A DNA stretch of 64,000 nucleotides from UHGV virus genome UHGV-0120889; one strand, written 5' to 3'. Both the position numbers and the translations under genes were made by a program. The notes beneath the pieces are model-generated. The model made no database searches. It was given only the letters and a program-made list of their open reading frames with translations, and had not been told where the DNA came from. Position 1 is the first letter of the stretch; each line of letters opens with the position of its first letter. The stretch comes from a virus. This document shows, piece by piece, positions 1-64,000 of the stretch.

Positions 1-791
1 TGGAAAGTTTTTGCCTTACTTAAGGTAACACCGTACTCTTTAGCGAAGGTTTGGAGTGCATCTTTTGAACCACTTTTGTCATCTTCGTTGTTAAGAGCTG
101 CGGCCTGTTTAAGGATTTCATCCTTATTCTCAACGGCTACAAATGAGGAAGAGGATACAGTCACATCTTGCGGATCTGCTACAGTAACTTCACCGTCACC
201 ACCAGGTTCAGTAGGACCTACAGGTGGCTCCGGCTCTGGTTCAGGCGGTGGAGCTATCGTAGAGACCAGTCCAAGATTTACAACCTGAGAACGTTTCTTA
301 GGCCACTCAATGGTGAAAGTTTGGGTATCTTCTTCATAAACAATGTTGCATTGCTCATCGTTTATGGTCACTTTTTTAGGCATACCTTCAGGGTCCCACA
401 GATGGCCCTCTGCCACGGAAACTTTGAAAGCAGCATCTACCTCTTTAAACACTGACGGAGTGAGTGTAATATTGACATCCCCGCTTTGCAGTGTTAAAGT
501 GCTTTCATCAAGGTTCTCTGTGAAGAACAGAAGAATAACACCCATACGAATAGTTGAGATACCAGTATCAATTGGCAGGCCTGTGTGTTTTGCAATCTTC
601 TCGAAGAAGTCTACAATCGTTCTGCACGGATAGTGAACACTGCCAATAACGAATTCTGTTGGTGGCAGCAGGGCTGATAAACCAACATTGATTTCTGGAT
701 TGTATTGTGATAAAAATTGATAAAAACTTAACTGATTGTTGAAAACTCTTAATAGAGGATCATACTCGACTGGATATACAGCTCTCTTCAC
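1..791 (-). CDS. hypothetical head/virion-associated protein, partial (runs off window start); Pro/Glu-rich linker PPPEPEPEPPVGPTEPGG
   Basis: Open frame on minus strand from GTG at 789-791 (AGGAG 6 nt upstream) to position 1 with no stop; absent from ORF track because incomplete. Lies directly downstream of the capsid gene. Start codon choice is inference. Confidence 0.45.
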   Translation of the reverse strand, partial: MKRAVYPVEYDPLLRVFNNQLSFYQFLSQYNPEINVGLSALLPPTEFVIGSVHYPCRTIVDFFEKIAKHTGLPIDTGISTIRMGVILLFFTENLDESTLTLQSGDVNITLTPSVFKEVDAAFKVSVAEGHLWDPEGMPKKVTINDEQCNIVYEEDTQTFTIEWPKKRSQVVNLGLVSTIAPPPEPEPEPPVGPTEPGGDGEVTVADPQDVTVSSSSFVAVENKDEILKQAAALNNEDDKSGSKDALQTFAKEYGVTLSKAKTF

Positions 792-871
792 GGGACACTC
801 CTGTTAAACCCTAATAAATAAAAAGGGGAGGGGAGAACCCCCTCCCCATATGGGATGAATCACCTTAGTGA

Positions 872-1879
872 TTATTCACTTTTCAGAGTTACTTTAACAA
901 CCAGCTCTGGACGGGTGTTAACTGCCAGCATAGAAGTTTCAGATTCAATCTTCTCTTCACGCAGGTATGCAGAGTGTTTATACCACATGTACAGTTCCTG
1001 TGCTGGAGTGTTTGCTTCGTTAACATCGTCTGCCGGAGCAAAGTGCAGCTGGAACATCTGATCAATACCCATCGGCAGAATGCGAGCTTCTTTCTTAGGA
1101 ATATTGCCAGAGATATCTTCGATAAAGGTGATACCTTTATGCTCAAACACACGGTATACGCTGTCTTGACCGCCAGCACCCAGACGGCGACGCAAAGGTT
1201 CCTGAGCAGAGCCGTAATAGGTGTATGCCAGTTCTACCAGCGGGTGATGAGTAACAGCACTGAAGAACTCCGGTGAGCACAGGGCTACAATGCGATAGCC
1301 AGCTGCGTTATCACCAGCTTGCAGTGCGATGTGCAGACGAGCTTCTTCCAGAACCTCCATAGGATCCTGATCTGCTTTTGCAGGGTCGATCTCAACAGAC
1401 TTCTGAGACACACCCCACAGAGTGTAGTAATCATACTGGCAGGTAGCGTCACCAGGTGCATAGGATTTACCCAGAATAGCCTGGAACAGCGCTTTCTCAC
1501 GCAGTGCTTCATGGGAAACACGGATACGGCGAACAACGCGGGTCACTACGTCCTGAACAGTTTTCGGAGCATCAGGGGTGAAGTAACGACGGAAGTTCTG
1601 GACATCTGCAGCAGTGATGCCTTTATCCAGAGGGAAGAACGGGATGTTCAGGTTTTTAACCTGAGCACGTTCATTACCAACGTAGTTACGCTCACCACCA
1701 CGACGGCGTGCTGGAATGTCGGTTACAACTTCATCAACACGCTCAATCTGAGCAATTGTTGAGGTGCCGAGACGAGTTTCGAACAGATCCATACCGGTAA
1801 TCAGGCGAAATTGACGCGGAACAAGGTCCAGAGTAGCACCTAAATCGACAATGCCAAATTCATCTTTACGAGTAATCAT
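872..1879 (-). CDS. major capsid protein (lambda gpE-like family)
   Basis: 335 aa ORF in head module between decoration-like gene and next structural gene; size and overall sequence character recall lambda E-type major capsid proteins; RBS-spaced ATG. Confidence 0.65.
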   Translation of the reverse strand: MITRKDEFGIVDLGATLDLVPRQFRLITGMDLFETRLGTSTIAQIERVDEVVTDIPARRRGGERNYVGNERAQVKNLNIPFFPLDKGITAADVQNFRRYFTPDAPKTVQDVVTRVVRRIRVSHEALREKALFQAILGKSYAPGDATCQYDYYTLWGVSQKSVEIDPAKADQDPMEVLEEARLHIALQAGDNAAGYRIVALCSPEFFSAVTHHPLVELAYTYYGSAQEPLRRRLGAGGQDSVYRVFEHKGITFIEDISGNIPKKEARILPMGIDQMFQLHFAPADDVNEANTPAQELYMWYKHSAYLREEKIESETSMLAVNTRPELVVKVTLKSE

Positions 1880-1931
1880 TTATTTCTCCAAAGTAAAACT
1901 TAAATATTTTTCCCGAACAATTTAGGGCTTA

Positions 1932-2318
1932 TTATTCACCAATAGTCTGGACGTGAACTTTGTTACCTAAAGCTTCCAACTTATCCAGAATTCTTTGGTC
2001 TGCTTTAGCTCCATCTGCACCTAACAGCATGTCTTTTGCAAAGGTGACACCATGGACGGCAACAACCAGGTTATAGGATTGTCCTACTTCTAACGGTTTT
2101 GCAAGATGAACCGTACCAGCATCTTTGACAAGAGCACGGTCAACAAGAACGCCGTACACATCAGAACCGTCTGCGTTAGCGATGGTCCCGGTTTTTGTTA
2201 CAACAGTGCCAGCGTGGTGATGCTCTGTCAGTGTTACCTTAATCTCTTTAAAATTGTAGCCAGCATCGCTAGAATCAACTTTGCCGAGCACGATATCAGA
2301 ATATTGAGCGGTAATCAT
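1932..2318 (-). CDS. head decoration protein (lambda gpD-like)
   Basis: 128 aa, Gly/Ala/Val-rich, immediately upstream of capsid gene as in lambda D-E arrangement. Confidence 0.5.
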   Translation of the reverse strand: MITAQYSDIVLGKVDSSDAGYNFKEIKVTLTEHHHAGTVVTKTGTIANADGSDVYGVLVDRALVKDAGTVHLAKPLEVGQSYNLVVAVHGVTFAKDMLLGADGAKADQRILDKLEALGNKVHVQTIGE

Positions 2319-2338
2319 TTATTTCCCCCGTTAATGTC

Positions 2339-3316
2339 TTATTTGTTAGATTCTGCACGTGCACGAGCAAGTGCTTTTGCAACGTTTTCAGCAAGAATTT
2401 CTTCTGCGGATTTTGCAATATCATCCACAACAGGTTCGCCATCATTACCATGTTCAGTGGTGGCAAACTCTTCTTTGGTTTTATGCACCTCTGCTTCCAG
2501 CTCTTCAATTTTTGCTTGAGCTTTCTCCAGCATAGCTACGATAGGTTCGTTAGCTTTTTCCAGCATGAAGTCAACTAGGGTTGCATGATCTTCTTCACCA
2601 ACAAAGCTTAAAGCTTGAGCCTTAGTCAGCATTTTAGCTTTTTCAACTTCAACCTGGGCCTTGATGATTTCTTCAGCTTTACTCTGGGTTGCTTTCAGCT
2701 CTTCTACTTGCTTCAGCAGATCCAGATACTCTTTAGTTTTGGTTACGTCCACCGGATTCTCCTCGGTATTTGCGGATTTTGCAACATCATCCACCTCGGC
2801 AGTTTTATCCACCTCAGCAGGTTCCTGTACCGCCTTGATCAGGTTCCCTTCTTTATCGAAGAGATCAGCGGTTACTTGTTCAAAAATCTGTTGTGTTTTT
2901 AACAGGCTGTACTGATCTACCACACTAAGCTGCTTACCTTCTTTTGCAGCTTTATGAATGGTCACGTTATCACAACGCTCTTCCAGCCATGCAATACAAG
3001 ACTCTGCGTCAGCTTGCGCCCATTCCCAATCAGGATGCTCTTTGGCCCAAGCCTCCTCTTCAATCTCAAAACCAAGCATGTGTGCAAGTGCTTTAGCATC
3101 ATCATACCACATATCGAAGAAACGACGCAGGTATTCTTCAAAACTAAGCTCCACAGTAACTTGGCGAAGTGCCTTAACAATATCGTCTGTTAACTGCTCA
3201 GGCTTAAGATCACTCTTCATCAAAAGAGATACAGGTCTGTTGTTAGCGCTATAGCCTTGCGCCTTATGGCACAGGGCAATCCCCTTCTCTTTAATAGTAA
3301 TCGTTTTTTCAGACAT
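2339..3316 (-). CDS. putative scaffolding protein
   Basis: 325 aa, highly charged and Ala/Glu/Lys-rich with predicted coiled-coil character, between portal-side genes and decoration/capsid genes. Confidence 0.45.
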   Translation of the reverse strand: MSEKTITIKEKGIALCHKAQGYSANNRPVSLLMKSDLKPEQLTDDIVKALRQVTVELSFEEYLRRFFDMWYDDAKALAHMLGFEIEEEAWAKEHPDWEWAQADAESCIAWLEERCDNVTIHKAAKEGKQLSVVDQYSLLKTQQIFEQVTADLFDKEGNLIKAVQEPAEVDKTAEVDDVAKSANTEENPVDVTKTKEYLDLLKQVEELKATQSKAEEIIKAQVEVEKAKMLTKAQALSFVGEEDHATLVDFMLEKANEPIVAMLEKAQAKIEELEAEVHKTKEEFATTEHGNDGEPVVDDIAKSAEEILAENVAKALARARAESNK

Positions 3317-3735
3317 TATTCATTGCCCTCTTCTACAACACTGATCCCGAAGTTTACGTTGGTAATTTCACCAGTTTCTTCATCAACATTACCTGTTGCC
3401 TGAATGCTTAGGCCACCAACAATGCCAGCCTTCTTAGCTTCCCATAATTCAGGATTATTGTATTTAACTTTAGCAACCCAAGAGCCAGCCTTGATGACCT
3501 GCTCAGTGCCAATTACTACAACATCAAACTCTTCTTGAATCCACGTCTTTTCAATAGTGAAAGCATCTGTAGAGGTCAAGTGAAAAAGGTTTTCAGAAAC
3601 TAGGCCTGCGGCGTATGCTGCGTCCCAGTTATCTTTAGCCTTTTTGATGGTGTCTTTACTCATCCACTCACCGTGAGCATCTTTAGTGTCAGGCTCGTAG
3701 ATGATTTCGTAGGAAATCATTTCTTCCTGTGGCAT
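3316..3735 (-). CDS. putative head morphogenesis/maturation protein
   Basis: ORF track extends to 3891 and overlaps portal; internal ATG at 3733-3735 (MPQEEMISYEI...) with GGGGAA upstream removes the overlap. Position between portal and scaffold is where head proteases usually sit; function is inference. Confidence 0.35.
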   Translation of the reverse strand: MPQEEMISYEIIYEPDTKDAHGEWMSKDTIKKAKDNWDAAYAAGLVSENLFHLTSTDAFTIEKTWIQEEFDVVVIGTEQVIKAGSWVAKVKYNNPELWEAKKAGIVGGLSIQATGNVDEETGEITNVNFGISVVEEGNE

Positions 3736-3802
3736 CTTATTCCCCATGTGGATTATTTTATCACGCCAAAGGAGGTTTTGCAACCCCCTGTGTTGATAAT
3801 TT

Positions 3803-5359
3803 TTAATTTTCCATGTTGGATATGGAATTATCTCTGGTTGATGACATCTTAGAAGTGCCGTTGCCAGTGGATCCTGCAGCCATTCCATCACCAGCCCTAC
3901 TGATGTCCTGGCCCAAGAGCTTCATCAGCTCTTCCTGATCCATGTCCTCGTCAAATCTTTCATCAAACCCGCCTACTTCAAGAATCTTATTAATTACTGC
4001 AGGAGTTTTTGGCAAGTAACCTACAGCACCGATCCTCTGGACAAACTTGGAGAAGCTCTCCATATCCACTTCTTCAATCAGACCAGGTTTCAGTTTAGGC
4101 ATATCATCATCTTCAAGGATGATACCATTCAATGCCAGAAGCTGCGGAATAAGATCTTTATTGAAGGCCTCAGTGATAATATCTATATCACGCTGAACAA
4201 AATGACCATGGATAGACTGTTTTGACTCAGACAGAGAGAAGGACCCAACGTTATCGTTACCGAGGTTAATAAAGCCAGCACCGAAACGGTCAAGAATCGC
4301 CTTCTTACGGGCATCAATCAAATCTTTAGTGGAATACTGCTTACCCATACCGTCAACCCCCTTCAGGGTCATGGAGTAAAGCTCTTTACCAGACTTATCT
4401 CTATCAGACGGAAGTATAAAGAAACTTTGCTCACCACTATGGGCGTTTGCTGCGTCAAGCATAAGGTCTGCAACCATTCTCCCTTCCATTGAATTCGGGT
4501 CAATGCTGGCCTTGTTCAAAATATTGGAAGGAATTTTCAGCTCAAGCACACCACCAAGGTCTTTGGAACAGCCAACAACCTCAAGGTTTTCAATCAGAAC
4601 TTTCTCACGGAAAGATCTGTAGCAACCTATCATCGGTGACACACCTGCAGGGTTAGATTCTGTTCCTGACAGGGTCATGAGCATAAGCTTTTTAGCAGGG
4701 ATGAAAATTTCAGGCTCATTAAAGCCTTTTGAAGGCATTGCAGCAAGAGGTCCAGCCCAGCGTGCATTCTGAGTGTTTAGAAATGCATTAGGTGATTGAT
4801 AAATACCTGTCAGTGTTCTACTATTCTTGTCAAAGACAAACGGCTCTGATCTGGACAAACTGGCCTGAGGTCGGAATGCAATTTTATCAATAAGAAGCAT
4901 CCCGGCATATTTACCTTCTTTCTCTCTGCGGTATACTTTCTCAAACAGTGAAAAACCATACTCGTTAAAGGTAGCTGCACTTCTTGCAATATCTCGAAGA
5001 GTTTGTTGGTTTGCCAAATTACGCAAAGAATACTCTATAAGCTCGGCAGCTTTCTTAGAGTCTTCACTTTTAACATTATAAAGGATCTTAAAATCATTAA
5101 ATGCTTTCGTGATGAAAACATATTTTGTATCTAAGGCAGTAGCAACTGTGGAATCACATTTCATAGTCTCCACTGTAGCAATCAGCTGAGGCCAACGCAA
5201 TTCCTCAACCATCATAGATTGCGATTCTGCCATAATTTGGGAAAGTGCGCCAGAACCGATCTCACTCATACGAACATTATGAGTTGGTGCGCCTGCGTTC
5301 CCAGATTTATTCACAGTTTTGGCTGTGGCGTTGTGTTTCCTGCGGTTCTTTTTGGACAC
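3803..5359 (-). CDS. portal protein
   Basis: 518 aa ORF immediately downstream of terminase large subunit on same strand; size and position typical of portal. Confidence 0.65.
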   Translation of the reverse strand: MSKKNRRKHNATAKTVNKSGNAGAPTHNVRMSEIGSGALSQIMAESQSMMVEELRWPQLIATVETMKCDSTVATALDTKYVFITKAFNDFKILYNVKSEDSKKAAELIEYSLRNLANQQTLRDIARSAATFNEYGFSLFEKVYRREKEGKYAGMLLIDKIAFRPQASLSRSEPFVFDKNSRTLTGIYQSPNAFLNTQNARWAGPLAAMPSKGFNEPEIFIPAKKLMLMTLSGTESNPAGVSPMIGCYRSFREKVLIENLEVVGCSKDLGGVLELKIPSNILNKASIDPNSMEGRMVADLMLDAANAHSGEQSFFILPSDRDKSGKELYSMTLKGVDGMGKQYSTKDLIDARKKAILDRFGAGFINLGNDNVGSFSLSESKQSIHGHFVQRDIDIITEAFNKDLIPQLLALNGIILEDDDMPKLKPGLIEEVDMESFSKFVQRIGAVGYLPKTPAVINKILEVGGFDERFDEDMDQEELMKLLGQDISRAGDGMAAGSTGNGTSKMSSTRDNSISNMEN

Positions 5360-5461
5360 AAGCTTTACCCCTCAAAACAGTATAACAAAATAGCCCTCGT
5401 GTTAGAGGGCTAGTATCTCCGATTACTCTATTCTACCACATCTAATTAAGATTGGCAACAC

Positions 5462-6583
5462 TTAGATAAAACGCTTGAACATAGAAGGTGATGAGATTGA
5501 TGGAATCACACAAGGAAGTGCTACTTCCTCTTTCTCCAGGAAATTAATAGCAGAAGCTACACAGTCAGCCCAGTCGTCTTTTCTGTTAAATGTTGATCTT
5601 TCCCCGTTGAATTTTTCAAGTTCAGTCAGAAATGCTTCCAGAGTATCAGGATGGAAACTGGATTTTACAATCCTCACCATTCCTTGTTGGGCAAGATTGG
5701 CAAAAGGTGAGAACCTTGTCAGTTTAGATTTGTTGGAAGGCATTGGGTCTTCTTCAACCCTAAACCCTTCGGCAAGCAAGGATCTGGAGGAGGTTAAGAA
5801 CTCACTCTTACCTGCCTGACCGGGGTCCACAGAGAATACGATTATACAATCATCACCATCAAACTGCGCCTGTTTCCTGATGATCACATCTCGTTCACCA
5901 GCCTTTTTACAGAACTTGCCTTCTAGACCTGTGGAATACCTCCCGTCATCCACGTTCTCAGGACAATAATCACCGGACAGGTAATAAAAGCCGTCGCTAT
6001 CTTTACTTACCTTAACACTGGCGGTAAAGTCAGGAAATTTATTACCGGAAGTTCTCTCGGTTCCTGCCTTATCCCATGCCCTGCAAGATACTGATCCAAG
6101 GGGTACTCTATCGGCATCACGAAGGAAAGATCTTTGAAAATAGTTTGCGCCCTCAGGCTTTGCAAACCAGTTACCATGAAGAAGCTGAGCTTTTTCCAGT
6201 TCCGGCAGACCTTCAAGGAAAGCAAGGTATTCTGGGTTGTCTCTTAAGCAAACAGGATTATCGAATATTGTTGCGCCTATAAACGAGAATGACAACGGTC
6301 TTGGCTTGATCTCCACACCAAGTCCGTTAACCGTGGTGTATTTCTCTATCAACTCTTCTTTAGAGTCCCCCCAGATAAATTCACCGTCGCGTCGGATAAA
6401 ATATCTTTTCTTACCGCATTTCTCCGGATCTGGATACCCTTCATCGTCCAACCACCACCTAACCAGTTTGGCAAGCATGTGTTCTGAATCGGGGTTACAG
6501 CTGATAACCATTCTTGATGGATACTTTGACTGAGATCGCAGACGAGACATCAGATAGTCTATCTGCTCCCATTCGAATTGTGT
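5462..6583 (-). CDS. terminase large subunit, exon 2 (C-terminal part of ATPase plus nuclease domain)
   Basis: Frame is open from 6583 (after in-frame TAA); begins TQFEWEQIDYLMSRLRSQ...MVISCNPDS, the expected continuation after Walker B. Exon start is placed at the proposed 3' splice site. Confidence 0.7.
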   Translation of the reverse strand, partial: TQFEWEQIDYLMSRLRSQSKYPSRMVISCNPDSEHMLAKLVRWWLDDEGYPDPEKCGKKRYFIRRDGEFIWGDSKEELIEKYTTVNGLGVEIKPRPLSFSFIGATIFDNPVCLRDNPEYLAFLEGLPELEKAQLLHGNWFAKPEGANYFQRSFLRDADRVPLGSVSCRAWDKAGTERTSGNKFPDFTASVKVSKDSDGFYYLSGDYCPENVDDGRYSTGLEGKFCKKAGERDVIIRKQAQFDGDDCIIVFSVDPGQAGKSEFLTSSRSLLAEGFRVEEDPMPSNKSKLTRFSPFANLAQQGMVRIVKSSFHPDTLEAFLTELEKFNGERSTFNRKDDWADCVASAINFLEKEEVALPCVIPSISSPSMFKRFI

Positions 6584-6899
6584 CGTTTATGTTCGGGCAA
6601 GGTCGCTAGTCTTGCCCCGCCATTTTCAGGCAGCTGCATGTCTCCATGCAGACCAGACTATATCTTATAAGCGACAACAACCGCTTATCCTCCCGTTTCG
6701 AATCGCTTGATTCTACGTCTTTCGACTAGTCGTTGAACGTTCATCCTCTCGGATGCTTCGCTGCGGATTATCTAAATTAACACACTGTTACCATACCTTC
6801 GATCTCTCTTCGAAGCCTCTATCATGTTACCATGACAGGTTGGTGGTATTAATAGTAAAGATTTCCCCGCAATTAGGGAGGTTTTACGAGAGCTACAAA
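6584..6899 (-). ncRNA. group I self-splicing intron (ORF-less) in terminase large subunit gene
   Basis: Minus-strand hallmarks in canonical order: exon ends GAGGGU then UAA; internal guide GCUCUC (plus 6888-6893) pairs with exon end; P-like AAUUGCGGGGAAA (plus 6863-6875); R-like GUUCAACGACUA (plus 6723-6738); S-like AAGAUAUAGUC (plus 6656-6666); terminal G at 6584. Confidence 0.7.
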
Positions 6900-6902
6900 T
6901 TA

Positions 6903-7328
6903 ACCCTCATCGAAGCAAACCATGGTGTACTCAAGCCCTTGATGGTTAAGCTTATCTTGTACATACTCCATGTGGCAGTATTTTACAACAGCTCCCTTTT
7001 TGCTTCTATCCCACTTGCCAGTGTTCGGATCAAACCGTGGAAAAATGAACTTATGATCCTTCTCTCTGAACTTTGGCTTAATGTTTTCAGGCAGATCACT
7101 ATAAATAGCTACCGCTTTAGGCCATAGTCCACCCTCACCTTCCAACTGCGGGGTTGTTCTTCGGAACATAACCACAGAGCTGTGGGGGTCATCAATAATT
7201 TTAAGTGGCATCAATTGCAAGAGGAACGACTTGCCAGACCCTGCGGCACCGCCGATTACCAAAATATCTGCATCGTTTTCGAGGATCATCTTCTGCTTTT
7301 CAGAACACGGTCCGTAAATCTTAGACAT
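6903..7328 (-). CDS. terminase large subunit, exon 1 (N-terminal ATPase: Walker A and B)
   Basis: Walker A VIGGAAGSGKSF and Walker B MVCFDEG; frame hits TAA (6900-6902) immediately after the Gly codon, which is the first codon of the intron. Confidence 0.75.
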
Positions 7329-7615
7329 TAACCGCTCTCCTTTGGAAACAGTGTTCTAATATAGTCTTGCAAAATGATCAATTTAGCTCTATCATTGCTA
7401 CAAGACAGATTATTATCCCTCATAATGCCAGAATTCACTGCATCTGGCGCACCTTTCTTCAAAGGCATAGCTTTAGCAGGTGGTTTCATGGCACCTTCCG
7501 GGGGTTTAACAATCAACCTTCCTACATCCGGAGGGTCAATCTTGTATTCTCTCTCAACGTTGGTTGCACACCCACATAATAACAAGCACACAATAAACAG
7601 TGTAGCAACTCTCAT
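7328..7615 (-). CDS. o-spanin-like outer-membrane lipoprotein (Rz1-like)
   Basis: N-terminal signal with LLLCGC lipobox-like motif, Pro-rich mature region; start overlaps stop of upstream TM/coiled-coil gene (ATGA). Confidence 0.5.
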   Translation of the reverse strand: MRVATLFIVCLLLCGCATNVEREYKIDPPDVGRLIVKPPEGAMKPPAKAMPLKKGAPDAVNSGIMRDNNLSCSNDRAKLIILQDYIRTLFPKESG

Positions 7616-8010
7616 CGATCCTCCTGATTGATACTCTCATTATAAATATCTATAAGCTGATCAGGGAGTGTTGACTTCTTGCCTTCAGGTGACTGGAGGT
7701 AGATAATCTGCTTTTCTTTACCTGCCTTCTCAGCCATATTTAATTTATCCTGCAGATCAGAAAGGGATTTTTCAAGGTTTTTAACCTCCTCTGCGTGGCC
7801 CATTTTAATTTTGTCGGCCTGCTTTTGTTGCTGATCAAGGATCCGTTCCCACTTTAACTCTGTTGCTGACACACCCTCTTGGTAGGCTTCATTAAGCTTA
7901 AAGTTAAACCAATATACGGCTCCAAGATAAGCTGTACCTAGCGCAGCTGCAAAAACTAAACCTTTTATGATCCCTCTATACCTACTCAGCCATGTTAAAA
8001 CTGAAATCAT
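7612..8010 (-). CDS. i-spanin-like protein (Rz-like; N-terminal TM plus coiled coil)
   Basis: N-terminal hydrophobic segment GLVFAAALGTAYLGAVYWF followed by charged coiled-coil-like region; paired with downstream lipoprotein. Confidence 0.5.
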   Translation of the reverse strand: MISVLTWLSRYRGIIKGLVFAAALGTAYLGAVYWFNFKLNEAYQEGVSATELKWERILDQQQKQADKIKMGHAEEVKNLEKSLSDLQDKLNMAEKAGKEKQIIYLQSPEGKKSTLPDQLIDIYNESINQEDR

Positions 8011-8115
8011 TTTAAGGCTCCAGAAACGAAAAAACCCCGCAGCTATACAGCTAACGGGGCGGGTTAAAATTGAGTAACCTAAATAGATCGAAACTAACTA
8101 AAAGGAGACTAATAC

Positions 8116-8385
8116 TTATCGAGGCACTCGGTGGATGATTCTAACAGTAACTGCATTTTCATTCATCAAGTATGCATCTACATCTCTGTAAATATAAAAC
8201 TTCTGCTCACTATCAACAACACAAGCTACCGCCCCTTCAGAGTTGTCTTCAAAAAAGACCACCACTGCATCGCAGCTGAGTTCATGATATGACTCTCGAA
8301 GATTTACAGCCAGAGGATTGAAATCGTCACGAAAATCTACGGTATGGGTTGGATTTACACGCTCTACAATTTTAAGTGTATACAT
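8116..8385 (-). CDS. hypothetical protein
   Basis: Track ORF trimmed to ATG at 8383-8385 (MYTLKIVERV..., AGGAAC upstream) because the longer form overlaps tRNA-Pro. Confidence 0.4.
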   Translation of the reverse strand: MYTLKIVERVNPTHTVDFRDDFNPLAVNLRESYHELSCDAVVVFFEDNSEGAVACVVDSEQKFYIYRDVDAYLMNENAVTVRIIHRVPR

Positions 8386-8431
8386 TTTAAAGGTTCCTTT
8401 TGTTTGTATATGTTTAAAGTATAACTGAAAG

Positions 8432-8508
8432 TGGTCTCCACGGAGTGATTCGAACACTCGACCTCCTGATCCCAAATCAGGCGCTCTACCAAGCTGAGCT
8501 ACGCGGAG
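8432..8508 (-). tRNA. tRNA-Pro (anticodon UGG)
   Basis: Hand-folded cloverleaf: acceptor CUCCGCG/CGUGGAG, D-arm GCUC..GAGC, anticodon stem CCUGA/UCAGG with loop UUUGGGA, T-arm GAGUG-UUCGAAU-CACUC, encoded CCA. Confidence 0.8.
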
Positions 8509-8519
8509 TATTTATTATT

Positions 8520-8594
8520 TGGTGGCCCTGGGTGGAATTGAACCACCGTCTGGCGATTATGAGTCGCTTGCTTGAACCTTCCAGCTACAGGGCC
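8520..8594 (-). tRNA. tRNA with anticodon CAU (Met or lysidine-modified Ile)
   Basis: Acceptor GGCCCUG/CAGGGCC, anticodon loop CUCAUAA, T-arm GGUGG-UUCAAUU-CCACC, encoded CCA; Met versus Ile2 cannot be told from sequence. Confidence 0.7.
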
Positions 8595-8595
8595 A

Positions 8596-8671
8596 TGGTG
8601 CTGATGGCAGGACTTGAACCTGCAACCTATTGATTACAAATCAATTGCACTACCAATTGTGCTACATCAGC
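8596..8671 (-). tRNA. tRNA-Thr (anticodon UGU)
   Basis: Acceptor GCUGAUG/CAUCAGC, D-arm GCAC..GUGC, anticodon stem AUUGA/UCAAU with loop UUUGUAA, T-arm GCAGG-UUCAAGU-CCUGC, encoded CCA. Confidence 0.8.
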
Positions 8672-8679
8672 AAAAAAGG

Positions 8680-8776
8680 TGCTAGGTGATGGAATCGAAC
8701 CACCTATGTATTCAACGACTACCTCGTCTATTTTCAGGATTAAAAATCCTCGCCCTTGCCAAAGGGCTTACCTAGC
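8680..8776 (-). tRNA. atypical long tRNA-like gene (about 97 nt), anticodon uncertain (candidate UUU) or pseudo-tRNA
   Basis: Perfect 7-bp acceptor GCUAGGU/ACCUAGC, D-arm GCCC-UUUGGCAA-GGGC and T-arm GGUGG-UUCGAUU-CCAUC, but about 30 extra nt between a short AGGA/UCCU stem (loop UUUUUAA) and the T-arm; no encoded CCA. Confidence 0.4.
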
Positions 8777-8874
8777 TCAGTATGTTGACCATGTTGCTAG
8801 TCGGCGATGACGACTGTAACATTTGATAATCCGGTTCTGCTTCCGGCTTTCGCTTAATTACAAGGTCAACAATA

Positions 8875-8965
8875 TGGCTGAGGGTAATGGAATCGAACCA
8901 TCATCGAGTCATCCTCAACGGGACGGTTTTCAAGACCGCTTGAGCACCATTGCTCCCTACCCTCA
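8875..8965 (-). tRNA. tRNA-Ser (anticodon UGA), long variable arm
   Basis: Acceptor UGAGGGU/ACCCUCA, anticodon stem GCGGU/ACCGU with loop CUUGAAA, long variable arm, T-loop UUCGAUU, discriminator G plus CCA. Confidence 0.7.
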
Positions 8966-9079
8966 TTTATAAACAATACTGATAATGACACTGATTTTCG
9001 AGCAGTTAGTGACTAGTATAAACGACGATAAATATCAATGCCATTATCTGTATGATTTATGCATTTAAAACTATAAATT

Positions 9080-9166
9080 TGGTGGGGAGTGGTGGAGTCG
9101 AACCACCCGAGTCGTAATGACAATAGATTTACAGTCTACACCGCTACCTCTACGGGATAACTCCCC
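9080..9166 (-). tRNA. tRNA-Tyr (anticodon GUA), long variable arm
   Basis: Acceptor GGGGAGU/ACUCCCC, anticodon stem GUAGA/UCUAU with loop CUGUAAA, T-arm GGUGG-UUCGACU-CCACC, encoded CCA. Confidence 0.75.
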
Positions 9167-9170
9167 AATT

Positions 9171-9245
9171 TGGCACCCCGTACTGGACTCGAACCAGTGT
9201 CAACGGCTTAGAAGGCCGCTGCTTTATCCACTAAGCTAACAGGGC
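9171..9245 (-). tRNA. tRNA-Arg (anticodon UCU)
   Basis: Acceptor GCCCUGU/ACGGGGU (two G.U), anticodon stem GCGGC/GCCGU with loop CUUCUAA, T-arm ACUGG-UUCGAGU-CCAGU, encoded CCA. Confidence 0.75.
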
Positions 9246-9341
9246 ACTGGGTGGCTTTCTTTTACACCTTAGCCGCCAGAAAAGGTGGGAGACCATGTTT
9301 ACAATATTACACTGTTAAGCAAAGTTTGTCAAGAAAATATT

Positions 9342-9680
9342 TTAGCTATTGCTAACAGGTTGTATTTCTGTGGTAAATGGCATAAAAGGTGCTGGTTTTT
9401 CAGCCTCTTCTACTACCACCTCTTCCTCTTCACCAAACATCTCATCATATTCTTCCTGCATTCGGTCTGCCTTATCAAGAACATACTCTGCAATGCTTTG
9501 ACGAATATTTTGTTTGGTTTTCGGGTCCAACATCAGCTCTCTTAGAACTTTGTGAGCTTCTGGAACCATCGCTATAAAAGATTCCTTCATATCGAGGATG
9601 TTCTTCTCTAGCTGAATGGCGTTGGACTCCTCTTTCAGAGGTCTGCCTCTACGGCGACGCTTTTTAGTTGTATCCGCCAT
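9342..9680 (-). CDS. small basic/acidic protein, possible DNA-binding (N-terminal KKRRRRGRP)
   Basis: Track ORF trimmed to ATG at 9678-9680 (MADTTKKRRRRGRPLKEE...) preceded by GGAGGA; acidic C-terminal tail. Confidence 0.4.
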   Translation of the reverse strand: MADTTKKRRRRGRPLKEESNAIQLEKNILDMKESFIAMVPEAHKVLRELMLDPKTKQNIRQSIAEYVLDKADRMQEEYDEMFGEEEEVVVEEAEKPAPFMPFTTEIQPVSNS

Positions 9681-10030
9681 GTTTCCTCCATTATCACGTG
9701 ATAGGTGGATTTTATCATAGCAAATACTGATTGTCAAGTTCGCCGCAGGGTGGTATTCCCTGCGACTTGTCCAGCGTCCTGGACCAGCAAGACCCAACAA
9801 GTGGGTTTTCCAGCTATACCCATTACCGCGCACAGGCTCGACCTTATTACAGGTTGGCTGGGGTCACATCGTCATGTGCTGGCTGCCCCTACCATTTTAA
9901 GTGTGGTGCACTATCAAGCCCTCTAAGGGGAACTCAGCTTTCTCCGAACCCTGTTTCAAAGCATCCGGAGATAAAAAGCCATCAAATTCATCTTTAAATT
10001 GGATATTCATCATGATACACGAAAACAACC

Positions 10031-10273
10031 TCATTGTAAAGCACAAATAAATAAAACATACTTGATTTGTTTGTTATCGGGCTCAGGGTAGAAGTAGAAG
10101 ATCTTGCTATCACCGATCTGAACACCACCATCCCAACAGCATAGCCCATAACCCGTATTCATACAAGCTAAGTCGTTGGCAAAATCTATTGCATCATCCA
10201 GTGCACGAAATTCACCTTCATCTTCTAAATAATCCTCATTCATGGAACGAAAAACGAGCTTAACCTTAAACAT
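10031..10273 (-). CDS. hypothetical protein
   Basis: 80 aa ORF co-oriented with neighbours; no recognised motif. Confidence 0.35.
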   Translation of the reverse strand: MFKVKLVFRSMNEDYLEDEGEFRALDDAIDFANDLACMNTGYGLCCWDGGVQIGDSKIFYFYPEPDNKQIKYVLFICALQ

Positions 10274-10349
10274 AGCATTACCTGTAGACCTCGTAAGTTA
10301 AAATTGTATCACATCATATTGCAGATCTTATCAGGTAACATTATTTTTG

Positions 10350-10559
10350 TCAACAGATTCCGGCCTTATCCCTCCTGTCTGCGTATTCTTTAATCGCAAC
10401 CTCATCTGCATTGGTGACTAAATCTTCAAAGTAACTCTCAAGCTCCTCGTCAATGTCAGGAAACCAACTCTTTTTCCTATCAGTGTGAATCGCAGACTTG
10501 TTGAATTTATTACAGTTCTTTGCTACCGGATTGTTCATTAATCGCCCCTCAGCGTTCAT
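10350..10559 (-). CDS. hypothetical protein
   Basis: 69 aa ORF, start overlapping upstream gene stop. Confidence 0.35.
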   Translation of the reverse strand: MNAEGRLMNNPVAKNCNKFNKSAIHTDRKKSWFPDIDEELESYFEDLVTNADEVAIKEYADRRDKAGIC

Positions 10560-11127
10560 AGTAAATCTTATTTAACATTACCTCATCCTTTGCAGAAAGA
10601 ATACCGAGATATGCATCACCGAACCTACCTGCAACAACCTCTACATGATACATAACTTCGTTAATATCGTCAAGAGTGATAACTGGATGACCGTACCTCT
10701 CTGAGTATTGTCTCAGAGTGCGATGTAGGGAATCATCATCGTAGGCAGACTTTTTAATATCACAAACACGACGAATAGCCTTGATGTCGAAAAACCCTGT
10801 GCGATACCAACCAAGAAAAAGGTTTCGTACAGTGTCAACACCTACATCAACACCGTCAAGAACCTTATCTACAAGATAGCTGTCATCCTTTGGACCTGCT
10901 TCCTTAGTTCGAATGTAGTTGCCATCTTTTCCTGGTGACAGCTCCTTCTCATCACCAACCTGAATGCCATCATTTGGCGGTGTTAACCACTTATCCGGAT
11001 GCTTACGATCACGAGCGTTAGAATGATTACGCTGGAAACCTGGCTTCCACTTGAAAGTTTTCTCCATCTGTTCTTCATTCTGATAACGTTTTGCAATCTT
11101 TTCACGGTCATCTTTGCGTGGACTCAT
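10549..11127 (-). CDS. hypothetical protein
   Basis: 192 aa ORF with plausible start; no recognised motif. Confidence 0.45.
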   Translation of the reverse strand: MSPRKDDREKIAKRYQNEEQMEKTFKWKPGFQRNHSNARDRKHPDKWLTPPNDGIQVGDEKELSPGKDGNYIRTKEAGPKDDSYLVDKVLDGVDVGVDTVRNLFLGWYRTGFFDIKAIRRVCDIKKSAYDDDSLHRTLRQYSERYGHPVITLDDINEVMYHVEVVAGRFGDAYLGILSAKDEVMLNKIYYER

Positions 11128-11634
11128 AGCTGCCTCCTCTTCAAGTTATAGAAAAACTCACTGTATCGCTTTGTAACGAGCTTTTCTATCAAACTGGTGC
11201 GATTGCCTTACCTGGTATAGTTTATATAGCTGTGGAGCGATTTAGGGGCCTTCTTGTCCGTTTCCACACATAAACTTCATCCAAGCTCGCGCGGGAGACT
11301 CTCAACCGACTCCTTACGGCGCTGGCAAGCTTTCGTCGGTGGTCCACATCAGTGCTCGGCCTTTGGCCTGCGCTATCGCTTCGCTCCCACACATGTTAAC
11401 AGACCTTCATGTATGCACTTCTGTTATTGTGTGCACCAAGGAGGCCCGGCATCTCGCCCCTCGTAGGCGAGTGCCAATGAAGGGCCGACACTACCTATAG
11501 TAAGTAATAAATTTAAAACATGGTACTTAGGATCTAGTATATTCTACATAAGTTAAGTATATGTACTTAGTACCATAAGTACTAGATCTTTTATTTTTTT
11601 TTTATTATTTAGTTATTTTAGTTATATTCTTTAT

Positions 11635-11717
11635 GTGTCCGTATCACGGACAGTTAGTGTCCGTATTACGGACAGATGTGTCCGCGTGACGGACAGTAGT
11701 GTCCGTATCACGGACAG
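11635..11717. repeat. array of four tandem palindromic 19-bp iterons GTGTCCG(T/C)NTNACGGACAG, period 21-22 bp, next to AT-rich tract 11589-11634
   Basis: Units start at 11635, 11657, 11678, 11699; each is an inverted repeat GTCCGT..ACGGAC. Direct observation. Confidence 0.85.
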
Positions 11718-11783
11718 TTACTAACCTCTGTTCCAGAGTGAACATAAAACATACGAATCCTTATAGTACAGATATTTAAGTTT

Positions 11784-12143
11784 TTACTGGTCTAACCAGT
11801 TGTTGACATTCGAATAACTTCTTCTGGTGGCAAAACTTTGGAAAATGTGCATCTTTTTACCTCTCCCTTGTGTGGATATTTCAACCACTCCTGCACATTC
11901 TAAAGTTTTAACGCACGCTGCTGCTTTTGTTTTCTTTATCCCAATATCTGCTGCAATTTTCCTTGTGCTGGGCGTGAAGCGTGAATTTCCTCCAAGCTTA
12001 TACCAGTTGTGCAGGTAGCAGTATACGATCTTGTCATATAAGTCAAGAACAACAACCTCACCAGTTGTGTCATTCAAAACTTTTGACATAGACAGTATTT
12101 CAAGGGGGACTTTAAGATATAGCAGCTTATCCCCATCTTTCAT
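11784..12143 (-). CDS. putative helix-turn-helix DNA-binding protein
   Basis: 119 aa; segment STRKIAADIGIKKTKAAACVKTLECAGVV resembles an HTH; gene ends 67 bp from the iteron array. Confidence 0.45.
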   Translation of the reverse strand: MKDGDKLLYLKVPLEILSMSKVLNDTTGEVVVLDLYDKIVYCYLHNWYKLGGNSRFTPSTRKIAADIGIKKTKAAACVKTLECAGVVEISTQGRGKKMHIFQSFATRRSYSNVNNWLDQ

Positions 12144-12190
12144 ATCTCCTGATTCTCCTTGTGTGGCAATTTTCTTTAAAATAGCAGGGA

Positions 12191-12745
12191 TTACTCCACG
12201 CTGTCAATAGCAAGACTCATTGCAATACGGTATGCCTCTTCTAATGGTAAGAGTCTCCCCCACACATCCCAACCGACATCAAACTGCCTGCCAAACAACT
12301 GCTGTGTGGTTCCGTGAGCATGACCGAACAGTTGGACCGATCCGTGAGGCTTTCTGTTCCACTTTGCAAACTGGTAATGGCTCATACAGATCAAATTCTT
12401 GTTGTGGCGAAGCTCGTAATAATCTACAACCTCATGACCGAACTCTTTCATAATTCTGACAGTCGTCCTTGTGTCATGGTTACCACGAACAAGAATAATA
12501 TGTCCGTTCAACATATTTAGAACATCTGGGAGCAATTTGTTAATATTCTTATCATTAGTGCACGCAATATCTCCTAAGTGAAACACAGTGTCTGCAGGTG
12601 ACACAACAGAGTTCCACTTGGTGATGATCCCCGCATTCATACTGTCAAGATTGTGATCATACTGAGATCTGTGTTTTTGACATGAGTCAAACTCCATGAC
12701 CCGCTGGTGGAGAAAGTGTGTGTCGCTTGTTACAAAGTATTTCAT
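12191..12745 (-). CDS. calcineurin-like metallophosphoesterase
   Basis: Motifs SDTHF, GDIACTND, GNHD, GHAHG; track ORF trimmed to ATG at 12743-12745 (MKYFVTSDTHF) to remove overlap with upstream kinase gene. Confidence 0.65.
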   Translation of the reverse strand: MKYFVTSDTHFLHQRVMEFDSCQKHRSQYDHNLDSMNAGIITKWNSVVSPADTVFHLGDIACTNDKNINKLLPDVLNMLNGHIILVRGNHDTRTTVRIMKEFGHEVVDYYELRHNKNLICMSHYQFAKWNRKPHGSVQLFGHAHGTTQQLFGRQFDVGWDVWGRLLPLEEAYRIAMSLAIDSVE

Positions 12746-12752
12746 ACATTCC

Positions 12753-13220
12753 TCATTTAAGTTTAATGCAGTTTTTAAGCTGGCGTTCCATACGATCCAC
12801 AACCCTGTCTGGAACATCATGAATGCTTTTACTACCATGGCGGTTTTCAACCACGATTACGGTATAACTATACCCATGACTGATCGCCATGTCAATATAT
12901 TCTTGCACATATTTTTCTTTTGTAAATGTATTACTTACCACGATACGGTCGTATCCCATACGCATCATATCTTCTACGTTATCTTTGCACCATTTTGCTG
13001 CAAGTGTTACTTTACTTGCATCCCAGTTGTAATTTCCATCATCGTCGTACCAGAACATGTCGTTCTCAAAATGTGGATACAGACCTTCTAAAGATAGCGC
13101 ACTTGCCAGTGTTGATTTGCCAGACCCTGGTAGACCACGCACGATATATAGCATTTTAGACATAGTAATCCTCCGTTTTAATTTCAACGATAGTATACCT
13201 AACTGTTTTGTTAATTTCAA
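12753..13220 (-). CDS. P-loop kinase (polynucleotide kinase-like)
   Basis: Walker A GLPGSGKST near N-terminus, 155 aa; operon partner of the metallophosphoesterase. Confidence 0.5.
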   Translation of the reverse strand: MKLTKQLGILSLKLKRRITMSKMLYIVRGLPGSGKSTLASALSLEGLYPHFENDMFWYDDDGNYNWDASKVTLAAKWCKDNVEDMMRMGYDRIVVSNTFTKEKYVQEYIDMAISHGYSYTVIVVENRHGSKSIHDVPDRVVDRMERQLKNCIKLK

Positions 13221-13263
13221 GTGTTGACACTAGGTTATTTGTGTGGCAGGATAGACTGACAAA

Positions 13264-14199
13264 ATGACAAATGAGGAACGTATGATGAAGTATTTTAATG
13301 CAGACGACCTAGTTGACAAAGGTCTTGTAACCAGCAGATATCACCCAGACCTTGGGTTAAAGATCTATAAATATGCCAGAAAAGTATTCTACAACAACTT
13401 ATGGCATTTGTCTCCTCGATTACTGGAGTGCCGAGGCATTGTTGTCGGTAATGAAGGAAATGTTGTGGCATGGCCCTTTACAAAAGTGTTTAACTTGGGA
13501 GAAAACTCCACCAACCTGCCTGACAATAAGCTTGTGACGGCGGTAGAGAAAAAGAACGGATTCCTTGGTGTGGTGTCATCTCATAAAGGTGAACTATTGT
13601 TCTCAACAACCGGGTCTCTTGATTCTCCATATTGTAACCTTGCAAAGGAAACCATCCAGGAGCAATGTGGTAATTTAGATCTTATCAAGAAGGTTATGGG
13701 CAATGAAAATATGACATTCATGTTTGAAATTTGTCACCCATCAGATCCGCATATTGTTCAGGAAGATCATGGCGCATATTTGATAGGTTGCAGATATAAT
13801 GATTCTGGAATAATGCTACCAGAAGCAGCTTTAGATTGGATTGCCAAATACCTTGGTGCAAAACGTCCTCACACTGTGCGTGAAATTCCGTTCAGTTATG
13901 CAAAAGAATTAGCTGCAGAAACAAGAGGTGAAGGGTATATGATTCGTAAGCCTTACTACCCTTATGATCTGCAGCTGAAGATTAAGTCTCCATACTATCT
14001 GGCACAGAAGGCCGTAATGAGGGGTAAAGCTTGGAAGATTTGGGATGATGATATCTTTAAACGTGTTGACGAAGAGTTTTACGGCATGGTAAACTTCATT
14101 CGTAACAACTACACAGAGGATGTATGGAACTGCCTCCTGGAGCAGGAACGCCGTGAGATACTCGATTACTATTTCCACAACGAGAACTATATGCAATGA
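13264..14199 (+). CDS. putative RNA ligase / covalent nucleotidyltransferase
   Basis: Motif-I-like VEKKNGFLGVV (KxNG); divergently transcribed from the kinase/phosphoesterase pair. RNA versus DNA ligase not resolvable by eye. Confidence 0.5.
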   Translation: MTNEERMMKYFNADDLVDKGLVTSRYHPDLGLKIYKYARKVFYNNLWHLSPRLLECRGIVVGNEGNVVAWPFTKVFNLGENSTNLPDNKLVTAVEKKNGFLGVVSSHKGELLFSTTGSLDSPYCNLAKETIQEQCGNLDLIKKVMGNENMTFMFEICHPSDPHIVQEDHGAYLIGCRYNDSGIMLPEAALDWIAKYLGAKRPHTVREIPFSYAKELAAETRGEGYMIRKPYYPYDLQLKIKSPYYLAQKAVMRGKAWKIWDDDIFKRVDEEFYGMVNFIRNNYTEDVWNCLLEQERREILDYYFHNENYMQ

Positions 14200-14546
14200 A
14201 GAAGTTGATTGTGTGGCTAGATGACTTGAGAGATCCGTCAAAGTACGGGCTCCAAGACGCTGTTTGGCTAAAGAATTCCTCCGAGTTTATAGATTTTATT
14301 AACGATAATAGAAAGCTCTACAGACGCGTTTCTGAGTGGCATATGGACAACGACCTTGGAGAGGTATTCGAAGGGTACGATTGCCTATCTATGTTGGAGG
14401 AAAAATTTGTATTTGGTAAGCCTCCTGTAGTTGACAACGTGAAGATTTTCGTGCATACTTCTAACCCATCAGCGGCTCGTAAATTCATGCTTGCAGCTGA
14501 CTCGTTTAAAAAGTTTGGAATAGAGATTAAACAAAACATCTACTGA
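14196..14546 (+). CDS. hypothetical protein
   Basis: 116 aa ORF, start overlapping ligase-like stop (ATGA), immediately upstream of the sirtuin-like gene. Confidence 0.4.
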   Translation: MKKLIVWLDDLRDPSKYGLQDAVWLKNSSEFIDFINDNRKLYRRVSEWHMDNDLGEVFEGYDCLSMLEEKFVFGKPPVVDNVKIFVHTSNPSAARKFMLAADSFKKFGIEIKQNIY

Positions 14547-14554
14547 GGACACTT

Positions 14555-15316
14555 ATGCGACGACTGATTATTATCTCCGGTGCTGGTTTGAGCGCTGAAT
14601 CTGGTATTCCCACTTTCCGATCTGGTAGCACTGCAATGTGGGAGAATTTCAGCATCGATGAGGTGTGCAACATCCACACCTTTGCCAAGAACTACTATAA
14701 GGTGCATGACTTTTACAATGCACGTCGTGTAGCTTTAGGCAGTGTTGAGCCTAACCTTGCACATCTTCGGATCGCTGAGTGGTATTCCCGCTGGTCTGGT
14801 CGTGTGATCAACCTTACCACCAATGTAGATGATTTGCTGGAGCGTGCTGGTGTAAAACATGAAGATATTTTACATGTCCACGGGTATTTGCCAGAAATAG
14901 TCTATGAGGACGATGAAGGAAGTGACGTCATTAAGGACATTGGATACTCTGAGGTAGACGCAGGAAAGTATACCTGGGTTAAGCCTAATGTGGTGTTCTT
15001 CGGAGAAGTAGCTCCGAAGTATACAGACATGTATGACCTGTTGACTTCTCTTACGAGCAATGATATGGTTATCCTTGTAGGGTGCTCCAACACAGTTATC
15101 AATTTTAACTGGGAGCTATTCCCTGCCTGCAATAAGGGAACCAAACTACTGATCGTTAATAAATACGACTCACAGCATCTAGAGGAGAATGGCATTTCAC
15201 GTAGTGATATTTACCAGTATGAGGATCGTGGCATCCCAGTTTGGTTTAACGGTGCGGTTGATGCCTTCTCTGATAAAACATTCATTGAGACTGTAGAAAA
15301 CTTTATGGAACTTTAA
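14555..15316 (+). CDS. Sir2 (sirtuin) family NAD-dependent protein
   Basis: N-terminal GAGLSAESGIPTFRS matches the sirtuin NAD-binding signature GAGIS..SGIP.FR; 253 aa. Confidence 0.7.
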   Translation: MRRLIIISGAGLSAESGIPTFRSGSTAMWENFSIDEVCNIHTFAKNYYKVHDFYNARRVALGSVEPNLAHLRIAEWYSRWSGRVINLTTNVDDLLERAGVKHEDILHVHGYLPEIVYEDDEGSDVIKDIGYSEVDAGKYTWVKPNVVFFGEVAPKYTDMYDLLTSLTSNDMVILVGCSNTVINFNWELFPACNKGTKLLIVNKYDSQHLEENGISRSDIYQYEDRGIPVWFNGAVDAFSDKTFIETVENFMEL

Positions 15317-15329
15317 AAGGAGACCTTTA

Positions 15330-16043
15330 ATGCTGAATACTAAATTAATTGACAACCTGGAAAAACTATCCCAACCTGAAAACTACCTTTGGTCTGCCAA
15401 CTGGGTGGAAAACTGGAACCGTGTGGCAGCTAAAGTGAAAAAATCATACACACCATTCGAATTACAGCTTAGCTTCATTAAGGAAGAGTTCAATGAAGTT
15501 TTGGAAGAGCTGGAGAAAGGTGATGGTGGAGATCACCTGCTAAAGGAGGCCTGCGATCTTCACGTTGTCACAAGTTATGCAGCTTATCTTGTTAATGACA
15601 ATCACGAAAAGTGGTCAAACCTGTTTGATAATCCACGAGGTCTTAAGTTCAAGATCGGTGAGTTCTATGACACACTGATCGCTGCGAAAAACACATCCAA
15701 GCAAAGAGCGTCAGCTTACCGTTTAGCGGAGTTGTCAACAGCTTTGCTGTTCCAGCTTCGCGGCGATGTGTGCGGGATGATGCGTAAGGTTCTCAAATCG
15801 AATGACAGCAAGTTTGCACGGGTCAACCATCTACGGTATTCACACGGTGCCAGTGCAGATATGCCTGCTGAACAACTCATAGAGTTGGAGATTAAAGATC
15901 TTGAGCGACGCTTTGATGGTCGATATGAAGGTTTTGTTGCTAAGGAAGAATTCTACAACGGTAATAAAGTTATCATATTCCTTGACAGTAAAGGTAAGAT
16001 CATGAAGCCTTCGAGCTTCAAGGATGTAGCAGAGTATATTTAA
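15330..16043 (+). CDS. hypothetical protein (possible MazG-like NTP pyrophosphohydrolase)
   Basis: Acidic motif FIKEEFNEVLEELEKGDGGDHLLKEACDL resembles MazG EExxE..E..D; weak. Confidence 0.35.
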   Translation: MLNTKLIDNLEKLSQPENYLWSANWVENWNRVAAKVKKSYTPFELQLSFIKEEFNEVLEELEKGDGGDHLLKEACDLHVVTSYAAYLVNDNHEKWSNLFDNPRGLKFKIGEFYDTLIAAKNTSKQRASAYRLAELSTALLFQLRGDVCGMMRKVLKSNDSKFARVNHLRYSHGASADMPAEQLIELEIKDLERRFDGRYEGFVAKEEFYNGNKVIIFLDSKGKIMKPSSFKDVAEYI

Positions 16044-16106
16044 CAACATGGCCGGGATTACCCGGCTTTACTTGTTGTGGAAAGTATGCAAGTGAGGCAG
16101 ATAGTT

Positions 16107-16415
16107 ATGTACAAGCACTCTAGAGATCTTGAAAACGATGCTGTGTTTGGGGATCAGATGAAAGAGTTGGTTAAACTTATAGGCAGGATAGAGGATAAGT
16201 TTGACACTAAGATCTACATCGACAGCAAAGTATTCAACCACAAAATATGGACAAATCTGTGTGTTGGACTACATGGAGATAAAGATGTGGTAAATTTAGT
16301 TGTAATTAAGTTCATAGTGTGGCAGAATAAAACTATAAATTATTACGATCCACACCTGCTTGTTTACCCAATAAAAGATCTATTAGATAAGGAGGACTGC
16401 AATGCCGTTATTTAA
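16107..16415 (+). CDS. hypothetical protein
   Basis: Track ORF trimmed to internal ATG at 16107. Confidence 0.35.
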   Translation: MYKHSRDLENDAVFGDQMKELVKLIGRIEDKFDTKIYIDSKVFNHKIWTNLCVGLHGDKDVVNLVVIKFIVWQNKTINYYDPHLLVYPIKDLLDKEDCNAVI

Positions 16416-16671
16416 TCTTGCTAAACCTGTAGAAGCACACCAGTTTGACGGAAGCTCTTCATCAGTATCTGATCTGCAACGGTGGATTGATACAGGTGTG
16501 TTTACATCGTCACCTGTTCGGACCAGAGATCTTCGTCGCATGTGTGAGCTTGTAGAGCCGTTTGGTAACCTAGTCTTGTACCAGGGTGATTGGCTTGTTG
16601 ATTTTATGGGGGACTGGTTGGTAATGAGTAAAGAAGAGATGTTTAAAATTTTTAAGGAAGAGGCCGAGTAA
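16402..16671 (+). CDS. hypothetical protein
   Basis: 89 aa ORF overlapping neighbours by a few nt. Confidence 0.35.
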   Translation: MPLFNLAKPVEAHQFDGSSSSVSDLQRWIDTGVFTSSPVRTRDLRRMCELVEPFGNLVLYQGDWLVDFMGDWLVMSKEEMFKIFKEEAE

Positions 16672-17954
16672 TGCATCAAATCAAAACAACACTGTACGCA
16701 CTGAACAAAGATGGCAGCTACCAACAGTGGAAAGTATTCACGGATGGTGATAAGGTTATCGTAGAGTTTGGCAAGCTTGATGGTAAACTGCAATACAAAG
16801 AGACGATCTGCACACCTAAGAACGTGGGTCGCGCCAATGAAACTACAGCTGAGCAACAGGCCGAGCTGGAAGCGATCAGTAAGTGGGAAAAACAGGTCCG
16901 ACTCGGGTACGTGGAAAGTATGGAAGATTGTGAGCAAGGTGTTGATCTTTTACCCATGTTGGTGCATGACTACCTGAAGCGTGGCAAGGCACTTAAATTA
17001 CCTTGCTGGATCTTGCGTAAGTTAGATGGCCTTCGTCTACTTGTTGTTTTCCAGAATGGTGAGCCTAAATTTATTTCCCGTGGTAATAAGTCCTACCCTA
17101 TTCAAGGAAAGCTTCTGGAGCAACTTCGCTCTTTCCACCTAACCACCGGGATTAAACAGCTCGACGGAGAGCTCTATATTCATGGTCTACCTCTGCAGAA
17201 AATAGTGTCTCTTGCTAAACGGTGGCGCACACAGGAAGAAATTCAGGCCGAGATCGATAAAGACTACAAGGCAGATAAAAAACGCCGTCAGGCTGCGATT
17301 AAAGCAGGTTTAGCAACATACAAAAACTTCAACAAGGTGGACATTCCTGTTGATGTTGAGCCTGTTCGTGATGATTTGCGTTACGGAGGGTACTGCAGCT
17401 ACGACTTAGAGTATCATATTTTCGATATTCCTAGCGATAAGGTGTGGTGGGATCCTGAAACAGAGTCTGGTCGCTGTAAGGATCTTATGGAGGCAAACGG
17501 TGCTATTACTTCTTTGATGCTTGATCATATTAAGGTTGTTGATGCAGAGCTTGCATATACGGTTGATCGGTGCGAAGAGTCTGTTGGTATATTTATGTCT
17601 GAAGGATATGAAGGTACCATTATGCGTAACTTCTGTGGTAAATATGAGTATGGTCAGCGAACATCTGAAGCATTGAAATGGAAAAAGTTCAACGACGCAG
17701 AGGTGAAAGTTATTGACGTTGAGAAAGATAAGAATGATGAAGGTGTTCTTATCTGTGTTGACAAGGAAGGTGTTGTTGTTAAAATGAAGATGAAAGGCAC
17801 GCACGAGGAGCGTAGCTATGACAGGATGCAGGAAATGATCGGCAAGTTTGTCACCTTCAAATATCAAGCAAGGACAGAAGACAACAACTACCAATTCCCT
17901 GTCGGTATCTGCGTCCGAAATGTTAACCCAGATACTTGGGAGGTTCTGGAATGA
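16671..17954 (+). CDS. lig: ATP-dependent DNA ligase
   Basis: Adenylation motif CWILRKLDGLRLLVV (KxDG active-site lysine); 427 aa. Confidence 0.7.
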   Translation: MHQIKTTLYALNKDGSYQQWKVFTDGDKVIVEFGKLDGKLQYKETICTPKNVGRANETTAEQQAELEAISKWEKQVRLGYVESMEDCEQGVDLLPMLVHDYLKRGKALKLPCWILRKLDGLRLLVVFQNGEPKFISRGNKSYPIQGKLLEQLRSFHLTTGIKQLDGELYIHGLPLQKIVSLAKRWRTQEEIQAEIDKDYKADKKRRQAAIKAGLATYKNFNKVDIPVDVEPVRDDLRYGGYCSYDLEYHIFDIPSDKVWWDPETESGRCKDLMEANGAITSLMLDHIKVVDAELAYTVDRCEESVGIFMSEGYEGTIMRNFCGKYEYGQRTSEALKWKKFNDAEVKVIDVEKDKNDEGVLICVDKEGVVVKMKMKGTHEERSYDRMQEMIGKFVTFKYQARTEDNNYQFPVGICVRNVNPDTWEVLE

Positions 17955-17981
17955 TGTAGGATGGTTTAGTAGGTAACGGTA

Positions 17982-18010
17982 GCCAATTGAATGATGGTTT
18001 TTCAATTGGC
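17982..18010 (+). repeat. perfect 10-bp inverted repeat hairpin GCCAATTGAA-N9-TTCAATTGGC
   Basis: Seen directly between ligase and endolysin genes; no U-tract follows, so a terminator role is uncertain. Confidence 0.5.
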
Positions 18011-18078
18011 ACCTACATAACCACACTATGCAGTGTTGTTGATCGGGTTAGTTATGAGCAAACTGGAGAGTATGAAAA

Positions 18079-18549
18079 ATGAAACTTGATAAAAATGTTC
18101 AACGAAAAGCTTTCTTGGATATGATCGCATATTCGGAAGGAACAGATAATGGTAGACAACCTACCAAGGATCGGGGGTACGATGTCATAGTCGGCGGCAA
18201 GCTGTTCAGCGATTACAGCAAGCATCCAGGTGTTTACGTTAAGCTAAATGCTAAACTTACCTCCTCCGCTGCTGGTCGTTACCAGGTTTTGGAGAAGTTT
18301 GCTAAACACTACATGAAACAGCTAGGATTACCAGATTTTGGCCCTGCCAGTCAGGACAAGATTGCGTTGCAACTGATCCGTGAGTGCAAGGCTCTCGCCG
18401 ACATTGACGAAGGGCGTATCCACGAAGCTATCCGCAAATGCCGTTCCCGCTGGGCTTCGTTACCCGGCGCTGGATATGGTCAGCATGAACAGAAGATCGA
18501 GAAGTTGATCGAGGTGTTTAAAAAGGCAGGCGGCATTGTCCTGGATTGA
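18079..18549 (+). CDS. endolysin, lambda R-like lytic transglycosylase
   Basis: Motifs QRKAFLDMIAYSEGTDNGRQ, GYDVIVGG, DYSKHP, AAGRYQ, WASLPGAGYGQHE closely track lambda R as recalled. Confidence 0.8.
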   Translation: MKLDKNVQRKAFLDMIAYSEGTDNGRQPTKDRGYDVIVGGKLFSDYSKHPGVYVKLNAKLTSSAAGRYQVLEKFAKHYMKQLGLPDFGPASQDKIALQLIRECKALADIDEGRIHEAIRKCRSRWASLPGAGYGQHEQKIEKLIEVFKKAGGIVLD

Positions 18550-18597
18550 TCATTGACATAACCACACGGACGTGGTATTGTTACCTCATAAAATGTT

Positions 18598-18819
18598 ATG
18601 GAGTGTTTAACCATGAAAGATTTTCTGTTGGCAATTTTGTTCATGGCAGCATGTCTGGCCTGTGGTGTCGTGTTTGCAGGTGAAACAGCGTATCTTGTCG
18701 ATGTGTATCGGGACAATGGTAAACGTATTTGCCTTTATGAGACAAGCCAAGGTGAGCTCTACGAGCTTGTGAAACAAGGCGAGGCAGGTTCCTGCCCTCG
18801 CACCCATTTCTTTGAATAA
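18598..18819 (+). CDS. small secreted or lipoprotein-like protein
   Basis: N-terminal hydrophobic signal LLAILFMAACLACGVVFAG with Cys residues. Confidence 0.4.
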   Translation: MECLTMKDFLLAILFMAACLACGVVFAGETAYLVDVYRDNGKRICLYETSQGELYELVKQGEAGSCPRTHFFE

Positions 18820-18828
18820 GGGGGATAC

Positions 18829-19293
18829 GTGGAAGACGGACGTTTAATGAGGTCTGAACGCAGGCTTATTGTGCAACTGATCCCAGAAACAGCTTGGTAT
18901 AATAACCTCCGAAACGCTGTGAAGAAGAGTGAGTGGGATAAGATCCGTAAGAAGTGCTACAGAGAGGCAAACTACACTTGCGAGGTGTGCGGCGGTAAAG
19001 GCAGCAAACATCCAGTGGAGTGTCATGAACTTTACACTTTCGAAGAGGGAGTGATCCGGCTTGTCGGACTGATAGCGTTGTGCCCAGATTGTCACACATC
19101 GGTACATCCTGGATTAGCAAATATCCGTGGAAAGTATGCTCAGGCAGTTAATCAGTTGGCTAAGGTGAATAAGATCACCAGAGGTATGGCAGAGGCGTAT
19201 TACCGAGACTGCTTTGCAGAGTGGCGCGAGCTTAGTAAAGTTCCAGAATGGAAGACTGACTTTTCGTGGATAGAGGGTTACCTTGATAGCTAA
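18829..19293 (+). CDS. zinc-finger protein, possible HNH-like nuclease
   Basis: CEVCGGKG...HPVECHELY...CPDCHTSVH resembles CxxC-H-H-CxxC spacing. Confidence 0.35.
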   Translation: MEDGRLMRSERRLIVQLIPETAWYNNLRNAVKKSEWDKIRKKCYREANYTCEVCGGKGSKHPVECHELYTFEEGVIRLVGLIALCPDCHTSVHPGLANIRGKYAQAVNQLAKVNKITRGMAEAYYRDCFAEWRELSKVPEWKTDFSWIEGYLDS

Positions 19294-19576
19294 GAGATCT
19301 GTAAAAGAGAAATTCGATAAGACAGCTTTTGTATTCGATACACCTCTGGACGATATCATCAGGGGTATGCAAGCCTTGTATCGGAAGGCTGAATCTGAGC
19401 AGTTGTCTGAATCAGAACTTTACTGGCTTGGTTGGTGGGAGTTAAACCTGCCTAAAGCTGAAAGCTCTTGTCTGAGAACTGTTAAAACGTGCGCCCAAGA
19501 AAACGCTGCACTTGGAATCTACCACAAAAGGAAAAGATCAACAAAAAGCTCTCCAAGAAAGACTAAAAAGTCTTGA
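19283..19576 (+). CDS. hypothetical protein
   Basis: 97 aa ORF. Confidence 0.3.
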   Translation: MIAKRSVKEKFDKTAFVFDTPLDDIIRGMQALYRKAESEQLSESELYWLGWWELNLPKAESSCLRTVKTCAQENAALGIYHKRKRSTKSSPRKTKKS

Positions 19577-19602
19577 CAAAAGTGTTATTAATCTGATATT
19601 AT
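19573..19602 (+). promoter_or_regulatory. sigma70-like promoter (TTGACA, 17-18 bp spacer, TATTAT)
   Basis: TTGACA at 19573-19578 and TATTAT at 19597-19602. Confidence 0.5.
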
Positions 19603-19635
19603 CGGTCAGATATCTATAAACTAGGAGAACTAGGT

Positions 19636-19944
19636 ATGCTTAAAATTTTTATTGTTGAAGATAAAGATATTGTCCAGTTGTATGCAAACGAGAATCATAA
19701 AGGTATGATTCTGAAGAAGGCAAGCAACCTTCATGAAAACACAATTCAACCTGGCGATGTAATTAAGATCTGTGGTTATATGATACCGGACTCCTTGATG
19801 AAAATAACCCACCACTGGGGGTCTAATCCGTTCCTTTTTGAAAAGTATTGGGATGTTGAGTCACTTATTGCAGGGAGTGATGATGCATTCCATTACAGCA
19901 TCCAACCATCTTGCAGAATAACTAACAGGAGGGTCTTTGAGTAG
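19636..19944 (+). CDS. hypothetical protein
   Basis: 102 aa ORF with RBS. Confidence 0.35.
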   Translation: MLKIFIVEDKDIVQLYANENHKGMILKKASNLHENTIQPGDVIKICGYMIPDSLMKITHHWGSNPFLFEKYWDVESLIAGSDDAFHYSIQPSCRITNRRVFE

Positions 19945-21076
19945 AGAATATCCACTTATTGAGTCCATAGATTGTCTGGCTGATCTTCTTGAACCTGACG
20001 CTATAGTTTATTATGACTTCGATCAGGTTGCATATCAAGCTGCAGCAAGTTGTGAAAAAAGGACAATTGAGGTAACACACAAAGCCTCCGGACGTAAGAA
20101 GATGTTTAAAACACGAACAGAGTTCTGGGGGCGGCAGAAGAACACCGTTGGTGGTTGGCTAAAAGCTGAGAATACCAACCGTGAAGCCGCATGTAAAAAG
20201 TCTGGTAAGGAGTTTATTCCGTGGACACGTGAAGATTTTGATGTCTTGGATATCCAAACACCTGACCCTGTAGAGAACTGCTTGCACACAATAAAATGTA
20301 AGGCAAATGCAGTTCTTAACTATCTTGGTATTCCGGAAGAGCGATGTGTCGGGGTGTTGGGAGGCACAGGTAACTTCAGACTAGATCTTCCAATGCCGGA
20401 AAGATACAAAGCCAACCGTAACAATACTCTTCGACCACTGCTGCTTGGAGATGCAAGACAGTATCTCCAAAAGCAGTATAATGCTCAAGTGATCAACGGT
20501 ATCGAGGCTGATGACTGGTTAGCTATCCAGCAATTTGAAGGTTGGAACCACTACCAAAAAACAGGTAAGTTCAACAAGTTTATTATCTCTATTGATAAGG
20601 ACCAAAGAACACTACCGGGGCTTGTGTTCGATCCCATGCGAAACGATAAGGGAGATTTTGTAAGGGAAACCCCTATGCTGATCGATAACGGTATGGGGAA
20701 CATCTTCATGAAGCCTAATGGAGAGGTTGGTGGTTACGGAATGCTGTTCTTCGGATACCAAATGCTGTGTGGTGACTCTGCTGACAACATCAAGCCGTAT
20801 CAAGGACTTATCGGTAAGGGTAAGTTCGGAGATGCCTCAGCATTCTACCTACTGTCTCAGTGCAGCACTCCAAAGGAGATGTGGGTGGCTATTATTGATC
20901 AGTACAAGAAGTGGTTCCCGAAAGGTGTTGTTAAGTATACTGACTTCAATGGTATTGATCGTAGAATCTCCGTAGGTCAATGGATGAGTATAATTTTTGA
21001 CTGTTTGTATATGAAGCGAACATTCAATGATCAAACAAAACTTGTTAACGTTCTTAGAAATGTTGGAGCAATTTGA
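19937..21076 (+). CDS. flap endonuclease / 5'-3' exonuclease
   Basis: Motifs YKANRN, NGIEADDWLA, CGDSADNI match the FEN/5'-3' exonuclease family. Confidence 0.65.
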   Translation: MSREYPLIESIDCLADLLEPDAIVYYDFDQVAYQAAASCEKRTIEVTHKASGRKKMFKTRTEFWGRQKNTVGGWLKAENTNREAACKKSGKEFIPWTREDFDVLDIQTPDPVENCLHTIKCKANAVLNYLGIPEERCVGVLGGTGNFRLDLPMPERYKANRNNTLRPLLLGDARQYLQKQYNAQVINGIEADDWLAIQQFEGWNHYQKTGKFNKFIISIDKDQRTLPGLVFDPMRNDKGDFVRETPMLIDNGMGNIFMKPNGEVGGYGMLFFGYQMLCGDSADNIKPYQGLIGKGKFGDASAFYLLSQCSTPKEMWVAIIDQYKKWFPKGVVKYTDFNGIDRRISVGQWMSIIFDCLYMKRTFNDQTKLVNVLRNVGAI

Positions 21077-21408
21077 TGACTAAAAATTCTGTAGATAACG
21101 CAATTATGGAAGCTGTTTTTGAGGATGATCACACAACAGGGACACTTAAAACAAAAAATACATTCGTTGTTGCCACAGGTATGTGGCGGTTGTATGAAGA
21201 TGACACCATTTCATACATCCTGTACACGGATGATTACGCAGATGACCGTGTATGGTCTGCTGTTTTAAAAGAGGATTGTGAGCTGATTGAGGGCGAGCGG
21301 TTATGCATGTTCACCAGTGTGGAAACAGATGTTAAGCTTTGCTCTCTCGTATTGTTCAAAGATAAGGCTTATGCTCCTGATGAAGGAGAGGAGGATGAGG
21401 AAGCATGA
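21073..21408 (+). CDS. hypothetical protein
   Basis: 111 aa acidic ORF. Confidence 0.35.
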   Translation: MMTKNSVDNAIMEAVFEDDHTTGTLKTKNTFVVATGMWRLYEDDTISYILYTDDYADDRVWSAVLKEDCELIEGERLCMFTSVETDVKLCSLVLFKDKAYAPDEGEEDEEA

Positions 21409-22034
21409 GAGAGCGTCTATTATCCATAGACCAGTCGTTGACACACACAGCTTGCGTTGTATGGGACGATGGAAAGCCTGTTCATAAGGTTGTGTTACGA
21501 ACTCAAAGCTCATCTGCAAAAGAGAAGAAACCAGGGACGGTTTCTTTTGCAACAGCTGCTGAGCGTATTGACTGGATCTGCAAACAGGTCAGATATTATA
21601 TCCACACGCACGGCGTTGACACTGTAGTTATGGAAGGGCTTTCCTTTGGATCACGCGGGGATGCCACACGTGAACTGGCTGGGTTGTTTTACGGTCTTGA
21701 AGTTATGCTTTGGGATGCCTTAGCTGATTGTGAAAATGACGGCCTGTTTAAGGTCCACACAGTGACACCAACAACTGCCAAAAAGTTTGCTCGTGGTCAT
21801 CTTCCTGAGGAACTTGCTTTCGAGGAGAAGAAAAAGCTTGACAAAAAGACAGGTAAAGAGCATACTGTGAAGAAACCTGTTACGATGGATAAAAAGTTGA
21901 TGGTTAAGGCCTGCGAAGTATCTGAACCTGGGTTCCTAGATGGGATCAATTTGGTACAAGGTAAGGCCGATCTCGCAGATGCTTATTGGATAGGCAGGGC
22001 GCATCTGGAGGGATTATCGCAAAGCGTAAAATAA
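21405..22034 (+). CDS. putative RuvC-like Holliday junction resolvase
   Basis: LSIDQSLTHTACVV, VVMEGLSF and DLADAYWIG resemble RuvC catalytic Asp/Glu motifs. Confidence 0.45.
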   Translation: MRERLLSIDQSLTHTACVVWDDGKPVHKVVLRTQSSSAKEKKPGTVSFATAAERIDWICKQVRYYIHTHGVDTVVMEGLSFGSRGDATRELAGLFYGLEVMLWDALADCENDGLFKVHTVTPTTAKKFARGHLPEELAFEEKKKLDKKTGKEHTVKKPVTMDKKLMVKACEVSEPGFLDGINLVQGKADLADAYWIGRAHLEGLSQSVK

Positions 22035-22591
22035 GAAAGAAAGCTGTCAAAGCCCCCGTTCATAACGGGTGGTTAAAAGATTCTAAGGACATAGCCAACT
22101 TTCGAAAAGAATTGTCAGAGGAGCAGGATGGTCTTGATCCTATCTTGTGCGAGCCACTTCGTAAGCCTTGTTTGGATCATGACCATCTGACTGGTCGTTG
22201 CAGGGGTGTTTTGTCCCAATGCACTAATACCTTTGAGGGGTATGTGCTTAAATACTGGATGAAATACTGTAACGAGTATACAGATTGCAGTTTATCAGAG
22301 GCGTTGCGCCGGATGGCTGACTATTTGGAGAAAGACTACAGCGACTTCCCGCTCCACAAAAACTACAGAGATGATATGACAAAGTTCTTGAGGAGATGCT
22401 CTAAAGCTACGATCATTGCACGAGCAGAATCAGATTTCAATCTTGTCATTAATCCGGAGTGCACCAAGCATGAGGCTATTGAGTTCTACATGCAGGAGTT
22501 TATAAAGAAAACTGAGGAGAGAGATTTCTATGGGGATGAAAAAGGTATTCAATCCTTGCGATTCAGTTCTGATCAGGATGAAATACCGTAA
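21986..22591 (+). CDS. endonuclease VII-like resolvase
   Basis: CEPLRKPCLDHDHLTGRCRGVLSQCTN matches the endonuclease VII zinc-binding motif; start uncertain. Confidence 0.6.
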   Translation: MDRQGASGGIIAKRKIRKKAVKAPVHNGWLKDSKDIANFRKELSEEQDGLDPILCEPLRKPCLDHDHLTGRCRGVLSQCTNTFEGYVLKYWMKYCNEYTDCSLSEALRRMADYLEKDYSDFPLHKNYRDDMTKFLRRCSKATIIARAESDFNLVINPECTKHEAIEFYMQEFIKKTEERDFYGDEKGIQSLRFSSDQDEIP

Positions 22592-22751
22592 CTGGAAAGG
22601 TGTTGTTGCAGATCGCTGCGTTACTGAGCCTAATTTATGGTTTGGCTCTACAGAGTATCATAAAGAAGAGCAATGGTTGATGCGTGCCTTCGATGTAGAC
22701 AAGGGCGAATATCGTGACTTCGCTTTAAAAGACATTCTTCAGTTTTACTAA
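22578..22751 (+). CDS. hypothetical protein
   Basis: Track ORF 22530-22751 trimmed to internal ATG. Confidence 0.3.
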   Translation: MKYRNWKGVVADRCVTEPNLWFGSTEYHKEEQWLMRAFDVDKGEYRDFALKDILQFY

Positions 22752-22763
22752 GGAATCTTAACG

Positions 22764-23747
22764 ATGATGACAAAGTTAACTCTTGAGCAAATTTTAACAC
22801 TAAAGCAACAGGGATACACTAATAGACAAATTGCTCGTGAATTTTTAGGCCGTGAGTCACGTGAGAGCTGGATCCGACTACAGCTTAAACGTGCACAAGA
22901 GAATATGTCAGAGATTCTAGGAGAAGCAACGGAGCGCTTCCTTGAAGAGCACAAAGGTGCTAAAGTTTGGGTGTATGATACAGAGACATCTCCAACAAAC
23001 GGCTGGTTCTTTGGGCACTATAAGACCAACATTCAAACCTGCGGTATTGAAATTATGCCCTACATGCTAACTTTCGCAGGTAAGTGGTTAGACAGTCCTA
23101 GTGTGGTTGACTGCGCTCTTCCTGATTACAAAATGTGGGATGAGGATATTCACAATGATCTCGAATTGATTCAGGATTTGTGGTATTATCTGGATAAATG
23201 TGATGTCGCAGTAGCCCACAATTCAGGTTTTGACTGTGGGTGGGCCAACCAACGATTTGCATTTCACGGATTGCCTCCAACAAGCCCCTACAAAGAGGTT
23301 GACACCCTTAAAATGATCAAGAAGGCATTCCGTTTGAATGCAAACACTTTGGAGTATGCATGCAAATACTTCCAACTTGCCCGACAGAAACTGATTGACC
23401 ACACATTTGAAATGTGGATCAAGTGTGTTCACGGTGATCTTGAGGCGTTTAAACAGATGCGGGAGTACAATGTTGGCGATATCCTATCTCTGGAAGGCCT
23501 GTATTTGCTGGCTCGCCCGTTTGCTAAGCAGCACCCCAACATGTCATTGTACTACCAGGATGAGGAGCCAAAAGTTCGTTGCCCACGCTGTGGTGGAGAA
23601 CACCTTCACGAGGAAGAAGCTTTGGCGTATACTCAACTGAGTGCATTTAAAACATACCGCTGCGAAGGTTGTGGATCTGTTGTTCGTGACCGTAACAACA
23701 TCCGCACCAGAGAAGAAATGAAAAATACCCTGATTCAGATAATCTAA
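22764..23747 (+). CDS. DnaQ-like 3'-5' exonuclease with N-terminal HTH and C-terminal zinc ribbon
   Basis: Exo I VYDTETS, Exo II VAHNSGFD, Exo III YNVGD; C-terminal CPRCGG...CEGCG. Confidence 0.5.
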   Translation: MMTKLTLEQILTLKQQGYTNRQIAREFLGRESRESWIRLQLKRAQENMSEILGEATERFLEEHKGAKVWVYDTETSPTNGWFFGHYKTNIQTCGIEIMPYMLTFAGKWLDSPSVVDCALPDYKMWDEDIHNDLELIQDLWYYLDKCDVAVAHNSGFDCGWANQRFAFHGLPPTSPYKEVDTLKMIKKAFRLNANTLEYACKYFQLARQKLIDHTFEMWIKCVHGDLEAFKQMREYNVGDILSLEGLYLLARPFAKQHPNMSLYYQDEEPKVRCPRCGGEHLHEEEALAYTQLSAFKTYRCEGCGSVVRDRNNIRTREEMKNTLIQII

Positions 23748-23762
23748 CAATTATAGGGAGGC

Positions 23763-24611
23763 TTGCGCCTCCCTTTTCCTTTTGGAGGAACTTTGAGCAA
23801 GAAAGAGTCCAACGACAAATACTACACAAACCCTGAGTATGCAGAATATCTTGTTGGTAAAGTAAAAGATAAGTATGGGAATTGTGCATACGTTGAGCCT
23901 TCTGCTGGAAGGGGTTCTTTTTCAAAACTATTTTCAGAGATACTGTCGTACGATTTAGTACCAGATCCTGAATTTGAAGGACCAACACCGTGCATTCAGG
24001 CAAACTTCTTGGAGGTGCATCCCAAGGCAGATGTCTTCATAGGTAACCCACCATTTGGCAAGAATTCATCCTTAGCTTGCAAATTCTTTAACCATTGTGC
24101 ATCATTGCTAGAGCTTGGAGGGGCTATAGCCTTCATCTTGCCACGGACATTTGAAAAAATATTTTTTGCAAACAAACTGGACATGTCGATGCACCTTGTC
24201 TACAGCGAAAGGTGCCCTAAGAATTCGTTTTTACTTAATGGCAAACCTTATGACGTGCCATGTGTTTTCCAAATTTGGGAGAAAAAGGCGTGCAATAGGG
24301 ATCCTGTAGAGATTGGAGAGAATAAGTTATTTTCTTTTAGCACACCAGATGACTACGACTTCTGTGTAAGACGTGTTGGGTATAATGCTGGAAAAGTATT
24401 GGGGGATGATGACCCAAAATCTGAAGAATCAACATATTTCATAAAATCTTTAGTTAACGGTGTTGACAGAGTGTTTGCTGAATGCTATTCTTCTTTTCAA
24501 GAAGAAGCAGGTAAGACTGCTGGAATGAAGAGTATAGGTAAGAAAGAACTACAATACATTTTGGAGACCAGGTATGATCAAAAGCATAGACTTGACCAAA
24601 GAACTTACTGA
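23763..24611 (+). CDS. DNA N6-adenine methyltransferase
   Basis: Motif I-like EPSAGRGSF and motif IV IGNPPFGK. Confidence 0.55.
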   Translation: MRLPFPFGGTLSKKESNDKYYTNPEYAEYLVGKVKDKYGNCAYVEPSAGRGSFSKLFSEILSYDLVPDPEFEGPTPCIQANFLEVHPKADVFIGNPPFGKNSSLACKFFNHCASLLELGGAIAFILPRTFEKIFFANKLDMSMHLVYSERCPKNSFLLNGKPYDVPCVFQIWEKKACNRDPVEIGENKLFSFSTPDDYDFCVRRVGYNAGKVLGDDDPKSEESTYFIKSLVNGVDRVFAECYSSFQEEAGKTAGMKSIGKKELQYILETRYDQKHRLDQRTY

Positions 24612-25032
24612 TGCAAAAGCTTTTGGTGAGACAGCGGTACAAAGAGGACAGGCGATGGGACTGGCACTACCTTTCGTCTTAAAAGAGCACTTTACAGATT
24701 TTCAACTTATCAAAGGTGATAAGGGAATGCTTATCCTGGAGCATAAGTTGAGTAAGAAACGCTATAAAGTCGTTTTTAATTCTAAAGCTCCAACAAAACT
24801 GGGATTCAGAACTTACAATCTTAACCCATCCTACACTAAGGGTGTTGGAAGGGTAGAACAACAGCATTTCAGTGCCAGAGCTTCTTTAGCCCCTTTGATG
24901 CTAAATTTCTCAGGGGTGGCTTTAGGATACCTTGATAAGAAAAGGGTTCTTCATGTTCGTTTCACAGACTTTGTAACGCTTTTAGCTAACAACGAGGTTG
25001 ATGAGAAGGGACGTGTAAAAACAAACTTCTAA
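24574..25032 (+). CDS. hypothetical protein
   Basis: 152 aa ORF. Confidence 0.35.
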   Translation: MIKSIDLTKELTDAKAFGETAVQRGQAMGLALPFVLKEHFTDFQLIKGDKGMLILEHKLSKKRYKVVFNSKAPTKLGFRTYNLNPSYTKGVGRVEQQHFSARASLAPLMLNFSGVALGYLDKKRVLHVRFTDFVTLLANNEVDEKGRVKTNF

Positions 25033-25047
25033 TAACGCATAGTATGA

Positions 25048-25251
25048 TTGGAGACCGAAATGACACTAGAGTTAACAATTCCAGACAGCTTTTCAGAAAA
25101 CTTTATCCCAGAAATGATGAGTAAGATGCGATCATTGCTTGATCAGATTGAGGAGGCTGTTTGGGAAGACGATGCTGTAGTGGCTAACGAGCTGGTAGAT
25201 AAGTGTAAAAGTATTATTGATGCAGTTGAAGAATACCACGGAGGTTTTTAA
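25048..25251 (+). CDS. hypothetical protein
   Basis: 67 aa acidic ORF. Confidence 0.35.
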   Translation: METEMTLELTIPDSFSENFIPEMMSKMRSLLDQIEEAVWEDDAVVANELVDKCKSIIDAVEEYHGGF

Positions 25252-25868
25252 TGGATATTATTGTTCTTAACGCCCCACCCAGCAGTGGTAAGGATCACAT
25301 TGCAGATCTCTTGTTGGAAGCTATTCCTAACTCACACCACCGTGAGGTTAAGGAAATGCTCTTCAGTGTGGCAATTAAGGCAGCTGGTGTAACTCCTCAA
25401 CTCTGGAATGCACTTTATGACGACCGCCACTACAAAGAAGAGCCTTGCCCTTTCTTAATGATAGACGGCAAGCATGTTTCTCCGCGAGAATGGATGATCC
25501 ATTGTAGTGAAAATCTGATTAAACCTATCTTTGGTGAAGATGCTTTCGGTAAAGCCGCAGTCGCATCTTTGAAGAAAGATTTCCCTGAAGGTAAAGGGGT
25601 TATTGTTTACTCCGATGGGGGATTCAAAGAGGAGCTGGCATGCCTTAGCGAGTACGCATACAGCACAGGTGGAGATCTGTTGTTGTTCCGTATTCACCGT
25701 GTAGGATATGACTGGGGAAATGATTCCAGAACCTATCTAAGTCTGGAAAAGAACGGAATAAAAGGGGTTGAGTTTGATGTTGTAAACCCTGAAGGTGCAC
25801 CTTGGGAGTGTGCATCGGAGATTGTGTGCAAGTATATTGATGCTAAAGAGGCCCAAGAAGAATGTTAA
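25251..25868 (+). CDS. putative deoxynucleoside monophosphate kinase
   Basis: N-terminal P-loop LNAPPSSGKDHIADLL resembles phage dNMP kinase SGKD motif. Confidence 0.45.
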   Translation: MDIIVLNAPPSSGKDHIADLLLEAIPNSHHREVKEMLFSVAIKAAGVTPQLWNALYDDRHYKEEPCPFLMIDGKHVSPREWMIHCSENLIKPIFGEDAFGKAAVASLKKDFPEGKGVIVYSDGGFKEELACLSEYAYSTGGDLLLFRIHRVGYDWGNDSRTYLSLEKNGIKGVEFDVVNPEGAPWECASEIVCKYIDAKEAQEEC

Positions 25869-26455
25869 TCGGAATTGATGTAGATCTGACACTGGTAGAT
25901 TCAGGAACAGCATGGTGGGAGTGGTTGGAGCGTTTGTATGGTCCAGCCAGTAAGACAGTAGCTAAACCTTCTAATGGGCTAATGTATTACGATCTGTCAA
26001 AGTATTGGCCTGATCGTCCCAAAGAAAACATCATAGGACCTTTTGATTTCTGGAGTGATCCGTTCCTCTACGACTTCCTTAAGCCTGAAGAGGGGGCTAT
26101 TGAGGTTATGAAAGATTTGGTGGCTCGTGGTCACAAGCTTGCATTTATCTCGGTATGCAAGAAAGGTCACCTTGCATCTAAATCAAGGTTCTTAAAGCGT
26201 TGGACCAGTGATTTTATGGATCTGGACGATCACACCCAGGGCCACGGCTTCTACGCCACACATTTCAAAGGGAATGTGGCTGTAGATGTTATAATTGACG
26301 ACAGGCATGAATACCTGAACCAATTCGCTTCACGACCTGAAGTTATTAAAATCCTAAAAGATACGCCTTATGAGCAATTCGAGGAGTTAAAGGTCAGTGT
26401 TGACTATACCGCTAATAGCTGGTATAAAATAGGAAAATTTTTAGAAGGTATTTGA
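25862..26455 (+). CDS. HAD-family phosphatase, likely 5'-deoxyribonucleotidase
   Basis: N-terminal IGIDVDLTLVDS (DxDxT) and later VIIDDR. Confidence 0.5.
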   Translation: MLIGIDVDLTLVDSGTAWWEWLERLYGPASKTVAKPSNGLMYYDLSKYWPDRPKENIIGPFDFWSDPFLYDFLKPEEGAIEVMKDLVARGHKLAFISVCKKGHLASKSRFLKRWTSDFMDLDDHTQGHGFYATHFKGNVAVDVIIDDRHEYLNQFASRPEVIKILKDTPYEQFEELKVSVDYTANSWYKIGKFLEGI

Positions 26456-26456
26456 A

Positions 26457-26657
26457 ATGGGCAGATGTTCTAAAGGTGGCGATCCTGTAGTCAGATACGG
26501 TGACTGGCTAGAGGTGTATGATCTAGGAGGTAAGCTAGTGTATGCCTCTAGGATCACCCAAGATATGTGCTCTGACATGTTCAACAGATACCTTGCATTT
26601 AAGGCCAACATAAACCCAGACGAAATTTCCAAAATTAAAACAAGGAGAGCTAAATAA
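26457..26657 (+). CDS. hypothetical protein
   Basis: 66 aa ORF. Confidence 0.35.
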   Translation: MGRCSKGGDPVVRYGDWLEVYDLGGKLVYASRITQDMCSDMFNRYLAFKANINPDEISKIKTRRAK

Positions 26658-27640
26658 TGCTAAAACTGTGCACTGCAAAGATTATTGCTGACAGCATTTC
26701 CGAGAAAGGTAAGCGTATCACCACTTTTGAACTAGAGTATCCTCGAATTATTCACTCAGAGCTTATGACGCACCGAGTGTTCAGCCGAAACGCCATGTCT
26801 TCCCGTGCAGTGCCTGTCGGCAAGATGCTGCAACAGATTGTGGAGAATCCGGCAATGCCAGTTCGCTTCGGTGTAAATAAGCGAGGAATGGAAGATGGTG
26901 GGGAACACGATCAAAAGATCCGTGTAGAGTACACTGACATGGAGCTAACTCCTGAAGAGTTTTGGAAAGAAGCTGCAAAAAACGCCGCTTGGCATGCAGA
27001 GAAGTTCGCCCTTGCTGGTTACCATAAGCAAGTATGTAACCGCTTAGTGGAGCCGTTCCAGCGCATGAAAACAGTTGTAACAAGCACCGAGTGGAATAAT
27101 TTTTTCCACCTCCGTTGCTGGCACGATGCGGATCCTACGATTCAGATGTTAGCTAATTGTATGTGGGAGGCTCTTGAGAATAGCACTCCTGAAATCCTTA
27201 AACCGGGTCAATGGCACACCCCATATGTAGAGCACGTTTATTTGGACGGAGAGTTTAACTACGCTGTACGTGACACAGAAGGAAAGCTCTGCATTCTCGA
27301 TACTAAAGAAGCTCTGTCTATCAGTGCTAGTTGCTGTGCACAAGTATCTTATCGAAATATTGACAGCACGTTTGAAAAGGCAGATAGTGTGGCTAAAAAA
27401 TTGATTGGTGGGGATCGTATTCATGCAAGCCCTTACGAGCACCAGGCAACACCTATGGATCACGATAACGCAATGGAACGTTTAAACTACTACCTGTCTT
27501 CATGTGAAATCACACAAGACATCAGTACTTGGCAGGAAGGTGTAACCCATCAAGACCGTGATGGTAAATTCTGGTCTGCCAACTTTTGTGGGTGGGTTCA
27601 GCACAGACAACTGCTTAATAACCACTTCGTGAAAGGTTAA
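26657..27640 (+). CDS. thyX: flavin-dependent thymidylate synthase ThyX
   Basis: THRVFSRNAMSSRAV matches ThyX RHRxxSxxxxSxR signature; 327 aa is longer than typical. Confidence 0.6.
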   Translation: MLKLCTAKIIADSISEKGKRITTFELEYPRIIHSELMTHRVFSRNAMSSRAVPVGKMLQQIVENPAMPVRFGVNKRGMEDGGEHDQKIRVEYTDMELTPEEFWKEAAKNAAWHAEKFALAGYHKQVCNRLVEPFQRMKTVVTSTEWNNFFHLRCWHDADPTIQMLANCMWEALENSTPEILKPGQWHTPYVEHVYLDGEFNYAVRDTEGKLCILDTKEALSISASCCAQVSYRNIDSTFEKADSVAKKLIGGDRIHASPYEHQATPMDHDNAMERLNYYLSSCEITQDISTWQEGVTHQDRDGKFWSANFCGWVQHRQLLNNHFVKG

Positions 27641-27669
27641 TCCTATCACAGCGATAGGTAACTTTTGTG

Positions 27670-27698
27670 TTGACTAATAGTATTAGATAATCTATAAT
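27670..27698 (+). promoter_or_regulatory. sigma70-like promoter (TTGACT-N17-TATAAT)
   Basis: TTGACT at 27670-27675, TATAAT at 27693-27698; preceded by hairpin CCTATC-ACAGC-GATAGG just after thyX stop. Confidence 0.55.
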
Positions 27699-27699
27699 A

Positions 27700-28200
27700 A
27701 TGGCTCACTTTGTTGGTGAGCCAGAAATGGAGACAGATATGAGTAATGTTATGATTCCTAAAAAGACATTTATTTCAGTTACTTTAGATTTTCTATCTAC
27801 CGTCCCAGGGTTTAACGTTCGCACACGAAACGGTCTCCGAGCTGCACTCTTTGCCGTAGGGTTTGATTTAAAAAGTATTGATGTTCTTCGTGGAAAAAAC
27901 GTTCGATGCAAAAATAAGCCAACACATTATCGAAAGGCAGATGTATTTGCTGGTGTCATGCGTGCAGACTTTAGATACCCACAAATGTATAACGGTGTAG
28001 ATATTTTAGATGTAGATAAAGCACCTGGTGAGGCAATGCTTGTTCAAGATCTCCCGTATGATATCCCTGTAGAGGATCGTGTTAATGTAAGAAAGTATAC
28101 AAAACAATCTGAAAAGGCTGAAGATATTCATATTGTTGATGAACCTTTCAATTTTGAAGATCTGCATCGCCTGGAAAAATTATTCGGTATTGAAAGCTAA
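27700..28200 (+). CDS. hypothetical protein
   Basis: 166 aa ORF downstream of promoter. Confidence 0.4.
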   Translation: MAHFVGEPEMETDMSNVMIPKKTFISVTLDFLSTVPGFNVRTRNGLRAALFAVGFDLKSIDVLRGKNVRCKNKPTHYRKADVFAGVMRADFRYPQMYNGVDILDVDKAPGEAMLVQDLPYDIPVEDRVNVRKYTKQSEKAEDIHIVDEPFNFEDLHRLEKLFGIES

Positions 28201-28210
28201 GGTGGTGAAG

Positions 28211-28441
28211 ATGAGTCATAACTCCAAGTGGAAGGATCTTGGTTTTGCAAGTCGGGCAGAGTATGTTGGTTGGCTTTGGTTCAATGGCCTGACAAACGAT
28301 ATTAAAATGTATGATGATGTCTATTATGACGAGTATACAGGTAAAATTATAAATATCTCTGTAGAAGAGGATACTTTTATCCAGCAAGATACTGATACCT
28401 GCCTTGATAAATACGTTAGTGAAGTGGAGGAAGCAAATTGA
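28211..28441 (+). CDS. hypothetical protein
   Basis: Track ORF trimmed to ATG 28211 after RBS AAGGTGGTGAAG. Confidence 0.35.
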   Translation: MSHNSKWKDLGFASRAEYVGWLWFNGLTNDIKMYDDVYYDEYTGKIINISVEEDTFIQQDTDTCLDKYVSEVEEAN

Positions 28442-30753
28442 TCACCAAGGTAATTAAAAGCAACGGATGTGAAGTGGCATTCGATCCAGAACGTTTAAAT
28501 AAGGCAGCTATTTTCGGTGACGATGGTAACGGCAATTGGTCACATATTGCACTGGATGCCTACAAGCGGTTGTATGATGGATGTACAACCAAAGAAGTTA
28601 ACCAAGCTATTATAGACTCTTGTGTTAGCCGTAAAGACGAAGCACATTCCCGTATGGCTGGTCGTGTTCTTATTGGTCAGATCTATAAAGAGGCTTTTGG
28701 AGGGTTTACAAAGATCCCTTCCTTACCATCATTTTACAATGACATGGTTGAGAAAGGTTATTGGGAGGATATGGGTTATAGCTTTACCGAGCTGAACACT
28801 TTAGACGCTGTTATTGACCACAGTAAAGATCTCGGTTATGGCTATGCAGTCCTTAAACAGTTTCGCGACAAATACGGGATCAAGGATACTCTTAAAGACA
28901 CCTTGTTTGAATCTCCCCAGATGATGTTTATGGGGATAGCAATGGCTGTCATGAAGAATATGCCGAAAGAACGTCGTATCAACGATGTTGTAAAATTATA
29001 CACTTATCTGTCCGACTTAAAGATCAATGCCCCAACACCGTACTTAAACGGGCTGCGTACAGGTAAGACAGGGTATGCATCTTGTTGTGTAATAAAAGCT
29101 GACGATACAGCAAAATCTATTGGTGTGGCACGTGAAGTTGCGTACACAATGACGGTTAACCAAGCAGGTATCGGCTACTACTTATCCTCAAGATCTGCAG
29201 GCGATGGTGTTCGTGGTAACACTATTAAACATATGGGTAAGATTCCATATTATCGAGGTATTGATGCTGGGGTTAAGGAGAACAGACAACAATCACGTGG
29301 TGGTTCTGCAACAGTATCATTCCTTGCACTGGACCCGCAGATTGATGAGCTAATCCGTTTGAGAAACCCTATGACTGTTGCTTCAAAAAGAATCAACACC
29401 ATGGACTACTCCATCGGTATTAATAGGTCGTTTATCAACCGTGTGGCTAAGAATTTAGATTGGATGCTTGTTTCTTATAAGCACGCGCCTCAACTGCATG
29501 AGGGTATCTTCACCATGTCTATGGAGGAGTTTGATGCAGAGGTTGATCGTATTGCTAAAGATGACAGTATTCCTAAAACATGGATCCGAGCCAGAGATCT
29601 TGCTGTTGAACTGATCACGCAGCGTACTGAGGTGGGAAGGCTGTATGTATACTGGACAGATGAGATGAATAGGCATACACCTTTTAAAGATGTGATCTAT
29701 TCAAGCAACCTGTGTGCAGAAATAGCCCTCCCGACAAAAGGCTATTCAGATATGCGTAATATCTTCAAGTACGATGTTGATGATGGTGAGGTTGCATTGT
29801 GCTTCCTGTCATCTCTTGTAGCTGGAAGGGTTACCCCAGAGGAGTATGAGGATGTTGCATACTACACGGTGCTTATGATTGACAATGTTATGGAAATCAT
29901 GACATATCCGTATGAAAATATGGAGAGCACTGTTAAAAAACGCAGATCCATCGGGGTTGGCCTTACCAATGTTGCACATTTTATTGCCAGCCACAAGGTT
30001 ACTTACGGATCTCCTGAAAGTAAACAGCTCGTTCACGATCTTGCAGAACTTCACAGCTACAGCTTGCATAAGGCAAGTTTACGGTTGGCAAAAGAGCGTG
30101 GTGTCTGCGAGTGGATGCATAAAACAAAATATCCAGAAGGTTGGTTACCAATCGACACCTATAACAAAGAGGTCGATAGCGTGGTGAAAGATCCTTCTCT
30201 TAAACAGGATTGGGAAGGGTTACGTAAAGAAATCATTGAGAATGGTGGGCTACGTAATAGCGTTCTTGAAGCATATATGCCTAATGAAAGCTCTTCGCTG
30301 GCAACAAACACCACTAACGGGGTTTATCCTGTCCGTGAGCACATTATCTTTAAAAAGTCGCCACAAGGGCAGGTGCTGTTTATCGTTCCTGACTATGATG
30401 AGTTGAAAGAGTATTACACCTCGGCTTGGGACGTTGATACTAACGACATGATCGATATGTATGCCGTGATTCAAAAATTCACAGGTCAGGCAATCAGCGC
30501 GGATTTATACATAGACTACACCAAGTTGAAAGATGGTAAAATTTCAATGAAGGAGCAGTTAGGGTACCTTATCCGTGCCACTAAATTCGGGATGAAGACA
30601 TGGTATTATTTAAACTCTAGGGTTGGTGCTGGTGACTCCTTGGCAGAGGAACTTCATGCCAAGAAACAGGCTGAAGATGAAACCAGAAAGAACTATCCTT
30701 TGATTGCAGATAGTTCAGTTGAAGATCCGTATTGCGAAAGCTGTGCACTATAA
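28438..30753 (+). CDS. nrdA: ribonucleotide reductase class Ia, alpha subunit NrdA
   Basis: 771 aa; conserved NLCAEIALPTKG and C-terminal CESCAL redox tail; TTG start overlapping upstream stop. Confidence 0.85.
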   Translation: MITKVIKSNGCEVAFDPERLNKAAIFGDDGNGNWSHIALDAYKRLYDGCTTKEVNQAIIDSCVSRKDEAHSRMAGRVLIGQIYKEAFGGFTKIPSLPSFYNDMVEKGYWEDMGYSFTELNTLDAVIDHSKDLGYGYAVLKQFRDKYGIKDTLKDTLFESPQMMFMGIAMAVMKNMPKERRINDVVKLYTYLSDLKINAPTPYLNGLRTGKTGYASCCVIKADDTAKSIGVAREVAYTMTVNQAGIGYYLSSRSAGDGVRGNTIKHMGKIPYYRGIDAGVKENRQQSRGGSATVSFLALDPQIDELIRLRNPMTVASKRINTMDYSIGINRSFINRVAKNLDWMLVSYKHAPQLHEGIFTMSMEEFDAEVDRIAKDDSIPKTWIRARDLAVELITQRTEVGRLYVYWTDEMNRHTPFKDVIYSSNLCAEIALPTKGYSDMRNIFKYDVDDGEVALCFLSSLVAGRVTPEEYEDVAYYTVLMIDNVMEIMTYPYENMESTVKKRRSIGVGLTNVAHFIASHKVTYGSPESKQLVHDLAELHSYSLHKASLRLAKERGVCEWMHKTKYPEGWLPIDTYNKEVDSVVKDPSLKQDWEGLRKEIIENGGLRNSVLEAYMPNESSSLATNTTNGVYPVREHIIFKKSPQGQVLFIVPDYDELKEYYTSAWDVDTNDMIDMYAVIQKFTGQAISADLYIDYTKLKDGKISMKEQLGYLIRATKFGMKTWYYLNSRVGAGDSLAEELHAKKQAEDETRKNYPLIADSSVEDPYCESCAL

Positions 30754-30791
30754 TTTTAAAGGGGCTTCGGCCCCATTTTAGAGGTAGAATA

Positions 30792-31880
30792 ATGGCTGTA
30801 TTTAATGCTGAGAACACCGCTCATAAAACTGGTGACTATCCGCTGTTTCTGGGACAGCAAATGGGTATGTACGACTCTATCAACAAAAAATATCCACAAC
30901 TGTTTGAACTATACAAAAAACAAAAAGAGCAAGATTGGGCAGAGGATGAAGTGGATTTGTCGCAATCTATTTCAGATTTTGTAACATGCTCAAAATCAAC
31001 TTATGACGTGATGGTGCAGACCTTGATGTGGCAATGGGAGGCTGATAGCGTTGCGGCAAGATCGATCATCTGCCTCTTTTCACCATTCATCACTAATAGT
31101 GAGCTTTTCACTCTATTGATGAAACAGTCAGAGATTGAAGTTCTTCACGCACTAACTTACTCAGAGATTGTTAGACAATGCCTCCCCAATGCCCGTGAGA
31201 TTATAGAAGAGATTCAGGAAAACCAAAACGTTCTGAGCAGATCCGGCGTTATTGTCAAATACATGCAAGAGCTTGAGGTTATTGGTGCAAAATACCGCCT
31301 GGATCCTTCTAGTGTTGAAGAAGATATTGTGCGGAAATGCATTCTTAGAGCGCTTTTTGCGCTTTTAGCTCTGGAAAGTATTGAGTTTATTGCAAGTTTT
31401 GCATGCACTTTCGCAGTAGCTGAACAGGGTATCTTTGTTCAGGTGGCGCAGCTTGTTCAAAAAATCATGCTTGACGAAATGCTACATTCGAAAGGTGATT
31501 TTGCCATCATTGATATCTTGCTTAATGATCCCGCATGGGAGAAAAGCTTCCTTGAGATAAAGGGGGAGTTAAAAGAGATTCTTGATGAAGTACGAACCAA
31601 AGAGTACGGTTGGAGTGACTATATTTTCAGCGAAGGAAGAGCGATTATAGGTCTTAACTCACCGTTGCTTAAAGAGTGGGTTGACTATAACTGCTCACCG
31701 ATTTATGATTACTACGACATCGACAAAGACTTTGTGCCGCCAACAAAGGACCCGCTACCGTTTATGCAGGTGTGGATGAAACCTTCATTACAACAGACGG
31801 CGAACCAAGAAATGTCGAACACTGACTACCGCGTCAACACAACTGTTAACGACGCTGAAGAAGAAATTTGGGAGTTTTAA
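30792..31880 (+). CDS. nrdB: ribonucleotide reductase class Ia, beta subunit NrdB
   Basis: Trimmed to ATG 30792 (MAVFNAENTAHK..., RBS GAGGTAG); 362 aa downstream of nrdA. Confidence 0.8.
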   Translation: MAVFNAENTAHKTGDYPLFLGQQMGMYDSINKKYPQLFELYKKQKEQDWAEDEVDLSQSISDFVTCSKSTYDVMVQTLMWQWEADSVAARSIICLFSPFITNSELFTLLMKQSEIEVLHALTYSEIVRQCLPNAREIIEEIQENQNVLSRSGVIVKYMQELEVIGAKYRLDPSSVEEDIVRKCILRALFALLALESIEFIASFACTFAVAEQGIFVQVAQLVQKIMLDEMLHSKGDFAIIDILLNDPAWEKSFLEIKGELKEILDEVRTKEYGWSDYIFSEGRAIIGLNSPLLKEWVDYNCSPIYDYYDIDKDFVPPTKDPLPFMQVWMKPSLQQTANQEMSNTDYRVNTTVNDAEEEIWEF

Positions 31881-31883
31881 TAT

Positions 31884-32162
31884 ATGAGCTGCGAAAAATC
31901 TTTTTTCATCATCATTTACGGTAAGGATAACTGCCCACATTGTGTCAGAGCAAAAGAATTTGCAATCAGCAAAGGTCTGCCTTTTGTATATAAGACACTT
32001 GGCGAGGGCTACACAAAAGAAGAGCTTATTGAGAAGTGCAGTCCAATCGTCCCCCGAACGTTGCCGCAGATCTTCTTAGAAAGCGATCTTGACAGTATCC
32101 ATATAGGCGGTGCCGACGATTTCATCTCTTTTGTTAAGAATGGTTTTGGAGAGAAAAAGTGA
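31884..32162 (+). CDS. glutaredoxin-like protein (NrdH/Grx family)
   Basis: 92 aa with CPHC redox motif, between nrdB and nrdD. Confidence 0.6.
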   Translation: MSCEKSFFIIIYGKDNCPHCVRAKEFAISKGLPFVYKTLGEGYTKEELIEKCSPIVPRTLPQIFLESDLDSIHIGGADDFISFVKNGFGEKK

Positions 32163-33019
32163 AAGTTGTAAAACGGGACGGTAGAGAAGAGTTCTATAAC
32201 GGAATTAAGGTGATCAAGGCGGCAGAGTCCGCCTTACTTGAGTCTGGACATACTGAAGAAGAAGCTTACCGGATCGCTTGTGCGGTTAATGAAGTTGTTG
32301 CTAACAATCTGCCAACCGACCAGTGCACGATCTCTGTAAAAAATATCCATATCCTTGTTGAAGATGCTCTTATGGATATGGGTTTAAAATGTGCAGCCAG
32401 AGAATACATCCAGTATAGACAGACAAGAGATAATAACAGAGAGGCAGGTGGAAAACTACTTGCAGATATTAGTGGCTTCTTGGATCGAACTTGTGATGAA
32501 TTTACAAAAGAAAACGCAAATAAGCCCACTAATCATGTACACACTCATCGTGACCTGCTTGCAGGCATCCTTAGCAAACACCTTGCATCAACACAGATCC
32601 TGCCAGACCGTGTTTCAGAAGAGCACAATAAAGGCTTCATCCATGTGCATGATCTTGACTACTTGATCAGTCCGTTAACAAACTGTTGTTTGGTAAATTA
32701 TCCAGATATGTTGGAAAACGGATTCAACATTGGCAACGCCCATGTCAGTAAGCCGAAGTCAATAGGGGTTGCAACAACAATCCTTAGTCAAATCTCTAGC
32801 GCGGTAGCTAGTGCTCAATATGGTGGTCAGACTATGAGCCATATTGATCATTATCTGGCACAGTATGCTGAAGCAACCTATGAGAAGAACCTTAAATTTT
32901 GCCAGGAACATTGGTTGCCGGATGCTGAAACTGTTGCAATGCAAATGACAGATAAAGATGTATTTGACAGCATGCAGACTTTGCTCTATCAAATCAATAC
33001 GTTAACCTCTGTCAACGGT
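32159..33019 (+). CDS. nrdD: anaerobic ribonucleotide reductase NrdD, exon 1
   Basis: Ends ...YQINTLTSVNG matching NrdD (E. coli EYEVNTLHTANG as recalled); frame hits TAA at 33020-33022, the first intron codon. Confidence 0.8.
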
Positions 33020-33173
33020 TAACAAACTGGCCGTTGTAAAACTCTCCTAACCTCATAAGAGGGGTCGGTAAATCCGGCTAACGGGGAACGCTAAGGCGAA
33101 AGCTATGCCAATCCCGTGACTAGTTCTTACAGGAGTTGGAACGGTTGTAACGACTAACGAAAGGCAGAGATGC

Positions 33174-33202
33174 TTGACAAACATTTCTGAACCAAGTAGT
33201 GT
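33174..33202 (+). promoter_or_regulatory. sigma70-like promoter inside nrdD intron, upstream of HNH ORF (TTGACA-N17-TAGTGT)
   Basis: TTGACA at 33174-33179, TAGTGT at 33197-33202. Confidence 0.4.
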
Positions 33203-33243
33203 AGGGGTTAGTTGAAATACTAACTTCGAAATGGAGAGGCTCT

Positions 33244-33777
33244 ATGAAAAAGATCATTCTTAATGGTGAAGAATCGAACTATGTGATTGATGAGGTTGGA
33301 AACGTATACGGAAAACGTGGAATGCTACACCCAATATTGTGGGGAGGTTATGGAAAAGGTAACAAGCATGTTAAACGCCGTTATATGTACTCTTTCAACC
33401 ACAAAGGTAAAAAGATTCGAATCCAAACCTCAAGGGTTGTTGCCTTGTATTGTTTGCCAGATGTCCCAGAAGACCCTGAAAACTGGGAAGTGAATCATAA
33501 AGATGGCAATACATTGAATGATCATCCGTCTAACCTAGAGTGGGTTTTGCCGGAAGATAATAAGAGACATGCTTTCCGAACAGGACTTTGTCCAGGTAAG
33601 TGCTATAGGAAAGTGCAGGCATACAAAGGGAAAATCTTGGTGGGTGAATATCCTTCACTCTATGCCTGTGCAAAAGCCTTAAATTTGAACGTAGGTAACG
33701 TTCACAGGGCTATCGAAGGAAATGCCGAAGGTAAGCATCTCACAATAAAGGGTTATTATCTTATTGAAGTAGAGTAA
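33244..33777 (+). CDS. HNH homing endonuclease (intron-encoded)
   Basis: EVNHKDGNTLNDHPSNLEWV is a classic HNH motif; 177 aa inside the intron. Confidence 0.75.
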   Translation: MKKIILNGEESNYVIDEVGNVYGKRGMLHPILWGGYGKGNKHVKRRYMYSFNHKGKKIRIQTSRVVALYCLPDVPEDPENWEVNHKDGNTLNDHPSNLEWVLPEDNKRHAFRTGLCPGKCYRKVQAYKGKILVGEYPSLYACAKALNLNVGNVHRAIEGNAEGKHLTIKGYYLIEVE

Positions 33778-33816
33778 GAGATAGTCTGGCCCTGTGGAAA
33801 CACAGGGAGGAGACAG

Positions 33817-35079
33817 CAGACTCCATTCATCACATTAAGTTTAGGACTAGATACCTCGGTCTTTGGTAGAATGATTACCAAAAACTACTTGAAAGTCCAC
33901 AAAATGGGTCTTGGTGAAGAACGTATCACACCTGTGTTCCCTAAAGTGCTGTTCTTCCTGGAAGAGGGTGTCAACATGAACCCTGGGGATCCTAACTATG
34001 ATTTGAAACGATTAGCTCTGGAATGCTGTGCAGAACGTATCTATCCTGACTTCGTATCTGTACCACTAAATAGAAAAGTGACAGGCTCGACAGATGGCAA
34101 AGTAACTAGCATGGGTTGCAGGAGTTTTCTTAGCAAATACAATGACTTGGAAACAGGCGAGGAGAAATACCTTGGCAGATTTAACTTAGGCGTTGTTAGC
34201 CTTAACCTGCCAATGATTGCGGCAAAAGCTAAAACGGAAGGTGTTGATTTCTTTGCAGTTCTTGACGAATACCTGGATCTTGCATACGAGGCTCACCTTG
34301 TAAGGGTTAATCGTCTAAAAGGGACAAAGGCAGGGCAGAACCCTATCATGTGGTGTGAAGGCGCTCTTGCTCGCCTGGACCCTGAAGAGAGTATTGATAA
34401 ACTCTTCTATGACGGGTACGCTTCCATCAGTATTGGGTATATTGGTGTGTATGAAACCTGTCAGATTTTGGGCAGAGAGGGTGACAAGGCTTTAGCTCTT
34501 GGAATCCTTCAGCACATGAGAGATGCTTGTGAGCGACACAAGAAGGAAAGTAGACTAGCGTTTAGCTTGTACGGCACCCCTTCTGAGAGTCTATGCTATA
34601 AAGCTGCAACCTGTCTGGATCGTGAATATCCTGAAGTGTTGAAGCACGAGCATGAATATCTCACCAACAGTTTCCATCAGCCAGTATGGATCAATAGCTC
34701 TCCTTTTGATAAGTGGGAGTATGAGGAAGGTTTTGCTATGATCTCCTCTGGTGGCAACATCGGATACGTAGAGACACCAAATCTGAAAAACAACTTAGAT
34801 GCTTTGGAAGCTCTTGTTGATTTCGGATATAAACACATTATGTATTTTGGTATTAACCAACCTGTGGATAAATGTCTCAAGTGTGGTTTCTCTGGTGAGT
34901 TCAGTGCAACAGCTAAAGGCTTTGTATGCCCAGAGTGTGGAAACCATGAAGAGGGAACGATCAGTGTAATTCGACGTGTGTCTGGATACCTTTCCAGTCC
35001 TAACTCCCGTCCTTACAATAAAGGTAAGCAAGCGGAAGTTATCGAGCGAGTTAAGCACTACGGAAGTTGTGGTTGCTGA
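33817..35079 (+). CDS. nrdD: anaerobic ribonucleotide reductase NrdD, exon 2
   Basis: Starts QTPFITLSLGLDTSVFGR...ITPVFPKVLFF...GDPNYDLKRLALECC, continuing NrdD; C-terminal glycyl-radical/zinc region; spliced protein about 707 aa. Confidence 0.8.
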   Translation, partial: QTPFITLSLGLDTSVFGRMITKNYLKVHKMGLGEERITPVFPKVLFFLEEGVNMNPGDPNYDLKRLALECCAERIYPDFVSVPLNRKVTGSTDGKVTSMGCRSFLSKYNDLETGEEKYLGRFNLGVVSLNLPMIAAKAKTEGVDFFAVLDEYLDLAYEAHLVRVNRLKGTKAGQNPIMWCEGALARLDPEESIDKLFYDGYASISIGYIGVYETCQILGREGDKALALGILQHMRDACERHKKESRLAFSLYGTPSESLCYKAATCLDREYPEVLKHEHEYLTNSFHQPVWINSSPFDKWEYEEGFAMISSGGNIGYVETPNLKNNLDALEALVDFGYKHIMYFGINQPVDKCLKCGFSGEFSATAKGFVCPECGNHEEGTISVIRRVSGYLSSPNSRPYNKGKQAEVIERVKHYGSCGC

Positions 35080-35142
35080 TTCTTGACAAAAGCCACAAGA
35101 ATGTGGCATATTATTGACACACAGTGAGCTAGGAGGTGCAGT

Positions 35143-35259
35143 ATGTCATCAGGTATTTATAAAATTTGCAAGTGCGGCTGTAGTTGTAATCTTCGTTGGT
35201 GCAAGGCACTAGACGATTTTATTTGGCATTGCCCTAAATGTGATGCGGAGTATCTATGA
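35143..35259 (+). CDS. small Cys-rich zinc-ribbon protein (38 aa)
   Basis: MSSGIYKICKCGCSCNLRWCKALDDFIWHCPKCDAEYL; RBS AGGAGG; stop overlaps nrdG start (ATGA); below track size cutoff. Confidence 0.4.
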   Translation: MSSGIYKICKCGCSCNLRWCKALDDFIWHCPKCDAEYL

Positions 35260-35729
35260 ACATTGCTGGATACACAGAAATATCTTACACCGAAGGACCA
35301 GGTATTAGAACTGCCTTGTGGGTATCTGGGTGCCCACACGCTTGCCCTGGTTGCTTTAATCAGGCATTTTGGTCAAAAGATAAGGGGAGGAAGTTCACTG
35401 AAGAAGACTTGCAAAAAATCTTGTCAGATTTAGATAACCCGTCTGTGTGCGGTATCTCTCTACTAGGTGGAGAACCCTTAGCATACTATAATGAGCCAGA
35501 TATTATTAGCCTGATGGAGAAAATTAAGGAAAAATTTGGTGACAAGAAAACTATTCTTGTATATACTGGGTTCACATTTGACCATATCTCTAGTGATGTT
35601 CTTAAACTGGCTGATATCATCATTGACGGTAAGTATGTAAAAGATTTACCAACCAAGAAACCGTTCCGAGGCAGTGATAACCAAAGAATGTTTAAAAAAG
35701 TATCAGGCGGTTGGGTTCAGGTAGACTAG
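35256..35729 (+). CDS. nrdG: anaerobic RNR activating enzyme NrdG (radical SAM)
   Basis: Cys motif CPHACPGC; 157 aa downstream of nrdD. Confidence 0.8.
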   Translation: MNIAGYTEISYTEGPGIRTALWVSGCPHACPGCFNQAFWSKDKGRKFTEEDLQKILSDLDNPSVCGISLLGGEPLAYYNEPDIISLMEKIKEKFGDKKTILVYTGFTFDHISSDVLKLADIIIDGKYVKDLPTKKPFRGSDNQRMFKKVSGGWVQVD

Positions 35730-35732
35730 TTG

Positions 35733-35762
35733 TTGACAAAGCTTTGTTGAGTTGGTTATAAT
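35733..35762 (+). promoter_or_regulatory. sigma70-like promoter (TTGACA-N18-TATAAT)
   Basis: TTGACA at 35733-35738, TATAAT at 35757-35762. Confidence 0.6.
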
Positions 35763-35791
35763 TGCCGTAATGAAAGCAGAGGAGGTGCCAA

Positions 35792-35905
35792 ATGGCTAAA
35801 AAAGCCTTGAAGAAGGCGTACAAGAAAGAGATTGCGCTTGAGCTTAAGAAAAAACACAAGCGTGAAAAGAAACATCATGAAGATGAAGAGGGGGTGCAAC
35901 AGTGA
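35792..35905 (+). CDS. small highly basic protein (37 aa)
   Basis: MAKKALKKAYKKEIALELKKKHKREKKHHEDEEGVQQ; RBS GAGGAGG; stop overlaps GTG start of next ORF. Confidence 0.4.
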   Translation: MAKKALKKAYKKEIALELKKKHKREKKHHEDEEGVQQ

Positions 35906-36252
35906 CACAAGAACGTATCGATTTGGCTAATAAGTTTGTAGATCTCATTTTGCCACGGTTAGTTACTCAACATGCAGATGCTATTTCTACTAATCTTGAT
36001 GGCTTACGCCTAATGCTGAATCGCACAGATGACCCTCGTATTCGGGCTGATTTAGAAGCCTCTGCCAACAAACTGGAAAAGTTCTTGCAAGTAGACACGC
36101 AAGAAGCCTTGCACAAGATTATGGTGGAAGGTTTCTCTAAAGAATTTACCATTAAAGAGCTTAAGGAGCTGATCCACCAAGAAGAGATGAATATCCGAGT
36201 TCAGGCTGTTGCAAGCAGCATGGAAGCGGCTATTGAAAAACTGTTGCAGTAA
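35902..36252 (+). CDS. hypothetical protein
   Basis: 116 aa ORF with GTG start. Confidence 0.4.
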   Translation: MTQERIDLANKFVDLILPRLVTQHADAISTNLDGLRLMLNRTDDPRIRADLEASANKLEKFLQVDTQEALHKIMVEGFSKEFTIKELKELIHQEEMNIRVQAVASSMEAAIEKLLQ

Positions 36253-36290
36253 AAGTACTTGGCACATCTCAATCTGAAAGGAGTCCCAAC

Positions 36291-37079
36291 ATGGGTCGAG
36301 CTAAAGAAACAAAACGCATGCGTGATGAAGCTAGAGAGGCTCGCAAATCTGATCGCCTGCGTAAGGCTGCTGAGAAATTTGCTGACGAAAGAGAGCACAC
36401 CGCTCCAGCTCTCCGACCAATGAATAAGAAGCAGCAAAAGTATCTTGATTATCTAGGGTCACGTAAGATTATTATTGTAAACGGTGTGTTTGGATCTGGT
36501 AAGACATTCATGGCATCTGCATATGCAGGTGATCTTCTGCGTAAGAACGAGATTGATAAGATTATTGTTGCACGTCCTTACGTTCAGACAGGAAAGACTT
36601 CAGGATTTAAACCTGGAAATGCAATGCAGAAACTGTGGCCCTATCTTCGAAGCATGATGGACACGATTTGTCGTCGTGTTGGCAAAGGTGCTTTTGCCGC
36701 AATGCTGGGAGACGGTCAGAACAGCCGTATCGAGATTTGTGAAGTTGAAAGCATTCGTGGTCGTAGTTTCGATGAGCGATGCTTTGTCCTGATTGACGAG
36801 GCACAGCAAACTAACCCTGAAGAAATGTTGTCAATTATCACAAGGATCTCTGATCAAGCCACCCTTGTAATTATGGGTGATAATAGCCAACGTGACATCC
36901 CTGGTAAATCTGGCCTTGCATGGGTGACGGATTTCTTTACTCGTCATCCAGATCCTGAGGTTGGAATGATCAGCTTTGATAGTCCAGACGATGTCGTTCG
37001 TTCTGGGTTGGGTCGTCAGATCGCACTCAATCTTATTGAGGATCGTGCAAATCATATTTGGACCCCTGTTTCCGAGTAA
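36291..37079 (+). CDS. phoH: PhoH-like ATPase
   Basis: P-loop GVFGSGKTF and downstream LIDEAQ, IMGDNSQRD motifs typical of PhoH. Confidence 0.75.
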   Translation: MGRAKETKRMRDEAREARKSDRLRKAAEKFADEREHTAPALRPMNKKQQKYLDYLGSRKIIIVNGVFGSGKTFMASAYAGDLLRKNEIDKIIVARPYVQTGKTSGFKPGNAMQKLWPYLRSMMDTICRRVGKGAFAAMLGDGQNSRIEICEVESIRGRSFDERCFVLIDEAQQTNPEEMLSIITRISDQATLVIMGDNSQRDIPGKSGLAWVTDFFTRHPDPEVGMISFDSPDDVVRSGLGRQIALNLIEDRANHIWTPVSE

Positions 37080-37123
37080 TACAGAAGGGTGGTTATTCCA
37101 CCCTTAAATATCTAAAACAGTTG

Positions 37124-37152
37124 TTGACAAATAGGTAAGCTTTAGATATTAT
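37124..37152 (+). promoter_or_regulatory. sigma70-like promoter (TTGACA-N17-TATTAT)
   Basis: TTGACA at 37124-37129, TATTAT at 37147-37152; preceded by hairpin AAGGGTGG-TTATT-CCACCCTT (37085-37105). Confidence 0.55.
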
Positions 37153-37180
37153 TATCGGACAAAACAGAGAGAAGGACAGT

Positions 37181-37492
37181 ATGGCTACAATACAAGAGAA
37201 ACTGAATAAAATATACTGCCTGTTTGTCTATAACGGCGAGACAATTTTGGCAAATAAAGGATCCAAGAATGTGTGGACCAAGGACAGTGGTGGTAATATA
37301 ATTAACTTAGCGTTGCTACGTGAGCGCCGACACAGATTCTTTATCGAGTCTCGAATTATTGAAAGCAGCACTTGCTACAGAACAGGCGATAAAGTAATTG
37401 TTGACAATGATACGTGGTATGTGGTAGACTGGCAATCATTGAGTTGTGATGCTTCTGACAATCGTAAGTATTCCCTAGTGATTGCTAAATAA
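37181..37492 (+). CDS. hypothetical protein
   Basis: 103 aa ORF downstream of promoter. Confidence 0.4.
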   Translation: MATIQEKLNKIYCLFVYNGETILANKGSKNVWTKDSGGNIINLALLRERRHRFFIESRIIESSTCYRTGDKVIVDNDTWYVVDWQSLSCDASDNRKYSLVIAK

Positions 37493-37552
37493 AGGTAAAT
37501 GTGAATCAGGTTTAAATAAATAGCTTTCAACTTCCAATATTAAGGATTTCTC

Positions 37553-38602
37553 ATGAATTTAACACCTCGCAGCACCATGGTACACGGCATGAAAGAAAAA
37601 CAGAACGGTTTCGAACCTATGAGTAATAAAATGTTTGGTATGCCGGGTGGTATTATGGAAACATACAGCTACCCAACACCTGTTGTTGACCACGTTCTTT
37701 ATATCGACGATTTGGAAGACCTGCAGGATCATATGTCTCGTCTGCAGACGATCCGTATGGCTCAGCCGGAAGAAAGCATTCGGGTGATCATCAATAGCCC
37801 TGGGGGTTGCGTGAACATTGCAATGGCTTATCTACAGGCATTCCGCGAGTCTCAGGCAAGCGTTGTTGCACATGCTGAAGGGATGTGCTGCTCTGCGGGA
37901 ACAATCTTATGGCTGGGTTGTAAAGAACGCACTGTGGCTCCGGACACAGAATTTATGTTCCACTACTATCAAGGTGGCACCTATGGTAATGGTGTGAACA
38001 TGAATACTCAGGTCAGCTACTGGAAAAAACGTTTTGAACGCCTGATCGAAAAATACTACGGTGGGGTGCTGACAGAAGATGAGATCGCATCCATCACAGC
38101 TGGTGGTGAAGTGTGGTTGGACGGAGAGGAGCTGGCAGCTCGAACTGGAGCCATCGTTCTGGATGAAGGCAACATACAGCGCATCCAGAACGGACAAAAA
38201 CCTAAAAAGCTTTTGGCAAAAGGTGATGAAGAAGGTGTGCTAGGTGAAGCAGGTCTTCCGGAGATTCACCAGTGCACCTCTTTAGATGAGCTAGTTCATG
38301 CTGTTGAATCTGCAAAAGCGGGTGGTTCGAAAGGTGATGTTCACACTGTGTTCCTGAACCTGCAGATGGAAAGTGGTGAGACCGTTAAGATTGCCTTAGG
38401 CGAGATTACCTCAGAAGATCTGCAGCGATTCTCTGTCGTTGAACTTCAAGACATTCTGTCCCAATTGAAGACAACCCTGAACGGCGGTGAAGAGGTTAAG
38501 GTAAAAGATAAGACTCGCAAGCGTCTGGTGGACAATATTATTAAAACAGCAAAAGAGCTCAATGAAAAAATCCTGGGTGCAGGAATTGTCGAAGAAGCTT
38601 AA
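37553..38602 (+). CDS. ClpP-family serine protease-like protein with C-terminal extension
   Basis: VIINSPGGCVNIAMAYLQAF and MCCSAGTILWLG resemble ClpP motifs; 349 aa, so about 150 extra C-terminal residues. Confidence 0.55.
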   Translation: MNLTPRSTMVHGMKEKQNGFEPMSNKMFGMPGGIMETYSYPTPVVDHVLYIDDLEDLQDHMSRLQTIRMAQPEESIRVIINSPGGCVNIAMAYLQAFRESQASVVAHAEGMCCSAGTILWLGCKERTVAPDTEFMFHYYQGGTYGNGVNMNTQVSYWKKRFERLIEKYYGGVLTEDEIASITAGGEVWLDGEELAARTGAIVLDEGNIQRIQNGQKPKKLLAKGDEEGVLGEAGLPEIHQCTSLDELVHAVESAKAGGSKGDVHTVFLNLQMESGETVKIALGEITSEDLQRFSVVELQDILSQLKTTLNGGEEVKVKDKTRKRLVDNIIKTAKELNEKILGAGIVEEA

Positions 38603-38613
38603 ACATTAATTCT

Positions 38614-38636
38614 AAAGCCCTCTTCGGAGGGCTTTT
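38614..38636 (+). terminator. rho-independent terminator
   Basis: Hairpin AAAGCCCTC-TTCG-GAGGGCTTT followed by T-run. Confidence 0.65.
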
Positions 38637-38653
38637 ATGATCTGGAGATTTGC

Positions 38654-39187
38654 ATGACTTGTGCTCGAAAACCTGATGAACAACGTAACGCCTACGATGA
38701 GTATGTGACACCGGAGTGGTGTGCAGAAGGGCTGTACGACCTTATTCCGTTCCCAGAAGACTGGACCTACTTAGAGCCTTGCAGGAATAGTGCCTCAGGT
38801 GTGTTCTACTCCCGTATGCCGTTAGGATCTGCATGGGGAGAAATCCAAGAAGGTGTTGACTATCTGAATACAGAATACAACCATGTTGACTGTATTATCA
38901 CCAACCCACCATACAGTTTGGCTCGTGAGTTTGTAGACAAGGCGTTGAAAGATGCTGACGTAGTTATTATGCTTTTGCGTCTTAATTTTCTGGAAAGCAA
39001 AGCCAGATTTGAATGGTGGCTTGATAATGCACCTACCACTGTGATCACAATATCTAAGCGTCCATCTTTTCAATCAAATGGCAGAACTGACGGGCAAGCA
39101 TATGCATATTTTGTGTGGGATAAGAAAAACCGTTTAGGCTTGCCGCCATTTATGTGGTTGGCACCCCCAGAGGTAGACCTGAAATGA
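38654..39187 (+). CDS. DNA N6-adenine methyltransferase (small Dam-like)
   Basis: Motif IV IITNPPY; 177 aa. Confidence 0.5.
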   Translation: MTCARKPDEQRNAYDEYVTPEWCAEGLYDLIPFPEDWTYLEPCRNSASGVFYSRMPLGSAWGEIQEGVDYLNTEYNHVDCIITNPPYSLAREFVDKALKDADVVIMLLRLNFLESKARFEWWLDNAPTTVITISKRPSFQSNGRTDGQAYAYFVWDKKNRLGLPPFMWLAPPEVDLK

Positions 39188-39468
39188 AAATGAGTGCTAA
39201 GGACAAATTACACCAGCTAGCGCTAAAACGCCCTGTAACGCTCCCTGACGAGCTTAACTCCATTTATGATGCGATTGTAGGGGAGATACAAAATAAAGCG
39301 TTAGCAGGCTTTCTGGGGTGCGGATTTTCGATAAATCTACCCTCGCATCTCTCAGATTACTTCCCGCACATTGTTGGAGATTTAAGGGCAGGAGGTCTGC
39401 AGGTAGATGTTGTTGGCATCTCCCCAGAGAAAAATAATACGGTTGCCTACTTGACAGTAACCTGGTAG
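39184..39468 (+). CDS. hypothetical protein
   Basis: Track ORF trimmed to ATG 39184 overlapping upstream stop. Confidence 0.35.
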   Translation: MKMSAKDKLHQLALKRPVTLPDELNSIYDAIVGEIQNKALAGFLGCGFSINLPSHLSDYFPHIVGDLRAGGLQVDVVGISPEKNNTVAYLTVTW

Positions 39469-39744
39469 TTGTGTATTGTTGTTTTCAACAAGAGGGGGTC
39501 ATTTATGTACAAGTCATTTTCAATCTACTCAAGACAGGCGAAACACTACACAGAGATCCTGATCACTCAGAAAAAATTTGTGGAAGGTGAGTGGGAATAT
39601 CACCATAAAATGTTGCGTCCAGACTGGGTTTTTGATAGACTTATTGCTATGATCCCTCTCGGAGAAGTATACCCTCTGACAGCCCATCGCGATGCTTGGG
39701 ATTTAATTGATTACATAGATTCATTTAAGGAGCCTAGATTATGA
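39469..39744 (+). CDS. hypothetical protein
   Basis: 91 aa ORF. Confidence 0.35.
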   Translation: MCIVVFNKRGSFMYKSFSIYSRQAKHYTEILITQKKFVEGEWEYHHKMLRPDWVFDRLIAMIPLGEVYPLTAHRDAWDLIDYIDSFKEPRL

Positions 39745-40139
39745 AGATTGAGATTACTAAAGAAGGTAAGAAAGTGTCCGGCAACTATGCAACAGTAATT
39801 CGGGATTTAATGTTTGAAGCCACCAAGATCGGTACATCTAAAGTTGGTCAAACTGTTAGTGTGAAAAGTAATATCTCCACAGGAGAGAAGGTATTCATTG
39901 TGGTCAAAGGGCAGGATCCCGTGGAAGGAACAGTGGGCCGAGGTGGCTACCTGTGCATTTCTGAAGAGCCGCGTATGTTAGTGGCTGACGCTACTATGGG
40001 TGGGAAACGTGTGTGCGAGGCGGATGAGGTAATGATTATCCAACCTGTTGATCCAGATGACCCAGCAACTTGGGTGGTAGGAAATGAAATCTTCTCTTTA
40101 GAAGAGTTATCCTTCCCAGCACCGCGCTCTGTTCAGTAA
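39741..40139 (+). CDS. hypothetical small protein (N-terminus MKIEIT)
   Basis: 132 aa; shares N-terminal MK(I/V)EIT with several downstream ORFs. Confidence 0.4.
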   Translation: MKIEITKEGKKVSGNYATVIRDLMFEATKIGTSKVGQTVSVKSNISTGEKVFIVVKGQDPVEGTVGRGGYLCISEEPRMLVADATMGGKRVCEADEVMIIQPVDPDDPATWVVGNEIFSLEELSFPAPRSVQ

Positions 40140-40176
40140 TAATTTATCTTACCAGGGACGGTAGGTAGGAGGTAGC

Positions 40177-40410
40177 ATGAAAGTTAAATTTCTTACAGAT
40201 TTAGGGTACCCTTCCTTGGTTGACTGTGTTGGTAAAATTGTGGAAGCAAAACGGCTATCTGCAAACGAGAATGTTGTCCTGGTTAAAGGGAAGGATTTAC
40301 TAGCTGCAGGTGCAGAGTCTGGCAGGATCTCTCCTGATTATATGTATTACCTATCTTTAAGTAATCTGCCAGAGCGAGGCGGTAAAGGCCTTGAAGTTGT
40401 GGAGGAGTGA
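40177..40410 (+). CDS. hypothetical small acidic protein (C-terminus LEVVEE)
   Basis: 77 aa; family member. Confidence 0.4.
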   Translation: MKVKFLTDLGYPSLVDCVGKIVEAKRLSANENVVLVKGKDLLAAGAESGRISPDYMYYLSLSNLPERGGKGLEVVEE

Positions 40411-40940
40411 CAGGTATGCTTCTGATTAACTGGGAAGACCTCTATGGGGACAAAGACCCTGTTGCGTTTGTTGATCGTAGGTGGAGATACACTGAAGAAC
40501 AACTGGCGGCAAAAAATTTAACTGCAAAACGCAGAAAGATCATCCAGTGCAAGTACAAATACGCACAGTTTGCTGCAAAAGTGTCTCCACAAATCGAGAG
40601 CTTTGTGCTTAAATTGTATGACGAGTACCTCAAATTCAAATTGGATTTTGTGCAGGTGTACCGTGCACAGGTACGACCAGATACCAACATATGTAGATGG
40701 AAGGTTGTTTGTGACGGTAAAGATTTGCCGCTCAGCTTGACAATTGAGTGGCGTTATGGGTATCATGAGTGTGGTCTGTATGATATTTGGGATGTCATTG
40801 TAGATCCTGCTAAGCACCTGAACACAGAGGAGCTGGAATATATCAATAAGATTATTCTTGATATGTTTTTCAGCTACACCCGTGAAAACTCTGGGAAAGA
40901 ACGGGATAATTTTCTTGACACCCTCAGCGACCATTTGTAG
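40407..40940 (+). CDS. hypothetical protein
   Basis: 177 aa ORF. Confidence 0.4.
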   Translation: MTGMLLINWEDLYGDKDPVAFVDRRWRYTEEQLAAKNLTAKRRKIIQCKYKYAQFAAKVSPQIESFVLKLYDEYLKFKLDFVQVYRAQVRPDTNICRWKVVCDGKDLPLSLTIEWRYGYHECGLYDIWDVIVDPAKHLNTEELEYINKIILDMFFSYTRENSGKERDNFLDTLSDHL

Positions 40941-40970
40941 TATACAATTTAACCTACAAAGGGAGGCCCA

Positions 40971-41198
40971 ATGAGTATAAATGTTGTGCTAATAGGTTAC
41001 CTGGTAATATCCGTTATAACAGCGGTATTCTTGACAGGTATATGCATCGTGTCCAGACGAAGGGTGAAGTTTGATGATTTTATCACCATCATCACTGCTG
41101 CGCCTTTTTGGCCTGTTGTTATCTTCATCGTAATAATGTGCCTAGTTGATTACTACAAGAATATCCGGAAGGAGAGTAGGGATGGAGACCACACCTAA
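40971..41198 (+). CDS. small membrane protein (two predicted TM helices)
   Basis: Two hydrophobic segments VLIGYLVISVITAVFLTGICIV and AAPFWPVVIFIVIMCLV. Confidence 0.4.
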   Translation: MSINVVLIGYLVISVITAVFLTGICIVSRRRVKFDDFITIITAAPFWPVVIFIVIMCLVDYYKNIRKESRDGDHT

Positions 41199-41334
41199 AA
41201 CTGTTTATACTGTTCTTAAAGAGATTGCGTTCTACGCAGATCTTAGCCAGGCACCTTTATGGGAAAAGAGCATGTATTTAAAATGGTGCGTTAATTTAGG
41301 GAGACCTTCCAGTGTTTCAAGCCATGTTTATTGA
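41182..41334 (+). CDS. hypothetical protein
   Basis: Trimmed to ATG 41182 (RBS GGAAGGAGAG). Confidence 0.3.
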   Translation: METTPKTVYTVLKEIAFYADLSQAPLWEKSMYLKWCVNLGRPSSVSSHVY

Positions 41335-41417
41335 GATGCTATCTGGGGTATTGTTACTGGTAGCCATCTTAGGTGGTGCAGTTCTGATGTATAACTATCT
41401 TGAAAAAGGAGACAGCA

Positions 41418-41603
41418 ATGGCAAAAAATAAATCTTTAGAGCAGGCTGAAAACCTTCTCCACGAGCTGGTAAAGGAGTGGAAAGTTGAATACTCAGATTT
41501 TAATGCACGAGAGGGTGAAGATTATTGGCCTACGGAGCGCTCAGAGGGCGAATGGTATCAAGATTTTATAGAGTGGTTATATCAGACGTGCGATGAGGGG
41601 TGA
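41418..41603 (+). CDS. hypothetical protein
   Basis: Trimmed to ATG 41418 (RBS AAGGAGA). Confidence 0.35.
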   Translation: MAKNKSLEQAENLLHELVKEWKVEYSDFNAREGEDYWPTERSEGEWYQDFIEWLYQTCDEG

Positions 41604-42061
41604 CGATGTTTGTTAAATATGTAAAAACGTGCCTCAACAGTCTTGGCAGAGAGCATTGGTACACCTTACTTGAAAAAGGAGAAATTTTAACAAAATCTGG
41701 AAAGATAACTTTGATACCCTTGGACGATAAAGACCCGTCACTCCTTGTCATAGATGATTACGTTACAGGTGTGTCGTACGAGGTCTCTGTGGAGAGGTTA
41801 ATACGCAGAGCTGGCGGCCCTTATGACCGAAGAGAGTATATTTTCGATTCTGTTACAGAGAAGGAAGATCCGTCTCTAATGTTCAGGATGGTAATCAGGG
41901 ATATGAAATCATCTATAAATAGGATCGTAAAGGACATTAAGGAGCCTTTTAGGGTAAAAGTTAAGAAGTTTTTTGATTCTAAGATTAACATACTTGCCGT
42001 TGTGCTAGGCGTAATTCAACTTCTGTTAATTTTGCACTATCTTGAACTGTTGTTTAAGTAG
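41600..42061 (+). CDS. hypothetical protein with C-terminal TM segment
   Basis: 153 aa; C-terminal ILAVVLGVIQLLLILHYL. Confidence 0.4.
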   Translation: MTMFVKYVKTCLNSLGREHWYTLLEKGEILTKSGKITLIPLDDKDPSLLVIDDYVTGVSYEVSVERLIRRAGGPYDRREYIFDSVTEKEDPSLMFRMVIRDMKSSINRIVKDIKEPFRVKVKKFFDSKINILAVVLGVIQLLLILHYLELLFK

Positions 42062-42121
42062 TGTGCAATAAGGCACAAAGGATGTGCCATAACTAAATAA
42101 ACTAAGAAAGAGGTAGAGAGA

Positions 42122-42469
42122 ATGCCAAAGATTAAATCGATATTAATGTGGGTAGCTGTTGTAGCTTTTGTAGGATACTGGACTTGGGAAACTGAATTAA
42201 AAGATATTGGATATACTAGTTTTGAGAGCAAGGCGTGCATTGGTATAACCGATGCGTTCAGGCAAAATGCTATGGATCACGAATGTGTTGATGCAGATAT
42301 AGATGAGAAACTGTCTAAGGACAAAGATTTTTACCATGGGCATGCTTTGCTTGATAGTGGTGATACTGTAGAGTTCTGGTCGTGGTTCCGTGAAGATGGA
42401 ACAATAAAAACAGCAGTAAAGATCTCTAACAAAGAGTTAATGCTGTTGCAGCAGAAGGAGGCTCAATGA
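42122..42469 (+). CDS. hypothetical protein with N-terminal signal/TM
   Basis: 115 aa; N-terminal ILMWVAVVAFVGYWTW. Confidence 0.4.
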   Translation: MPKIKSILMWVAVVAFVGYWTWETELKDIGYTSFESKACIGITDAFRQNAMDHECVDADIDEKLSKDKDFYHGHALLDSGDTVEFWSWFREDGTIKTAVKISNKELMLLQQKEAQ

Positions 42470-42753
42470 TCTGGATATCCTATGCTGATGGCACCATGCT
42501 GTATACTGCAGGTACCAGATATGAAGTTCAGGAGAACGATAAAAAATTTATCGTAAGAACATTTGACAAGGACGACAACCTTTTGCTAGAATTGACTTAC
42601 AAGGTTGGAGAGGTATCCAATATCCAATTGGATTGTGGTCATAAAGATAATCCACTCAAAAAACCTGGAATAGGCAAGGCTTCAGAAGAACGTTTGTCTC
42701 GTATTGCAGAAAGCGTTTCTACACAAAAATCTAAGAAGGGGACTAGAAAATGA
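42466..42753 (+). CDS. hypothetical protein
   Basis: 95 aa. Confidence 0.4.
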   Translation: MIWISYADGTMLYTAGTRYEVQENDKKFIVRTFDKDDNLLLELTYKVGEVSNIQLDCGHKDNPLKKPGIGKASEERLSRIAESVSTQKSKKGTRK

Positions 42754-42944
42754 AAAACTTACGTTTTAACACTTATTACTACAACACATTGAATGATTTG
42801 TACTATATTGTTCGAAGTAAAAGTCCTGAAACAGTCCTATTCTGCCGTGAACCTTTCAAAGGGGAGGAAGTAGAGTCTGAGATGAATGTTAGCCAAATCA
42901 CCTCTTTGTTGCTCTCAGGCGCAATGGAAGAAGCAATATTCTAA
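42750..42944 (+). CDS. hypothetical protein
   Basis: 64 aa. Confidence 0.35.
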   Translation: MKNLRFNTYYYNTLNDLYYIVRSKSPETVLFCREPFKGEEVESEMNVSQITSLLLSGAMEEAIF

Positions 42945-42962
42945 ACCGGGCGGGAGGGTTTT

Positions 42963-43148
42963 ATGAAGCACTATTGCCTGTCTGGTAGAATGGGTGCAGA
43001 TTGTGATTGGGTTTTCTTAAAACTTGTCAGCATTCGAGAGTTCATCCCAGAGGAAGAGCAAGAAAGCGAGCTGATGTCATGGATCAACCATTATGGTAAC
43101 ACTTTTCGACATGTTAAGGTAGAAGAGTTGCCAAGCGAGGCTGATTGA
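42963..43148 (+). CDS. hypothetical protein
   Basis: 61 aa. Confidence 0.35.
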   Translation: MKHYCLSGRMGADCDWVFLKLVSIREFIPEEEQESELMSWINHYGNTFRHVKVEELPSEAD

Positions 43149-43243
43149 CTATGATTGCATCAATATTAACGTTTATGGGTGGCGTGGCATTCGGATTCAT
43201 TGTTTGCCTGTTTATAGTGATTATGTCTATGCGAGGCTGAATT

Positions 43244-43540
43244 ATGAAACTTTTTGAGTGGTTTAAAAAGTTTAAATATAAAGCTGTAGCCATCGTGCCG
43301 TGGTCAATTCAGTGGGTTGATGAAGGTGGTCTACCAATACCTGGTGACAAAGATACTGGGTACTGGATTATGATGGAGAACGGGTTTGGAAAGCGAAAGT
43401 ATACGTGCACAAACTCTACTCGATCTGCACTTAATAGAGTGCCTGGTTACAAACTTATGGTTGTGTGGAAAATGTCAGGCGTCCCTCCAGCCAATGCTCA
43501 ATTTCTTACTGACAATCCTACCACGGTAGAGGAAGATTGA
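43244..43540 (+). CDS. hypothetical protein
   Basis: 98 aa. Confidence 0.4.
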   Translation: MKLFEWFKKFKYKAVAIVPWSIQWVDEGGLPIPGDKDTGYWIMMENGFGKRKYTCTNSTRSALNRVPGYKLMVVWKMSGVPPANAQFLTDNPTTVEED

Positions 43541-43824
43541 TAATGAAAAAGATTAACAGTAGTGAAGTCGAGTTTAAACTTGTCGGAAAAGGCACTTACT
43601 GGGAAGTTCGTCAAAAGGTATATTTGTTCGGTCTTATTCCTTACTGGTCTAAATTCTACTGGGGAGCTAACGAGTGGGGAAGATACGCCACCAAATCAAT
43701 GGCACTTATTGGTATAGCAGAGTACATTGCAGCCAGAGATAGGGTTGGAGACACTTATTACTATACTGCGGACGATATTCGTAACAGTGTTTACGTCCCA
43801 CAACCACCTGATAGAGACCGTTGA
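43537..43824 (+). CDS. hypothetical protein
   Basis: 95 aa. Confidence 0.4.
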   Translation: MIMKKINSSEVEFKLVGKGTYWEVRQKVYLFGLIPYWSKFYWGANEWGRYATKSMALIGIAEYIAARDRVGDTYYYTADDIRNSVYVPQPPDRDR

Positions 43825-44047
43825 TGAAAGTTAAAGTTTTAGATTCAAGCTTCTATATTGGTCAGGAGCCCTTAGTGGGGAAGTGTTTACTGCTGTCCCT
43901 AACGAAGATTACCCCGACCTTTTAAAAATAAAAGGAGCAGACCTGATCACCGCTGGTGCACCTGAATATTATTTCGGGGAAGAGTCCTATTATACCTTTG
44001 GGGTAGGGTCAGATGCAGATATTGTAGAGCTGTGATGGGTAACCGTT

Positions 44048-44446
44048 GTGAAAAATAAACTGTTCAAAGTTACAATGAAAATTCGCGGAGCTTGGAGCGT
44101 AAAGCAAGGGCGTATTCCAGAATTTGAGAAAGACTTCTACGTAGTCTCCACCTCGGAGGAGGCTGCATGCTGGCAAGCTGGCTATGCCTATGCAAGAACC
44201 TGGTACGAAGGATACCAGACTGGGGGCTATGACGGAGAAATTATCAGCAAGGGTGTAGAAGAAATTAATGTGTTGACAAGTGAAAAAGTTTTTGTTATAG
44301 TGCATCCAGATTCCAGAGTGAAGCATTACTGGAATGCCAGAACAAAAACTTGGACACCGTTTGCAGATTCTGCTACGCCACTTTTAAACCAGAAAGCTCT
44401 TGACTCTGCCCCAAGTTATGGGGTTGTTGAAGAAAAGCTAAACTGA
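44048..44446 (+). CDS. hypothetical protein, paralogue of 46253-46648
   Basis: Shares FV(I/M).HP.S...YW and (T/E)WTP with 46253-46648. Confidence 0.45.
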   Translation: MKNKLFKVTMKIRGAWSVKQGRIPEFEKDFYVVSTSEEAACWQAGYAYARTWYEGYQTGGYDGEIISKGVEEINVLTSEKVFVIVHPDSRVKHYWNARTKTWTPFADSATPLLNQKALDSAPSYGVVEEKLN

Positions 44447-44463
44447 AACAGTGAGGTGCCACT

Positions 44464-44754
44464 ATGATGGATTTAGTTCTGAATATTGATAACGCAGGAG
44501 AGCTTAAAGACGATGGTGTAACAAGCATGGACAAACCCTGCTCTGCCGAGGTTGACTCAAAATGGACCTACAAGTTTGACGGAGAGATCTTCGCAAATGA
44601 TGAGAAGGTTGTAGATGCTGCAGCCATTTTGAACGCTTTAGGGTACGACCCTGTGAATTCTTTGATCAAGGATCCTGTTGAGTTTGCAGAGTATGTTCGA
44701 AAAATGGCAGATCTTGCTGTGGATATTTTAAAAACTATCGATAACAAGCTGTAA
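44464..44754 (+). CDS. hypothetical protein
   Basis: 96 aa acidic. Confidence 0.4.
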   Translation: MMDLVLNIDNAGELKDDGVTSMDKPCSAEVDSKWTYKFDGEIFANDEKVVDAAAILNALGYDPVNSLIKDPVEFAEYVRKMADLAVDILKTIDNKL

Positions 44755-44760
44755 AAACTG

Positions 44761-44789
44761 TTGACACAACGCTTCAGATTTAGTATCAT
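44761..44789 (+). promoter_or_regulatory. sigma70-like promoter (TTGACA-N17-TATCAT) upstream of HPF-like gene
   Basis: TTGACA at 44761-44766, TATCAT at 44784-44789; followed by leader hairpin AGAGGG-TTTGGTT-CCCTCT plus TCTTT (44799-44822). Confidence 0.55.
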
Positions 44790-44836
44790 TGTTTTCAAAG
44801 AGGGTTTGGTTCCCTCTTCTTTAAAAGGAACACGTT

Positions 44837-45154
44837 ATGCAAATTGAAATCACTGGCAACGTAGAAATCACTGAAGGTATGGTGTCTTTCATTTCCCACA
44901 AAATGTCTAAGCTGGAGCGTTTGCACCCCTCTGCCAACTATGCACGTGTGAGTGTAAAAGTTGAAAATGATCACCAGGAAGTTATGGCGTTCATTTTTGA
45001 CAATTCCGGAAAAGAAGTTATTGCCAAAGCTAAAGGTAGCGATGCTTACGAGGCAACTGACCGTATGGTAGATGTTGCAGCACGTCAGCTGGCTAAATGT
45101 GGTGGAAAGAAAGGTAAGGGGAAAGGCAAAGTAAAGATTGACTTTGTAGAATGA
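44837..45154 (+). CDS. hpf: ribosome hibernation promoting factor homologue (HPF/YfiA/RaiA family)
   Basis: MQIEITGNVEITEGM...KLER...VSVKVEN...AKGSDAYEATDRMVDVAARQLAK tracks E. coli HPF (MQLNITGNNVEITEAL...KLEQ...LKVEK...AEGQDMYAAIDGLIDKLARQLTK) as recalled; Lys/Gly-rich tail. Confidence 0.7.
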   Translation: MQIEITGNVEITEGMVSFISHKMSKLERLHPSANYARVSVKVENDHQEVMAFIFDNSGKEVIAKAKGSDAYEATDRMVDVAARQLAKCGGKKGKGKGKVKIDFVE

Positions 45155-45291
45155 GGTGCTACAATGAGCGTGATTAAGAAATTAGTCCCAAATGTAGAGA
45201 TTGCATGCTTTGAAATTATGTTTGCAATCGCAGTTGTAGTTAATGTGTTAGGTTACGGCTATTAATATCAAATAATTGAGGAGACCTCTAA

Positions 45292-45561
45292 ATGAAAATT
45301 AAATTATTCAAAACTGAGCTGGCAGACAAAAACTGTGGACTGGTTGAAGGCATGATTGTTGAAGCACAACCAGTGGACTATATGAAGGTGGTTCGTGATG
45401 CCCTGGGTGAAGGTTTTGATCTGATGGAGCCAGCTCTGCGAGAAGATGTTATCGAGATGGCTAAAAAGCACACACCTGAGGGTTTGGTGGTGTTTGTTGC
45501 ACCTGGTAATGGAGAAGAGTTGATTGTAACTCCTGATGTGTATGAGATTGTAGAGGAATAA
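45292..45561 (+). CDS. hypothetical small acidic protein (MKIKL..., C-terminus YEIVEE)
   Basis: 89 aa; family member. Confidence 0.4.
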   Translation: MKIKLFKTELADKNCGLVEGMIVEAQPVDYMKVVRDALGEGFDLMEPALREDVIEMAKKHTPEGLVVFVAPGNGEELIVTPDVYEIVEE

Positions 45562-45652
45562 TCCTGCTTGGATTAGCATACTTCCTCGCTAAGGAAGATT
45601 TGTAATTATTTGTGGGAAAGGAATCCCAATCTCTTACCAGAGGTGATACTAT

Positions 45653-45916
45653 ATGATTGTTTATTTTAAAACTTCAGGTGGATACCCTGATTCTCAAAGC
45701 TTGATCGGAAAAACGTGCACAGCATACTCACCTCTTGATGAGGAGGTAAGTGATATTCTACGAAATATGTATCGGATTGACCCCCAAGAAGCTTTTGATC
45801 AAAACCTTGTATTTGTCAAGGGCTCAGACATGAAGTCTTTGGGAGCATTCCCTGAAGCAGATGATGATGCCGTTTATTCGTTCATGACTCCTTTTGAAGC
45901 TATGGTTGTTGGGTGA
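45653..45916 (+). CDS. hypothetical small acidic protein
   Basis: 87 aa. Confidence 0.4.
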   Translation: MIVYFKTSGGYPDSQSLIGKTCTAYSPLDEEVSDILRNMYRIDPQEAFDQNLVFVKGSDMKSLGAFPEADDDAVYSFMTPFEAMVVG

Positions 45917-45920
45917 TAAT

Positions 45921-46253
45921 ATGAAAGTACGCTTTATTGGTGAAACAATTCCTGTGCATCTCCGGTCTCCTGAGGATTCTGCAGATCTTGCATCTCAAAA
46001 GGCGAGAGGTTATGATAAGAAAGTAACCTCAACTGATGTAGTGCTTGAGGCTACTAGTCTACCTGACCCTGCTGCATTCTTTAATCATTATGGGTACTAT
46101 TTCAGCAATCTGATGAATATCGGTGAGCTTGTGTTTATTAGTGGTGGAGAGATTGTTAGCAAGCTTGGCGGCGATCCGGATGTCTTTCATGAAACCTGTC
46201 CTTTTGCATTTGTGGTAGGTTCAGATGTGGAAGTTATTGAGGAGGTGCGGTAA
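45921..46253 (+). CDS. hypothetical small acidic protein (C-terminus VEVIEEVR)
   Basis: Trimmed to ATG 45921 (MKVRFIGE...). Confidence 0.4.
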   Translation: MKVRFIGETIPVHLRSPEDSADLASQKARGYDKKVTSTDVVLEATSLPDPAAFFNHYGYYFSNLMNIGELVFISGGEIVSKLGGDPDVFHETCPFAFVVGSDVEVIEEVR

Positions 46254-46648
46254 TGGTAAGCCTATACCGTGTTGAGTATAGCTCAGATACTGTATACAAC
46301 GTAAGAAGCAAAGATCGCAGCGACAGAGTGCAAGAAATGTATGTTCTTGCCGACAGTCCGTTATCTGCAGCGTTCAAGGCAGGGGCTCTTGCATCTCGTT
46401 GGAAATTTGAAGGCGGATCTTTCTATGAAGAAACCCTTGAAGATTCTGTTGTTATTTCTTCTGTAGAGGTTTCAGATGACTACGAAGGGAAAAAGTTCGT
46501 AATGCGGCACCCACACAGCAACATTGCGTACTACTGGGATGTTCTGAACAACGAGTGGACCCCAGATCTTCAGAAGGCTACTGTGCTAACACCGTTTTTG
46601 GCAGATAAGTTCCCACCAGAAGGTAATTTATCCGCACTGTTTCAGTAA
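46253..46648 (+). CDS. hypothetical protein, paralogue of 44048-44446
   Basis: 131 aa; KKFVMRHPHSNIAYYWDVLNNEWTP versus KVFVIVHPDSRVKHYWNARTKTWTP. Confidence 0.45.
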   Translation: MVSLYRVEYSSDTVYNVRSKDRSDRVQEMYVLADSPLSAAFKAGALASRWKFEGGSFYEETLEDSVVISSVEVSDDYEGKKFVMRHPHSNIAYYWDVLNNEWTPDLQKATVLTPFLADKFPPEGNLSALFQ

Positions 46649-46724
46649 TTTTCTTGCACACAGGTGTTGACAACGCCAACCCTGTGTGAAATAATACCTT
46701 CATCTTAACAAGACAGGAGACCGA

Positions 46725-46985
46725 TTGATGAAGATTAAATTGAAAAACCTTGAAACGGCAGAGATTCAGGACGGTGTTGATTTCCGTTCTAAAGATGGTG
46801 ACATCTTAGAGGTAAATATTCCAACCTACGAGCTGATTAAAGGTTTTGGCAACGTTCCGGAAGAGGATATTACAGAAATTCTTATGATGTTGATTCTTGA
46901 CGGAACTGTGTTTGTAGGTGAAGGTGAGAACGCTATTGCAATCCCAGGCCATTTTTATGAAGTAGTTGACGAAGAGGTGCTGTAA
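46725..46985 (+). CDS. hypothetical small acidic protein (MMKIKL..., C-terminus YEVVDEEVL)
   Basis: 86 aa; preceded by TTGACA 46667-46672 and AATAAT -10. Confidence 0.4.
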   Translation: MMKIKLKNLETAEIQDGVDFRSKDGDILEVNIPTYELIKGFGNVPEEDITEILMMLILDGTVFVGEGENAIAIPGHFYEVVDEEVL

Positions 46986-47336
46986 ATGAAAGTAGAAATT
47001 ACTGGTTTTGATGTTAATGTGGTTCCGGAAGATATTTTAGCTAAACTTCCGGAAGGTTTTGGTAACGGTGTTGTGGTGGATGCTGTTCCTCCTACTAAAG
47101 ACATTCTGCTGCAGTATGGTGTAGCAGAGGAAGATGTCGATAAAGTTCTTACAATGATGGCAATCGATCGTGTTGTCGTTGTTAAAGGTCTCGATAATTT
47201 TGAGAGTGATCCACTGATTATTCGTGGAGATGACTACAAAATCATCGATAATGAAGGCCAAGAGTTCTATGAGCCTTGTGCAGAAGATATTCTTAACTTA
47301 TTACTGGAAGCAGGCACCGAAGAGGAGGACGAATAA
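46986..47336 (+). CDS. hypothetical small acidic protein (MKVEITG...)
   Basis: 116 aa; N-terminus resembles the HPF-like ORF. Confidence 0.4.
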   Translation: MKVEITGFDVNVVPEDILAKLPEGFGNGVVVDAVPPTKDILLQYGVAEEDVDKVLTMMAIDRVVVVKGLDNFESDPLIIRGDDYKIIDNEGQEFYEPCAEDILNLLLEAGTEEEDE

Positions 47337-47665
47337 TGAAGATTGACCCGTTACTGAAGGCTCGTGCAGAAAAAGCGTACACCATTAAGTTGACCAACTT
47401 GGTTCCTACTTGTCATCCGGATGTAGGTTGGCCCGAAGGTTTGGTGGAGGGAACTGTAACAGCTGCATACCTTCCTAACATCAAATACCTCATGGAAATC
47501 TTGGAGCTGGATGAGGAAACGGCAGAAGAGTTCCAGTTGGACATGAAACAAAGTGGGACTCTGGTTATTCACGGGTGGTACAATACTAAAGATGTAGAAG
47601 ACCCTCTGGTAACTTCTAATCTGGCATATGAAATCTTAGGGCCTTTGAACCTGGAGGAAGACTAA
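47336..47665 (+). CDS. hypothetical small acidic protein (C-terminus YEILGPLNLEED)
   Basis: 109 aa. Confidence 0.4.
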   Translation: MKIDPLLKARAEKAYTIKLTNLVPTCHPDVGWPEGLVEGTVTAAYLPNIKYLMEILELDEETAEEFQLDMKQSGTLVIHGWYNTKDVEDPLVTSNLAYEILGPLNLEED

Positions 47666-47952
47666 TGAAAGATCTGGTTAAGATTAAGATTAAAGATACC
47701 AATGGAGAACTCAGCCATTTTGGAATTAATGATGGTGACGAGCTGATCGCACACCTGCCTACCAAGGAGGTTGTAAGCAAAGCAGTTGCCGGAGAAGAAG
47801 CTGCAATGCAGGCTGCAGGTGTGGATGAAAACTATGTAGCTATGTGCATGTGCCGAGATCAGGTTGTTCTGTATAAAGCGTATCGACCAAACGGAGCCAC
47901 GGAGTGGCTTGTATTCCGACCCGAAGGATATGAAATCTTAGAGGCACTATGA
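47665..47952 (+). CDS. hypothetical small acidic protein (C-terminus EGYEILEAL)
   Basis: 95 aa. Confidence 0.4.
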   Translation: MKDLVKIKIKDTNGELSHFGINDGDELIAHLPTKEVVSKAVAGEEAAMQAAGVDENYVAMCMCRDQVVLYKAYRPNGATEWLVFRPEGYEILEAL

Positions 47953-48032
47953 TAAATCTTGCCAAGGTTGCAACGGCACTGTTAATTATTTGCTGGTCAG
48001 TAACCTTAACACTGTGTCTTGTATTTCAGTGA
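47949..48032 (+). CDS. micro-ORF encoding 27-aa hydrophobic peptide
   Basis: MINLAKVATALLIICWSVTLTLCLVFQ; ATG overlaps upstream stop (ATGA); below track cutoff. Confidence 0.3.
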   Translation: MINLAKVATALLIICWSVTLTLCLVFQ

Positions 48033-48041
48033 GGTGCTTGT

Positions 48042-48305
48042 ATGAACATCCTGATGTGGGTTATAGCAGTGGCGTTTGTTGCATGTTTTTGCTGCTGGGT
48101 TGCGGTGAGGATTTCTGTAGCTACCCTTCGGAAGTTGGGGTTCTCAGAATGGGATATTAATATCCTTTCTTTTCGCAATGAAACAATCTCAGCCGCCCTG
48201 CTTTGTAAGAAATTTAAGTGGGAACCTTGTGAGGTCATGAGCTATCTAAGAACAGGCGATATCCCTGAAAGATTTAAAAAAGTTCTTGACGGCAAGGATA
48301 AATGA
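48042..48305 (+). CDS. small membrane protein
   Basis: N-terminal ILMWVIAVAFVACFCCWVAV; 87 aa. Confidence 0.4.
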   Translation: MNILMWVIAVAFVACFCCWVAVRISVATLRKLGFSEWDINILSFRNETISAALLCKKFKWEPCEVMSYLRTGDIPERFKKVLDGKDK

Positions 48306-48460
48306 CAGTATAGTGACTAACAAGAGGTGAGGGGTGACTGATTTTACTGAAGCTTTAATGATGGCCTTGTCTGTTTTAGCGCTATCGGTGTGTTTTGGGG
48401 CGTTATTCACATCTCTGGTTAAAGTTTTACATACAGTATTATTACCCAAGGAGCGCAGTA

Positions 48461-48712
48461 ATGACGAAGATTGACTTGAATGCTGGTGATCATGTTGTTG
48501 TCAAATGCGTTGGAGATTATCTTGGATTCACAATCGGCAATACTTACGAGGCGGTAGTGGCGAAGGTTTATCATGATAAAGTCCTCAGTCTTGTATTTGA
48601 CTGTGATGATGACGGAGATGACCGTTACGTCTGTGAGGTGCTGGCTCGTGACGATAGTGAAGACCAGAAATTCCTGGTTATTGAACTGAACGGTATTTTT
48701 GTAGAACGTTAA
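48461..48712 (+). CDS. hypothetical protein
   Basis: Trimmed to ATG 48461 (RBS AAGGAG). Confidence 0.4.
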   Translation: MTKIDLNAGDHVVVKCVGDYLGFTIGNTYEAVVAKVYHDKVLSLVFDCDDDGDDRYVCEVLARDDSEDQKFLVIELNGIFVER

Positions 48713-48740
48713 TTTAAAACAACATAAGGAGACTCTTACT

Positions 48741-49046
48741 ATGGCTAAATCTAAAGTTGAACTGTTCACCTCTCTTCCTTCTGACACTGCAGAACGTGAT
48801 CGCCTTCGCAAAACAATTGAAGAACTGGTGGAACTCCAGCTTCAGATTAAAGATTTGAAAGATGCCATCAAGGATATCATTCTTGTTGAGAAGCAGGATC
48901 ATCTGTATTCTCCTAAATTCATCAAATCTTTGGTGGCTACAGAGTTTGATATCCGCTACGAAGCTGAAAAACGTCGCGCTAAGATTGAAGAAGAGGTTGA
49001 GCACATGTCTGAGGCAGACATTCTGTTCAAACGCTCTGTAGAATAA
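48741..49046 (+). CDS. hypothetical protein (charged, coiled-coil-like)
   Basis: 101 aa. Confidence 0.4.
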   Translation: MAKSKVELFTSLPSDTAERDRLRKTIEELVELQLQIKDLKDAIKDIILVEKQDHLYSPKFIKSLVATEFDIRYEAEKRRAKIEEEVEHMSEADILFKRSVE

Positions 49047-49047
49047 T

Positions 49048-49419
49048 ATGGCAGAGGGGCCCCTCTTTCACTATTTGCAAAAGGAACCAGCTATGAGAAT
49101 GCCAATCACTGTGAAAGAGCTAAATGAACGTGATGCAGGTGGTCTATGGCCTGCACGAAAAATCCGCTGCGTCTATATGAAAGAGAATCTTGAACATCTT
49201 GATCAACAGATCAAGGTCGGTGATATTTTCGAGGTCTTCTATTCCAATCGTCGCAACTGGGAAACCATTCAGCCTTCTGGTTTTGTTCTTGCCAAACTTG
49301 ACACTGGAGAAGTGATTATTCCTGGGTTGGATATTGTCTTCGAAATTATCCAGGAGTGGGATCCGGATAAGATTAGATATGAAGAGTTATTCGGTGAAGG
49401 TATTATCAAACCTGTGTGA
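49048..49419 (+). CDS. hypothetical protein
   Basis: 123 aa; true start may be internal ATG (MRMPITV). Confidence 0.4.
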   Translation: MAEGPLFHYLQKEPAMRMPITVKELNERDAGGLWPARKIRCVYMKENLEHLDQQIKVGDIFEVFYSNRRNWETIQPSGFVLAKLDTGEVIIPGLDIVFEIIQEWDPDKIRYEELFGEGIIKPV

Positions 49420-49727
49420 GGTGGATTATGTCTACAAAGGCGGCTAAATACTCCTATATGCCATCAACCTCTGCAGAGGTAGACTTTAGTTTCGATGTGT
49501 TTCCACTGTTTGAGGTGGTTCTGGCATACCCAACAATACTATCTACTCCTGAATCACTTGTGCCTGTTAAGTTGCAGAACGCTATGCATTCCATGCACTA
49601 CAACAACAAATGTAGGCACAGATGGTGTCAGGACGAGGAAAAAGATTTGGATAGTTTGAGAGATTTTGACAGTCACCTTTTGACACCTTTCAGCTACTCC
49701 AACCTTGATAAGCCCTCGTGGGTATAG
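49416..49727 (+). CDS. hypothetical protein
   Basis: 103 aa. Confidence 0.35.
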   Translation: MRWIMSTKAAKYSYMPSTSAEVDFSFDVFPLFEVVLAYPTILSTPESLVPVKLQNAMHSMHYNNKCRHRWCQDEEKDLDSLRDFDSHLLTPFSYSNLDKPSWV

Positions 49728-49751
49728 CAAAATATCAAATTTAAGACACCT

Positions 49752-49779
49752 AGGACGCTCTGTGGCGTCCTTTTCTTTA
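49752..49779 (+). terminator. rho-independent terminator
   Basis: Hairpin AGGACGC-TCTGTG-GCGTCCT followed by TTTCTTTAT. Confidence 0.65.
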
Positions 49780-49940
49780 TCTGGTGCACGATTGCATACC
49801 TTGGGTAGTTAATCTCATTACAGAGCGTTTAAGAGCTCCCTACAAACAACTCCATATTTCGAGCGTAGCGAGAACGCACGTCCGTTTTGACCCAAATCAC
49901 CATACGCTCGGATTTTAACCAAACCCTCGCGGCGTTTCTG

Positions 49941-49969
49941 TTGACACATTGCCGATCCAGTGATAGTAT
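49941..49969 (+). promoter_or_regulatory. sigma70-like promoter (TTGACA-N17-TAGTAT)
   Basis: TTGACA 49941-49946, TAGTAT 49964-49969. Confidence 0.45.
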
Positions 49970-50001
49970 CCACACATAGTTTGTAGAATATGGAGTACAC
50001 A

Positions 50002-50091
50002 ATGAGAACATTGTCCGAAGTTTTAGTGGTGATCCTGATGATCATTACGTCCATAGTGGCTGTTGCCGGAATACTCACGGGTGGAACATGA
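50002..50091 (+). CDS. micro-ORF encoding 29-aa hydrophobic peptide
   Basis: MRTLSEVLVVILMIITSIVAVAGILTGGT; stop overlaps next start (ATGA). Confidence 0.3.
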   Translation: MRTLSEVLVVILMIITSIVAVAGILTGGT

Positions 50092-50300
50092 TAAACACAC
50101 ATGCATCTGAAGAGACATCCAAAGGAGTGACTATATGTCCCTTGACTGAGCCAGTGAAAGAGGAAAACTTCGATTCTGAAGATTCTCCATCTTCGCTCCA
50201 GGTAGATCCTGAGGTTGATGACCTAACGTGGGAGGACATCGTAGATATCTGGTTCTCTATTATGCCTGAGCACGAAGAGTTCAGGGGCGGCAGACTATGA
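50088..50300 (+). CDS. hypothetical acidic protein
   Basis: 70 aa. Confidence 0.35.
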   Translation: MINTHASEETSKGVTICPLTEPVKEENFDSEDSPSSLQVDPEVDDLTWEDIVDIWFSIMPEHEEFRGGRL

Positions 50301-50422
50301 AGCACCGAGCCCACACAGGTTCCTCATGCTAAAGCATGGCCTGAAGAGGCAAACGTGCATAATTCCAGCGTATTGGAACGCATAAAACCCTGTTCACACT
50401 CTCATTTTCCAGAGGAGATTTC

Positions 50423-50638
50423 ATGAAGATAGAAATATTTGGTGGAGCTGACAACACTCGTGGCCTGATTTACCTTGAATTCGAGGAATCATACCTGCCA
50501 GAGGTGTTAAATATAGACTCTGTTGCTGAGGCTTTGGGAGTAAACCCTAAAGAACTCCACTCTTGTGCTGAGATCGATGGTTGGGAAGAGACCATGAACA
50601 TTGATTTCAGTGAAGTAGAGGATGAACCGCTGGACTGA
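50423..50638 (+). CDS. hypothetical small acidic protein (MKIEIFGG...)
   Basis: 71 aa; family-like N-terminus. Confidence 0.4.
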   Translation: MKIEIFGGADNTRGLIYLEFEESYLPEVLNIDSVAEALGVNPKELHSCAEIDGWEETMNIDFSEVEDEPLD

Positions 50639-53102
50639 CACACAATTAGCTGCCCGGCTAAAGTGCTGGAAGCACCTATAACACATCTTTCAACTAAATT
50701 TCCTACCACCACAATCACTTACCTCCCACACATGACTGTTTGCTTGTTTAGTGAGCAGTCATGCCTTGACATTCTTGCCTATCTTGATAAAATTAAGTTC
50801 TTCTCTTTTCTTTTACCGAGTAATTCGGGTTTTCTGTTCTCTTCGGTTTGAAGGGGTATGGAGATACACCTGAGTGAACAGGGTGAACAACCGAACCTTT
50901 GGCTATGGCATTAGCATGGCGAAGCGGACGGGTGACGAAAGAGGGGCCGGAGGACACCAGTCACTGCCATATGATATATGGGTGATAACCTGAAGAGTCT
51001 GAATAAGTGTTTAAGTACCAGTCAGAGGAAAAGGTGAATGGTAGCCGAAGGGGGAGGGGGGTTTCTTGTATCTTTAATTTGTATATTATGTATACACTTG
51101 TAAACCAACACCATCTGAATTTGTTTACCACAGAAAGCGGATAGAGACAAATATTACCTATTAAACTTGAATTATTTATAGAAAATACCACAACACCACT
51201 TAAGTATTTGATTTTACACATAAATCCTACAGATATTCACCCTCCATATTTAACATACTTGTAACATATTCCATACTCTACCTGTCTGATCAATTTCCCC
51301 AACTACACCCACCATATTTTCCCTGTCTGTACCACCCCTGACCCGCCGGGAGTCCCGTCATATCTGGCTTTCCAGCAAATATCACACCCACAAATATCAT
51401 TGCCTGAAGAGGGTTTCATCCCATAATACATGCCTTACCTGAAGAGCGCTTCATACACCACGTAAATTTTTTAATTGACCCCCTCCCCGCCGCCGGAGAG
51501 GTTGTCTTTTCCCACACAGACCTGAAGAGTCAGTCAGAAATATCTGAATGGACCCAATTCTGCCCTGTCATGAGCGGTAGCGACTGGAGTGCTGCCAGGC
51601 GGACGAAATGGGAATACTTCTCATTCTTATAATAATTCTCAAATATCGAGGCAGTGAGGAAAATTAATAGGTGAGGCCGTTCACACAGTGGCACAACATT
51701 TGCAACCTATCTTGTGGGGGTGAATGAGAATACCTATCATTGTGAGAATAGTTATCATTACGGGCAATTTAACATAATACCCATTATGCGCACCACTGGC
51801 GATCCATACAGGGATTGATAACATGAGTTACAGTTTACGCATATAACAATCATATTTCTTACTATTTGTGTGGGATATAGTTAGCAGCCGATAGATTAGA
51901 TATTGACCTGTGGACTTCCAACCATCTAGACGTCTAAACGCCCACACAACAAGGATTATACATACATTACTGAATGTAAACAGGGCCGCAAAAATGCTAC
52001 CATACCAGTTTGTAAATTTTTCATGCAGCACTTGACAAAGAGGAGGAAAACTTGTCTGACATAATGTGACCTAACTGACACAACATGACACTTTTACACA
52101 CCTATTAGTTTACACACTGGATTGTTTACATTCCTGATTGTTCACATGCTAACCATTTACATGATTGACTGTTTACACACCGATAATCAGCCATGCCATT
52201 CGTTTGCATGACAATAATTATACATGACAATAATCGCACTGATTATAATTAGCATGACATAATATAAAAGCAGGGCAACTATTAGCAGATCTATAGTTGC
52301 CTTGCTTGTCATGTCATGATTAACTAAATACAAGGCAACTATGATCTGATTAATAGTTTGCAGACAAACTATCACGGGGGTGATGGTTACTGCTTTTATA
52401 TTATGTCGCGACTCCGTCGCGCCATGCCATTCGTTTGCATAGTTGCCTTATTGTTACAGGTAAAATAATTGTATTGTTAATTATTTCTTATCTTTCTATT
52501 AGTCATCTAATGATTCCAGTTAGTATAGTAACGTACAGTAAACATTAGACGACTAAAGATTTCTCTGCTTATGATAACCTAACGTGACAATTTCAGACTG
52601 TTTACGAAAAATGTTGACACCTGAGCTGATTTATGTTATGCAGTTTACACGAATAATTATTTTATGCAGGTATTGACTATTCCGTTATTCTATGGTTGGA
52701 ATAAATACTTAGCAGACTATAGAATGGTGAGCGTACGTAAATTCTGAGATCTGTCGGCTATAGTTATACTCGATTTTTCACGTAGAACACGCTTTTTGGT
52801 TTGTGTAAGTGTATGACTTATAAAGATTTTTAGTTGTTGACAAGATATTGGAGATGTGCATCAGATTAAATTTTGTGCAATAGCTACATTACGTGCACTT
52901 TTGGAAGAAAAAACGTGTAAAAATGGCCCTGCTACCACACAATGAAAGATTATGCAATAGTTATTTTATATGTATATTTGTACAGTGTGTGGGATTAATG
53001 GCTAGTCAATTATTCCACTTGCCAGGTAGGGCCGTTTATGGTAGGAGAAGAGCAGACAAAAAGAAAGGGGCCTTTAAGCCCCTTGATAATTCAATTAAGA
53101 AA

Positions 53103-53522
53103 TTATAATGATTCGTATATTTCAAAAATCCGATTTGCCAGGTCGTTACGGTAGCGGAATTTTTCATCACGCTTGATCATTAAATCCTTATAGCCGTACT
53201 CTTTAAGCACTTCATTAACTTTATGGCGGCATACCTGCATATTATCTTGAGCGTCACCAATAAATCTGTTGCTATGGTGCATGGCTTTAATTTCTTCTTC
53301 CAGGACCAGGGCAACTATGCGGACCGGATCAAGCTGATAGGCGGTAACATCCATGCGGCATTGTAAACGGCTTTTTACGTCTGCCACCGGATATACTGCA
53401 ACCTCTTCCCCGTCAACATTGACAATAATTAGTTTACCATCGATTTCGAATCCTTTCGCCGCCGGACCGTGACAAAAAGCGTTATCAAAGCTATATGCCG
53501 GATTATTAGATTTAATGTTCAT
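53103..53522 (-). CDS. hypothetical protein
   Basis: 139 aa; first gene of minus-strand block. Confidence 0.4.
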   Translation of the reverse strand: MNIKSNNPAYSFDNAFCHGPAAKGFEIDGKLIIVNVDGEEVAVYPVADVKSRLQCRMDVTAYQLDPVRIVALVLEEEIKAMHHSNRFIGDAQDNMQVCRHKVNEVLKEYGYKDLMIKRDEKFRYRNDLANRIFEIYESL

Positions 53523-53666
53523 GGTGTTTTTACCTCTTAGTTAATTTTCTTACAACTTCCCTTCAAAAAAGAATATAGCAAAACTGCCGATCCCTGTCAA
53601 CCAGGGATAGCATAATTTTTATGTGATCAAGGGGCTTTATTGCCCCTGACCATGTAACTTGTTGTA

Positions 53667-53930
53667 TTATTTGTTGCTCATCCAGTTTTCCCAAGCTGCC
53701 TGATAATCTGCCTCACTACGGCGGATCTCTTCTTGCTCTTCAAGGCGGATCTCTTCTTCCAGGTACCCCAAGATGTCAGCCTTTTTAGTCTGGCGTAGCA
53801 TCCAGTCATCTTTTTTGCGAGTGAAGATCTTATAAGCTTTCTCGCAAACCTCTTTTTTGCTACCTTTCTGGACTTCAAGAACACGATAAGCCATATATTG
53901 AACTAATTTGAGCTGATCAAGACGTTTCAT
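53667..53930 (-). CDS. hypothetical protein
   Basis: 87 aa charged. Confidence 0.4.
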   Translation of the reverse strand: MKRLDQLKLVQYMAYRVLEVQKGSKKEVCEKAYKIFTRKKDDWMLRQTKKADILGYLEEEIRLEEQEEIRRSEADYQAAWENWMSNK

Positions 53931-53990
53931 GATGTTTACCTCTTTGTGCGGTTCTGATTAGTGGGCCTTTTGGCCCGTGTCATTATCTTA

Positions 53991-54263
53991 TTACTTATGA
54001 CGGCAGAGTTCAAGCGTTTTTAATTGATAATCTTCCTCAGCTTGGAGTACGACCGCCTCGATCATTTCGTTGGCATTGTTAAAGCCATAACCTTTAGCGA
54101 ACTCATCCGCGCCACCTTCGTGATCATGTTCTGCGTTCATCGCTTCCACAAAATGGAATTCCAAATTGTTGAGGTAGGGGCTTGATGTTCCGTCCTCTTT
54201 TTCGATGAGATCCCAAATAGCATTAAAACGTGATTCGACTTCTTGATTAATCCAGCTTGACAT
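53991..54263 (-). CDS. hypothetical protein
   Basis: 90 aa acidic. Confidence 0.4.
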   Translation of the reverse strand: MSSWINQEVESRFNAIWDLIEKEDGTSSPYLNNLEFHFVEAMNAEHDHEGGADEFAKGYGFNNANEMIEAVVLQAEEDYQLKTLELCRHK

Positions 54264-54480
54264 AGTGTTTTCCTCTCTCCTGGTTGTTGTGTGGGCACTT
54301 TTGCCCCTTCAAGATAAATGTTACCTCACCCCATGGCAGATGTCAACGGTTTTTATAGTTCTTATATGACAGGCAGGCCCGGTGATTGTCTCCCCCTGTT
54401 CCCAAGTGCCGCCCGTTTAATAAGAATAGCAAAAGGGGCCGAACAAGTCAACCCCAAAATCAGTACCAAAACACTTTTAT

Positions 54481-54792
54481 TTATACGGTCCGATCATTGG
54501 CCTTTGTCCAGGACCTGGCGATCCGTTTCCCGGTCACCTGGAACGGAGGCTGCATTGTGTGTAATGAGTCCAGAGTAAGGGAGGACCGTTTACGGCGTAT
54601 CTTCAGGATCGCTAACGTATTGTCCATCTCACGGCCAGGTCCTGGGCGGTATGGTGTGCCTCCAGCGTTAAGGTTGATGATCTCATGTATTGAGATCCGG
54701 CGTTGTTTTGCTTCCGCATCTTTGAAGATAGCCAGCGGAGGCGCTATGCGTTGCCGATACCAATCTAAAACGGTTGGCGTAATAGCGATCAT
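54481..54792 (-). CDS. hypothetical protein (coding status uncertain; GC-rich locus)
   Basis: ATG overlaps stop of upstream gene (ATGA), but region also carries 11-bp inverted repeats CCAGGACCTGG/CCAGGTCCTGG (54507-54517 and 54631-54641). Confidence 0.3.
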   Translation of the reverse strand: MIAITPTVLDWYRQRIAPPLAIFKDAEAKQRRISIHEIINLNAGGTPYRPGPGREMDNTLAILKIRRKRSSLTLDSLHTMQPPFQVTGKRIARSWTKANDRTV

Positions 54793-54980
54793 ATTTTACC
54801 CCCTATGTAGTCCGGTCGGTTTTTCTCTGTCATACGCTTAAGCAATTCTTGCATGTTGCTTATGGCTTGTAGTGTATCCTCTTCAAGGGATGAATCAAGA
54901 TAATCAGGATCATTCTTCACCTTGCAATGATTATGATAACGCAGTACCGCCAGTACTTTTTTAACTTCTTCCGCTGTCAT
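54789..54980 (-). CDS. hypothetical protein
   Basis: 63 aa. Confidence 0.35.
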   Translation of the reverse strand: MTAEEVKKVLAVLRYHNHCKVKNDPDYLDSSLEEDTLQAISNMQELLKRMTEKNRPDYIGGKI

Positions 54981-54988
54981 TATCGCGC

Positions 54989-55123
54989 CTAAAACAATGA
55001 GTTAATATATAACACCAGATCGCTGACTACCAGGACAACATTAATCAGCACATACCTAACCATAAAGGGAAAGATCGCCAACATTGCCGCCACGATCCCC
55101 ATGGTAATAATTATCTTTCTCAT
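54989..55123 (-). CDS. micro-ORF encoding 44-aa hydrophobic peptide
   Basis: MRKIIITMGIVAAMLAIFPFMVRYVLINVVLVVSDLVLYINSLF; starts 2 nt after upstream stop. Confidence 0.3.
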   Translation of the reverse strand: MRKIIITMGIVAAMLAIFPFMVRYVLINVVLVVSDLVLYINSLF

Positions 55124-55125
55124 GG

Positions 55126-55410
55126 TTAACGGTTCACGTAAGTTTTCCCGTTTACGGTTATCGGCAGATCCTCCAGGTCTGGATCTTCTTTAAGGTCGTG
55201 AGCAAGTTCACCGCACCGAACGCCCTCGAATCCGTAGTACTCTGTCGTGCCATCCTGGAAAGTTTTAGCGGCAAGGCATAGGCGATAAGTAACACCGATT
55301 TGATTGACGGCATGGATATCAGTTAGATCTACCTCTTTTGCCAGCTCTTTGGCCATTACAGGCGCATTAAGTCCAACAACCAGGGCAACCACTGCGATCA
55401 TCTTTTTCAT
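55126..55410 (-). CDS. secreted/periplasmic protein
   Basis: N-terminal signal peptide MKKMIAVVALVVGLNAPVMA. Confidence 0.45.
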   Translation of the reverse strand: MKKMIAVVALVVGLNAPVMAKELAKEVDLTDIHAVNQIGVTYRLCLAAKTFQDGTTEYYGFEGVRCGELAHDLKEDPDLEDLPITVNGKTYVNR

Positions 55411-55541
55411 TGTATCTATCCTCTTTCTGCTACGTTTAAGGCGGCGGCAACCGCCTGTTTATGCTTTGTTGGTTAATTTTCGGGTATCGGTATAAATTAA
55501 ACTATGCTGTACGCTCAACTATAACAACGGCTTGAGGGATC

Positions 55542-55718
55542 TCACCTTCCACCACTATCAAGGCTTTTTTTCTGCGTAATGGATATCTTTACCCGCTTCA
55601 GCGTGGCGGTAAAGTCTTTCATTTCGTCGCGTGGTGTTTTAGTGCAATGCCAGATCTCAGGCTTACCTATTTGCAAGCCGCGTAAAAATTCTGTTTTTCC
55701 TGTTTTGTTAGTGATCAT
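55542..55718 (-). CDS. hypothetical small protein (58 aa)
   Basis: Hand-translated minus-strand ORF MITNKTGKTEFLRGLQIGKPEIWHCTK...; below track cutoff. Confidence 0.3.
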   Translation of the reverse strand: MITNKTGKTEFLRGLQIGKPEIWHCTKTPRDEMKDFTATLKRVKISITQKKSLDSGGR

Positions 55719-55727
55719 TTGCCAACC

Positions 55728-55832
55728 TCACCCGATACCGTTGGAAGACAAGATCACATTAGCCATGGTTGCAATCAGGCCAATACCCAGGGTAATAACC
55801 AGGATCACCGCATCAATTAATTTCTGTTTCAT
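55728..55832 (-). CDS. micro-ORF encoding 34-aa hydrophobic peptide
   Basis: MKQKLIDAVILVITLGIGLIATMANVILSSNGIG with RBS AGAGGAA. Confidence 0.3.
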   Translation of the reverse strand: MKQKLIDAVILVITLGIGLIATMANVILSSNGIG

Positions 55833-55922
55833 TTTGTTTTCCTCTTCTTGTTCCAGGTGGCGGACCATTCCACCGCCTTATGTATTATGCTTTGTAAGAT
55901 GGTTGTTTGTTTTCAAACTATT

Positions 55923-56102
55923 TTAACGATAATCATCGTACGCTTTATTAACCTGGCGAATATAACATTCAAAAGCCAGATCAATAGATTTATATTCACG
56001 GATATACTCACCATAGGAAACCACATACATTTCTATAGCTTCCTCATATGCGAGGAGAATAGAATCCAAGCCTACGATCTCAGTCTTTGCAATAATAGCC
56101 AT
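55923..56102 (-). CDS. hypothetical small protein (59 aa)
   Basis: MAIIAKTEIVGLDSILLAYEEAIEMYVVSYGEYIREYKSIDLAFECYIRQVNKAYDDYR with RBS AAGAGGA. Confidence 0.4.
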   Translation of the reverse strand: MAIIAKTEIVGLDSILLAYEEAIEMYVVSYGEYIREYKSIDLAFECYIRQVNKAYDDYR

Positions 56103-56173
56103 GATTTTTATCCTCTTTGTGGTTGGTGGGGCTTGCCCCTTTGATTTATATACTACAGTCTTATATGGTCATG

Positions 56174-56407
56174 TCAACTATTTTCAAAAAATTTTTCTGC
56201 TGTGATATTTTTCCCGGTCGGATTTGCTACTTTCAAAATTCTATCATGAACCGGACGCCCGAAAGAATAAGATCCGTATACAGTAAACCAATAATCGCCG
56301 TCAGGTTGTACTATTACCGCCGCATATGGTACGCCTTTTTCGTTTTTGCTGACAAAATAGATCACATTGCCATTAATAGCCTCAGCGCGTTTAATTTGTT
56401 CCATCAT
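56174..56407 (-). CDS. hypothetical protein
   Basis: 77 aa. Confidence 0.4.
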   Translation of the reverse strand: MMEQIKRAEAINGNVIYFVSKNEKGVPYAAVIVQPDGDYWFTVYGSYSFGRPVHDRILKVANPTGKNITAEKFFENS

Positions 56408-56461
56408 GATGATTTACCTCTCTTTATTTTCATAATTGGGGCCGAAAAGGCCCCACCAGGT

Positions 56462-56746
56462 TTATTTATTGATAGCGTGCAGCGGGAAAGGTACTCCAGG
56501 TTGATAGATAACTTTTACAACCTCATCAGGGCAAAAGAAATTGCAGAATTCACCCTGATAAGCCTCATCCTCTTTCAATTCTTCATCAACATACTCAAAA
56601 AAGTAGTCGATGCTTGGATAATCCTGGCCGGGATTATAGTCTACCATCGTTAATAACAATTCTTGATCATTCCGTAGGATATGCATACCCGCTTTTAAGT
56701 ATTTTGCTTCCATTTCCACTACATCGCCAACGGTGACAATAGCCAT
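56462..56746 (-). CDS. hypothetical protein
   Basis: 94 aa acidic. Confidence 0.4.
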   Translation of the reverse strand: MAIVTVGDVVEMEAKYLKAGMHILRNDQELLLTMVDYNPGQDYPSIDYFFEYVDEELKEDEAYQGEFCNFFCPDEVVKVIYQPGVPFPLHAINK

Positions 56747-56947
56747 GATTTTAACTCCTATCTATCCGGTTAATGATTGGGGGCCGCCCCCCTGACACGT
56801 CCTATTATCCATATTGTAGGACTTGATGCAAGTACTTCTTTAAAAATTTTTTAAGCGCCTTGGGGCCGCTGTAACGCTAAAATAATAAAGGCCATGCAAC
56901 CGCATAGCCTTTATGTGATTATATCGCTGCAGGCCCTGCCTGGGGCC

Positions 56948-57298
56948 TTATTTTGCATTCTTGCCTGTATTGCCGCCACGGTACCAGCGTTTGCGGTGAA
57001 AATGGTAATAATCACCCTCGGCATTAAACATCAGATGATTTTCAATAACCAGCTTACGAAGGTGGGCCGGATCTTGTTCCATTCTTGCCAGATTCCGGCG
57101 GCTGTTACGTAAGCGTATAAATTCCATATTCAGGCCGTTGATTGCAGCATGGATGTCAAAGTAACCCCCTTTGAGACGTTCACGCATGGCGTTAAGCTCA
57201 ACACAATATGCAGATTTCTCACAAATCAAGGTATTAGCCAGGGCGCGGACCTGGGCAAGGGGGTTAAGCTCATTAAGGTAATATAGTTTGACTTTCAT
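56948..57298 (-). CDS. hypothetical protein
   Basis: 116 aa basic. Confidence 0.4.
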   Translation of the reverse strand: MKVKLYYLNELNPLAQVRALANTLICEKSAYCVELNAMRERLKGGYFDIHAAINGLNMEFIRLRNSRRNLARMEQDPAHLRKLVIENHLMFNAEGDYYHFHRKRWYRGGNTGKNAK

Positions 57299-57315
57299 AA
57301 AATCACCTGCTGAAA

Positions 57316-57636
57316 TTAGTTTGAGAAAACATCGTTCACAATAGCGATCACAATGCCGCCCACCTTGTCACGGTCAACAATGCACAAATCGCCATGGATC
57401 ATGCGGTAGTCTGGATGATCTTTCACAGAATAGTCAATAAGTGTTTTCTTGTCGTCCAGCTTCGTAACTTCCATTCTCATAACGATATGAGAATCATCAA
57501 AGGCATTATTCCGAAAAGTCATAACCTGACCGCCAGGGCACCCGGTGATCTCCACTTCCACGCCGTCTACGATCTGACCATCAAAGAAATAAAGATTATT
57601 AGCCTGGATAAACATGATCATTACTCCTTTTTGCAC
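57316..57636 (-). CDS. hypothetical protein
   Basis: 106 aa; lies downstream of 44-bp element copy A. Confidence 0.4.
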   Translation of the reverse strand: MQKGVMIMFIQANNLYFFDGQIVDGVEVEITGCPGGQVMTFRNNAFDDSHIVMRMEVTKLDDKKTLIDYSVKDHPDYRMIHGDLCIVDRDKVGGIVIAIVNDVFSN

Positions 57637-57659
57637 TGATTATTTTAACAGGGTTTAAA

Positions 57660-57703
57660 TTTACTTTATTGATGGCCCTGGAGTCAAGGCCATCTAAAAA
57701 TAA
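57660..57703 (-). repeat. conserved 44-bp intergenic element, copy A (palindrome GATGGCC-N10-GGCCATC around TTGACT)
   Basis: Plus-strand TTTACTTTATTGATGGCCCTGGAGTCAAGGCCATCTAAAAATAA; identical to 61405-61448. Confidence 0.85.
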
Positions 57704-57706
57704 ATT

Positions 57707-57907
57707 TTACAGGCCTACAATCTCTTTAATTCGTTTTACTGCTGCCTCAGCGCCTTGAGGGTAAAAATTATGGTAACCAATCACGCGAGTGATACTAATC
57801 GCCGTTTGATGATCTTCATAATACCCCTTGAATATTTCTTGACCATCAACCAGCACAGCAATTTTTTCTTCTTTTTTGAAGTTAATAACGCGGATATTGT
57901 TGCTCAT
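57707..57907 (-). CDS. hypothetical protein
   Basis: 66 aa. Confidence 0.35.
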   Translation of the reverse strand: MSNNIRVINFKKEEKIAVLVDGQEIFKGYYEDHQTAISITRVIGYHNFYPQGAEAAVKRIKEIVGL

Positions 57908-58192
57908 TTTGTTTCCCCTTCTGGAACTTTGTCTGTGTGGTGGGGAGTGTCTCCCCGTTGATTGTTATTATCCATATTCAGGACCGGATTGCAACACCCC
58001 GGAAGAAAAATTTTTTGAAAAAAGTTAGGCCCCCAGGGATCGGGGGCCGTTATCAGTTACTTACAGAGATAAAATACATCCCTACTCCTAACAATATTTC
58101 AAGGGCGATGATCTCAAGCCATACCATAACACGGCGCACCTTATCAGCGCATGGCTTATCCTTGGTTGTCATCGTCTCCCCCTTCCCTCCTG

Positions 58193-58414
58193 TTAGTAGT
58201 GACGTGGTTTACAATGGCCCCCAGGAGTCCTATCACCACGCACACCACAAGAAAAATTATCTCCGCTGTTGTTCGATCCATTGTTATAAAATTCCTCAAG
58301 ATCAGGCCTGAAAATAAAGCGTTCGTTATTGAATCCGTCACGCCAGGCGGCTGGCTTCAAATCTTCACTAAAGGGATTAATTAACGTGGCGTTATTTAAA
58401 CGGCTGGTCCACAT
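58193..58414 (-). CDS. hypothetical protein (overlaps an alternative-frame TM ORF 58156-58341)
   Basis: Two overlapping candidate frames; cannot choose by eye. Confidence 0.25.
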   Translation of the reverse strand: MWTSRLNNATLINPFSEDLKPAAWRDGFNNERFIFRPDLEEFYNNGSNNSGDNFSCGVRGDRTPGGHCKPRHY

Positions 58415-58763
58415 ATTTTCTATTCCTCTCAAATAGGCGATCCGCCTCAGTTAAACATATCTCATGGGCTTGGTCTCTGGTTTTAGCCTCATCAAAAACC
58501 TGTTGTGCCAGGCTGCAGCGTAGGGAGACTGGAAGATCACTATAATAGGCGTTGACAAACGTTTGTGCGTCATACAGGTCGGAAAACACTTTACCCTTTC
58601 TATTATCGCCCTTGTCAACAATTGCAAGGATAACCAATACAATAGTTGCAACCACTCCCAGGAAAATAGATATAACAAACCATAGAAAAGCGGATCTACC
58701 TATCTTGCCAGCGATCCAGGCGTTGAACAAGGCAACTACTACAGCCAAAATAATAAATTCCAT
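58392..58763 (-). CDS. membrane protein (two predicted TM helices)
   Basis: Trimmed to ATG 58761-58763 (MEFIILAVVVALFNAWIAG...FLWFVISIFLGVVATIVLVILAIV). Confidence 0.45.
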   Translation of the reverse strand: MEFIILAVVVALFNAWIAGKIGRSAFLWFVISIFLGVVATIVLVILAIVDKGDNRKGKVFSDLYDAQTFVNAYYSDLPVSLRCSLAQQVFDEAKTRDQAHEICLTEADRLFERNRKYVDQPFK

Positions 58764-58827
58764 TCTATGTACCTCTTTTGCAGTTCTGTTTAACAATAAG
58801 GCGGCAAATATGCCGCCTGTTACCTGA

Positions 58828-59208
58828 TTAAAAATTATCGCCGTAAATCTTTCCGCTTTCTGCCCACACCACCACGCGGGGCATGTTATCCCATACATCT
58901 TGTTTCAGATTTAACGCGTGCAATTCTTCGGTGGTGCTCATACCAGGCACGGGCTGATTGTATACTGCAAAACGACCACCTGCATAATCATAGGCCAGAG
59001 TTAAATCACACTGAATCATCTTTTTGATCATGGCGTTAAGCATAGCGTTAGCCGCATACTGGTCACGTTTTAAAGGCAACTCTTTGATTAGTTTGCGATA
59101 GTTTTCGATATGGTCGCACACTGTTTCACGTGGAAGATCTTTCATATCTTCACGGAATGTAACCAGGTTAAACATAACGGTGTCAATAGCTTTAGTAGTG
59201 TTTTTCAT
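58828..59208 (-). CDS. hypothetical protein
   Basis: 126 aa. Confidence 0.4.
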   Translation of the reverse strand: MKNTTKAIDTVMFNLVTFREDMKDLPRETVCDHIENYRKLIKELPLKRDQYAANAMLNAMIKKMIQCDLTLAYDYAGGRFAVYNQPVPGMSTTEELHALNLKQDVWDNMPRVVVWAESGKIYGDNF

Positions 59209-59298
59209 GATGTTTTCCTCTTTGTTTTGTGTGGGGGCAAACGTCTTGCCCCCTTGAGTTTTAATATAGCAGGTTTTTAGGTTATTGCAACACTTTAT

Positions 59299-59922
59299 TT
59301 ATGAAAAAGTCATCTCACCATATTCATCTACATCAAACCGCCAATCATTGGCCTCGATAAGGCCGATCAGGTTTTCTGCGGTGAACTGTTCTAGATAGGC
59401 CTCCTCCAGGTCTACGTAAACCTTGCGGGATAGCTCCCGTACCGTCTCGGTGATCAGTTCTTCCAGGTCTTCCACTTTGTTTTCTTGTTTGGCGGTCAGA
59501 TCTAGCCAAGTGGTATCAATGTACCCGCTTACAGTGTTTTCATGGCTGTAATGGCTGTACTTGTCGCGTTCAACACTGGCTGATAACTCGCCATCGTGCA
59601 TTGTGCCGAACAAGTGACGAATTGATCGGAACTTGGTCAGGGCCTTTACTTTACGCAAAAATTTTTCTAAATCCACGTTTTCAGCACTGATTGACGCGCC
59701 GTCACCCTGGCACCAAAAGCCGGACCAATGTACTTCGGTATCTTCAAGGCCGTACTCTGGAAAGATATATTCTTTGTAGTGTTCAATTACACTTTCTGCA
59801 AAAAAGTCATCCCCGCTGTGTTCTTCTCTTTCGCGTACCATTTCAATGGCTTTTTCTTTTTGTTCGTCGGTCAGCACGTCGAAAGATAAATTGTAACCTG
59901 TGGTAATGTTAACGGTGGTCAT
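59299..59922 (-). CDS. hypothetical acidic protein
   Basis: 207 aa; largest ORF of the block; no recognised motif. Confidence 0.45.
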   Translation of the reverse strand: MTTVNITTGYNLSFDVLTDEQKEKAIEMVREREEHSGDDFFAESVIEHYKEYIFPEYGLEDTEVHWSGFWCQGDGASISAENVDLEKFLRKVKALTKFRSIRHLFGTMHDGELSASVERDKYSHYSHENTVSGYIDTTWLDLTAKQENKVEDLEELITETVRELSRKVYVDLEEAYLEQFTAENLIGLIEANDWRFDVDEYGEMTFS

Positions 59923-59996
59923 GATATTTTCTCCTGTTTTCTTTGTTAGTGGCGGTAAGTTTTCCCGCCTGTGTGTTTAATTATACTTATTGAGAT

Positions 59997-60257
59997 TTAC
60001 TTGTCAACACTATTTTTTAAATTATTGTGGCGCAAAATGTTTAAAATCTCCTCAACGTCATCAACACGGCGGCAATTTTTAAACGCTACCAATTGCCCCA
60101 TGATTTTAATCACTGGGCGGCCTTGCCAGTGCCCCTGGAGAAAGCGCGCCTTGACTTTATCGGTGGAACTATCACGCCACCAAATGGCCTTGTTGTTGCA
60201 GTAGTAAAAATTATTCAGGACAACATCAACTTTATCAAAATTTTTTAATTTACGCAT
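59997..60257 (-). CDS. hypothetical protein
   Basis: 86 aa. Confidence 0.4.
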   Translation of the reverse strand: MRKLKNFDKVDVVLNNFYYCNNKAIWWRDSSTDKVKARFLQGHWQGRPVIKIMGQLVAFKNCRRVDDVEEILNILRHNNLKNSVDK

Positions 60258-60498
60258 GGCGTTTACTCCTTTCTCTCTTTGATGTGGTTAGTATAGCTAA
60301 CCTGTTTAAGATGTCAAGCTTTAAATAAAATCACTGTCAATGATATTTTTAACGCCATAAAACGGCCCTAAGCGATGTTTTCAGGTTAAAGGGGGGCGAT
60401 TGCATAGGTGGGGCCTTTTTGGCGCTTACAGGGCCAACCAGGGGCGCTATTCGTAGGATAGAAATAAAAAGCCCCGCACAATGGCGGGGCGTTGGTTG

Positions 60499-60696
60499 TT
60501 ATTTGTCTTTATGGCGGTATCGTTCTGCCTGTCGTTCACGTTCCAAAAGTAGGCCAGGCAATTTACGATCATAATGATTTCGCCAGATCTTTCCAAATCT
60601 TTTTGGCTTATTCAGTTTATTGTTACGCTGGCGTCGTTCCGGCAGCTCTTCGGAATCATGAGATCGCTTTACAATCTTCTCAAAATTAATCTTCAT
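60499..60696 (-). CDS. hypothetical basic protein
   Basis: Trimmed from track ORF 60499-60720. Confidence 0.3.
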   Translation of the reverse strand: MKINFEKIVKRSHDSEELPERRQRNNKLNKPKRFGKIWRNHYDRKLPGLLLERERQAERYRHKDK

Positions 60697-61057
60697 ATAT
60701 TCCCCCCTTGCTAACTTCAATATTGGCCTGAATAGCCCGGATACGCCGTTTTATAACCTCCTGATCCTTGCAATCATATCCCCAAAAGTCTACGATTTTT
60801 GCGCCTCCAGCCTTTAGGCGGTATAGTGTTTCTTGCATCTTGTAGGCCGGGATCGGTCGCGGTGTTACCTGGTCGCCCTTCTCATTCTTGTACTTGATAA
60901 TGTAGTCTTCATTGTCGTTGAATATCCAAAATGGGTATTCTGTGAGCGCGTTGCTCTCTTTTTCGTTTTTAGATTGGATCTTGTTTACAATTAAAGCCGT
61001 AGCAATAGCGCCAATAATAAAACTTGCCCCACTGATCATGTTACTTTCTCCTTTCAT
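60686..61057 (-). CDS. hypothetical protein with N-terminal TM anchor
   Basis: N-terminal ISGASFIIGAIATALIV. Confidence 0.4.
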   Translation of the reverse strand: MKGESNMISGASFIIGAIATALIVNKIQSKNEKESNALTEYPFWIFNDNEDYIIKYKNEKGDQVTPRPIPAYKMQETLYRLKAGGAKIVDFWGYDCKDQEVIKRRIRAIQANIEVSKGGIYED

Positions 61058-61115
61058 TGTATTGATAAACTATCTTTATAGATGGCCCTGCTACCAGGAC
61101 CACCGAAAAAACAGT

Positions 61116-61361
61116 TTATTTGACGATACCGACAAAACAGATCCCGCCTTCCCCTATATAGGCAATATCGGTAATTTTATAATTTGTCAAGATCCGCGTG
61201 TTCAGCTCATTAATAAAATCTGTCATCGCGTTGGTGTAGTTGTCTTCCGTGTCTAAGGCATAATCCCAGGTGTAAACCTTTTTACGTCCGAAGCCTTTTA
61301 CCATGATACGGGCGCTTTTGGTGTTGGTAGGGGCATAATATTTGGTGATTAGTGCTGCCAT
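61116..61361 (-). CDS. hypothetical protein
   Basis: 81 aa; downstream of element copy B. Confidence 0.4.
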   Translation of the reverse strand: MAALITKYYAPTNTKSARIMVKGFGRKKVYTWDYALDTEDNYTNAMTDFINELNTRILTNYKITDIAYIGEGGICFVGIVK

Positions 61362-61404
61362 GGTTTTAACTCCTATGCATTAGTTCAGTGTTAACAGTAT
61401 AAAG

Positions 61405-61448
61405 TTTACTTTATTGATGGCCCTGGAGTCAAGGCCATCTAAAAATAA
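61405..61448 (-). repeat. conserved 44-bp intergenic element, copy B
   Basis: Identical to copy A. Confidence 0.85.
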
Positions 61449-61450
61449 TC

Positions 61451-61792
61451 TTACTCGTTTTCTTCCAGCTCCGCAAGCTCTTCTTTTGCTTCTTCTAACT
61501 CTGTCTGTAATTCCTGGTATTCTTCATCGTCCTCAATATCCAGGCTGTCGATGTAGTCGCTAAATCCGCAGCGGTAAGCGATAGGATCTAGCTCCTTGAG
61601 GATACGCGACGGAAGAAAAGAAATGTTTCCGATCATGATTTCGCCGTAGATCTCGTCTAACCATTCATCATAGTTTTCGTCGTACTTGTCCTCGTCGATT
61701 TCAAAGGTATCGATCTTGTTCTCAAGGTCTGCGATCTGTTTTTTCAGTGCGGCAACCTGAATAGCTTTTTCTGCGGCGGTCATAGTAGTCAT
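61451..61792 (-). CDS. hypothetical acidic coiled-coil protein
   Basis: 113 aa. Confidence 0.4.
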   Translation of the reverse strand: MTTMTAAEKAIQVAALKKQIADLENKIDTFEIDEDKYDENYDEWLDEIYGEIMIGNISFLPSRILKELDPIAYRCGFSDYIDSLDIEDDEEYQELQTELEEAKEELAELEENE

Positions 61793-62015
61793 GGTGTTTT
61801 CTCCTTTTGTGTGTTCTGGGAAGTTTTCCCGTTTACGGGTTTAAGTATACCGATCTAAGTTAGCTTGTCAATTAAAAATTTAAGAAAAATTTTGCAAAAC
61901 TGTTAGCGCTACTCATTAACATTTGCGCCAGGATGTAACCGACAACGCAGACGATAATAGTTACCTTTGTGTATTGGCGTGTAGTGCCCATCTTAAAGCC
62001 CCCTTTTTCGCTTAA

Positions 62016-62059
62016 CTGAGATTAGTTTACTTTATCGATGGCCCTGGAGTCAAGGCCAT
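62016..62059 (-). repeat. conserved 44-bp intergenic element, copy C (one mismatch)
   Basis: TTTACTTTATCGATGGCCCTGGAGTCAAGGCCATCTAAAAATAA. Confidence 0.85.
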
Positions 62060-62071
62060 CTAAAAATAAAC

Positions 62072-62476
62072 TCAATAAGTTTTTAGTACTTTCCCGTCCA
62101 ACCTGTCTAGCTGGATCTCAATGGCTGCAGAAAACCTATTATAAACCACGTCGCCCATGGAATCCAACCAGTCTATGACGTTATACACTTGCTCTTTGTT
62201 CTTGCAGGTCCGGATCCGTTTCATGATGTAAGCCGGATCAATATTGGTACTCTCGTTGGTGTTCCCCTGTACCTGGTTTGCCGTATTAGCTACATCTTTA
62301 ATGGCCTTTACCACCACCTGGAAGGGCTTTAAGGTGCCTTTTGCGTTCATCTCACGCGCTTTTGCGGCGCGGTTGTTATAGGTTACACAACGGCGGCAAA
62401 TGTTCACTAAGTGCATGTCAATAATTTTTTCATCGTTTGCCAGTTCGTTCATGATGCGGCGTACGTTCTTATTCAT
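62072..62476 (-). CDS. hypothetical protein
   Basis: 134 aa. Confidence 0.4.
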   Translation of the reverse strand: MNKNVRRIMNELANDEKIIDMHLVNICRRCVTYNNRAAKAREMNAKGTLKPFQVVVKAIKDVANTANQVQGNTNESTNIDPAYIMKRIRTCKNKEQVYNVIDWLDSMGDVVYNRFSAAIEIQLDRLDGKVLKTY

Positions 62477-62558
62477 GATCTTTTTCCTTTGTGCTGGCGG
62501 GAAACATTCCCGCCTTTTGTGTCTAGTTTACTTAAATTTTGCAGCGTGTCAATGATTT

Positions 62559-62957
62559 TTATTCGTGGGCGCATGTCACAATGTGCTTTTTATAGCCCAG
62601 GTGGTCAGCAAGTGCCGACAAAAACTCTTCTTCGTAGATCCAGCCGTCGGCAGTGATCCCCATAGCATTTAATGCACTCTCAAGTGCTGCGTTAGCTTTA
62701 TCGTAACCGTGACCGCTCGCCTTGCCGCCAGTATAACCGTACTTATTGTTCTTGTTGTCGTGAATCCAAAACACGCAGTAGTGAGTGTTACCACTGGCGG
62801 CGGCATAATACCGGATCTCAGCTACTTCGTGCAAATTATTGTCATCGTCCAGGCCCACCAGATTATAAGCCTTGTAAAATCCACGATCACGGCGGCAGTT
62901 CTTGACATCAGAAAAAGAAAAGTCCGCATTATCAAAATTAAAGGTAGTGGTTTTCAT
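62559..62957 (-). CDS. hypothetical protein
   Basis: 132 aa. Confidence 0.4.
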   Translation of the reverse strand: MKTTTFNFDNADFSFSDVKNCRRDRGFYKAYNLVGLDDDNNLHEVAEIRYYAAASGNTHYCVFWIHDNKNNKYGYTGGKASGHGYDKANAALESALNAMGITADGWIYEEEFLSALADHLGYKKHIVTCAHE

Positions 62958-63020
62958 GATTTTATCCTCTTAGTGTCTTTTGCGATTTCAGTGTATTTTG
63001 TGTCAGACCATATGTCAACA

Positions 63021-63218
63021 TTATTTTTTATTAAACCAGTGGTTGATCTGACCTTTTGTCAGGGCGCAACGGTTAAGCTGTTGCAGGGTATAGCTATGAC
63101 CGCGACGAAATTTATAAAGGCCTTGCCCGTTGTTGATGGTTACATCCACCCGGCAAATCACTTGATTGGTGACCACCTGGCGAGTGTTGCGACGTACTTT
63201 AATTCCGTAGGCGTTCAT
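63021..63218 (-). CDS. hypothetical basic protein
   Basis: 65 aa. Confidence 0.35.
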   Translation of the reverse strand: MNAYGIKVRRNTRQVVTNQVICRVDVTINNGQGLYKFRRGHSYTLQQLNRCALTKGQINHWFNKK

Positions 63219-64000
63219 GATTTTTTATCCTCTCTGTTAATTGGTGTGGTGTTGTTCACCTTGCGAGGATAAGAATAACAAGAACTGTCCGAGCTGTCAA
63301 CCATTAGTTAAAATTATTTTTTGGGTAGAATTCTCCAGCCGCCGCCCCTGCCAGGTTAACCATCATTTTTCGTACTCTTCTTTATGTTCCAACGCTCCCG
63401 CCATAGCCTTTTCAACCAGGGCGATAGCCTCAGCGTCATTAATAGCTACATTTTCCAGGTGGATCATATTACCTTCCATTTTTGTACCTCCTCTTCAATT
63501 GTTACCTATCCTATAGCATAGGCCCACCAGGTTTGCAAGCCTTCATTCTCTCCTACCTGGTCAGTTAGGCCCTGCCAGGCTGGCCCCGCCAGGTTGCAGC
63601 GGTCAGCGCATCAGGTTAGAATTTTTTTTTTTTTTGAAAAGTGTTGACAGCGGCCCCGCCAGGTGGCAAAATATACCTATCGAAAGGACGGCAGGCACCG
63701 GTGACGGGGGAGACAATCACCGGGCCTGCCCGTTATTCTGCAAACGAGAATGATTATCATTCAAAATTCTAAATGAGAACTCCTCGCATTTAATAAATTT
63801 AATTAGCACGCTAATTACCCTCCGTAACAATTTCCTATAAAATAGTATCCACTAAAATATTCCCATATAGAAATTTTAAAAATCCATTTCTGAAAACGAA
63901 AAATCGATTTCGTCCCCAAAAATTTCAGGTCGAGAGCCGGAACGATTTCCAGAAAATCCGATTCAGAAAACGAAAAACAGATCGAGTACTGAGAAATTTA

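Follow-up and report, generated by a model that had tools for sequence, protein, structure and literature searches.

Genes for proteins with the ClpP fold, as sampled from a profile search and read for context on their contigs, fall into three settings: the cellular tig-clpP-clpX-lon locus, phage head modules in which the gene lies between those for the portal and the capsid protein (its product with or without a long C-terminal extension), and phage genes outside the head module. Cellular ClpP belongs to MEROPS S14 (PF00574). The head class comprises the ClpP/S49 prohead proteases of the lambda gpC-like and HK97-like portal-ClpP-capsid types, exemplified in our sample by contigs L015, L016 and L017. 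T4-like phages use gp21 as their prohead protease. The non-head class is the 'ATP-dependent protease' or 'ClpP-like protease' family of PHROG 5410 and 1827, with rV5 ORF122, the phage 4MG protein, ICP1 ClpP, BF23/T5-like ORF45 and KVP40-type ClpP among its members. The function of the T5-like member was given as unknown as of 2023, and a literature search for any characterised phage ClpP-like protein found none. Patchily distributed phage ClpP proteases have been proposed to be deployed against the host (Iyer et al., 2021).

The window analyzed here is a 64,000-nucleotide stretch of viral DNA (UHGV virus genome UHGV-0120889), which over bases 1-25000 shares 99.8% identity with Escherichia phage slur16 (rV5-like, genus Vequintavirus). 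It contains an open reading frame of 349 aa whose start codon is preceded by a Shine-Dalgarno sequence, and the gene called there by an earlier first-pass annotation is real. The gene corresponds to rV5 ORF122, a member of PHROG 5410, entered in the 2013 genome paper of rV5 as 'ClpP (ATP-dependent) protease subunit', and approximately 119 phage records carry it at 96-99% identity (96-98% at the DNA level) under the labels 'ClpP-like protease', 'ATP-dependent protease (subunit)' or 'hypothetical protein'. In a profile search the protein matched phrog_5410 with an E value of 1.3e-154 over aa 24-345 of 349, and phrog_1827, which holds shorter relatives, with an E value of 2.2e-40 over the core only. 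It is thus the already annotated ClpP-like serine protease of rV5-type coliphages, an object known and named, and a member of the non-head family without material difference from it, including its position among early and nucleotide-metabolism genes. The finding in the window changes little, since annotations of the gene go back to the rV5 genome paper and the idea of a host-directed protease is already in print; its residual value is as a pointer to a widespread phage protease family that has a doubtful 'ATP-dependent' label and lineage-varying C-terminal appendages, and whose gene is frequently linked to that of phage PhoH, a marker gene. The gene and its surroundings are as follows.

36291-37079, plus strand: PhoH-like ATPase gene, the upstream neighbor conserved in seven of 12 non-head lineages
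37124-37152, plus strand: sigma-70-like promoter, TTGACA-17-TATTAT, 11 of 12 matches, corresponding to rV5 P121
37181-37492, plus strand: 103-aa open reading frame (rV5 ORF121) between the PhoH-like and ClpP-like genes
37542-37546, plus strand: Shine-Dalgarno sequence AAGGA, 6 nt 5' of the ATG of the ClpP-like gene
37553-38602, plus strand: ClpP-like protease gene, 349 aa, supported by the open reading frame, Pfam, PHROG and the rV5 annotation

The gene sits in a block of ribonucleotide reductase, thymidylate synthase, PhoH and methyltransferase genes, and the strong sigma-70-like promoter lies 5' of both the 103-aa open reading frame, which had no match in a Pfam scan, and the ClpP-like gene. 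The rV5 late-promoter-like motif TGGTAAAATA was uninformative as to timing, with 16 one-mismatch matches against 6.9 expected, scattered over both strands.

The Pfam family CLP_protease (PF00574) matches aa 59-168 at 48 bits, above the cut-off of 20.2 (E 1.7e-12), and phmmer matches ClpP chains in the PDB with E values of about 4e-8. An AlphaFold2 monomer model built on 24 family members has pLDDT values above 90 over approximately aa 46-212, and the best 50 Foldseek matches to this model in the PDB are all ClpP (50/50), with target-normalized TM-scores of 0.56-0.73. Pfam, PDB, AlphaFold2 and Foldseek evidence therefore agrees with the first-pass annotation, which had placed ClpP-like motifs in the first 190 aa or so and had named a profile search for the family as a check. 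The protein divides into the following parts.

37553-37684, plus strand: N-terminal region, aa 1-44, predicted to be disordered in the monomer model
37685-38188, plus strand: ClpP-fold catalytic domain, aa 45-212, by Pfam, PDB, AlphaFold2 and Foldseek
37892-37894, plus strand: codon of Ser114, the aligned counterpart of the catalytic Ser in E. coli ClpP
37961-37963, plus strand: codon of His137, which aligns with the catalytic His of ClpP
38108-38110, plus strand: codon of Glu186, at the site of the ClpP catalytic Asp
38189-38281, plus strand: linker, aa 213-243, of low confidence in the model and probably disordered
38282-38599, plus strand: family-specific C-terminal alpha/beta domain, aa 244-349

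The N-terminal region carries the motif FG.PGG...Y.YP (F28, G29, Y40 and P41), conserved across the family. In a pairwise alignment, Ser114 and His137 correspond to Ser97 and His122 of E. coli ClpP (mature numbering); the E. coli sequence used behaves like the ClpP chains of the PDB and a metagenomic cellular ClpP. All 24 close family members have Ser114 and His137, and so do all of the distant phage relatives examined, down to 19-27% identity, a set drawn from ICP1, Pakpunavirus, Barbavirus, Otagovirus, TaPaz, T5-like and KVP40-like phages, one jumbo phage and two metagenomic contigs. The oxyanion-region motifs are likewise invariant across the relatives examined. The position of Asp171 in ClpP, before the strand that follows helix F, is Glu186 in the window protein; relatives differ here, with Gln in Seunavirus and the majority of close relatives, Asp in the ICP1 and T5-like proteins and Glu in a number of others, and the residue is acidic (Glu or Asp) in nine of the 12 tabulated non-head lineages. 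The triad alignment named as a further check in the first-pass annotation thus bore out the Ser and His and failed for the Asp: the change to Glu is conservative in this phage, but the alignment does not preserve the site as Asp, and the Gln of most close relatives could mean reduced or differently regulated activity. No match to Peptidase_S49 (PF01343) was found in the window protein or in any of the 24 family members at E values up to 5, and in place of the Ser-Lys dyad of SppA/S49 enzymes a conserved His occupies the ClpP His position.

Roughly 140-150 residues follow the ClpP core, a long C-terminal extension as first described. Its tail is charged, as was also noted (39% of the last 28 aa, against 31% of aa 244-349 as a whole), but the description of it as coiled-coil-like does not hold: the model gives a disordered linker, with pLDDT below 50 at aa 222-240, and a small, compact alpha/beta domain at aa 244-342 arranged helix-strand-strand-helix-helix-helix, in which the second helix is short, the last two are longer and the longest helix has approximately 21 residues. 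Linker length and sequence vary among relatives, whereas F293, E297 and R322 in the C-terminal domain are invariant in the family, and the domain is a conserved feature of the Vequintavirinae-like branch (4MG, Hena1, Seunavirus and others). A phmmer search with aa 200-349 against 1.84 billion representative proteins returned family members only, apart from two spurious repeat-rich proteins; Pfam scans of 24 members gave nothing consistent for it; and Foldseek against BFVD, a collection of predicted viral protein structures, gave one significant match, to a protein of 303 aa, itself probably a member of the family. The ICP1 protein (326 aa) and a metagenomic relative on contig L014 (337 aa) also carry extensions, but homology between these and the C-terminal extension of the window protein was rejected (hhalign probability below 1%), and in Pakpunavirus, Barba, T5-like and other phages the extension is very short or missing. 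The protein thus combines a catalytic core conserved across lineages with an appendage that is specific to its own lineage and flexibly tethered, and the appendage is most simply read as a recruiting or partner-binding module. A nested scaffold of the lambda C/Nu3 style, made from an internal start, was considered and rejected, as the only internal Met of the C-terminal domain, M273, is not conserved in relatives.

On balance we incline to the view that the protein is a non-structural, ring-forming ClpP-fold peptidase with a Ser-His(-Glu) active site, which would lack canonical docking to ClpX or ClpA and, through its tethered C-terminal domains, would engage a substrate or partner in the infected cytoplasm. 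The peptidase would be made from the replication and nucleotide-metabolism gene block, and its subunits would self-assemble into ClpP-like rings enclosing the active sites. Canonical docking of host ClpX or ClpA would be missing, and for that reason the protein would not be a classical ATP-dependent protease subunit. The C-terminal domains, on a flexible tether of about 30 residues, may recruit the substrate or partner, and what the enzyme degrades during takeover would be proteins or peptides of the cytoplasm, either the host's or early ones of the phage, and not capsid proteins. That the protein targets host proteins, as the first-pass annotation proposed, is plausible, and the proposal matches the hypothesis published by Iyer et al. 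(2021).

A classical ATP-dependent ClpP subunit, forming a tetradecamer fed by host ClpX or ClpA or mixing with host ClpP so as to redirect Clp proteolysis, is an unlikely alternative. ClpP is the best match in both Pfam and the PDB, and the window protein is like cellular ClpP in its fold, in the positions of the catalytic Ser and His and in its retained handle region. Heteromeric ClpP1P2 complexes with a third residue other than Asp are also known in bacteria. The docking surface argues otherwise. In E. coli ClpP the pocket for the IGF/LGF loops of ClpX and ClpA is made up of eight largely hydrophobic residues, Y60, Y62, F82, I90, M92, F112, L114 and L189. The window protein has R, I, E, H, E, T, A and G at these sites, so that seven of the eight positions are non-hydrophobic (the alignment is at approximately 20-27% identity and is anchored gap-free by the INSPGG and catalytic-Ser motifs). 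In a second cellular ClpP, from the tig-clpP-clpX-lon locus, seven of the eight sites are hydrophobic or aromatic, with His at the Y60 site. Because R77, E99, H107 and E109, four of the charged or polar pocket residues, are invariant in the 24 family members, the pocket appears to have been replaced by a conserved polar surface and not simply eroded.

Other core features of cellular ClpP differ as well. The Arg170-Asp171 motif of ClpP is linked to ring-ring coupling; this Arg-Asp pair, which precedes strand 10, becomes Gly-Gly and then Glu in the window protein. The segment of ClpP helix A becomes a proline-rich YSYPTP, and the axial loop sequence is different too. The extension of 140 aa is an addition, and the window protein is no more than about 20-27% identical to cellular ClpP. 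In the cellular locus used for comparison clpX adjoins clpP, whereas the window gene has no adjacent clpX, and the annotations of the 17 kb around the gene in a relative and of the rV5 early region include no AAA+ unfoldase. The protein would thus have the fold and probably the chambered-ring principle of ClpP while lacking several defining features of the ClpXP/ClpAP core, and the ClpX and ClpA motors of the host are probably not its partners. The seven non-hydrophobic positions of the docking pocket make the 'ATP-dependent' label doubtful, and for the family this annotation is probably wrong.

The preferred reading, a non-structural peptidase, also has to be set against a role in the capsid. 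The head genes lie at 872-5359 on the minus strand, 32-36 kb from the ClpP-like gene, in agreement with the earlier estimate of some 30 kb on the other strand, and run in the order Mu-type portal, 139-aa protein, 325-aa acidic protein, decoration protein and lambda-E-type major capsid protein. This is the canonical order of portal, XkdF-like protease, scaffold-like protein, decoration protein and major capsid protein. The small candidate protease that had been suspected in this module is the second of these genes.

3316-3735, minus strand: XkdF-like serine protease (Peptidase_S78_2), 139 aa, likely capsid maturation protease

Its product scores 65 bits, where the cut-off is 24, with Pfam Peptidase_S78_2 ('putative phage serine protease XkdF'), and the open reading frame may extend to a 191-aa form with its start at 3891. 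The 139-aa protein belongs to the phrog_1530 family and the 325-aa scaffold-like protein to phrog_2970. In virions of W70, a phage of the same subfamily, mass spectrometry detected both the 'capsid maturation protease' of phrog_1530 and the protein of phrog_2970, and in virions of the rV5-related phage CB7 the corresponding 'prohead core protein protease' and the adjoining protein were detected.

In the capsid alternative, the ClpP-like protein would be brought into the procapsid by its C-terminal domain, in the manner of lambda gpC-type protease-scaffold fusions, and would share the processing of scaffold or internal proteins with the XkdF-like protease or take it over. The ClpP-fold core followed by a C-terminal extension is shared with the ClpP/S49 prohead proteases, as is, presumably, independence from an ATPase, and resembles in particular a 364-aa protein encoded on contig L015 between the portal gene and homologues of gpD and gpE. 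Several PHROGs labelled 'head maturation protease' match the window protein, the best at 7e-22, but the full-length match to the non-head PHROG 5410, at 1.3e-154, is far stronger. Unlike the genes of ClpP/S49 prohead proteases, the window gene is not between the portal and capsid genes; that slot is filled by the Peptidase_S78_2 protein together with a separate scaffold-like protein, and the ClpP-like gene lies at a distance, on the other strand, in a nucleotide-metabolism block with a sigma-70-like promoter.

Virion proteomes point the same way. The ClpP-like protein (locus 122) is absent from the rV5 virion proteome of 19 proteins, an insensitive dataset, and no Clp protein is mentioned in the published virion lists of CB7 and W70; thus, unlike ClpP/S49 head proteases, it has not been reported in virions of the subfamily, in which the head module's own protease and scaffold-like protein were both found. 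In ICP1, Barba, TaPaz, PE09, T5-like and KVP40-like phages the homologous genes are found away from the head module, and in the KVP40-like phage D485 the gene is between dihydrofolate reductase and replication genes. The T5-like homologue BF23 ORF45 occurs at a low level in purified virions, a point for the capsid alternative and one that makes minor particle association in some lineages possible, but BF23 has a separate prohead protease, ORF164, and the Barba phage has a head-module peptidase separate from its ClpP-like gene. With the head module's own protease, the virion data, the gene context, the promoter and the homologues taken together, the first-pass view of a second protease distinct from the prohead protease is upheld; that the ClpP-like protein is not the head protease of this phage is well supported, and the capsid alternative is quite improbable.

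The upstream neighbor suggests another alternative, in which the ClpP-like protein and the PhoH-like ATPase form a two-gene module, with PhoH supplying nucleotide-dependent handling of substrates or with both acting on a shared RNA-protein target such as ribosomes. In seven of 12 non-head lineages, drawn from annotated phage records and from contigs that encode such genes, the ClpP-like gene is preceded on its own strand by a true PhoH-like ATPase gene, with zero to three small open reading frames between (rV5-like phages, Seunavirus, ICP1, Barbavirus, Otagovirus PE09, Acinetobacter phage TaPaz and one metagenomic contig). The PhoH and ClpP-like genes overlap in Otagovirus PE09 and are separated by a 2-nt gap on the metagenomic contig, and between PhoH-linked lineages both the ClpP-like and the PhoH proteins have identities of only 22-37%. 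The conserved charged patch in place of the ClpX pocket would suit a different partner. In the flanks examined, PhoH was not found in the other five lineages (Pakpunavirus, T5-like, KVP40-like, RAS14 and contig L014); a 118-aa protein labelled 'PhoH-like' beside the ClpP gene of Pakpunavirus PsIn matches no PhoH, so the label is false and PsIn was dropped from the linkage count. These myoviruses may owe part of the pattern to common descent, and synteny alone could account for it. PhoH proteins are, moreover, described as RNA helicases related to SF1 helicases and not as protein unfoldases (Iyer et al., 2021). We accordingly give a functional link between PhoH and the ClpP-like protein a low probability, and the two-gene module is hardly a likely reading of this locus.

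A pseudo-protease, with a ClpP fold but weak or no catalysis and a role in binding or scaffolding, would fit the missing canonical Asp and the Gln of most close relatives, but is very improbable given that Ser114, His137 and the oxyanion-region motifs persist down to 19-27% identity and that the third position is acidic in nine of 12 non-head lineages.

The preferred reading of the window protein as a peptidase independent of ClpX and ClpA has a wider, speculative form that we regard as a long shot: non-head phage ClpP-like proteins in general may form a distinct class of ClpX/ClpA-independent proteolytic rings whose lineage-specific appendages choose the target and which, in many lytic myoviruses, are coupled to PhoH. 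The ClpP-like and PhoH proteins might, for example, jointly dismantle a host ribonucleoprotein or stress-response machine during takeover. If true, a ring and PhoH module of this kind would give phage PhoH its first mechanistic context.

A PhoH-like ATPase gene lies immediately 5' of the non-head ClpP-like gene, on the same strand, in seven of the 12 phage lineages sampled (rV5-like phages, Seunavirus, ICP1, Barbavirus, Otagovirus PE09, Acinetobacter TaPaz, and one metagenomic contig). Zero to three small ORFs separate the two genes in these lineages, represented by the window and compared loci L004, L005, L008, L009, L010, and L013, and the linkage is kept although protein identity across them is only 22-37%. 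In the window the genes are arranged as follows:

36291-37079, + strand: PhoH-like ATPase gene, upstream of the ClpP-like gene
37553-38602, + strand: ClpP-like gene
38654-39187, + strand: small N6-adenine methyltransferase-like protein, the next gene 3' of the ClpP-like gene

No PhoH gene was found in the flanks of the ClpP-like gene in Pakpunavirus, T5-like, KVP40-like, RAS14, or metagenomic contig L014 sequences. A 118-aa protein adjoining the Pakpunavirus ClpP-like gene in Pseudomonas phage PsIn (L007:4606-4962) is labelled 'PhoH-like protein' and was rejected as a candidate; the label is a probable misannotation, since none of four PhoH queries matches the protein and its sole match is a 114-aa ORF of Otagovirus PE09.

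The product of 38654-39187 has weak matches, under the cut-off, to Pfam Dam and EcoRI_methylase, and the ClpP-like gene of Barba phage is likewise followed by a DNA adenine methylase gene. A few kb 3' of the ClpP-like gene, the window has the equivalent of rV5 ORF133 (NC_011041 94702-95157), a 151-aa product of the early-gene block with one transmembrane segment; two weak peptides underlie its 'structural protein (MS evidence)' tag in the rV5 paper. The ClpP-like gene also occurs in 18 records named 'Campylobacter phage' (MG065684.1, MG065653.1, and 16 others), some of them partial genomes of 35-87 kb, at ~98% identity to rV5-like coliphages; these are probably mislabelled or contaminant sequences.

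The protease of the head module and a tRNA cluster are annotated on the opposite strand:

3316-3735, possibly out to 3891, - strand: XkdF-like protease (Peptidase_S78_2)
8432-9245, - strand: seven clustered tRNA features (slur16 annotation)

RefSeq slur16 calls the XkdF-like protease 'DNA methyltransferase'. The apparent source of this label is PHROG 1530, and the protein matches the profile of that group only at positions 244-373 of 379. The annotated form is 139 aa, and an upstream GTG opens a 191-aa ORF, which better fits the ~21 kDa protein reported from virions of relatives. The tRNA cluster includes an odd 99-nt entry, 'tRNA-???(atcc)', at ~8678-8776, where rV5 annotates no tRNA at the equivalent position.

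Two genes are in pieces, anaerobic ribonucleotide reductase (nrdD, 32159-35079, + strand) and the large terminase subunit:

32159-33022, + strand: nrdD N-terminal piece, ATP-cone and NRDD profile positions 1-154
33244-33777: HNH_3 homing-endonuclease ORF, within the ~850 bp between the nrdD pieces
33871-35079, + strand: nrdD C-terminal piece
5462-6478 and 6900-7328, - strand: two annotated pieces of the large terminase subunit

Rfam models of group I and group II introns gave no hit above threshold in the nrdD region, and in the relative EduardKellenberger nrdD is annotated as one unbroken ORF. The terminase pieces are ~420 bp apart. This split agrees with the rV5 record, where the terminase is a join of three segments, and with the 'Introns in terminase' section of the rV5 paper.

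Follow-up and report, generated by a model that had tools for sequence, protein, structure and literature searches.

The region from 39741 to 50638 of the 64-kb stretch of phage DNA analysed here (the window) forms the accessory section of a long transcription unit on the + strand of an rV5-like coliphage (Vequintavirus, with 97-98% identity to PMBT16 and WalterGehring), and it carries an array of small genes that fall into three paralog families, termed A, B and C. The products of B and C, judging from their sequence profiles and predicted models, probably form one superfamily of distant kin that share an SH3-like fold. The array is genuine, though as an expansion of phage accessory genes it is fairly ordinary, and what is new in the present analysis is the grouping into three families together with the B-C link. 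We regard the family and fold part of this explanation as very likely correct and the functional part as tentative; taken whole, as a three-family SH3-like array that grew by local duplication and encodes host-protein-binding products, it is the reading that we somewhat favour.

Three paralog families

The families come from an all-against-all hhalign comparison of ortholog profiles (35 ortholog groups, 595 pairs), in which within-family pairs reached P values of 1.5e-18 to 7e-4 and nearly all the top-ranked pairs were intra-family. Eleven of the 13 genes within the array core (43824-47952) are assigned to A, B or C, and there is one outlier at 40177. When the family HMMs were run against the complete WalterGehring genome (140.7 kb), they retrieved five B, five C and two A genes, all of them in 99,067-107,102, which is the counterpart of the window array, and no family member outside it.

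The original prediction had gathered at least eight ORFs with shared termini into a single family. All of these ORFs are present where it had placed them, but a single family of all eight is not supported: for two of the ORFs the similarity is limited to the first 8-10 residues, and B and C are only weakly linked by sequence. The two ORFs that cannot be placed in any family lie on the + strand at 39741-40139 (132 aa, PHROG 5748), which aligns with family B over residues 1-10 only (P=0.015), and at 50423-50638 (71 aa, PHROG 12108, net charge -16), which does so over residues 1-8 only (P=0.011); neither matches the family HMMs.

Family A consists of two + strand genes, 44048-44446 (132 aa; PHROG 7379, E=4e-74) and 46253-46648 (131 aa; PHROG 7379, E=2e-66), which align over 122 columns (P=6e-12) and which both lie directly downstream of a C gene, the second with a 1-nt overlap.

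Family B follows the pattern MKIKL..G..G.IVEA.P, with a helical insert between this stretch and VVvv....LIv..YE(I/V)VEE, over 85-116 aa with a net charge of -6 to -21. Its five genes are all on the + strand. The first, at 45292-45561 (89 aa, net charge -10), was recovered by iterative HMM at E=9e-4 against 0.16 for the best decoy; its orthologs are named 'sigma 54 modulation factor' in some GenBank records, and a Pfam scan gave no PF02482 match for it. The other four are contiguous, namely 46728-46985 (85 aa, net charge -13), 46986-47336 (116 aa, net charge -21, with an acidic C-terminal tail), 47336-47665 (109 aa, with a 14-residue N-terminal extension) and 47665-47952 (95 aa). The gene at 46986 aligns with that at 46728 over 82 columns (P=1.2e-7; phmmer 1e-5), with that at 47336 over 84 columns (P=3.4e-6) and with that at 47665 at P=6.6e-4, this last one joining in round 1 of the iterative HMM; moreover, the ortholog of 46986 in a divergent syntenic contig (L009) matches 47336 at 1e-5. 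The iterative HMM with decoys retrieves all five genes, and their mutual profile similarity is at least 87 bits for every member against 8.9 bits for the best decoy.

Family C has the pattern MKVKxL..G..GKvV.A..v.vkG.DLiaaGA..Y.F..(L/V)E(V/I)VE, measures about 70-110 aa and is mildly acidic (net charge -1 to -8). Four + strand loci belong to it in the window, and membership is upheld by a profile match that includes the GK..A and G.DLIAAGA motifs. The gene at 40177-40410, upstream of the main array, encodes 77 aa that begin MKVKFL and end LEVVEE (PHROG 5009, E=8e-36; APECc02 gp087, P=8e-11). That at 45653-45916 (87 aa) matches gp086 at P=1.4e-7, 40177 at P=7e-6 and PHROG 5009 at E=1.2e-4, and that at 45921-46253 (110 aa), whose strands 1 and 3 are separated by a longer insert, matches gp086 at P=1.1e-7 and gp087 at P=6e-6. 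The fourth locus, at 43824-44035, is seen from translations and DNA comparison to be a hybrid, with its N-terminal part from gp087 and its C-terminal part from the adjacent paralog, gp086; its frame is broken by a 1-nt deletion near 43881-43884, and the remaining ORF fragment (43883-44035) matches PHROG 5009 at E=6e-20. PHROG 5009 unites three of the C loci, and an exhaustive search gathered 83 representative clusters of the family.

The PHROG families hold the same proteins and divide them differently. A corresponds to PHROG 7379, but C is split into three (5009 for the core, 13920 and 13661 for the other genes) and B into five single-gene families (11868, 12359, 12155, 12457 and 12794). The window genes match their own PHROG at E values of 1e-36 to 1e-76, and these entries record no function, fold or relationship between families.

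Protein ends, gene packing and the barrel fold

The likeness of the protein ends within the region was borne out. When ORFs of at least 50 aa were searched in the whole window for the strict N-terminal motif M(M)K[IV][EKRD][ILFV], eight were found, seven of them on the + strand in 39741-50638 and the eighth at 57298 on the - strand; as the region makes up ~17% of the window, this is far above chance (binomial estimate about 3e-5). A further copy, MKVKV at 43824, is masked by the frameshift, and the B gene at 47336 begins MKIDP, a loose fit to the motif. The acidic C-terminal motif, [YLVF][EDK][IV][IVL][EDG] at most 6 residues from the stop, has five instances among 452 ORFs, all five in the region. 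The tight packing was likewise confirmed, with ATGA overlaps at 39741, 42466 and 42750, TAATG-type 1-nt overlaps at 43824, 46253, 47336 and 47665, and a 0-nt gap at 46986; genes spaced 0 or -1 nt apart carry Shine-Dalgarno sites.

AlphaFold models of a B protein (45292, pLDDT 90.2) and a C protein (40177, pLDDT 94.5) are both five-stranded SH3-like barrels, superposable on SH3/KOW domains, that agree in strand order and share their best PDB match. The conserved ends of the protein form strands 1 (N-terminal) and 5 (C-terminal) in both models; these terminal strands are presumably adjacent in the modelled barrel, which would explain why the protein ends look alike. A single ancestral barrel is the most likely origin of B and C; B would have gained three helices, inserted between strands 2 and 3 (residues 30-60 in the model of 45292), and C would carry a short helix (G.DLIAAGA) after strand 3. 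Known SH3-like small beta-barrels, such as eukaryotic SH3 domains, the KOW domains of NusG/Spt5, the PhnA-like C-terminal domain (2akl) and OapB (7k9b), share 4-20% identity with them, which amounts to no sequence similarity, and the likeness is one of fold that carries no functional transfer; B differs from these barrels by its 30-residue helical insert and C by its own conserved helix. The scanned paralogs gave no SH3 Pfam match at E<=1 and by sequence profile do not belong to the canonical SH3 domains, which bind proline-rich peptides, and searches of Pfam, of PDB sequences and of viral structures (BFVD) returned no Pfam family, no PDB sequence match and nothing characterised for the paralogs.

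Two other readings of these ORFs have to be weighed. The first is that they are chance ORFs or gene-calling artefacts, as could be thought of small ORFs that lack database annotation. We give it a negligible probability, considering that all A, B and C genes are under purifying selection (dN/dS 0.03-0.22), that the orthologs in the divergent contig L009 keep synteny at 35-73% amino-acid identity, that the predicted folds are confident and that ribosome-binding sites are present. A more serious reading, which we consider unlikely though worth real weight, is that the shared ends are convergent rather than inherited, B, C, 39741 and 50423 being unrelated small proteins made alike at their ends by translation signals and beta-strand design. 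ATGAAA(A/G)TT would be a favoured initiation context, and MK alone is uninformative, because 16 of the 34 genes of the block begin with it. The C-terminal Glu codons (GAGGAG, GAAGAGG) also serve, at five junctions, as Shine-Dalgarno site for the coupled gene that follows. Moreover, PHROGs, which are clustered by remote homology, hold each B gene in a separate family, the first B-versus-C hhalign covered 28 N-terminal columns only (P=0.011), and B proteins are absent from the top 50 viral Foldseek matches of the C model. Against convergence, hhalign with richer profiles aligns B and C collinearly from end to end over 60-66 columns (P=1.4e-4, probability 22-53%), with a score that none of 150 column shuffles reached, including those in which the first five columns were held fixed, and the two models share barrel, strand order and best PDB matches. 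The ending ...E(V/I)(V/I)E is also kept in family C proteins of unrelated metagenomic phages and in C domains that are fused to further sequence, with a differing downstream context, and 45292 ends YEIVEE though the next gene is 91 nt off. Common descent of B and C is the more probable reading. For 39741, 50423 and the embedded gene described below, the likeness to the others is confined to the first 7-16 residues (hhalign P of 0.011 or higher).

The embedded hibernation factor gene and possible roles of the array

Inside the array, the + strand gene at 44837-45154 encodes a short HPF/RaiA-type ribosome hibernation factor: it matches PF02482 at E=1.8e-12 with 48.3 bits, above the Pfam gathering score of 23.7, and its residues 1-89 align with E. 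coli HPF (2rql, 6h4n) at E values of 5e-12 to 2e-11. It adds a Lys/Gly-rich C-terminal tail to the E. coli short HPF/RaiA. A phage-encoded hpf has already been reported in rV5 (PMC6969025). On sequence comparison it is an ordinary short hibernation factor without detectable similarity to A, B or C, probably of cellular origin, and it lies mid-array in 119 of 119 related genomes and in L009.

The small proteins had been proposed as possibly diversified from this HPF-like gene, an idea that alignment, Pfam and predicted folds refute and that we now hold to be extremely improbable. It drew on the start MQIEITGN, which resembles the nearby MKVEITG and MKIEIT, and could also call on the name given to the 45292 ortholog in several GenBank records. 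However, E. coli HPF begins MQLNITGNNVEITE and shares the start MQ(L/I)xITGN with the phage gene, and since their alignment includes this start, it is a trait conserved across the HPF family. Alignments of B or C with HPF cover 7-8 residues only (P of 0.1-0.3), and nine scanned proteins (B, C and 39741) gave no PF02482 match even at E<=1, in a scan where the true HPF gene scored its 48.3 bits. The HPF fold runs in the order beta-alpha-beta-beta-beta-alpha. The structure prediction did find a common barrel in B and C, but not this fold: B has five strands with a central helical insert, C five strands with two short helices, and their best structural matches are SH3/KOW.

The HPF gene is also preceded by one of several promoter-like sites. 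Consensus scanning gave three candidate sigma-70-like promoters on the + strand, at 44761-44789 upstream of the HPF gene (TTGACA, 17 nt, TATCAT), at 45138-45165 upstream of the B gene at 45292 (extended -10) and at 46667-46695 ahead of the four contiguous B genes (TTGACA, 17 nt, AATAAT, extended -10). Among the sites with at least 10/12 matches, 12 of 13 are on the + strand, and several fall between genes, ahead of HPF, 45292 and 46728; over the whole region the consensus matches are mildly above the shuffled expectation (41 versus 30 +/- 5). The array would be transcribed by the host RNA polymerase from several such promoters, with translation coupled gene to gene, and the promoter matches suggest early expression.

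The products are small, soluble and mostly acidic, and our best guess is that A, B and C are acidic early effectors that serve as protein-binding modules. Each product would bind and neutralise a different host protein, the most likely targets being basic or nucleic-acid-binding host proteins, or defence proteins. The host-takeover or anti-defence role that had been put forward is plausible for the predicted proteins. Accessory and host-takeover gene clusters of virulent phages, and acidic inhibitors such as the DNA mimics Ocr and Arn, are the systems to compare. Like such clusters, the array has small, acidic, densely packed genes that are lineage-restricted and vary in copy number, and it lies in a non-structural block, with homologs at prophage moron positions; its products have no sequence or structural match to any characterised takeover or anti-defence protein, none having been found in Pfam, PDB or BFVD.

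In another reading the array is functionally tied to the HPF gene: ribosomes or translation factors would be the targets of its acidic SH3/KOW-like proteins, and the block as a whole would reprogram host translation. This reading can draw on the constant mid-array position of that gene in all 119 related genomes and L009. KOW domains, which bind ribosomal proteins among other partners, are structural neighbours of the B and C models, and a strong negative charge would suit basic ribosomal proteins. We nevertheless find this tie improbable, since adjacency says little where accessory genes are so densely packed, the structural matches are of a generic kind, and family C occurs in prophages and other phages where no HPF gene is nearby. 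Its fullest form, in which A, B, C and HPF make up one translation-takeover module whose barrels would attach in a KOW-like manner to basic ribosomal proteins or to translation factors, seems to us a shade more doubtful still. If true, the module would work with the phage HPF in selectively silencing host ribosomes or protecting them for phage use, each paralog being tuned to a distinct ribosomal or factor surface.

Duplication history and distribution

The lineage-specific expansion by local duplication that had been predicted stands for three clustered families with a recombinant of adjacent paralogs, and not for one family. Between paralogs, direct repeats at the DNA level are limited to ribosome-binding-site/start-codon motifs of at most 32 nt, and recent tandem duplication was rejected in favour of old events, with the exception of gp087 and gp086, which are alike enough for recombination to have occurred between them. 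The array would have grown through ancient local duplication, in which a C-A pair was copied as one block and four B genes came to lie in a row. Recombination between neighbouring paralogs is probably still reshuffling it, as the hybrid at 43824 and the in-frame 70-aa C hybrids found elsewhere (e.g. P0015) indicate. At the within-genus scale, the dN/dS values did not point to an arms race.

A and B are found in rV5-like phages only; C has a wider range that takes in metagenomic phages and lambdoid prophages. In the E. coli prophages of this lambdoid kind, the C homologs lie between the Q antiterminator and the holin gene, and in another phage contig a tandem C pair heads an operon that contains an HTH_3 gene.

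Three paralog families in the small-gene array

The region examined here (39741-50638) is the distal portion of a long gene block on the + strand of the window, in which nucleotide-metabolism genes, a PhoH-like ATPase, a ClpP-like protease and a methyltransferase are followed by about 34 small genes, nearly all annotated as 'hypothetical'. Along its whole length it shares 97-98% identity with Vequintavirus genomes (PMBT16, WalterGehring and rV5 variants), and 116 records cover at least 80% of it. Such unannotated small genes make up about one third of the genome in rV5-like phages, which have a broad host range and are used for therapy and biocontrol. The ClpP-like protease gene (37553-38602, +) lies just upstream of the array, and Vequintavirinae are reportedly mentioned in a 2026 preprint on phage proteases that activate CBASS immunity (PMC12991175).

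The original prediction was that the small acidic ORFs of this region, at least eight of them, arose by tandem expansion of one family, as judged from their shared termini. All the ORFs that it listed are present, and counts of strict patterns over the window ORFs indicate that the shared termini are real, non-random and concentrated in the region. Among the ORFs of 50 aa or more in the 64-kb window, eight show the N-terminal pattern MK[IV][EKRD][ILFV], seven of them in this 11-kb region and the other at 57298 on the opposite strand, and a ninth copy, MKVKV at 43824, is masked by a frameshift. The acidic C-terminal pattern was found in 5 of 452 ORFs, all five inside the region. The tight packing of the genes was also confirmed, with overlaps of 4 nt and 1 nt. 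These termini are nevertheless worth less as evidence of homology, because 16 of the 34 genes of the block start with MK and because five junctions have Glu codons at the end of one gene (GGAGGAG, GAGGAGG, GAAGAGG, GAAGAGGAGGA and GGAGGAA) that double as the Shine-Dalgarno site of the next, translationally coupled one.

Single-sequence comparison by BLASTP and phmmer gave one clear pair, 44048 and 46253 (E=3e-11; genes are named by their start), with all other links marginal, and tblastn of 46986 against 50,697 phage records recovered only orthologs of at least 90% identity and none of its own paralogs. Ortholog profiles including a more divergent genome were therefore needed, and the syntenic rV5-like contig L009, whose orthologs are 35-90% identical, was retrieved through a homolog of one of the genes that fall in family B below. 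Profiles were built for 35 genes and compared by hhalign over all 595 pairs. Nearly all the top-ranked pairs sort into three groups, so that the proposed expansion is right in outline but concerns three families, A, B and C, rather than one. Family A consists of 44048 and 46253 (P=6e-12). Family C unites 40177, 45653 and 45921 with the adjacent genes gp087 and gp086 of the related phage APECc02 (P from 1.5e-18 to 2.7e-5). Family B is held together by the pairs 46728 and 46986 (P=1.2e-7), 46986 and 47336 (P=3.4e-6), 45292 and 46728 (P=6e-4 over 77 columns) and 46986 and 47665 (P=7e-4). Two of the ORFs originally included, 39741 and 50423, showed similarity to the families in no more than residues 1-10 and 1-8, respectively (P in the range 0.011-0.015), and neither matched any family HMM.

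Independently of hhalign, PHROG 5009 unites three C loci and PHROG 7379 both A genes, while each B gene falls in a separate PHROG. For B, iterative HMM searching of the 452 ORFs of the window together with five-fold shuffled decoys converged on exactly its five genes; 45292 was recruited at E=9e-4, whereas the best decoy reached 0.16. The same search for C, started from two sequences, was dropped after it recruited a decoy at 14 bits, so that membership of C is based on PHROG 5009 and the ortholog profiles. In the complete 140.7-kb genome of WalterGehring, the family HMMs matched five B, five C and two A genes, all within 99,067-107,102, which is the counterpart of the array, and nothing outside this interval. 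In the window, family genes account for 11 of the 13 genes in 43824-47952, the exceptions being 44464 and the gene of a short ribosome hibernation factor (HPF). Eleven 'hypothetical proteins' are thus reduced to three families, two of which can be given a predicted fold. An ORF at 58193-58432 (-), in the opposite small-gene block, matched the family A HMM weakly (E=0.005; 11.7 bits against 4.7 for the best decoy), as did its apparent WalterGehring counterpart (E=0.021); it may be a remote third member of A outside the array.

Predicted fold and relationships of families B and C

Confident AlphaFold2 models were obtained from alignments of paralogs and database homologs. The model of the B protein 45292 (pLDDT 90.2, pTM 0.69) has strands at residues 2-5, 22-27, 66-69, 76-79 and 84-88, with three helices within 30-60, and that of the C protein 40177 (pLDDT 94.5, pTM 0.82) has strands at 2-5, 21-27, 30-37, 56-60 and 72-76, with short helices at 12-17 and 38-43. 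Structure prediction thus agrees with the expectation of a shared fold as far as B and C are concerned, both models (one for each family) being SH3-like small barrels, the fold predicted here for the two families. In these models the conserved MK[IV]K[LF] start forms strand 1 and the (Y/L)E(I/V)VE end forms strand 5, which would give the conservation of the termini a structural reason. Searches of Pfam, of PDB sequences and of BFVD folds found no characterised relative; in BFVD, the structural neighbours are without exception small phage proteins that are themselves uncharacterised, and consecutive accession numbers suggest that several derive from the same genomes.

Comparing B with C directly required some care. 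With five sequences per family, hhalign aligned only 28 columns; a larger C alignment gave P 1e-5, again over 28 columns, and this result was discarded as spurious because low-complexity acidic tails had been matched. The alignments were then trimmed to the core, and this gave P=1.4e-4 (probability 53%) over 60-66 collinear columns, with strands 1, 2, 3 and 5 matched and the helices of B placed in a gap. The score of 26.0 exceeded all 150 column-shuffled controls (mean 8.7, maximum 21.4), as well as all 150 shuffles that left the first five columns in place (mean 14.4, maximum 25.2). In comparisons with the 30 remaining ortholog groups, B and C gave background P values of 0.005 or higher. The profile comparison, together with the shared predicted fold, makes a common ancestry of B and C fairly likely.

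The embedded HPF gene (44837-45154, +) had been suggested as the source of the family, since its product starts in the same way as its neighbours, but this derivation did not hold up. The protein matches the HPF/RaiA profile PF02482 (E=1.8e-12) and aligns with E. coli HPF over residues 1-89 (E=5e-12), and its start, MQIEITG-NVEITE, matches MQLNITGNNVEITE in the cellular protein. The start is therefore a trait of the HPF family and was not taken from the neighbouring genes, and hhalign of B or C against HPF aligned 7-8 residues at most. The hpf gene of rV5 is already in the literature (PMC6969025). The ortholog of the B gene 45292-45561 (+), also found in the related sequences L001 and L004, is labelled 'sigma 54 modulation factor' in several GenBank records (APECc02, ECP2309, nimi, ime and S127 BCL3). 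This label is unsupported, as the protein has no PF02482 match and a predicted SH3-like barrel; it looks like an error spread from the neighbouring HPF gene, and a propagated misannotation is corrected here.

Duplication, selection and distribution

There are no nucleotide-level repeats between the paralogs, so the duplications are old. The array reads C-C-A ... C-C-A, with an A gene directly after a C gene twice, which suggests that a multi-gene unit was duplicated. A single C gene at 43824-44035 (+) replaces gp087 and gp086 of APECc02; it is a hybrid that arose through the loss of about 250 bp between these adjacent paralogs. Its frame is broken near 43881-43884, where a GGGAAAG run has a 1-nt deletion, so that the gene is either a pseudogene or affected by a sequencing error. 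In-frame hybrids of 70 aa are present in other genomes, and recombination between the paralogs seems, from the sequences, to continue. The divergent contig L009 is without the first of the two A genes and contains insertions of other genes.

All A, B and C genes are under purifying selection, with dN/dS of 0.03-0.22 in comparisons with two relatives of about 90-95% identity. In L009, the orthologs of B and A are 35-56% identical and those of ClpP and PhoH 69-74%, which indicates that B and A diverge somewhat faster than the latter two, yet are constrained. Elsewhere in the block, the gene at 41616-42061 (+), assigned to PHROG 7821 ('virion structural protein') and with a product that is hydrophobic at its C-terminus, gave dN/dS of 2.2 and 2.6 when compared with two relatives (nonsynonymous to synonymous differences of 16:2 and 31.5:3.5), and all other genes of the block are below 0.6; this reflects either strong diversifying selection or a wrong annotated frame.

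Families B and A were found only in rV5-like phages, A having been searched widely with only rV5-like contigs recovered. Family C is shared with lambdoid prophages and with further phages. Its profile, used in an exhaustive HMMER search, gave 83 representative clusters, mostly of 63-90 aa and matching from residue 1, a few with two or three tandem domains and only one domain fusion, to DUF3310. Lambdoid prophages of E. coli commonly carry homologs of 41-43% identity, within the run of small genes from the Q antiterminator to the holin gene. In L013, an unrelated small phage contig, two adjacent C genes (71 and 107 aa; 3990-4775) stand first in an operon, are directly followed by an HTH_3 regulator gene and are divergent from the portal gene, so that C was tandemly duplicated independently elsewhere. 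For the distant members, the contigs found are too short to show gene context.

Expression, proposed role and flanking features

Small accessory-gene expansions are commonplace in large virulent phages, and the array can be seen as a tidy but unsurprising case of one. Its genes are translationally coupled. The gaps that precede HPF, 45292 and 46728 contain sigma-70-like promoters with a perfect TTGACA box, and 12 of the 13 highest-scoring promoter-like sites are on the coding strand. The rV5 genome paper gives only host-type promoters across this transcription unit (PMC3606486). From the promoter matches, the array genes would be transcribed by the host polymerase, probably early. The B proteins are strongly acidic (net charge -6 to -21, pI 4.05-4.8), and we propose that the products may be stand-alone binding modules acting on host proteins; basic or nucleic-acid-binding proteins, or defence factors, would be candidate targets of acidic barrels. 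If such products do inhibit host proteins, the array would amount to a compact set of SH3-like binders that all differ in target. A literature search found no report on families A, B and C, and neither they nor their fold seem to have been described in the literature searched.

At 50638 the + strand block gives way to a gene-free gap of about 2.4 kb, on the far side of which a second block of small genes, on the - strand, runs convergently. GC reaches its minimum for the window here (0.379 at 52-54 kb). The gap (about 50700-53100) carries an exact direct repeat of 20 nt (52190 and 52421) and a perfect inverted repeat of 18 nt (52256 and 52390), and a search of it found no Rfam family at its gathering score. 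It is probably the 'non-coding' box of the rV5 genome map (PMC3606486) and might be an origin or a regulatory region. Far from the array, a group I catalytic intron (RF00028) at 6634-6912 (-) matches the full-length model (84.3 bits, E=5.5e-20) and presumably interrupts a gene that relatives annotate as joined around homing endonucleases. Finally, a tRNA-like gene at 8678-8776 (-), inside a cluster of seven tRNAs, is unusually long (99 nt); ARAGORN gives it a four-base anticodon and no identity, Rfam scores it at only 35.5 bits, and WalterGehring has a 97-nt tRNA-Lys at apparently the same position of the cluster.

What the first reader, a model, noticed from the sequence alone, without database searches (positions are those of the whole stretch)
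44761..45154. Phage-encoded ribosome hibernation promoting factor (HPF/YfiA) homologue with its own promoter and a terminator-like leader hairpin
Seen: the 105-aa ORF 44837-45154 follows the bacterial HPF/RaiA sequence closely by motif (MQIEITGNVEITEGM, KLER, VSVKVEN, GSDAYEATD, ARQLAK) and ends in a Lys/Gly-rich tail. A consensus TTGACA-N17-TATCAT promoter sits at 44761-44789, and between it and the start codon is a hairpin plus U-run (44799-44822) that looks like an intrinsic terminator placed in the leader. Established: HPF dimerises or inactivates ribosomes. Inference: the phage may modulate host translation, and the leader hairpin may be an attenuator or RNA-stability element.
Basis: partly seen in the sequence, partly recalled or inferred. 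Interest (0 to 1): 0.8.

Follow-up and report, generated by a model that had tools for sequence, protein, structure and literature searches.

The report
Known rV5-phage ribosome hibernation-factor homologue
This is the already published hibernation-factor-like gene (ORF144) of rV5-type E. coli phages with its already annotated promoter; the homology is real, the function is still unproven, and the "terminator" in its leader is only a small, poorly conserved hairpin at the 5' end of the transcript.

Summary
The window is an rV5-like Vequintavirus (98% identical to Escherichia phage V5). ORF 44837-45154 is rV5 ORF144 (ABI79209), annotated as "sigma 54 modulation factor"/HPF/RaiA in more than 100 GenBank records. 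The promoter at 44761-44789 is the published P144 (Kropinski 2013). Mizuno et al. 2019 analysed this protein, expressed it in E. coli, and found no stable ribosome association and no change in 100S.

[quoted passage not shown] The protein fails both the short-HPF and the RaiA equivalog cut-offs. It has no close bacterial relative among 1.84 billion representatives (45% identity at most). It keeps only about half of the described ribosome-contact residues and carries a longer basic disordered tail. It is under purifying selection across two phage lineages.

The leader hairpin (44798-44818, -9.9 kcal/mol) is real but not exceptional. No terminator scan calls it, it shows uncompensated changes in close relatives, and a 64%-identical orthologue lacks it. 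It looks like a promoter-proximal 5' stem-loop of the kind seen after five other early promoters in this window, which recalls the PeSL cassettes of T4-like phages.

Verdict: correct, ordinary, already known.

The parts
44761..44789 (+). Sigma-70-type promoter P144 (TTGACA-N17-TATCAT), preceded by the A-rich stretch TGTAAAAACTG that contains the stop codon of the upstream ORF (44752-44754)
   Evidence: 11/12 match. (GenBank regulatory feature 'P144' in DQ832317). (Kropinski 2013, Table S4). (hexamers invariant in 10 genomes; -35 block conserved in divergent locus L003). (17 such sites against 2.0 expected).
44798..44818 (+). Promoter-proximal stem-loop: AAGAGGG (44798-44804), loop TTTGGTT, CCCTCTT (44812-44818), followed by CTTTAAAA. 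It begins 9 nt after the -10 hexamer, so about +2 of the predicted transcript
   Evidence: dG -9.9, z -0.86. (5'-arm G->A uncompensated in V18/Murica/A6-1/Mangalyan, dG -7.0 and -5.3; T-run TTCTTT->TTCCTT in the V18 group). (absent in L003). (not called as a terminator).
44825..44829 (+). Shine-Dalgarno-like AAGGA, 7 nt before the ATG; unpaired in the predicted leader fold
   Evidence: Ribosome_binding_site features at the same place in phages Murica and Mangalyan.
44837..45154 (+). CDS of the HPF/YfiA-family protein (105 aa) = rV5 ORF144. The folded core is residues 1-89. Residues 90-105 (about 45104-45151) form a disordered Lys/Gly-rich tail
45164..45265 (+). Downstream 33-aa ORF (rV5 ORF145, annotated as a 1-TMD membrane protein), 9 nt after the HPF stop and probably co-transcribed. 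It is absent from the divergent orthologous locus L003
   Evidence: (rV5 annotation).

Best explanation
The region is the previously described HPF homologue of rV5-like Vequintavirus phages (rV5 ORF144), with its published sigma-70 promoter P144.

Shown here:
- The protein is a genuine member of the HPF/YfiA (Ribosomal_S30AE) superfamily by sequence and fold.
- It is closer to short HPF than to RaiA, but it is neither equivalog.
- It forms an isolated phage clade with no close bacterial donor.
- It is kept under purifying selection.
- It retains K25, R28, R83, K87 and K91 of the described rRNA-contact set. It has replaced the uS9-contact pair (H55/E60 -> F54/K59), T53 (-> F52), K80 (-> V) and K89 (-> G).
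- It carries a basic disordered tail twice as long as that of E. coli HPF.

Inferred:
- It is made early by host RNA polymerase from P144, and also by read-through from upstream genes.
- It docks, probably more weakly than the host factor, in the decoding-centre pocket of vacant 30S/70S ribosomes.
- There it competes with or substitutes for the host hibernation factors RMF, HPF and RaiA. This would set the hibernation state of idle ribosomes during infection rather than promote 100S dimers.

The leader hairpin is a promoter-proximal stem-loop at the very 5' end of the P144 transcript. It is one of several promoter-plus-stem-loop cassettes in this phage and is analogous to the PeSLs of T4-like phages. 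Most likely it acts as a modest 5'-end stabiliser of the mRNA and/or a weak brake on read-through from upstream. It is not a dedicated attenuator of hpf.
For: Identity and prior knowledge:
- 98% nucleotide identity to phage V5/rV5, with ORF144 and promoter P144 annotated.
- P144 and the ORF144 S30AE assignment appear in Kropinski 2013.
- HPF of rV5 and five relatives was listed, analysed and expressed in Mizuno 2019.

Family and fold:
- PF02482 scores 48.3 bits against a cut-off of 23.7.
- TIGR00741 scores 45.9 against 40.9.
- The best solved relative is E. coli HPF, E = 5e-12.
- The AF2 model has pLDDT 85 and elements E-H-E-E-E-H.
- Foldseek gives TM 0.93 and rmsd 1.1 A to V. cholerae HPF, and rmsd 1.2 A to ribosome-bound E. 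coli HPF 6h4n_x.

Isolation and selection:
- An exhaustive phmmer search of 1.84e9 representatives gives only one relative at 65% identity, which is another phage. The rest are at 45% or less.
- Identity to enterobacterial HPFs is 36-41%, while these are 76-100% identical to E. coli HPF.
- For the core, pN is 0.22 and pS is 0.79 (saturated) against the L003 orthologue.

Contact residues and tail:
- The contact-residue list comes and was mapped through alignments A1 and A3.
- The tail is 18 aa with net charge +4, against 8 aa and +2 in E. coli HPF. It is also long and basic in the divergent orthologue.
- The tail is disordered in the model.

Promoter.

Hairpin class:
- Stem-loops start 9-11 nt after the -10 hexamer at the promoters at 62552, 61871, 60007, 56177 and 54346 on the minus strand, all without U-runs.
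- The 34 nt after promoter-like sites fold somewhat better than background (Mann-Whitney p = 0.027).
- PeSL architecture and variants, including stem-loops downstream of -10 and an A3-4G3-loop-C3T3-4 consensus, are described.
Against: Ribosome binding:
- No ribosome binding was detected for this protein when expressed in E. coli, and 100S levels did not change.
- About half of the described contact residues are changed, so binding at the canonical site is an inference, not a finding.
- The benefit to the phage is unknown.
- The tail is frameshift-truncated in some isolates (Murica, APCEc02). This argues against an essential, sequence-specific role for the tail.

Hairpin:
- Its energy is not beyond shuffles.
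- Most early promoters in the window have no such hairpin.
- The transcription start site has not been mapped.
- The enrichment statistic is weak.
- Published PeSLs mostly place the stem-loop upstream of or within the promoter.
Confidence: 0.55

Rival explanations
1. Classical hibernation or shut-off factor. The phage protein works like host short HPF: it binds the decoding centre tightly, promotes or stabilises 100S dimers with RMF, and thereby shuts down host translation or parks ribosomes.
For: Best HMM and PDB matches are short HPFs, not RaiA. The predicted fold superposes on ribosome-bound E. coli HPF at 1.2 A. R83, K87, K91 and K25 are retained.
Against: Expression in E. coli gave no discernible effect on 100S, and the protein was absent from purified 70S/100S. 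It fails the short-HPF equivalog cut-off, 55.8 against 125 bits. The uS9-contact pair, K80 and K89 are replaced. An HPF-type block of the A and P sites would hit phage and host mRNAs alike (inference).
Confidence: 0.15
2. Neofunctionalised HPF fold. The protein no longer acts on the ribosome's decoding centre but uses the small alpha/beta RNA-binding fold and basic tail on another target, such as another RNA, a host defence component or a different ribosomal site.
For: No ribosome co-purification. About half of the described contact residues are changed in both phage lineages. The clade is isolated in sequence space. It has its own PHROG 12469, annotated 'unknown function' and distinct from the phage S30AE family PHROG 8990. 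Strong purifying selection shows that it does something.
Against: The most conserved family signature is kept: the alpha-2 R83-Q-L-x-K87 track, K91 and K25. Core charge is similar to E. coli HPF. The negative binding result has acknowledged technical caveats. No alternative target is suggested by any search.
Confidence: 0.2
3. The leader hairpin is an intrinsic terminator or attenuator that limits hpf expression.
For: If the stem is trimmed to GAGGG/CCCTC, it is followed by TTCTTTAA, which is 5 T in 8. It lies 44 nt after the upstream stop codon, where a terminator for the upstream genes would sit. PeSL stem-loops of T4-like phages were shown to terminate transcription.
Against: It is not reported by the terminator scan. 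It is not in the rV5 ARNold/MFOLD list, whose 20 terminators have dG of -11.5 to -24.7 and real T-runs. The G->A change in the 5' arm is uncompensated in 4 of 10 genomes, and the T-run is further eroded in the V18 group. The hairpin is absent from the orthologous leader in L003. There is no alternative antiterminator structure and no Rfam match.
Confidence: 0.12
4. The hairpin is a by-product without function: a chance inverted repeat created by an indel that moved the ancestral SD (GAGGG) away from the start codon.
For: z = -0.86 against shuffles. In L003 the same GAGGG sits 8 nt before the ATG as the SD, and the roughly 30 nt that supply the 3' arm and the new SD are missing. The stem is degraded in several close relatives.
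Against: The exact motif GAGGG-N4-10-CCCTC occurs twice in the window against 0.14 expected. The 3' arm is invariant in 10 genomes. Comparable hairpins occur in the same register after five other early promoters.
Confidence: 0.3

Closest known systems
rV5 ORF144 / ABI79209 ('sigma 54 modulation factor'; HPF of Escherichia phage V5) and its promoter P144
   Same: The same gene: 99% amino-acid identity (G104V), the same position, and a promoter with identical hexamers and spacer.
   Different: Nothing of substance. The window is another isolate of the same genus.
E. coli short HPF (YhbH, 95 aa; PDB 2rql, 6h4n)
   Same: Same fold, with rmsd 1.2 A to the ribosome-bound form. Shared features are the N-terminus MQ(L/I)xITG, K25/K26, the D-x-Y motif, R83-Q-L-x-K87 and K91.
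   Different: Only about 40% identity. It fails the PRK10470 cut-off. R17, T53, H55, E60, K80 and K89 are replaced. There is a one-residue deletion at N8 and a one-residue-longer beta3-beta4 turn. The tail is 18 aa with net +4 against 8 aa with +2. The published test found no 100S effect.
E. coli RaiA/YfiA (protein Y, 113 aa)
   Same: Same fold and the same binding pocket in the family. Both have a tail longer than HPF's, which in YfiA runs towards the RMF site. NCBI's pipeline names the phage protein RaiA.
   Different: Only 23% identity and 17.7 bits against a cut-off of 158. The YfiA tail is net acidic (-3) and the phage tail is basic (+4).
Other phage-encoded S30AE proteins (Cronobacter phage GAP32; PHROG 8990)
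   Same: Phage-borne HPF-family genes in large myoviruses.
   Different: A separate, much more distant lineage. The phage protein scores only E = 1.4e-6 on PHROG 8990. GAP32 was not found by tblastn at E = 1e-3.
PeSL (promoter-early stem-loop) cassettes of T4-like phages (Arbiol 2010; Comeau 2014)
   Same: The composite order is upstream stop codon in an A/T-rich stretch, then a strong sigma-70 promoter, a stem-loop, the SD and the ATG, in regions full of small ORFans. One described subclass places the stem-loop downstream of -10. One consensus is A3-4G3-loop-C3T3-4, which resembles AAAGAGGG-loop-CCCTCTTCTTT.
   Different: This is a different phage family. Most PeSL stem-loops lie upstream of or inside the promoter. 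Neither terminator activity nor recombination between cassettes was tested here.
5'-terminal stem-loop mRNA stabilisers
   Same: A hairpin within 1-2 nt of the predicted 5' end, with an unpaired SD downstream.
   Different: The TSS is not mapped. The stem is only 7 bp and is not conserved.

Membership tests
HPF/YfiA superfamily (Pfam PF02482 Ribosomal_S30AE; NCBIfam TIGR00741) | Score above the curated profile cut-offs | tested here: met
   PF02482 scores 48.3 bits against 23.7. TIGR00741 scores 45.9 against 40.9.
HPF/YfiA superfamily (Pfam PF02482 Ribosomal_S30AE; NCBIfam TIGR00741) | [quoted passage not shown] | tested here: met
   AF2 model with core pLDDT above 90 and elements E2-7, H13-29, E33-42, E47-55, E60-67, H70-89. 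The top 36 Foldseek PDB hits are all HPF/YfiA/pY, with TM up to 0.93.
HPF/YfiA superfamily (Pfam PF02482 Ribosomal_S30AE; NCBIfam TIGR00741) | Basic track on helix alpha-2 contacting 16S rRNA (K80, R83, K87, K89, K91 in E. coli numbering) | tested here: inconclusive
   R83, K87 and K91 are kept. K80 -> V and K89 -> G, with T and S in the divergent orthologue. The residue list comes; the mapping comes.
HPF/YfiA superfamily (Pfam PF02482 Ribosomal_S30AE; NCBIfam TIGR00741) | Binding to the 30S decoding-centre pocket of the ribosome | not testable with these tools
   The published experiment found the protein in the cell extract but not in high-salt 70S/100S; the authors list caveats.
Short HPF equivalog (NCBIfam NF007780 / PRK10470; E. 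coli YhbH type) | Score above the equivalog cut-off | tested here: not met
   55.8 bits against a cut-off of 125.
Short HPF equivalog (NCBIfam NF007780 / PRK10470; E. coli YhbH type) | HPF-specific contacts: the H55/E60 pair to the uS9 C-terminus, and the T53/H(V)62 motif to m2G966 | tested here: not met
   F54 and K59, F52 and I62 in the window. F, K, R and M in the divergent orthologue.
Short HPF equivalog (NCBIfam NF007780 / PRK10470; E. coli YhbH type) | Promotes 100S formation together with RMF | not testable with these tools
   Published: no discernible effect on 100S when expressed in E. coli.
RaiA/YfiA equivalog (NCBIfam NF007654 / PRK10324) | Score above the equivalog cut-off | tested here: not met
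   17.7 bits against a cut-off of 158. 23% identity to E. coli YfiA.
RaiA/YfiA equivalog (NCBIfam NF007654 / PRK10324) | Extended C-terminal tail running towards the RMF site | tested here: inconclusive
   The tail is long (18 aa against 8 in HPF and 26 in YfiA) and disordered. It is basic rather than acidic, and it is unrelated in sequence.
Sigma-70 promoter | Hexamers and spacing close to consensus, more frequent than chance, and conserved | tested here: met
   11/12 match with a 17-nt spacer. 17 such sites against 2.0 +/- 1.3 expected. Invariant in 10 genomes, and the -35 block is kept in L003.
Sigma-70 promoter | Mapped transcription start | not testable with these tools
   No transcript data were found.
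Intrinsic (Rho-independent) terminator / attenuator | G+C-rich stem-loop directly followed by a U-tract | tested here: not met
   7-bp stem with 4 G-C pairs and dG -9.9, followed by CUUUAAAA. It is not reported by the scan and is absent from the rV5 terminator list.
Intrinsic (Rho-independent) terminator / attenuator | Conservation or compensatory change of the stem in relatives | tested here: not met
   Uncompensated G->A in 4 of 10 genomes, with dG falling to -7.0 and -5.3. Absent in L003.
PeSL-like promoter/stem-loop cassette | Composite order (stop codon, A/T-rich stretch, -35, -10, stem-loop, SD, ATG), recurring in ORFan-rich regions | tested here: met
   The order is seen at P144 and at five minus-strand promoters. 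The architecture is described.
PeSL-like promoter/stem-loop cassette | The stem-loop terminates upstream transcription; cassettes mediate recombinational shuffling | not tested
   This needs transcript 3'-end mapping and systematic indel-breakpoint analysis among Vequintavirus genomes.

The most novel reading that the evidence does not exclude
The Vequintavirus protein is not a hibernation factor in the host sense but an anti-hibernation or ribosome-guarding factor. It would be an HPF fold with a remodelled uS9/16S contact surface and an extended basic tail, made early in infection. It would occupy the HPF/RaiA pocket loosely and block RMF-dependent 100S formation, or block access of ribosome-directed nucleases, so that a starving or defence-arrested host cannot put its ribosomes out of the phage's reach.
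Probability: 0.2. Interest if true: 0.6.

Novelty: already known. Interest (0 to 1): 0.2.

Why it matters
Viral copies of translation-apparatus genes are of general interest, and the role of this one is still open. The one published test was negative, with acknowledged caveats. If the phage protein does control host ribosome hibernation, that would bear on how lytic phages cope with slow-growing or dormant hosts, which matters for phage therapy. As a discovery, however, nothing here is new. The gene, its family assignment and its promoter were annotated in 2006-2013 and analysed experimentally in 2019.

- The clade is isolated in sequence space, contrary to a "recent transfer" reading.
- About half of the described ribosome-contact residues are replaced, while the core stays under purifying selection.
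- The leader hairpin is not a credible attenuator.
- rV5-type phages carry promoter-plus-5'-stem-loop cassettes reminiscent of PeSLs.

Tried and rejected
- Rfam scan of 43500-46500 at E <= 1 gave no match, so there is no known leader or riboswitch family.
- An exact-pattern scan of IMG/VR for the -10-to-hairpin sequence, meant to collect more leader variants, gave no hits. Hairpin variation therefore rests on 10 GenBank genomes plus one divergent locus.
- The word-indexed protein search with the phage protein returned only 5 hits. The exhaustive search was needed to show that the clade is isolated.
- A YfiA-like C-terminal motif (phage ...KIDFVE against YfiA ...DANFVEEVEEE) was considered and rejected. 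Most isolates have DFGE, DFLD or DFWD. Two isolates have frameshifted or truncated tails. The divergent orthologue ends in KWDY.
- A second HPF gene next door was rejected. ORF 45292-45561 is labelled "sigma 54 modulation factor" in several records, but it has no Pfam hit and BLASTP against the HPF ORF gives E = 2.9.
- Later functional work on phage HPF was searched for and none was found.
- The statistic for hairpin enrichment after promoters is weak (p = 0.027). It is treated as suggestive only.

Full report
**What is there**

The window is an rV5-like Vequintavirus. Region 44000-46000 is 98% identical to Escherichia phage V5/rV5 and to more than 100 related genomes.

The ORF at 44837-45154 exists as described. 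It has 105 codons and contains all the quoted motifs. It corresponds to rV5 ORF144 (ABI79209). That gene is annotated "sigma 54 modulation factor" in the original record, and "ribosome hibernation promoting factor", "RaiA" or "S30AE" in many others.

TTGACA-N17-TATCAT at 44761-44789 is the GenBank regulatory feature "P144". It is listed in Table S4 of Kropinski et al. 2013.

The promoter is much more than chance:
- Sites matching at least 11 of 12 consensus positions number 17 in this window, against 2.0 +/- 1.3 in Markov simulations.
- Both hexamers are invariant in ten Vequintavirus genomes.
- The block AAACTGTTGACACA survives in an orthologous locus of only about 70% nucleotide identity.

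**Family membership**

- Pfam PF02482 scores 48.3 bits against a cut-off of 23.7.
- TIGR00741 (HPF/YfiA) scores 45.9 against 40.9.
- The best solved relative is E. coli HPF, E = 5e-12.
- An AlphaFold2 model from a 29-sequence alignment has mean pLDDT 85, with the core above 90. [quoted passage not shown]
- In Foldseek against the PDB, the top 36 hits are all HPF, YfiA or pY. TM is 0.93 with rmsd 1.1 A to V. cholerae HPF. The rmsd to E. coli HPF in the 100S ribosome is 1.2 A.

**What kind of member it is**

The protein is closer to short HPF than to RaiA: 55.8 against 17.7 bits on the two equivalog models. It is far below both cut-offs, which are 125 and 158.

Enterobacterial HPFs are uniformly 95 aa and 76-100% identical to E. 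coli HPF. The phage protein is 36-41% identical to them.

An exhaustive phmmer search of 1.84 billion cluster representatives found one close relative. This is P0004, 65% identical, from uncultured Vequintavirus-like contigs of up to 137 kb. Otherwise it found only ordinary HPF-family proteins at 27-45% identity with E >= 2.5e-7.

The phage clade is therefore isolated and no recent bacterial donor is visible. This qualifies the statement in Mizuno et al. that the transfer was relatively recent.

Between the window and the divergent orthologue, the core shows pN = 0.22 against a saturated pS = 0.79. The protein has thus been kept functional in phages for a long time.

Within the phage collection the gene is confined to the genus. 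There are 118 records at about 95% amino-acid identity or more, plus one bacterial record at 42%.

**Ribosome-contact residues**

A 2025 preprint on hibernating Gram-negative ribosomes lists the key HPF contacts:
- K26 and Q29 contact the C1496/G1497 phosphates.
- The H55/E60 pair contacts the uS9 C-terminus.
- T53 and H/V62 contact m2G966.
- K80, R83, K87, K89 and K91 form the basic track on helix alpha-2.

Mapped through the alignments, the phage protein has:

| E. coli HPF residue | Phage residue | Status |
|---|---|---|
| K26 | K25 | kept |
| Q29 | R28 | still basic |
| T53 | F52 | changed |
| H55 | F54 | changed |
| E60 | K59 | changed |
| H/V62 | I62 | conservative |
| K80 | V80 | lost |
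| R83 | R83 | kept |
| K87 | K87 | kept |
| K89 | G89 | lost |
| K91 | K91 | kept |

The divergent orthologue shows the same losses.

Core net charge is like that of E. coli HPF, -2 against -3. The tail is 18 residues with net +4, against 8 residues with +2. A long basic tail is also present in the divergent orthologue.

The tail's sequence is not conserved, and it is frameshift-truncated in phages Murica and APCEc02.

This partly remodelled surface fits the published experiment. rV5 HPF expressed from pBAD in E. coli was detected in crude extract but not in high-salt-purified 70S/100S. The 100S peak was unchanged. The authors name growth phase, true loss of binding, or dissociation in salt as possible reasons. 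I found no later functional study.

**The leader**

The -10 hexamer ends at 44789, so the predicted start is at about 44796-44798.

The stem AAGAGGG/CCCTCTT occupies 44798-44804 and 44812-44818, with a 7-nt loop and dG -9.9 kcal/mol. The SD AAGGA (44825-44829) stays unpaired.

The energy is unremarkable:
- z = -0.86 against dinucleotide shuffles.
- 3.2% of random 34-nt windows of this genome fold as well.

After the full stem come C, TTT and AAAA.
- The terminator scan does not report the site.
- The rV5 authors' ARNold/MFOLD list of 20 terminators has none here. Those terminators have dG of -11.5 to -24.7 and real T-runs.

Among ten close genomes the 3' arm is invariant.
- The 5' arm carries an uncompensated G->A in V18, Murica, A6-1 and Mangalyan. 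There dG falls to -7.0 and -5.3.
- The T-run becomes TTCCTT in the V18 group.
- In the divergent orthologue the promoter is followed directly by GAGGG as the SD, 8 nt before the ATG. The roughly 30 nt that provide the 3' arm and the present SD are missing.

Rfam has no match. None of this supports a dedicated attenuator.

**A class of promoter-proximal hairpins**

Five other strong early promoters in the window lie on the minus strand at 62552, 61871, 60007, 56177 and 54346. Each is followed by a G+C-rich stem-loop that starts 9-11 nt after the -10 hexamer. None of these has a U-run.

Across all promoter-like sites, the following 34 nt fold slightly better than background (p = 0.027; 19% against 8% at or below -8 kcal/mol).

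The layout is stop codon in an A-rich stretch, then -35, -10, stem-loop, SD and ATG. This is the layout of the PeSL cassettes of T4-like phages. Their stem-loops can lie downstream of the -10 hexamer. One PeSL consensus is A3-4G3-loop-C3T3-4. The stem-loops were shown to terminate upstream transcription.

I therefore read the P144 hairpin as a promoter-proximal 5' stem-loop of this general kind. Two roles are possible:
- It could be an mRNA 5'-end stabiliser. This rests on my own knowledge of 5'-terminal stem-loops and RNase E, and was not tested here.
- It could be a weak insulator against read-through.

A functionless by-product of an indel remains a serious rival.

**Mechanism, with steps marked**

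Shown:
- Family and fold membership.
- Purifying selection.
- A strong, conserved sigma-70 promoter.
- Partial loss of canonical contacts.
- A longer basic disordered tail.

Inferred:
- Early expression by host RNA polymerase.
- Loose occupation of the HPF/RaiA pocket on vacant ribosomes.
- Competition with host RMF, HPF and RaiA, rather than promotion of 100S.

Unknown: whether the protein binds ribosomes at all during infection, and what the phage gains.

**Verdict**

The finding is already known from GenBank 2006, Kropinski 2013 and Mizuno 2019. It deserves a low score as a discovery. The unresolved function leaves a modest chance of something interesting.

Noticed in passing
window 45292-45561 (+): This 89-aa ORF (rV5 ORF146) is labelled 'sigma 54 modulation factor' in several GenBank records (ECP2309, APCEc02, inoa, A6-1, ECP32). 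It has no Pfam hit and no similarity to the HPF ORF, so this is a propagated misannotation. Some records also label the true HPF gene 'ATP-dependent protease La type I'.
   Followed up: yes
window minus strand: 62552-62480, 61871-61800, 60007-59940, 56177-56110, 54346-54280: Strong sigma-70 promoters (published as rV5 P194, P192, P185, P174 and P168). Each is followed, 9-11 nt after the -10 hexamer, by a G+C-rich stem-loop without a U-run, then a CA-rich spacer, the SD and the ATG. This is a recurring promoter-plus-5'-stem-loop cassette reminiscent of T4-type PeSLs, and I found no description of it for rV5 in the papers I read.
   Followed up: partly
window 45292-45561, 46725-46985, 46986-47336, 47336-47665, 47665-47952 (+); also 44048-44446 and 46253-46648: There are arrays of paralogous small acidic ORFans around the HPF gene. 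One family starts MK(I/V)K... and ends ...YE(I/V)(V/L)(E/D), with 23-35% pairwise identity. A 131/132-aa pair is 28% identical (E = 8e-10). None has a Pfam hit.
   Followed up: partly
window 45100-45151 (tail-coding part of the HPF gene): The purine-rich, repetitive Lys/Gly-coding stretch is indel-prone. Isolates Murica and inoa (300-nt CDS) and APCEc02 (306 nt) have shortened or frameshifted CDSs; Murica and APCEc02 lose or change the distal tail. The last residues vary among DFVE, DFGE, DFLD and DFWD.
   Followed up: partly
window 8432-9245 (-): There is a cluster of seven tRNA-like genes: Pro, Met, Thr, Ser, Tyr, Arg and one 99-nt call with a four-base 'anticodon' (atcc) at 8678-8776. The last may be an intron-containing or degenerate tRNA. 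The cluster lies downstream of the promoter at 9332 (rV5 'PtRNA').
   Followed up: no
GenBank records MG0656xx (search hits for window 44000-46000): Eighteen records named 'Campylobacter phage', with host given as C. jejuni, are 97-98% identical to this E. coli rV5-like region. This suggests mislabelled or contaminating Vequintavirus genomes in that submission.
   Followed up: no
window 40737-40766, 42563-42592, 44273-44301 (+): Three further 11/12 sigma-70 consensus matches on the coding strand are not among the published rV5 promoters. At least 42563 and 44273 lie inside ORFs (42466-42753 and 44048-44446). The one at 44273 is followed by a -9.9 kcal/mol hairpin. They may be internal promoters or recombination remnants.
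   Followed up: no
L003 3312-3396 compared with window 45154-45292: The divergent orthologous locus lacks the 33-aa membrane ORF (rV5 ORF145) between the HPF gene and the next gene. In its place it has a TTTACA...TACACT promoter-like site overlapping an inverted repeat (TTCTGTAGTACACTACAGAGAA). This is another promoter/stem-loop combination at an indel site.
   Followed up: no
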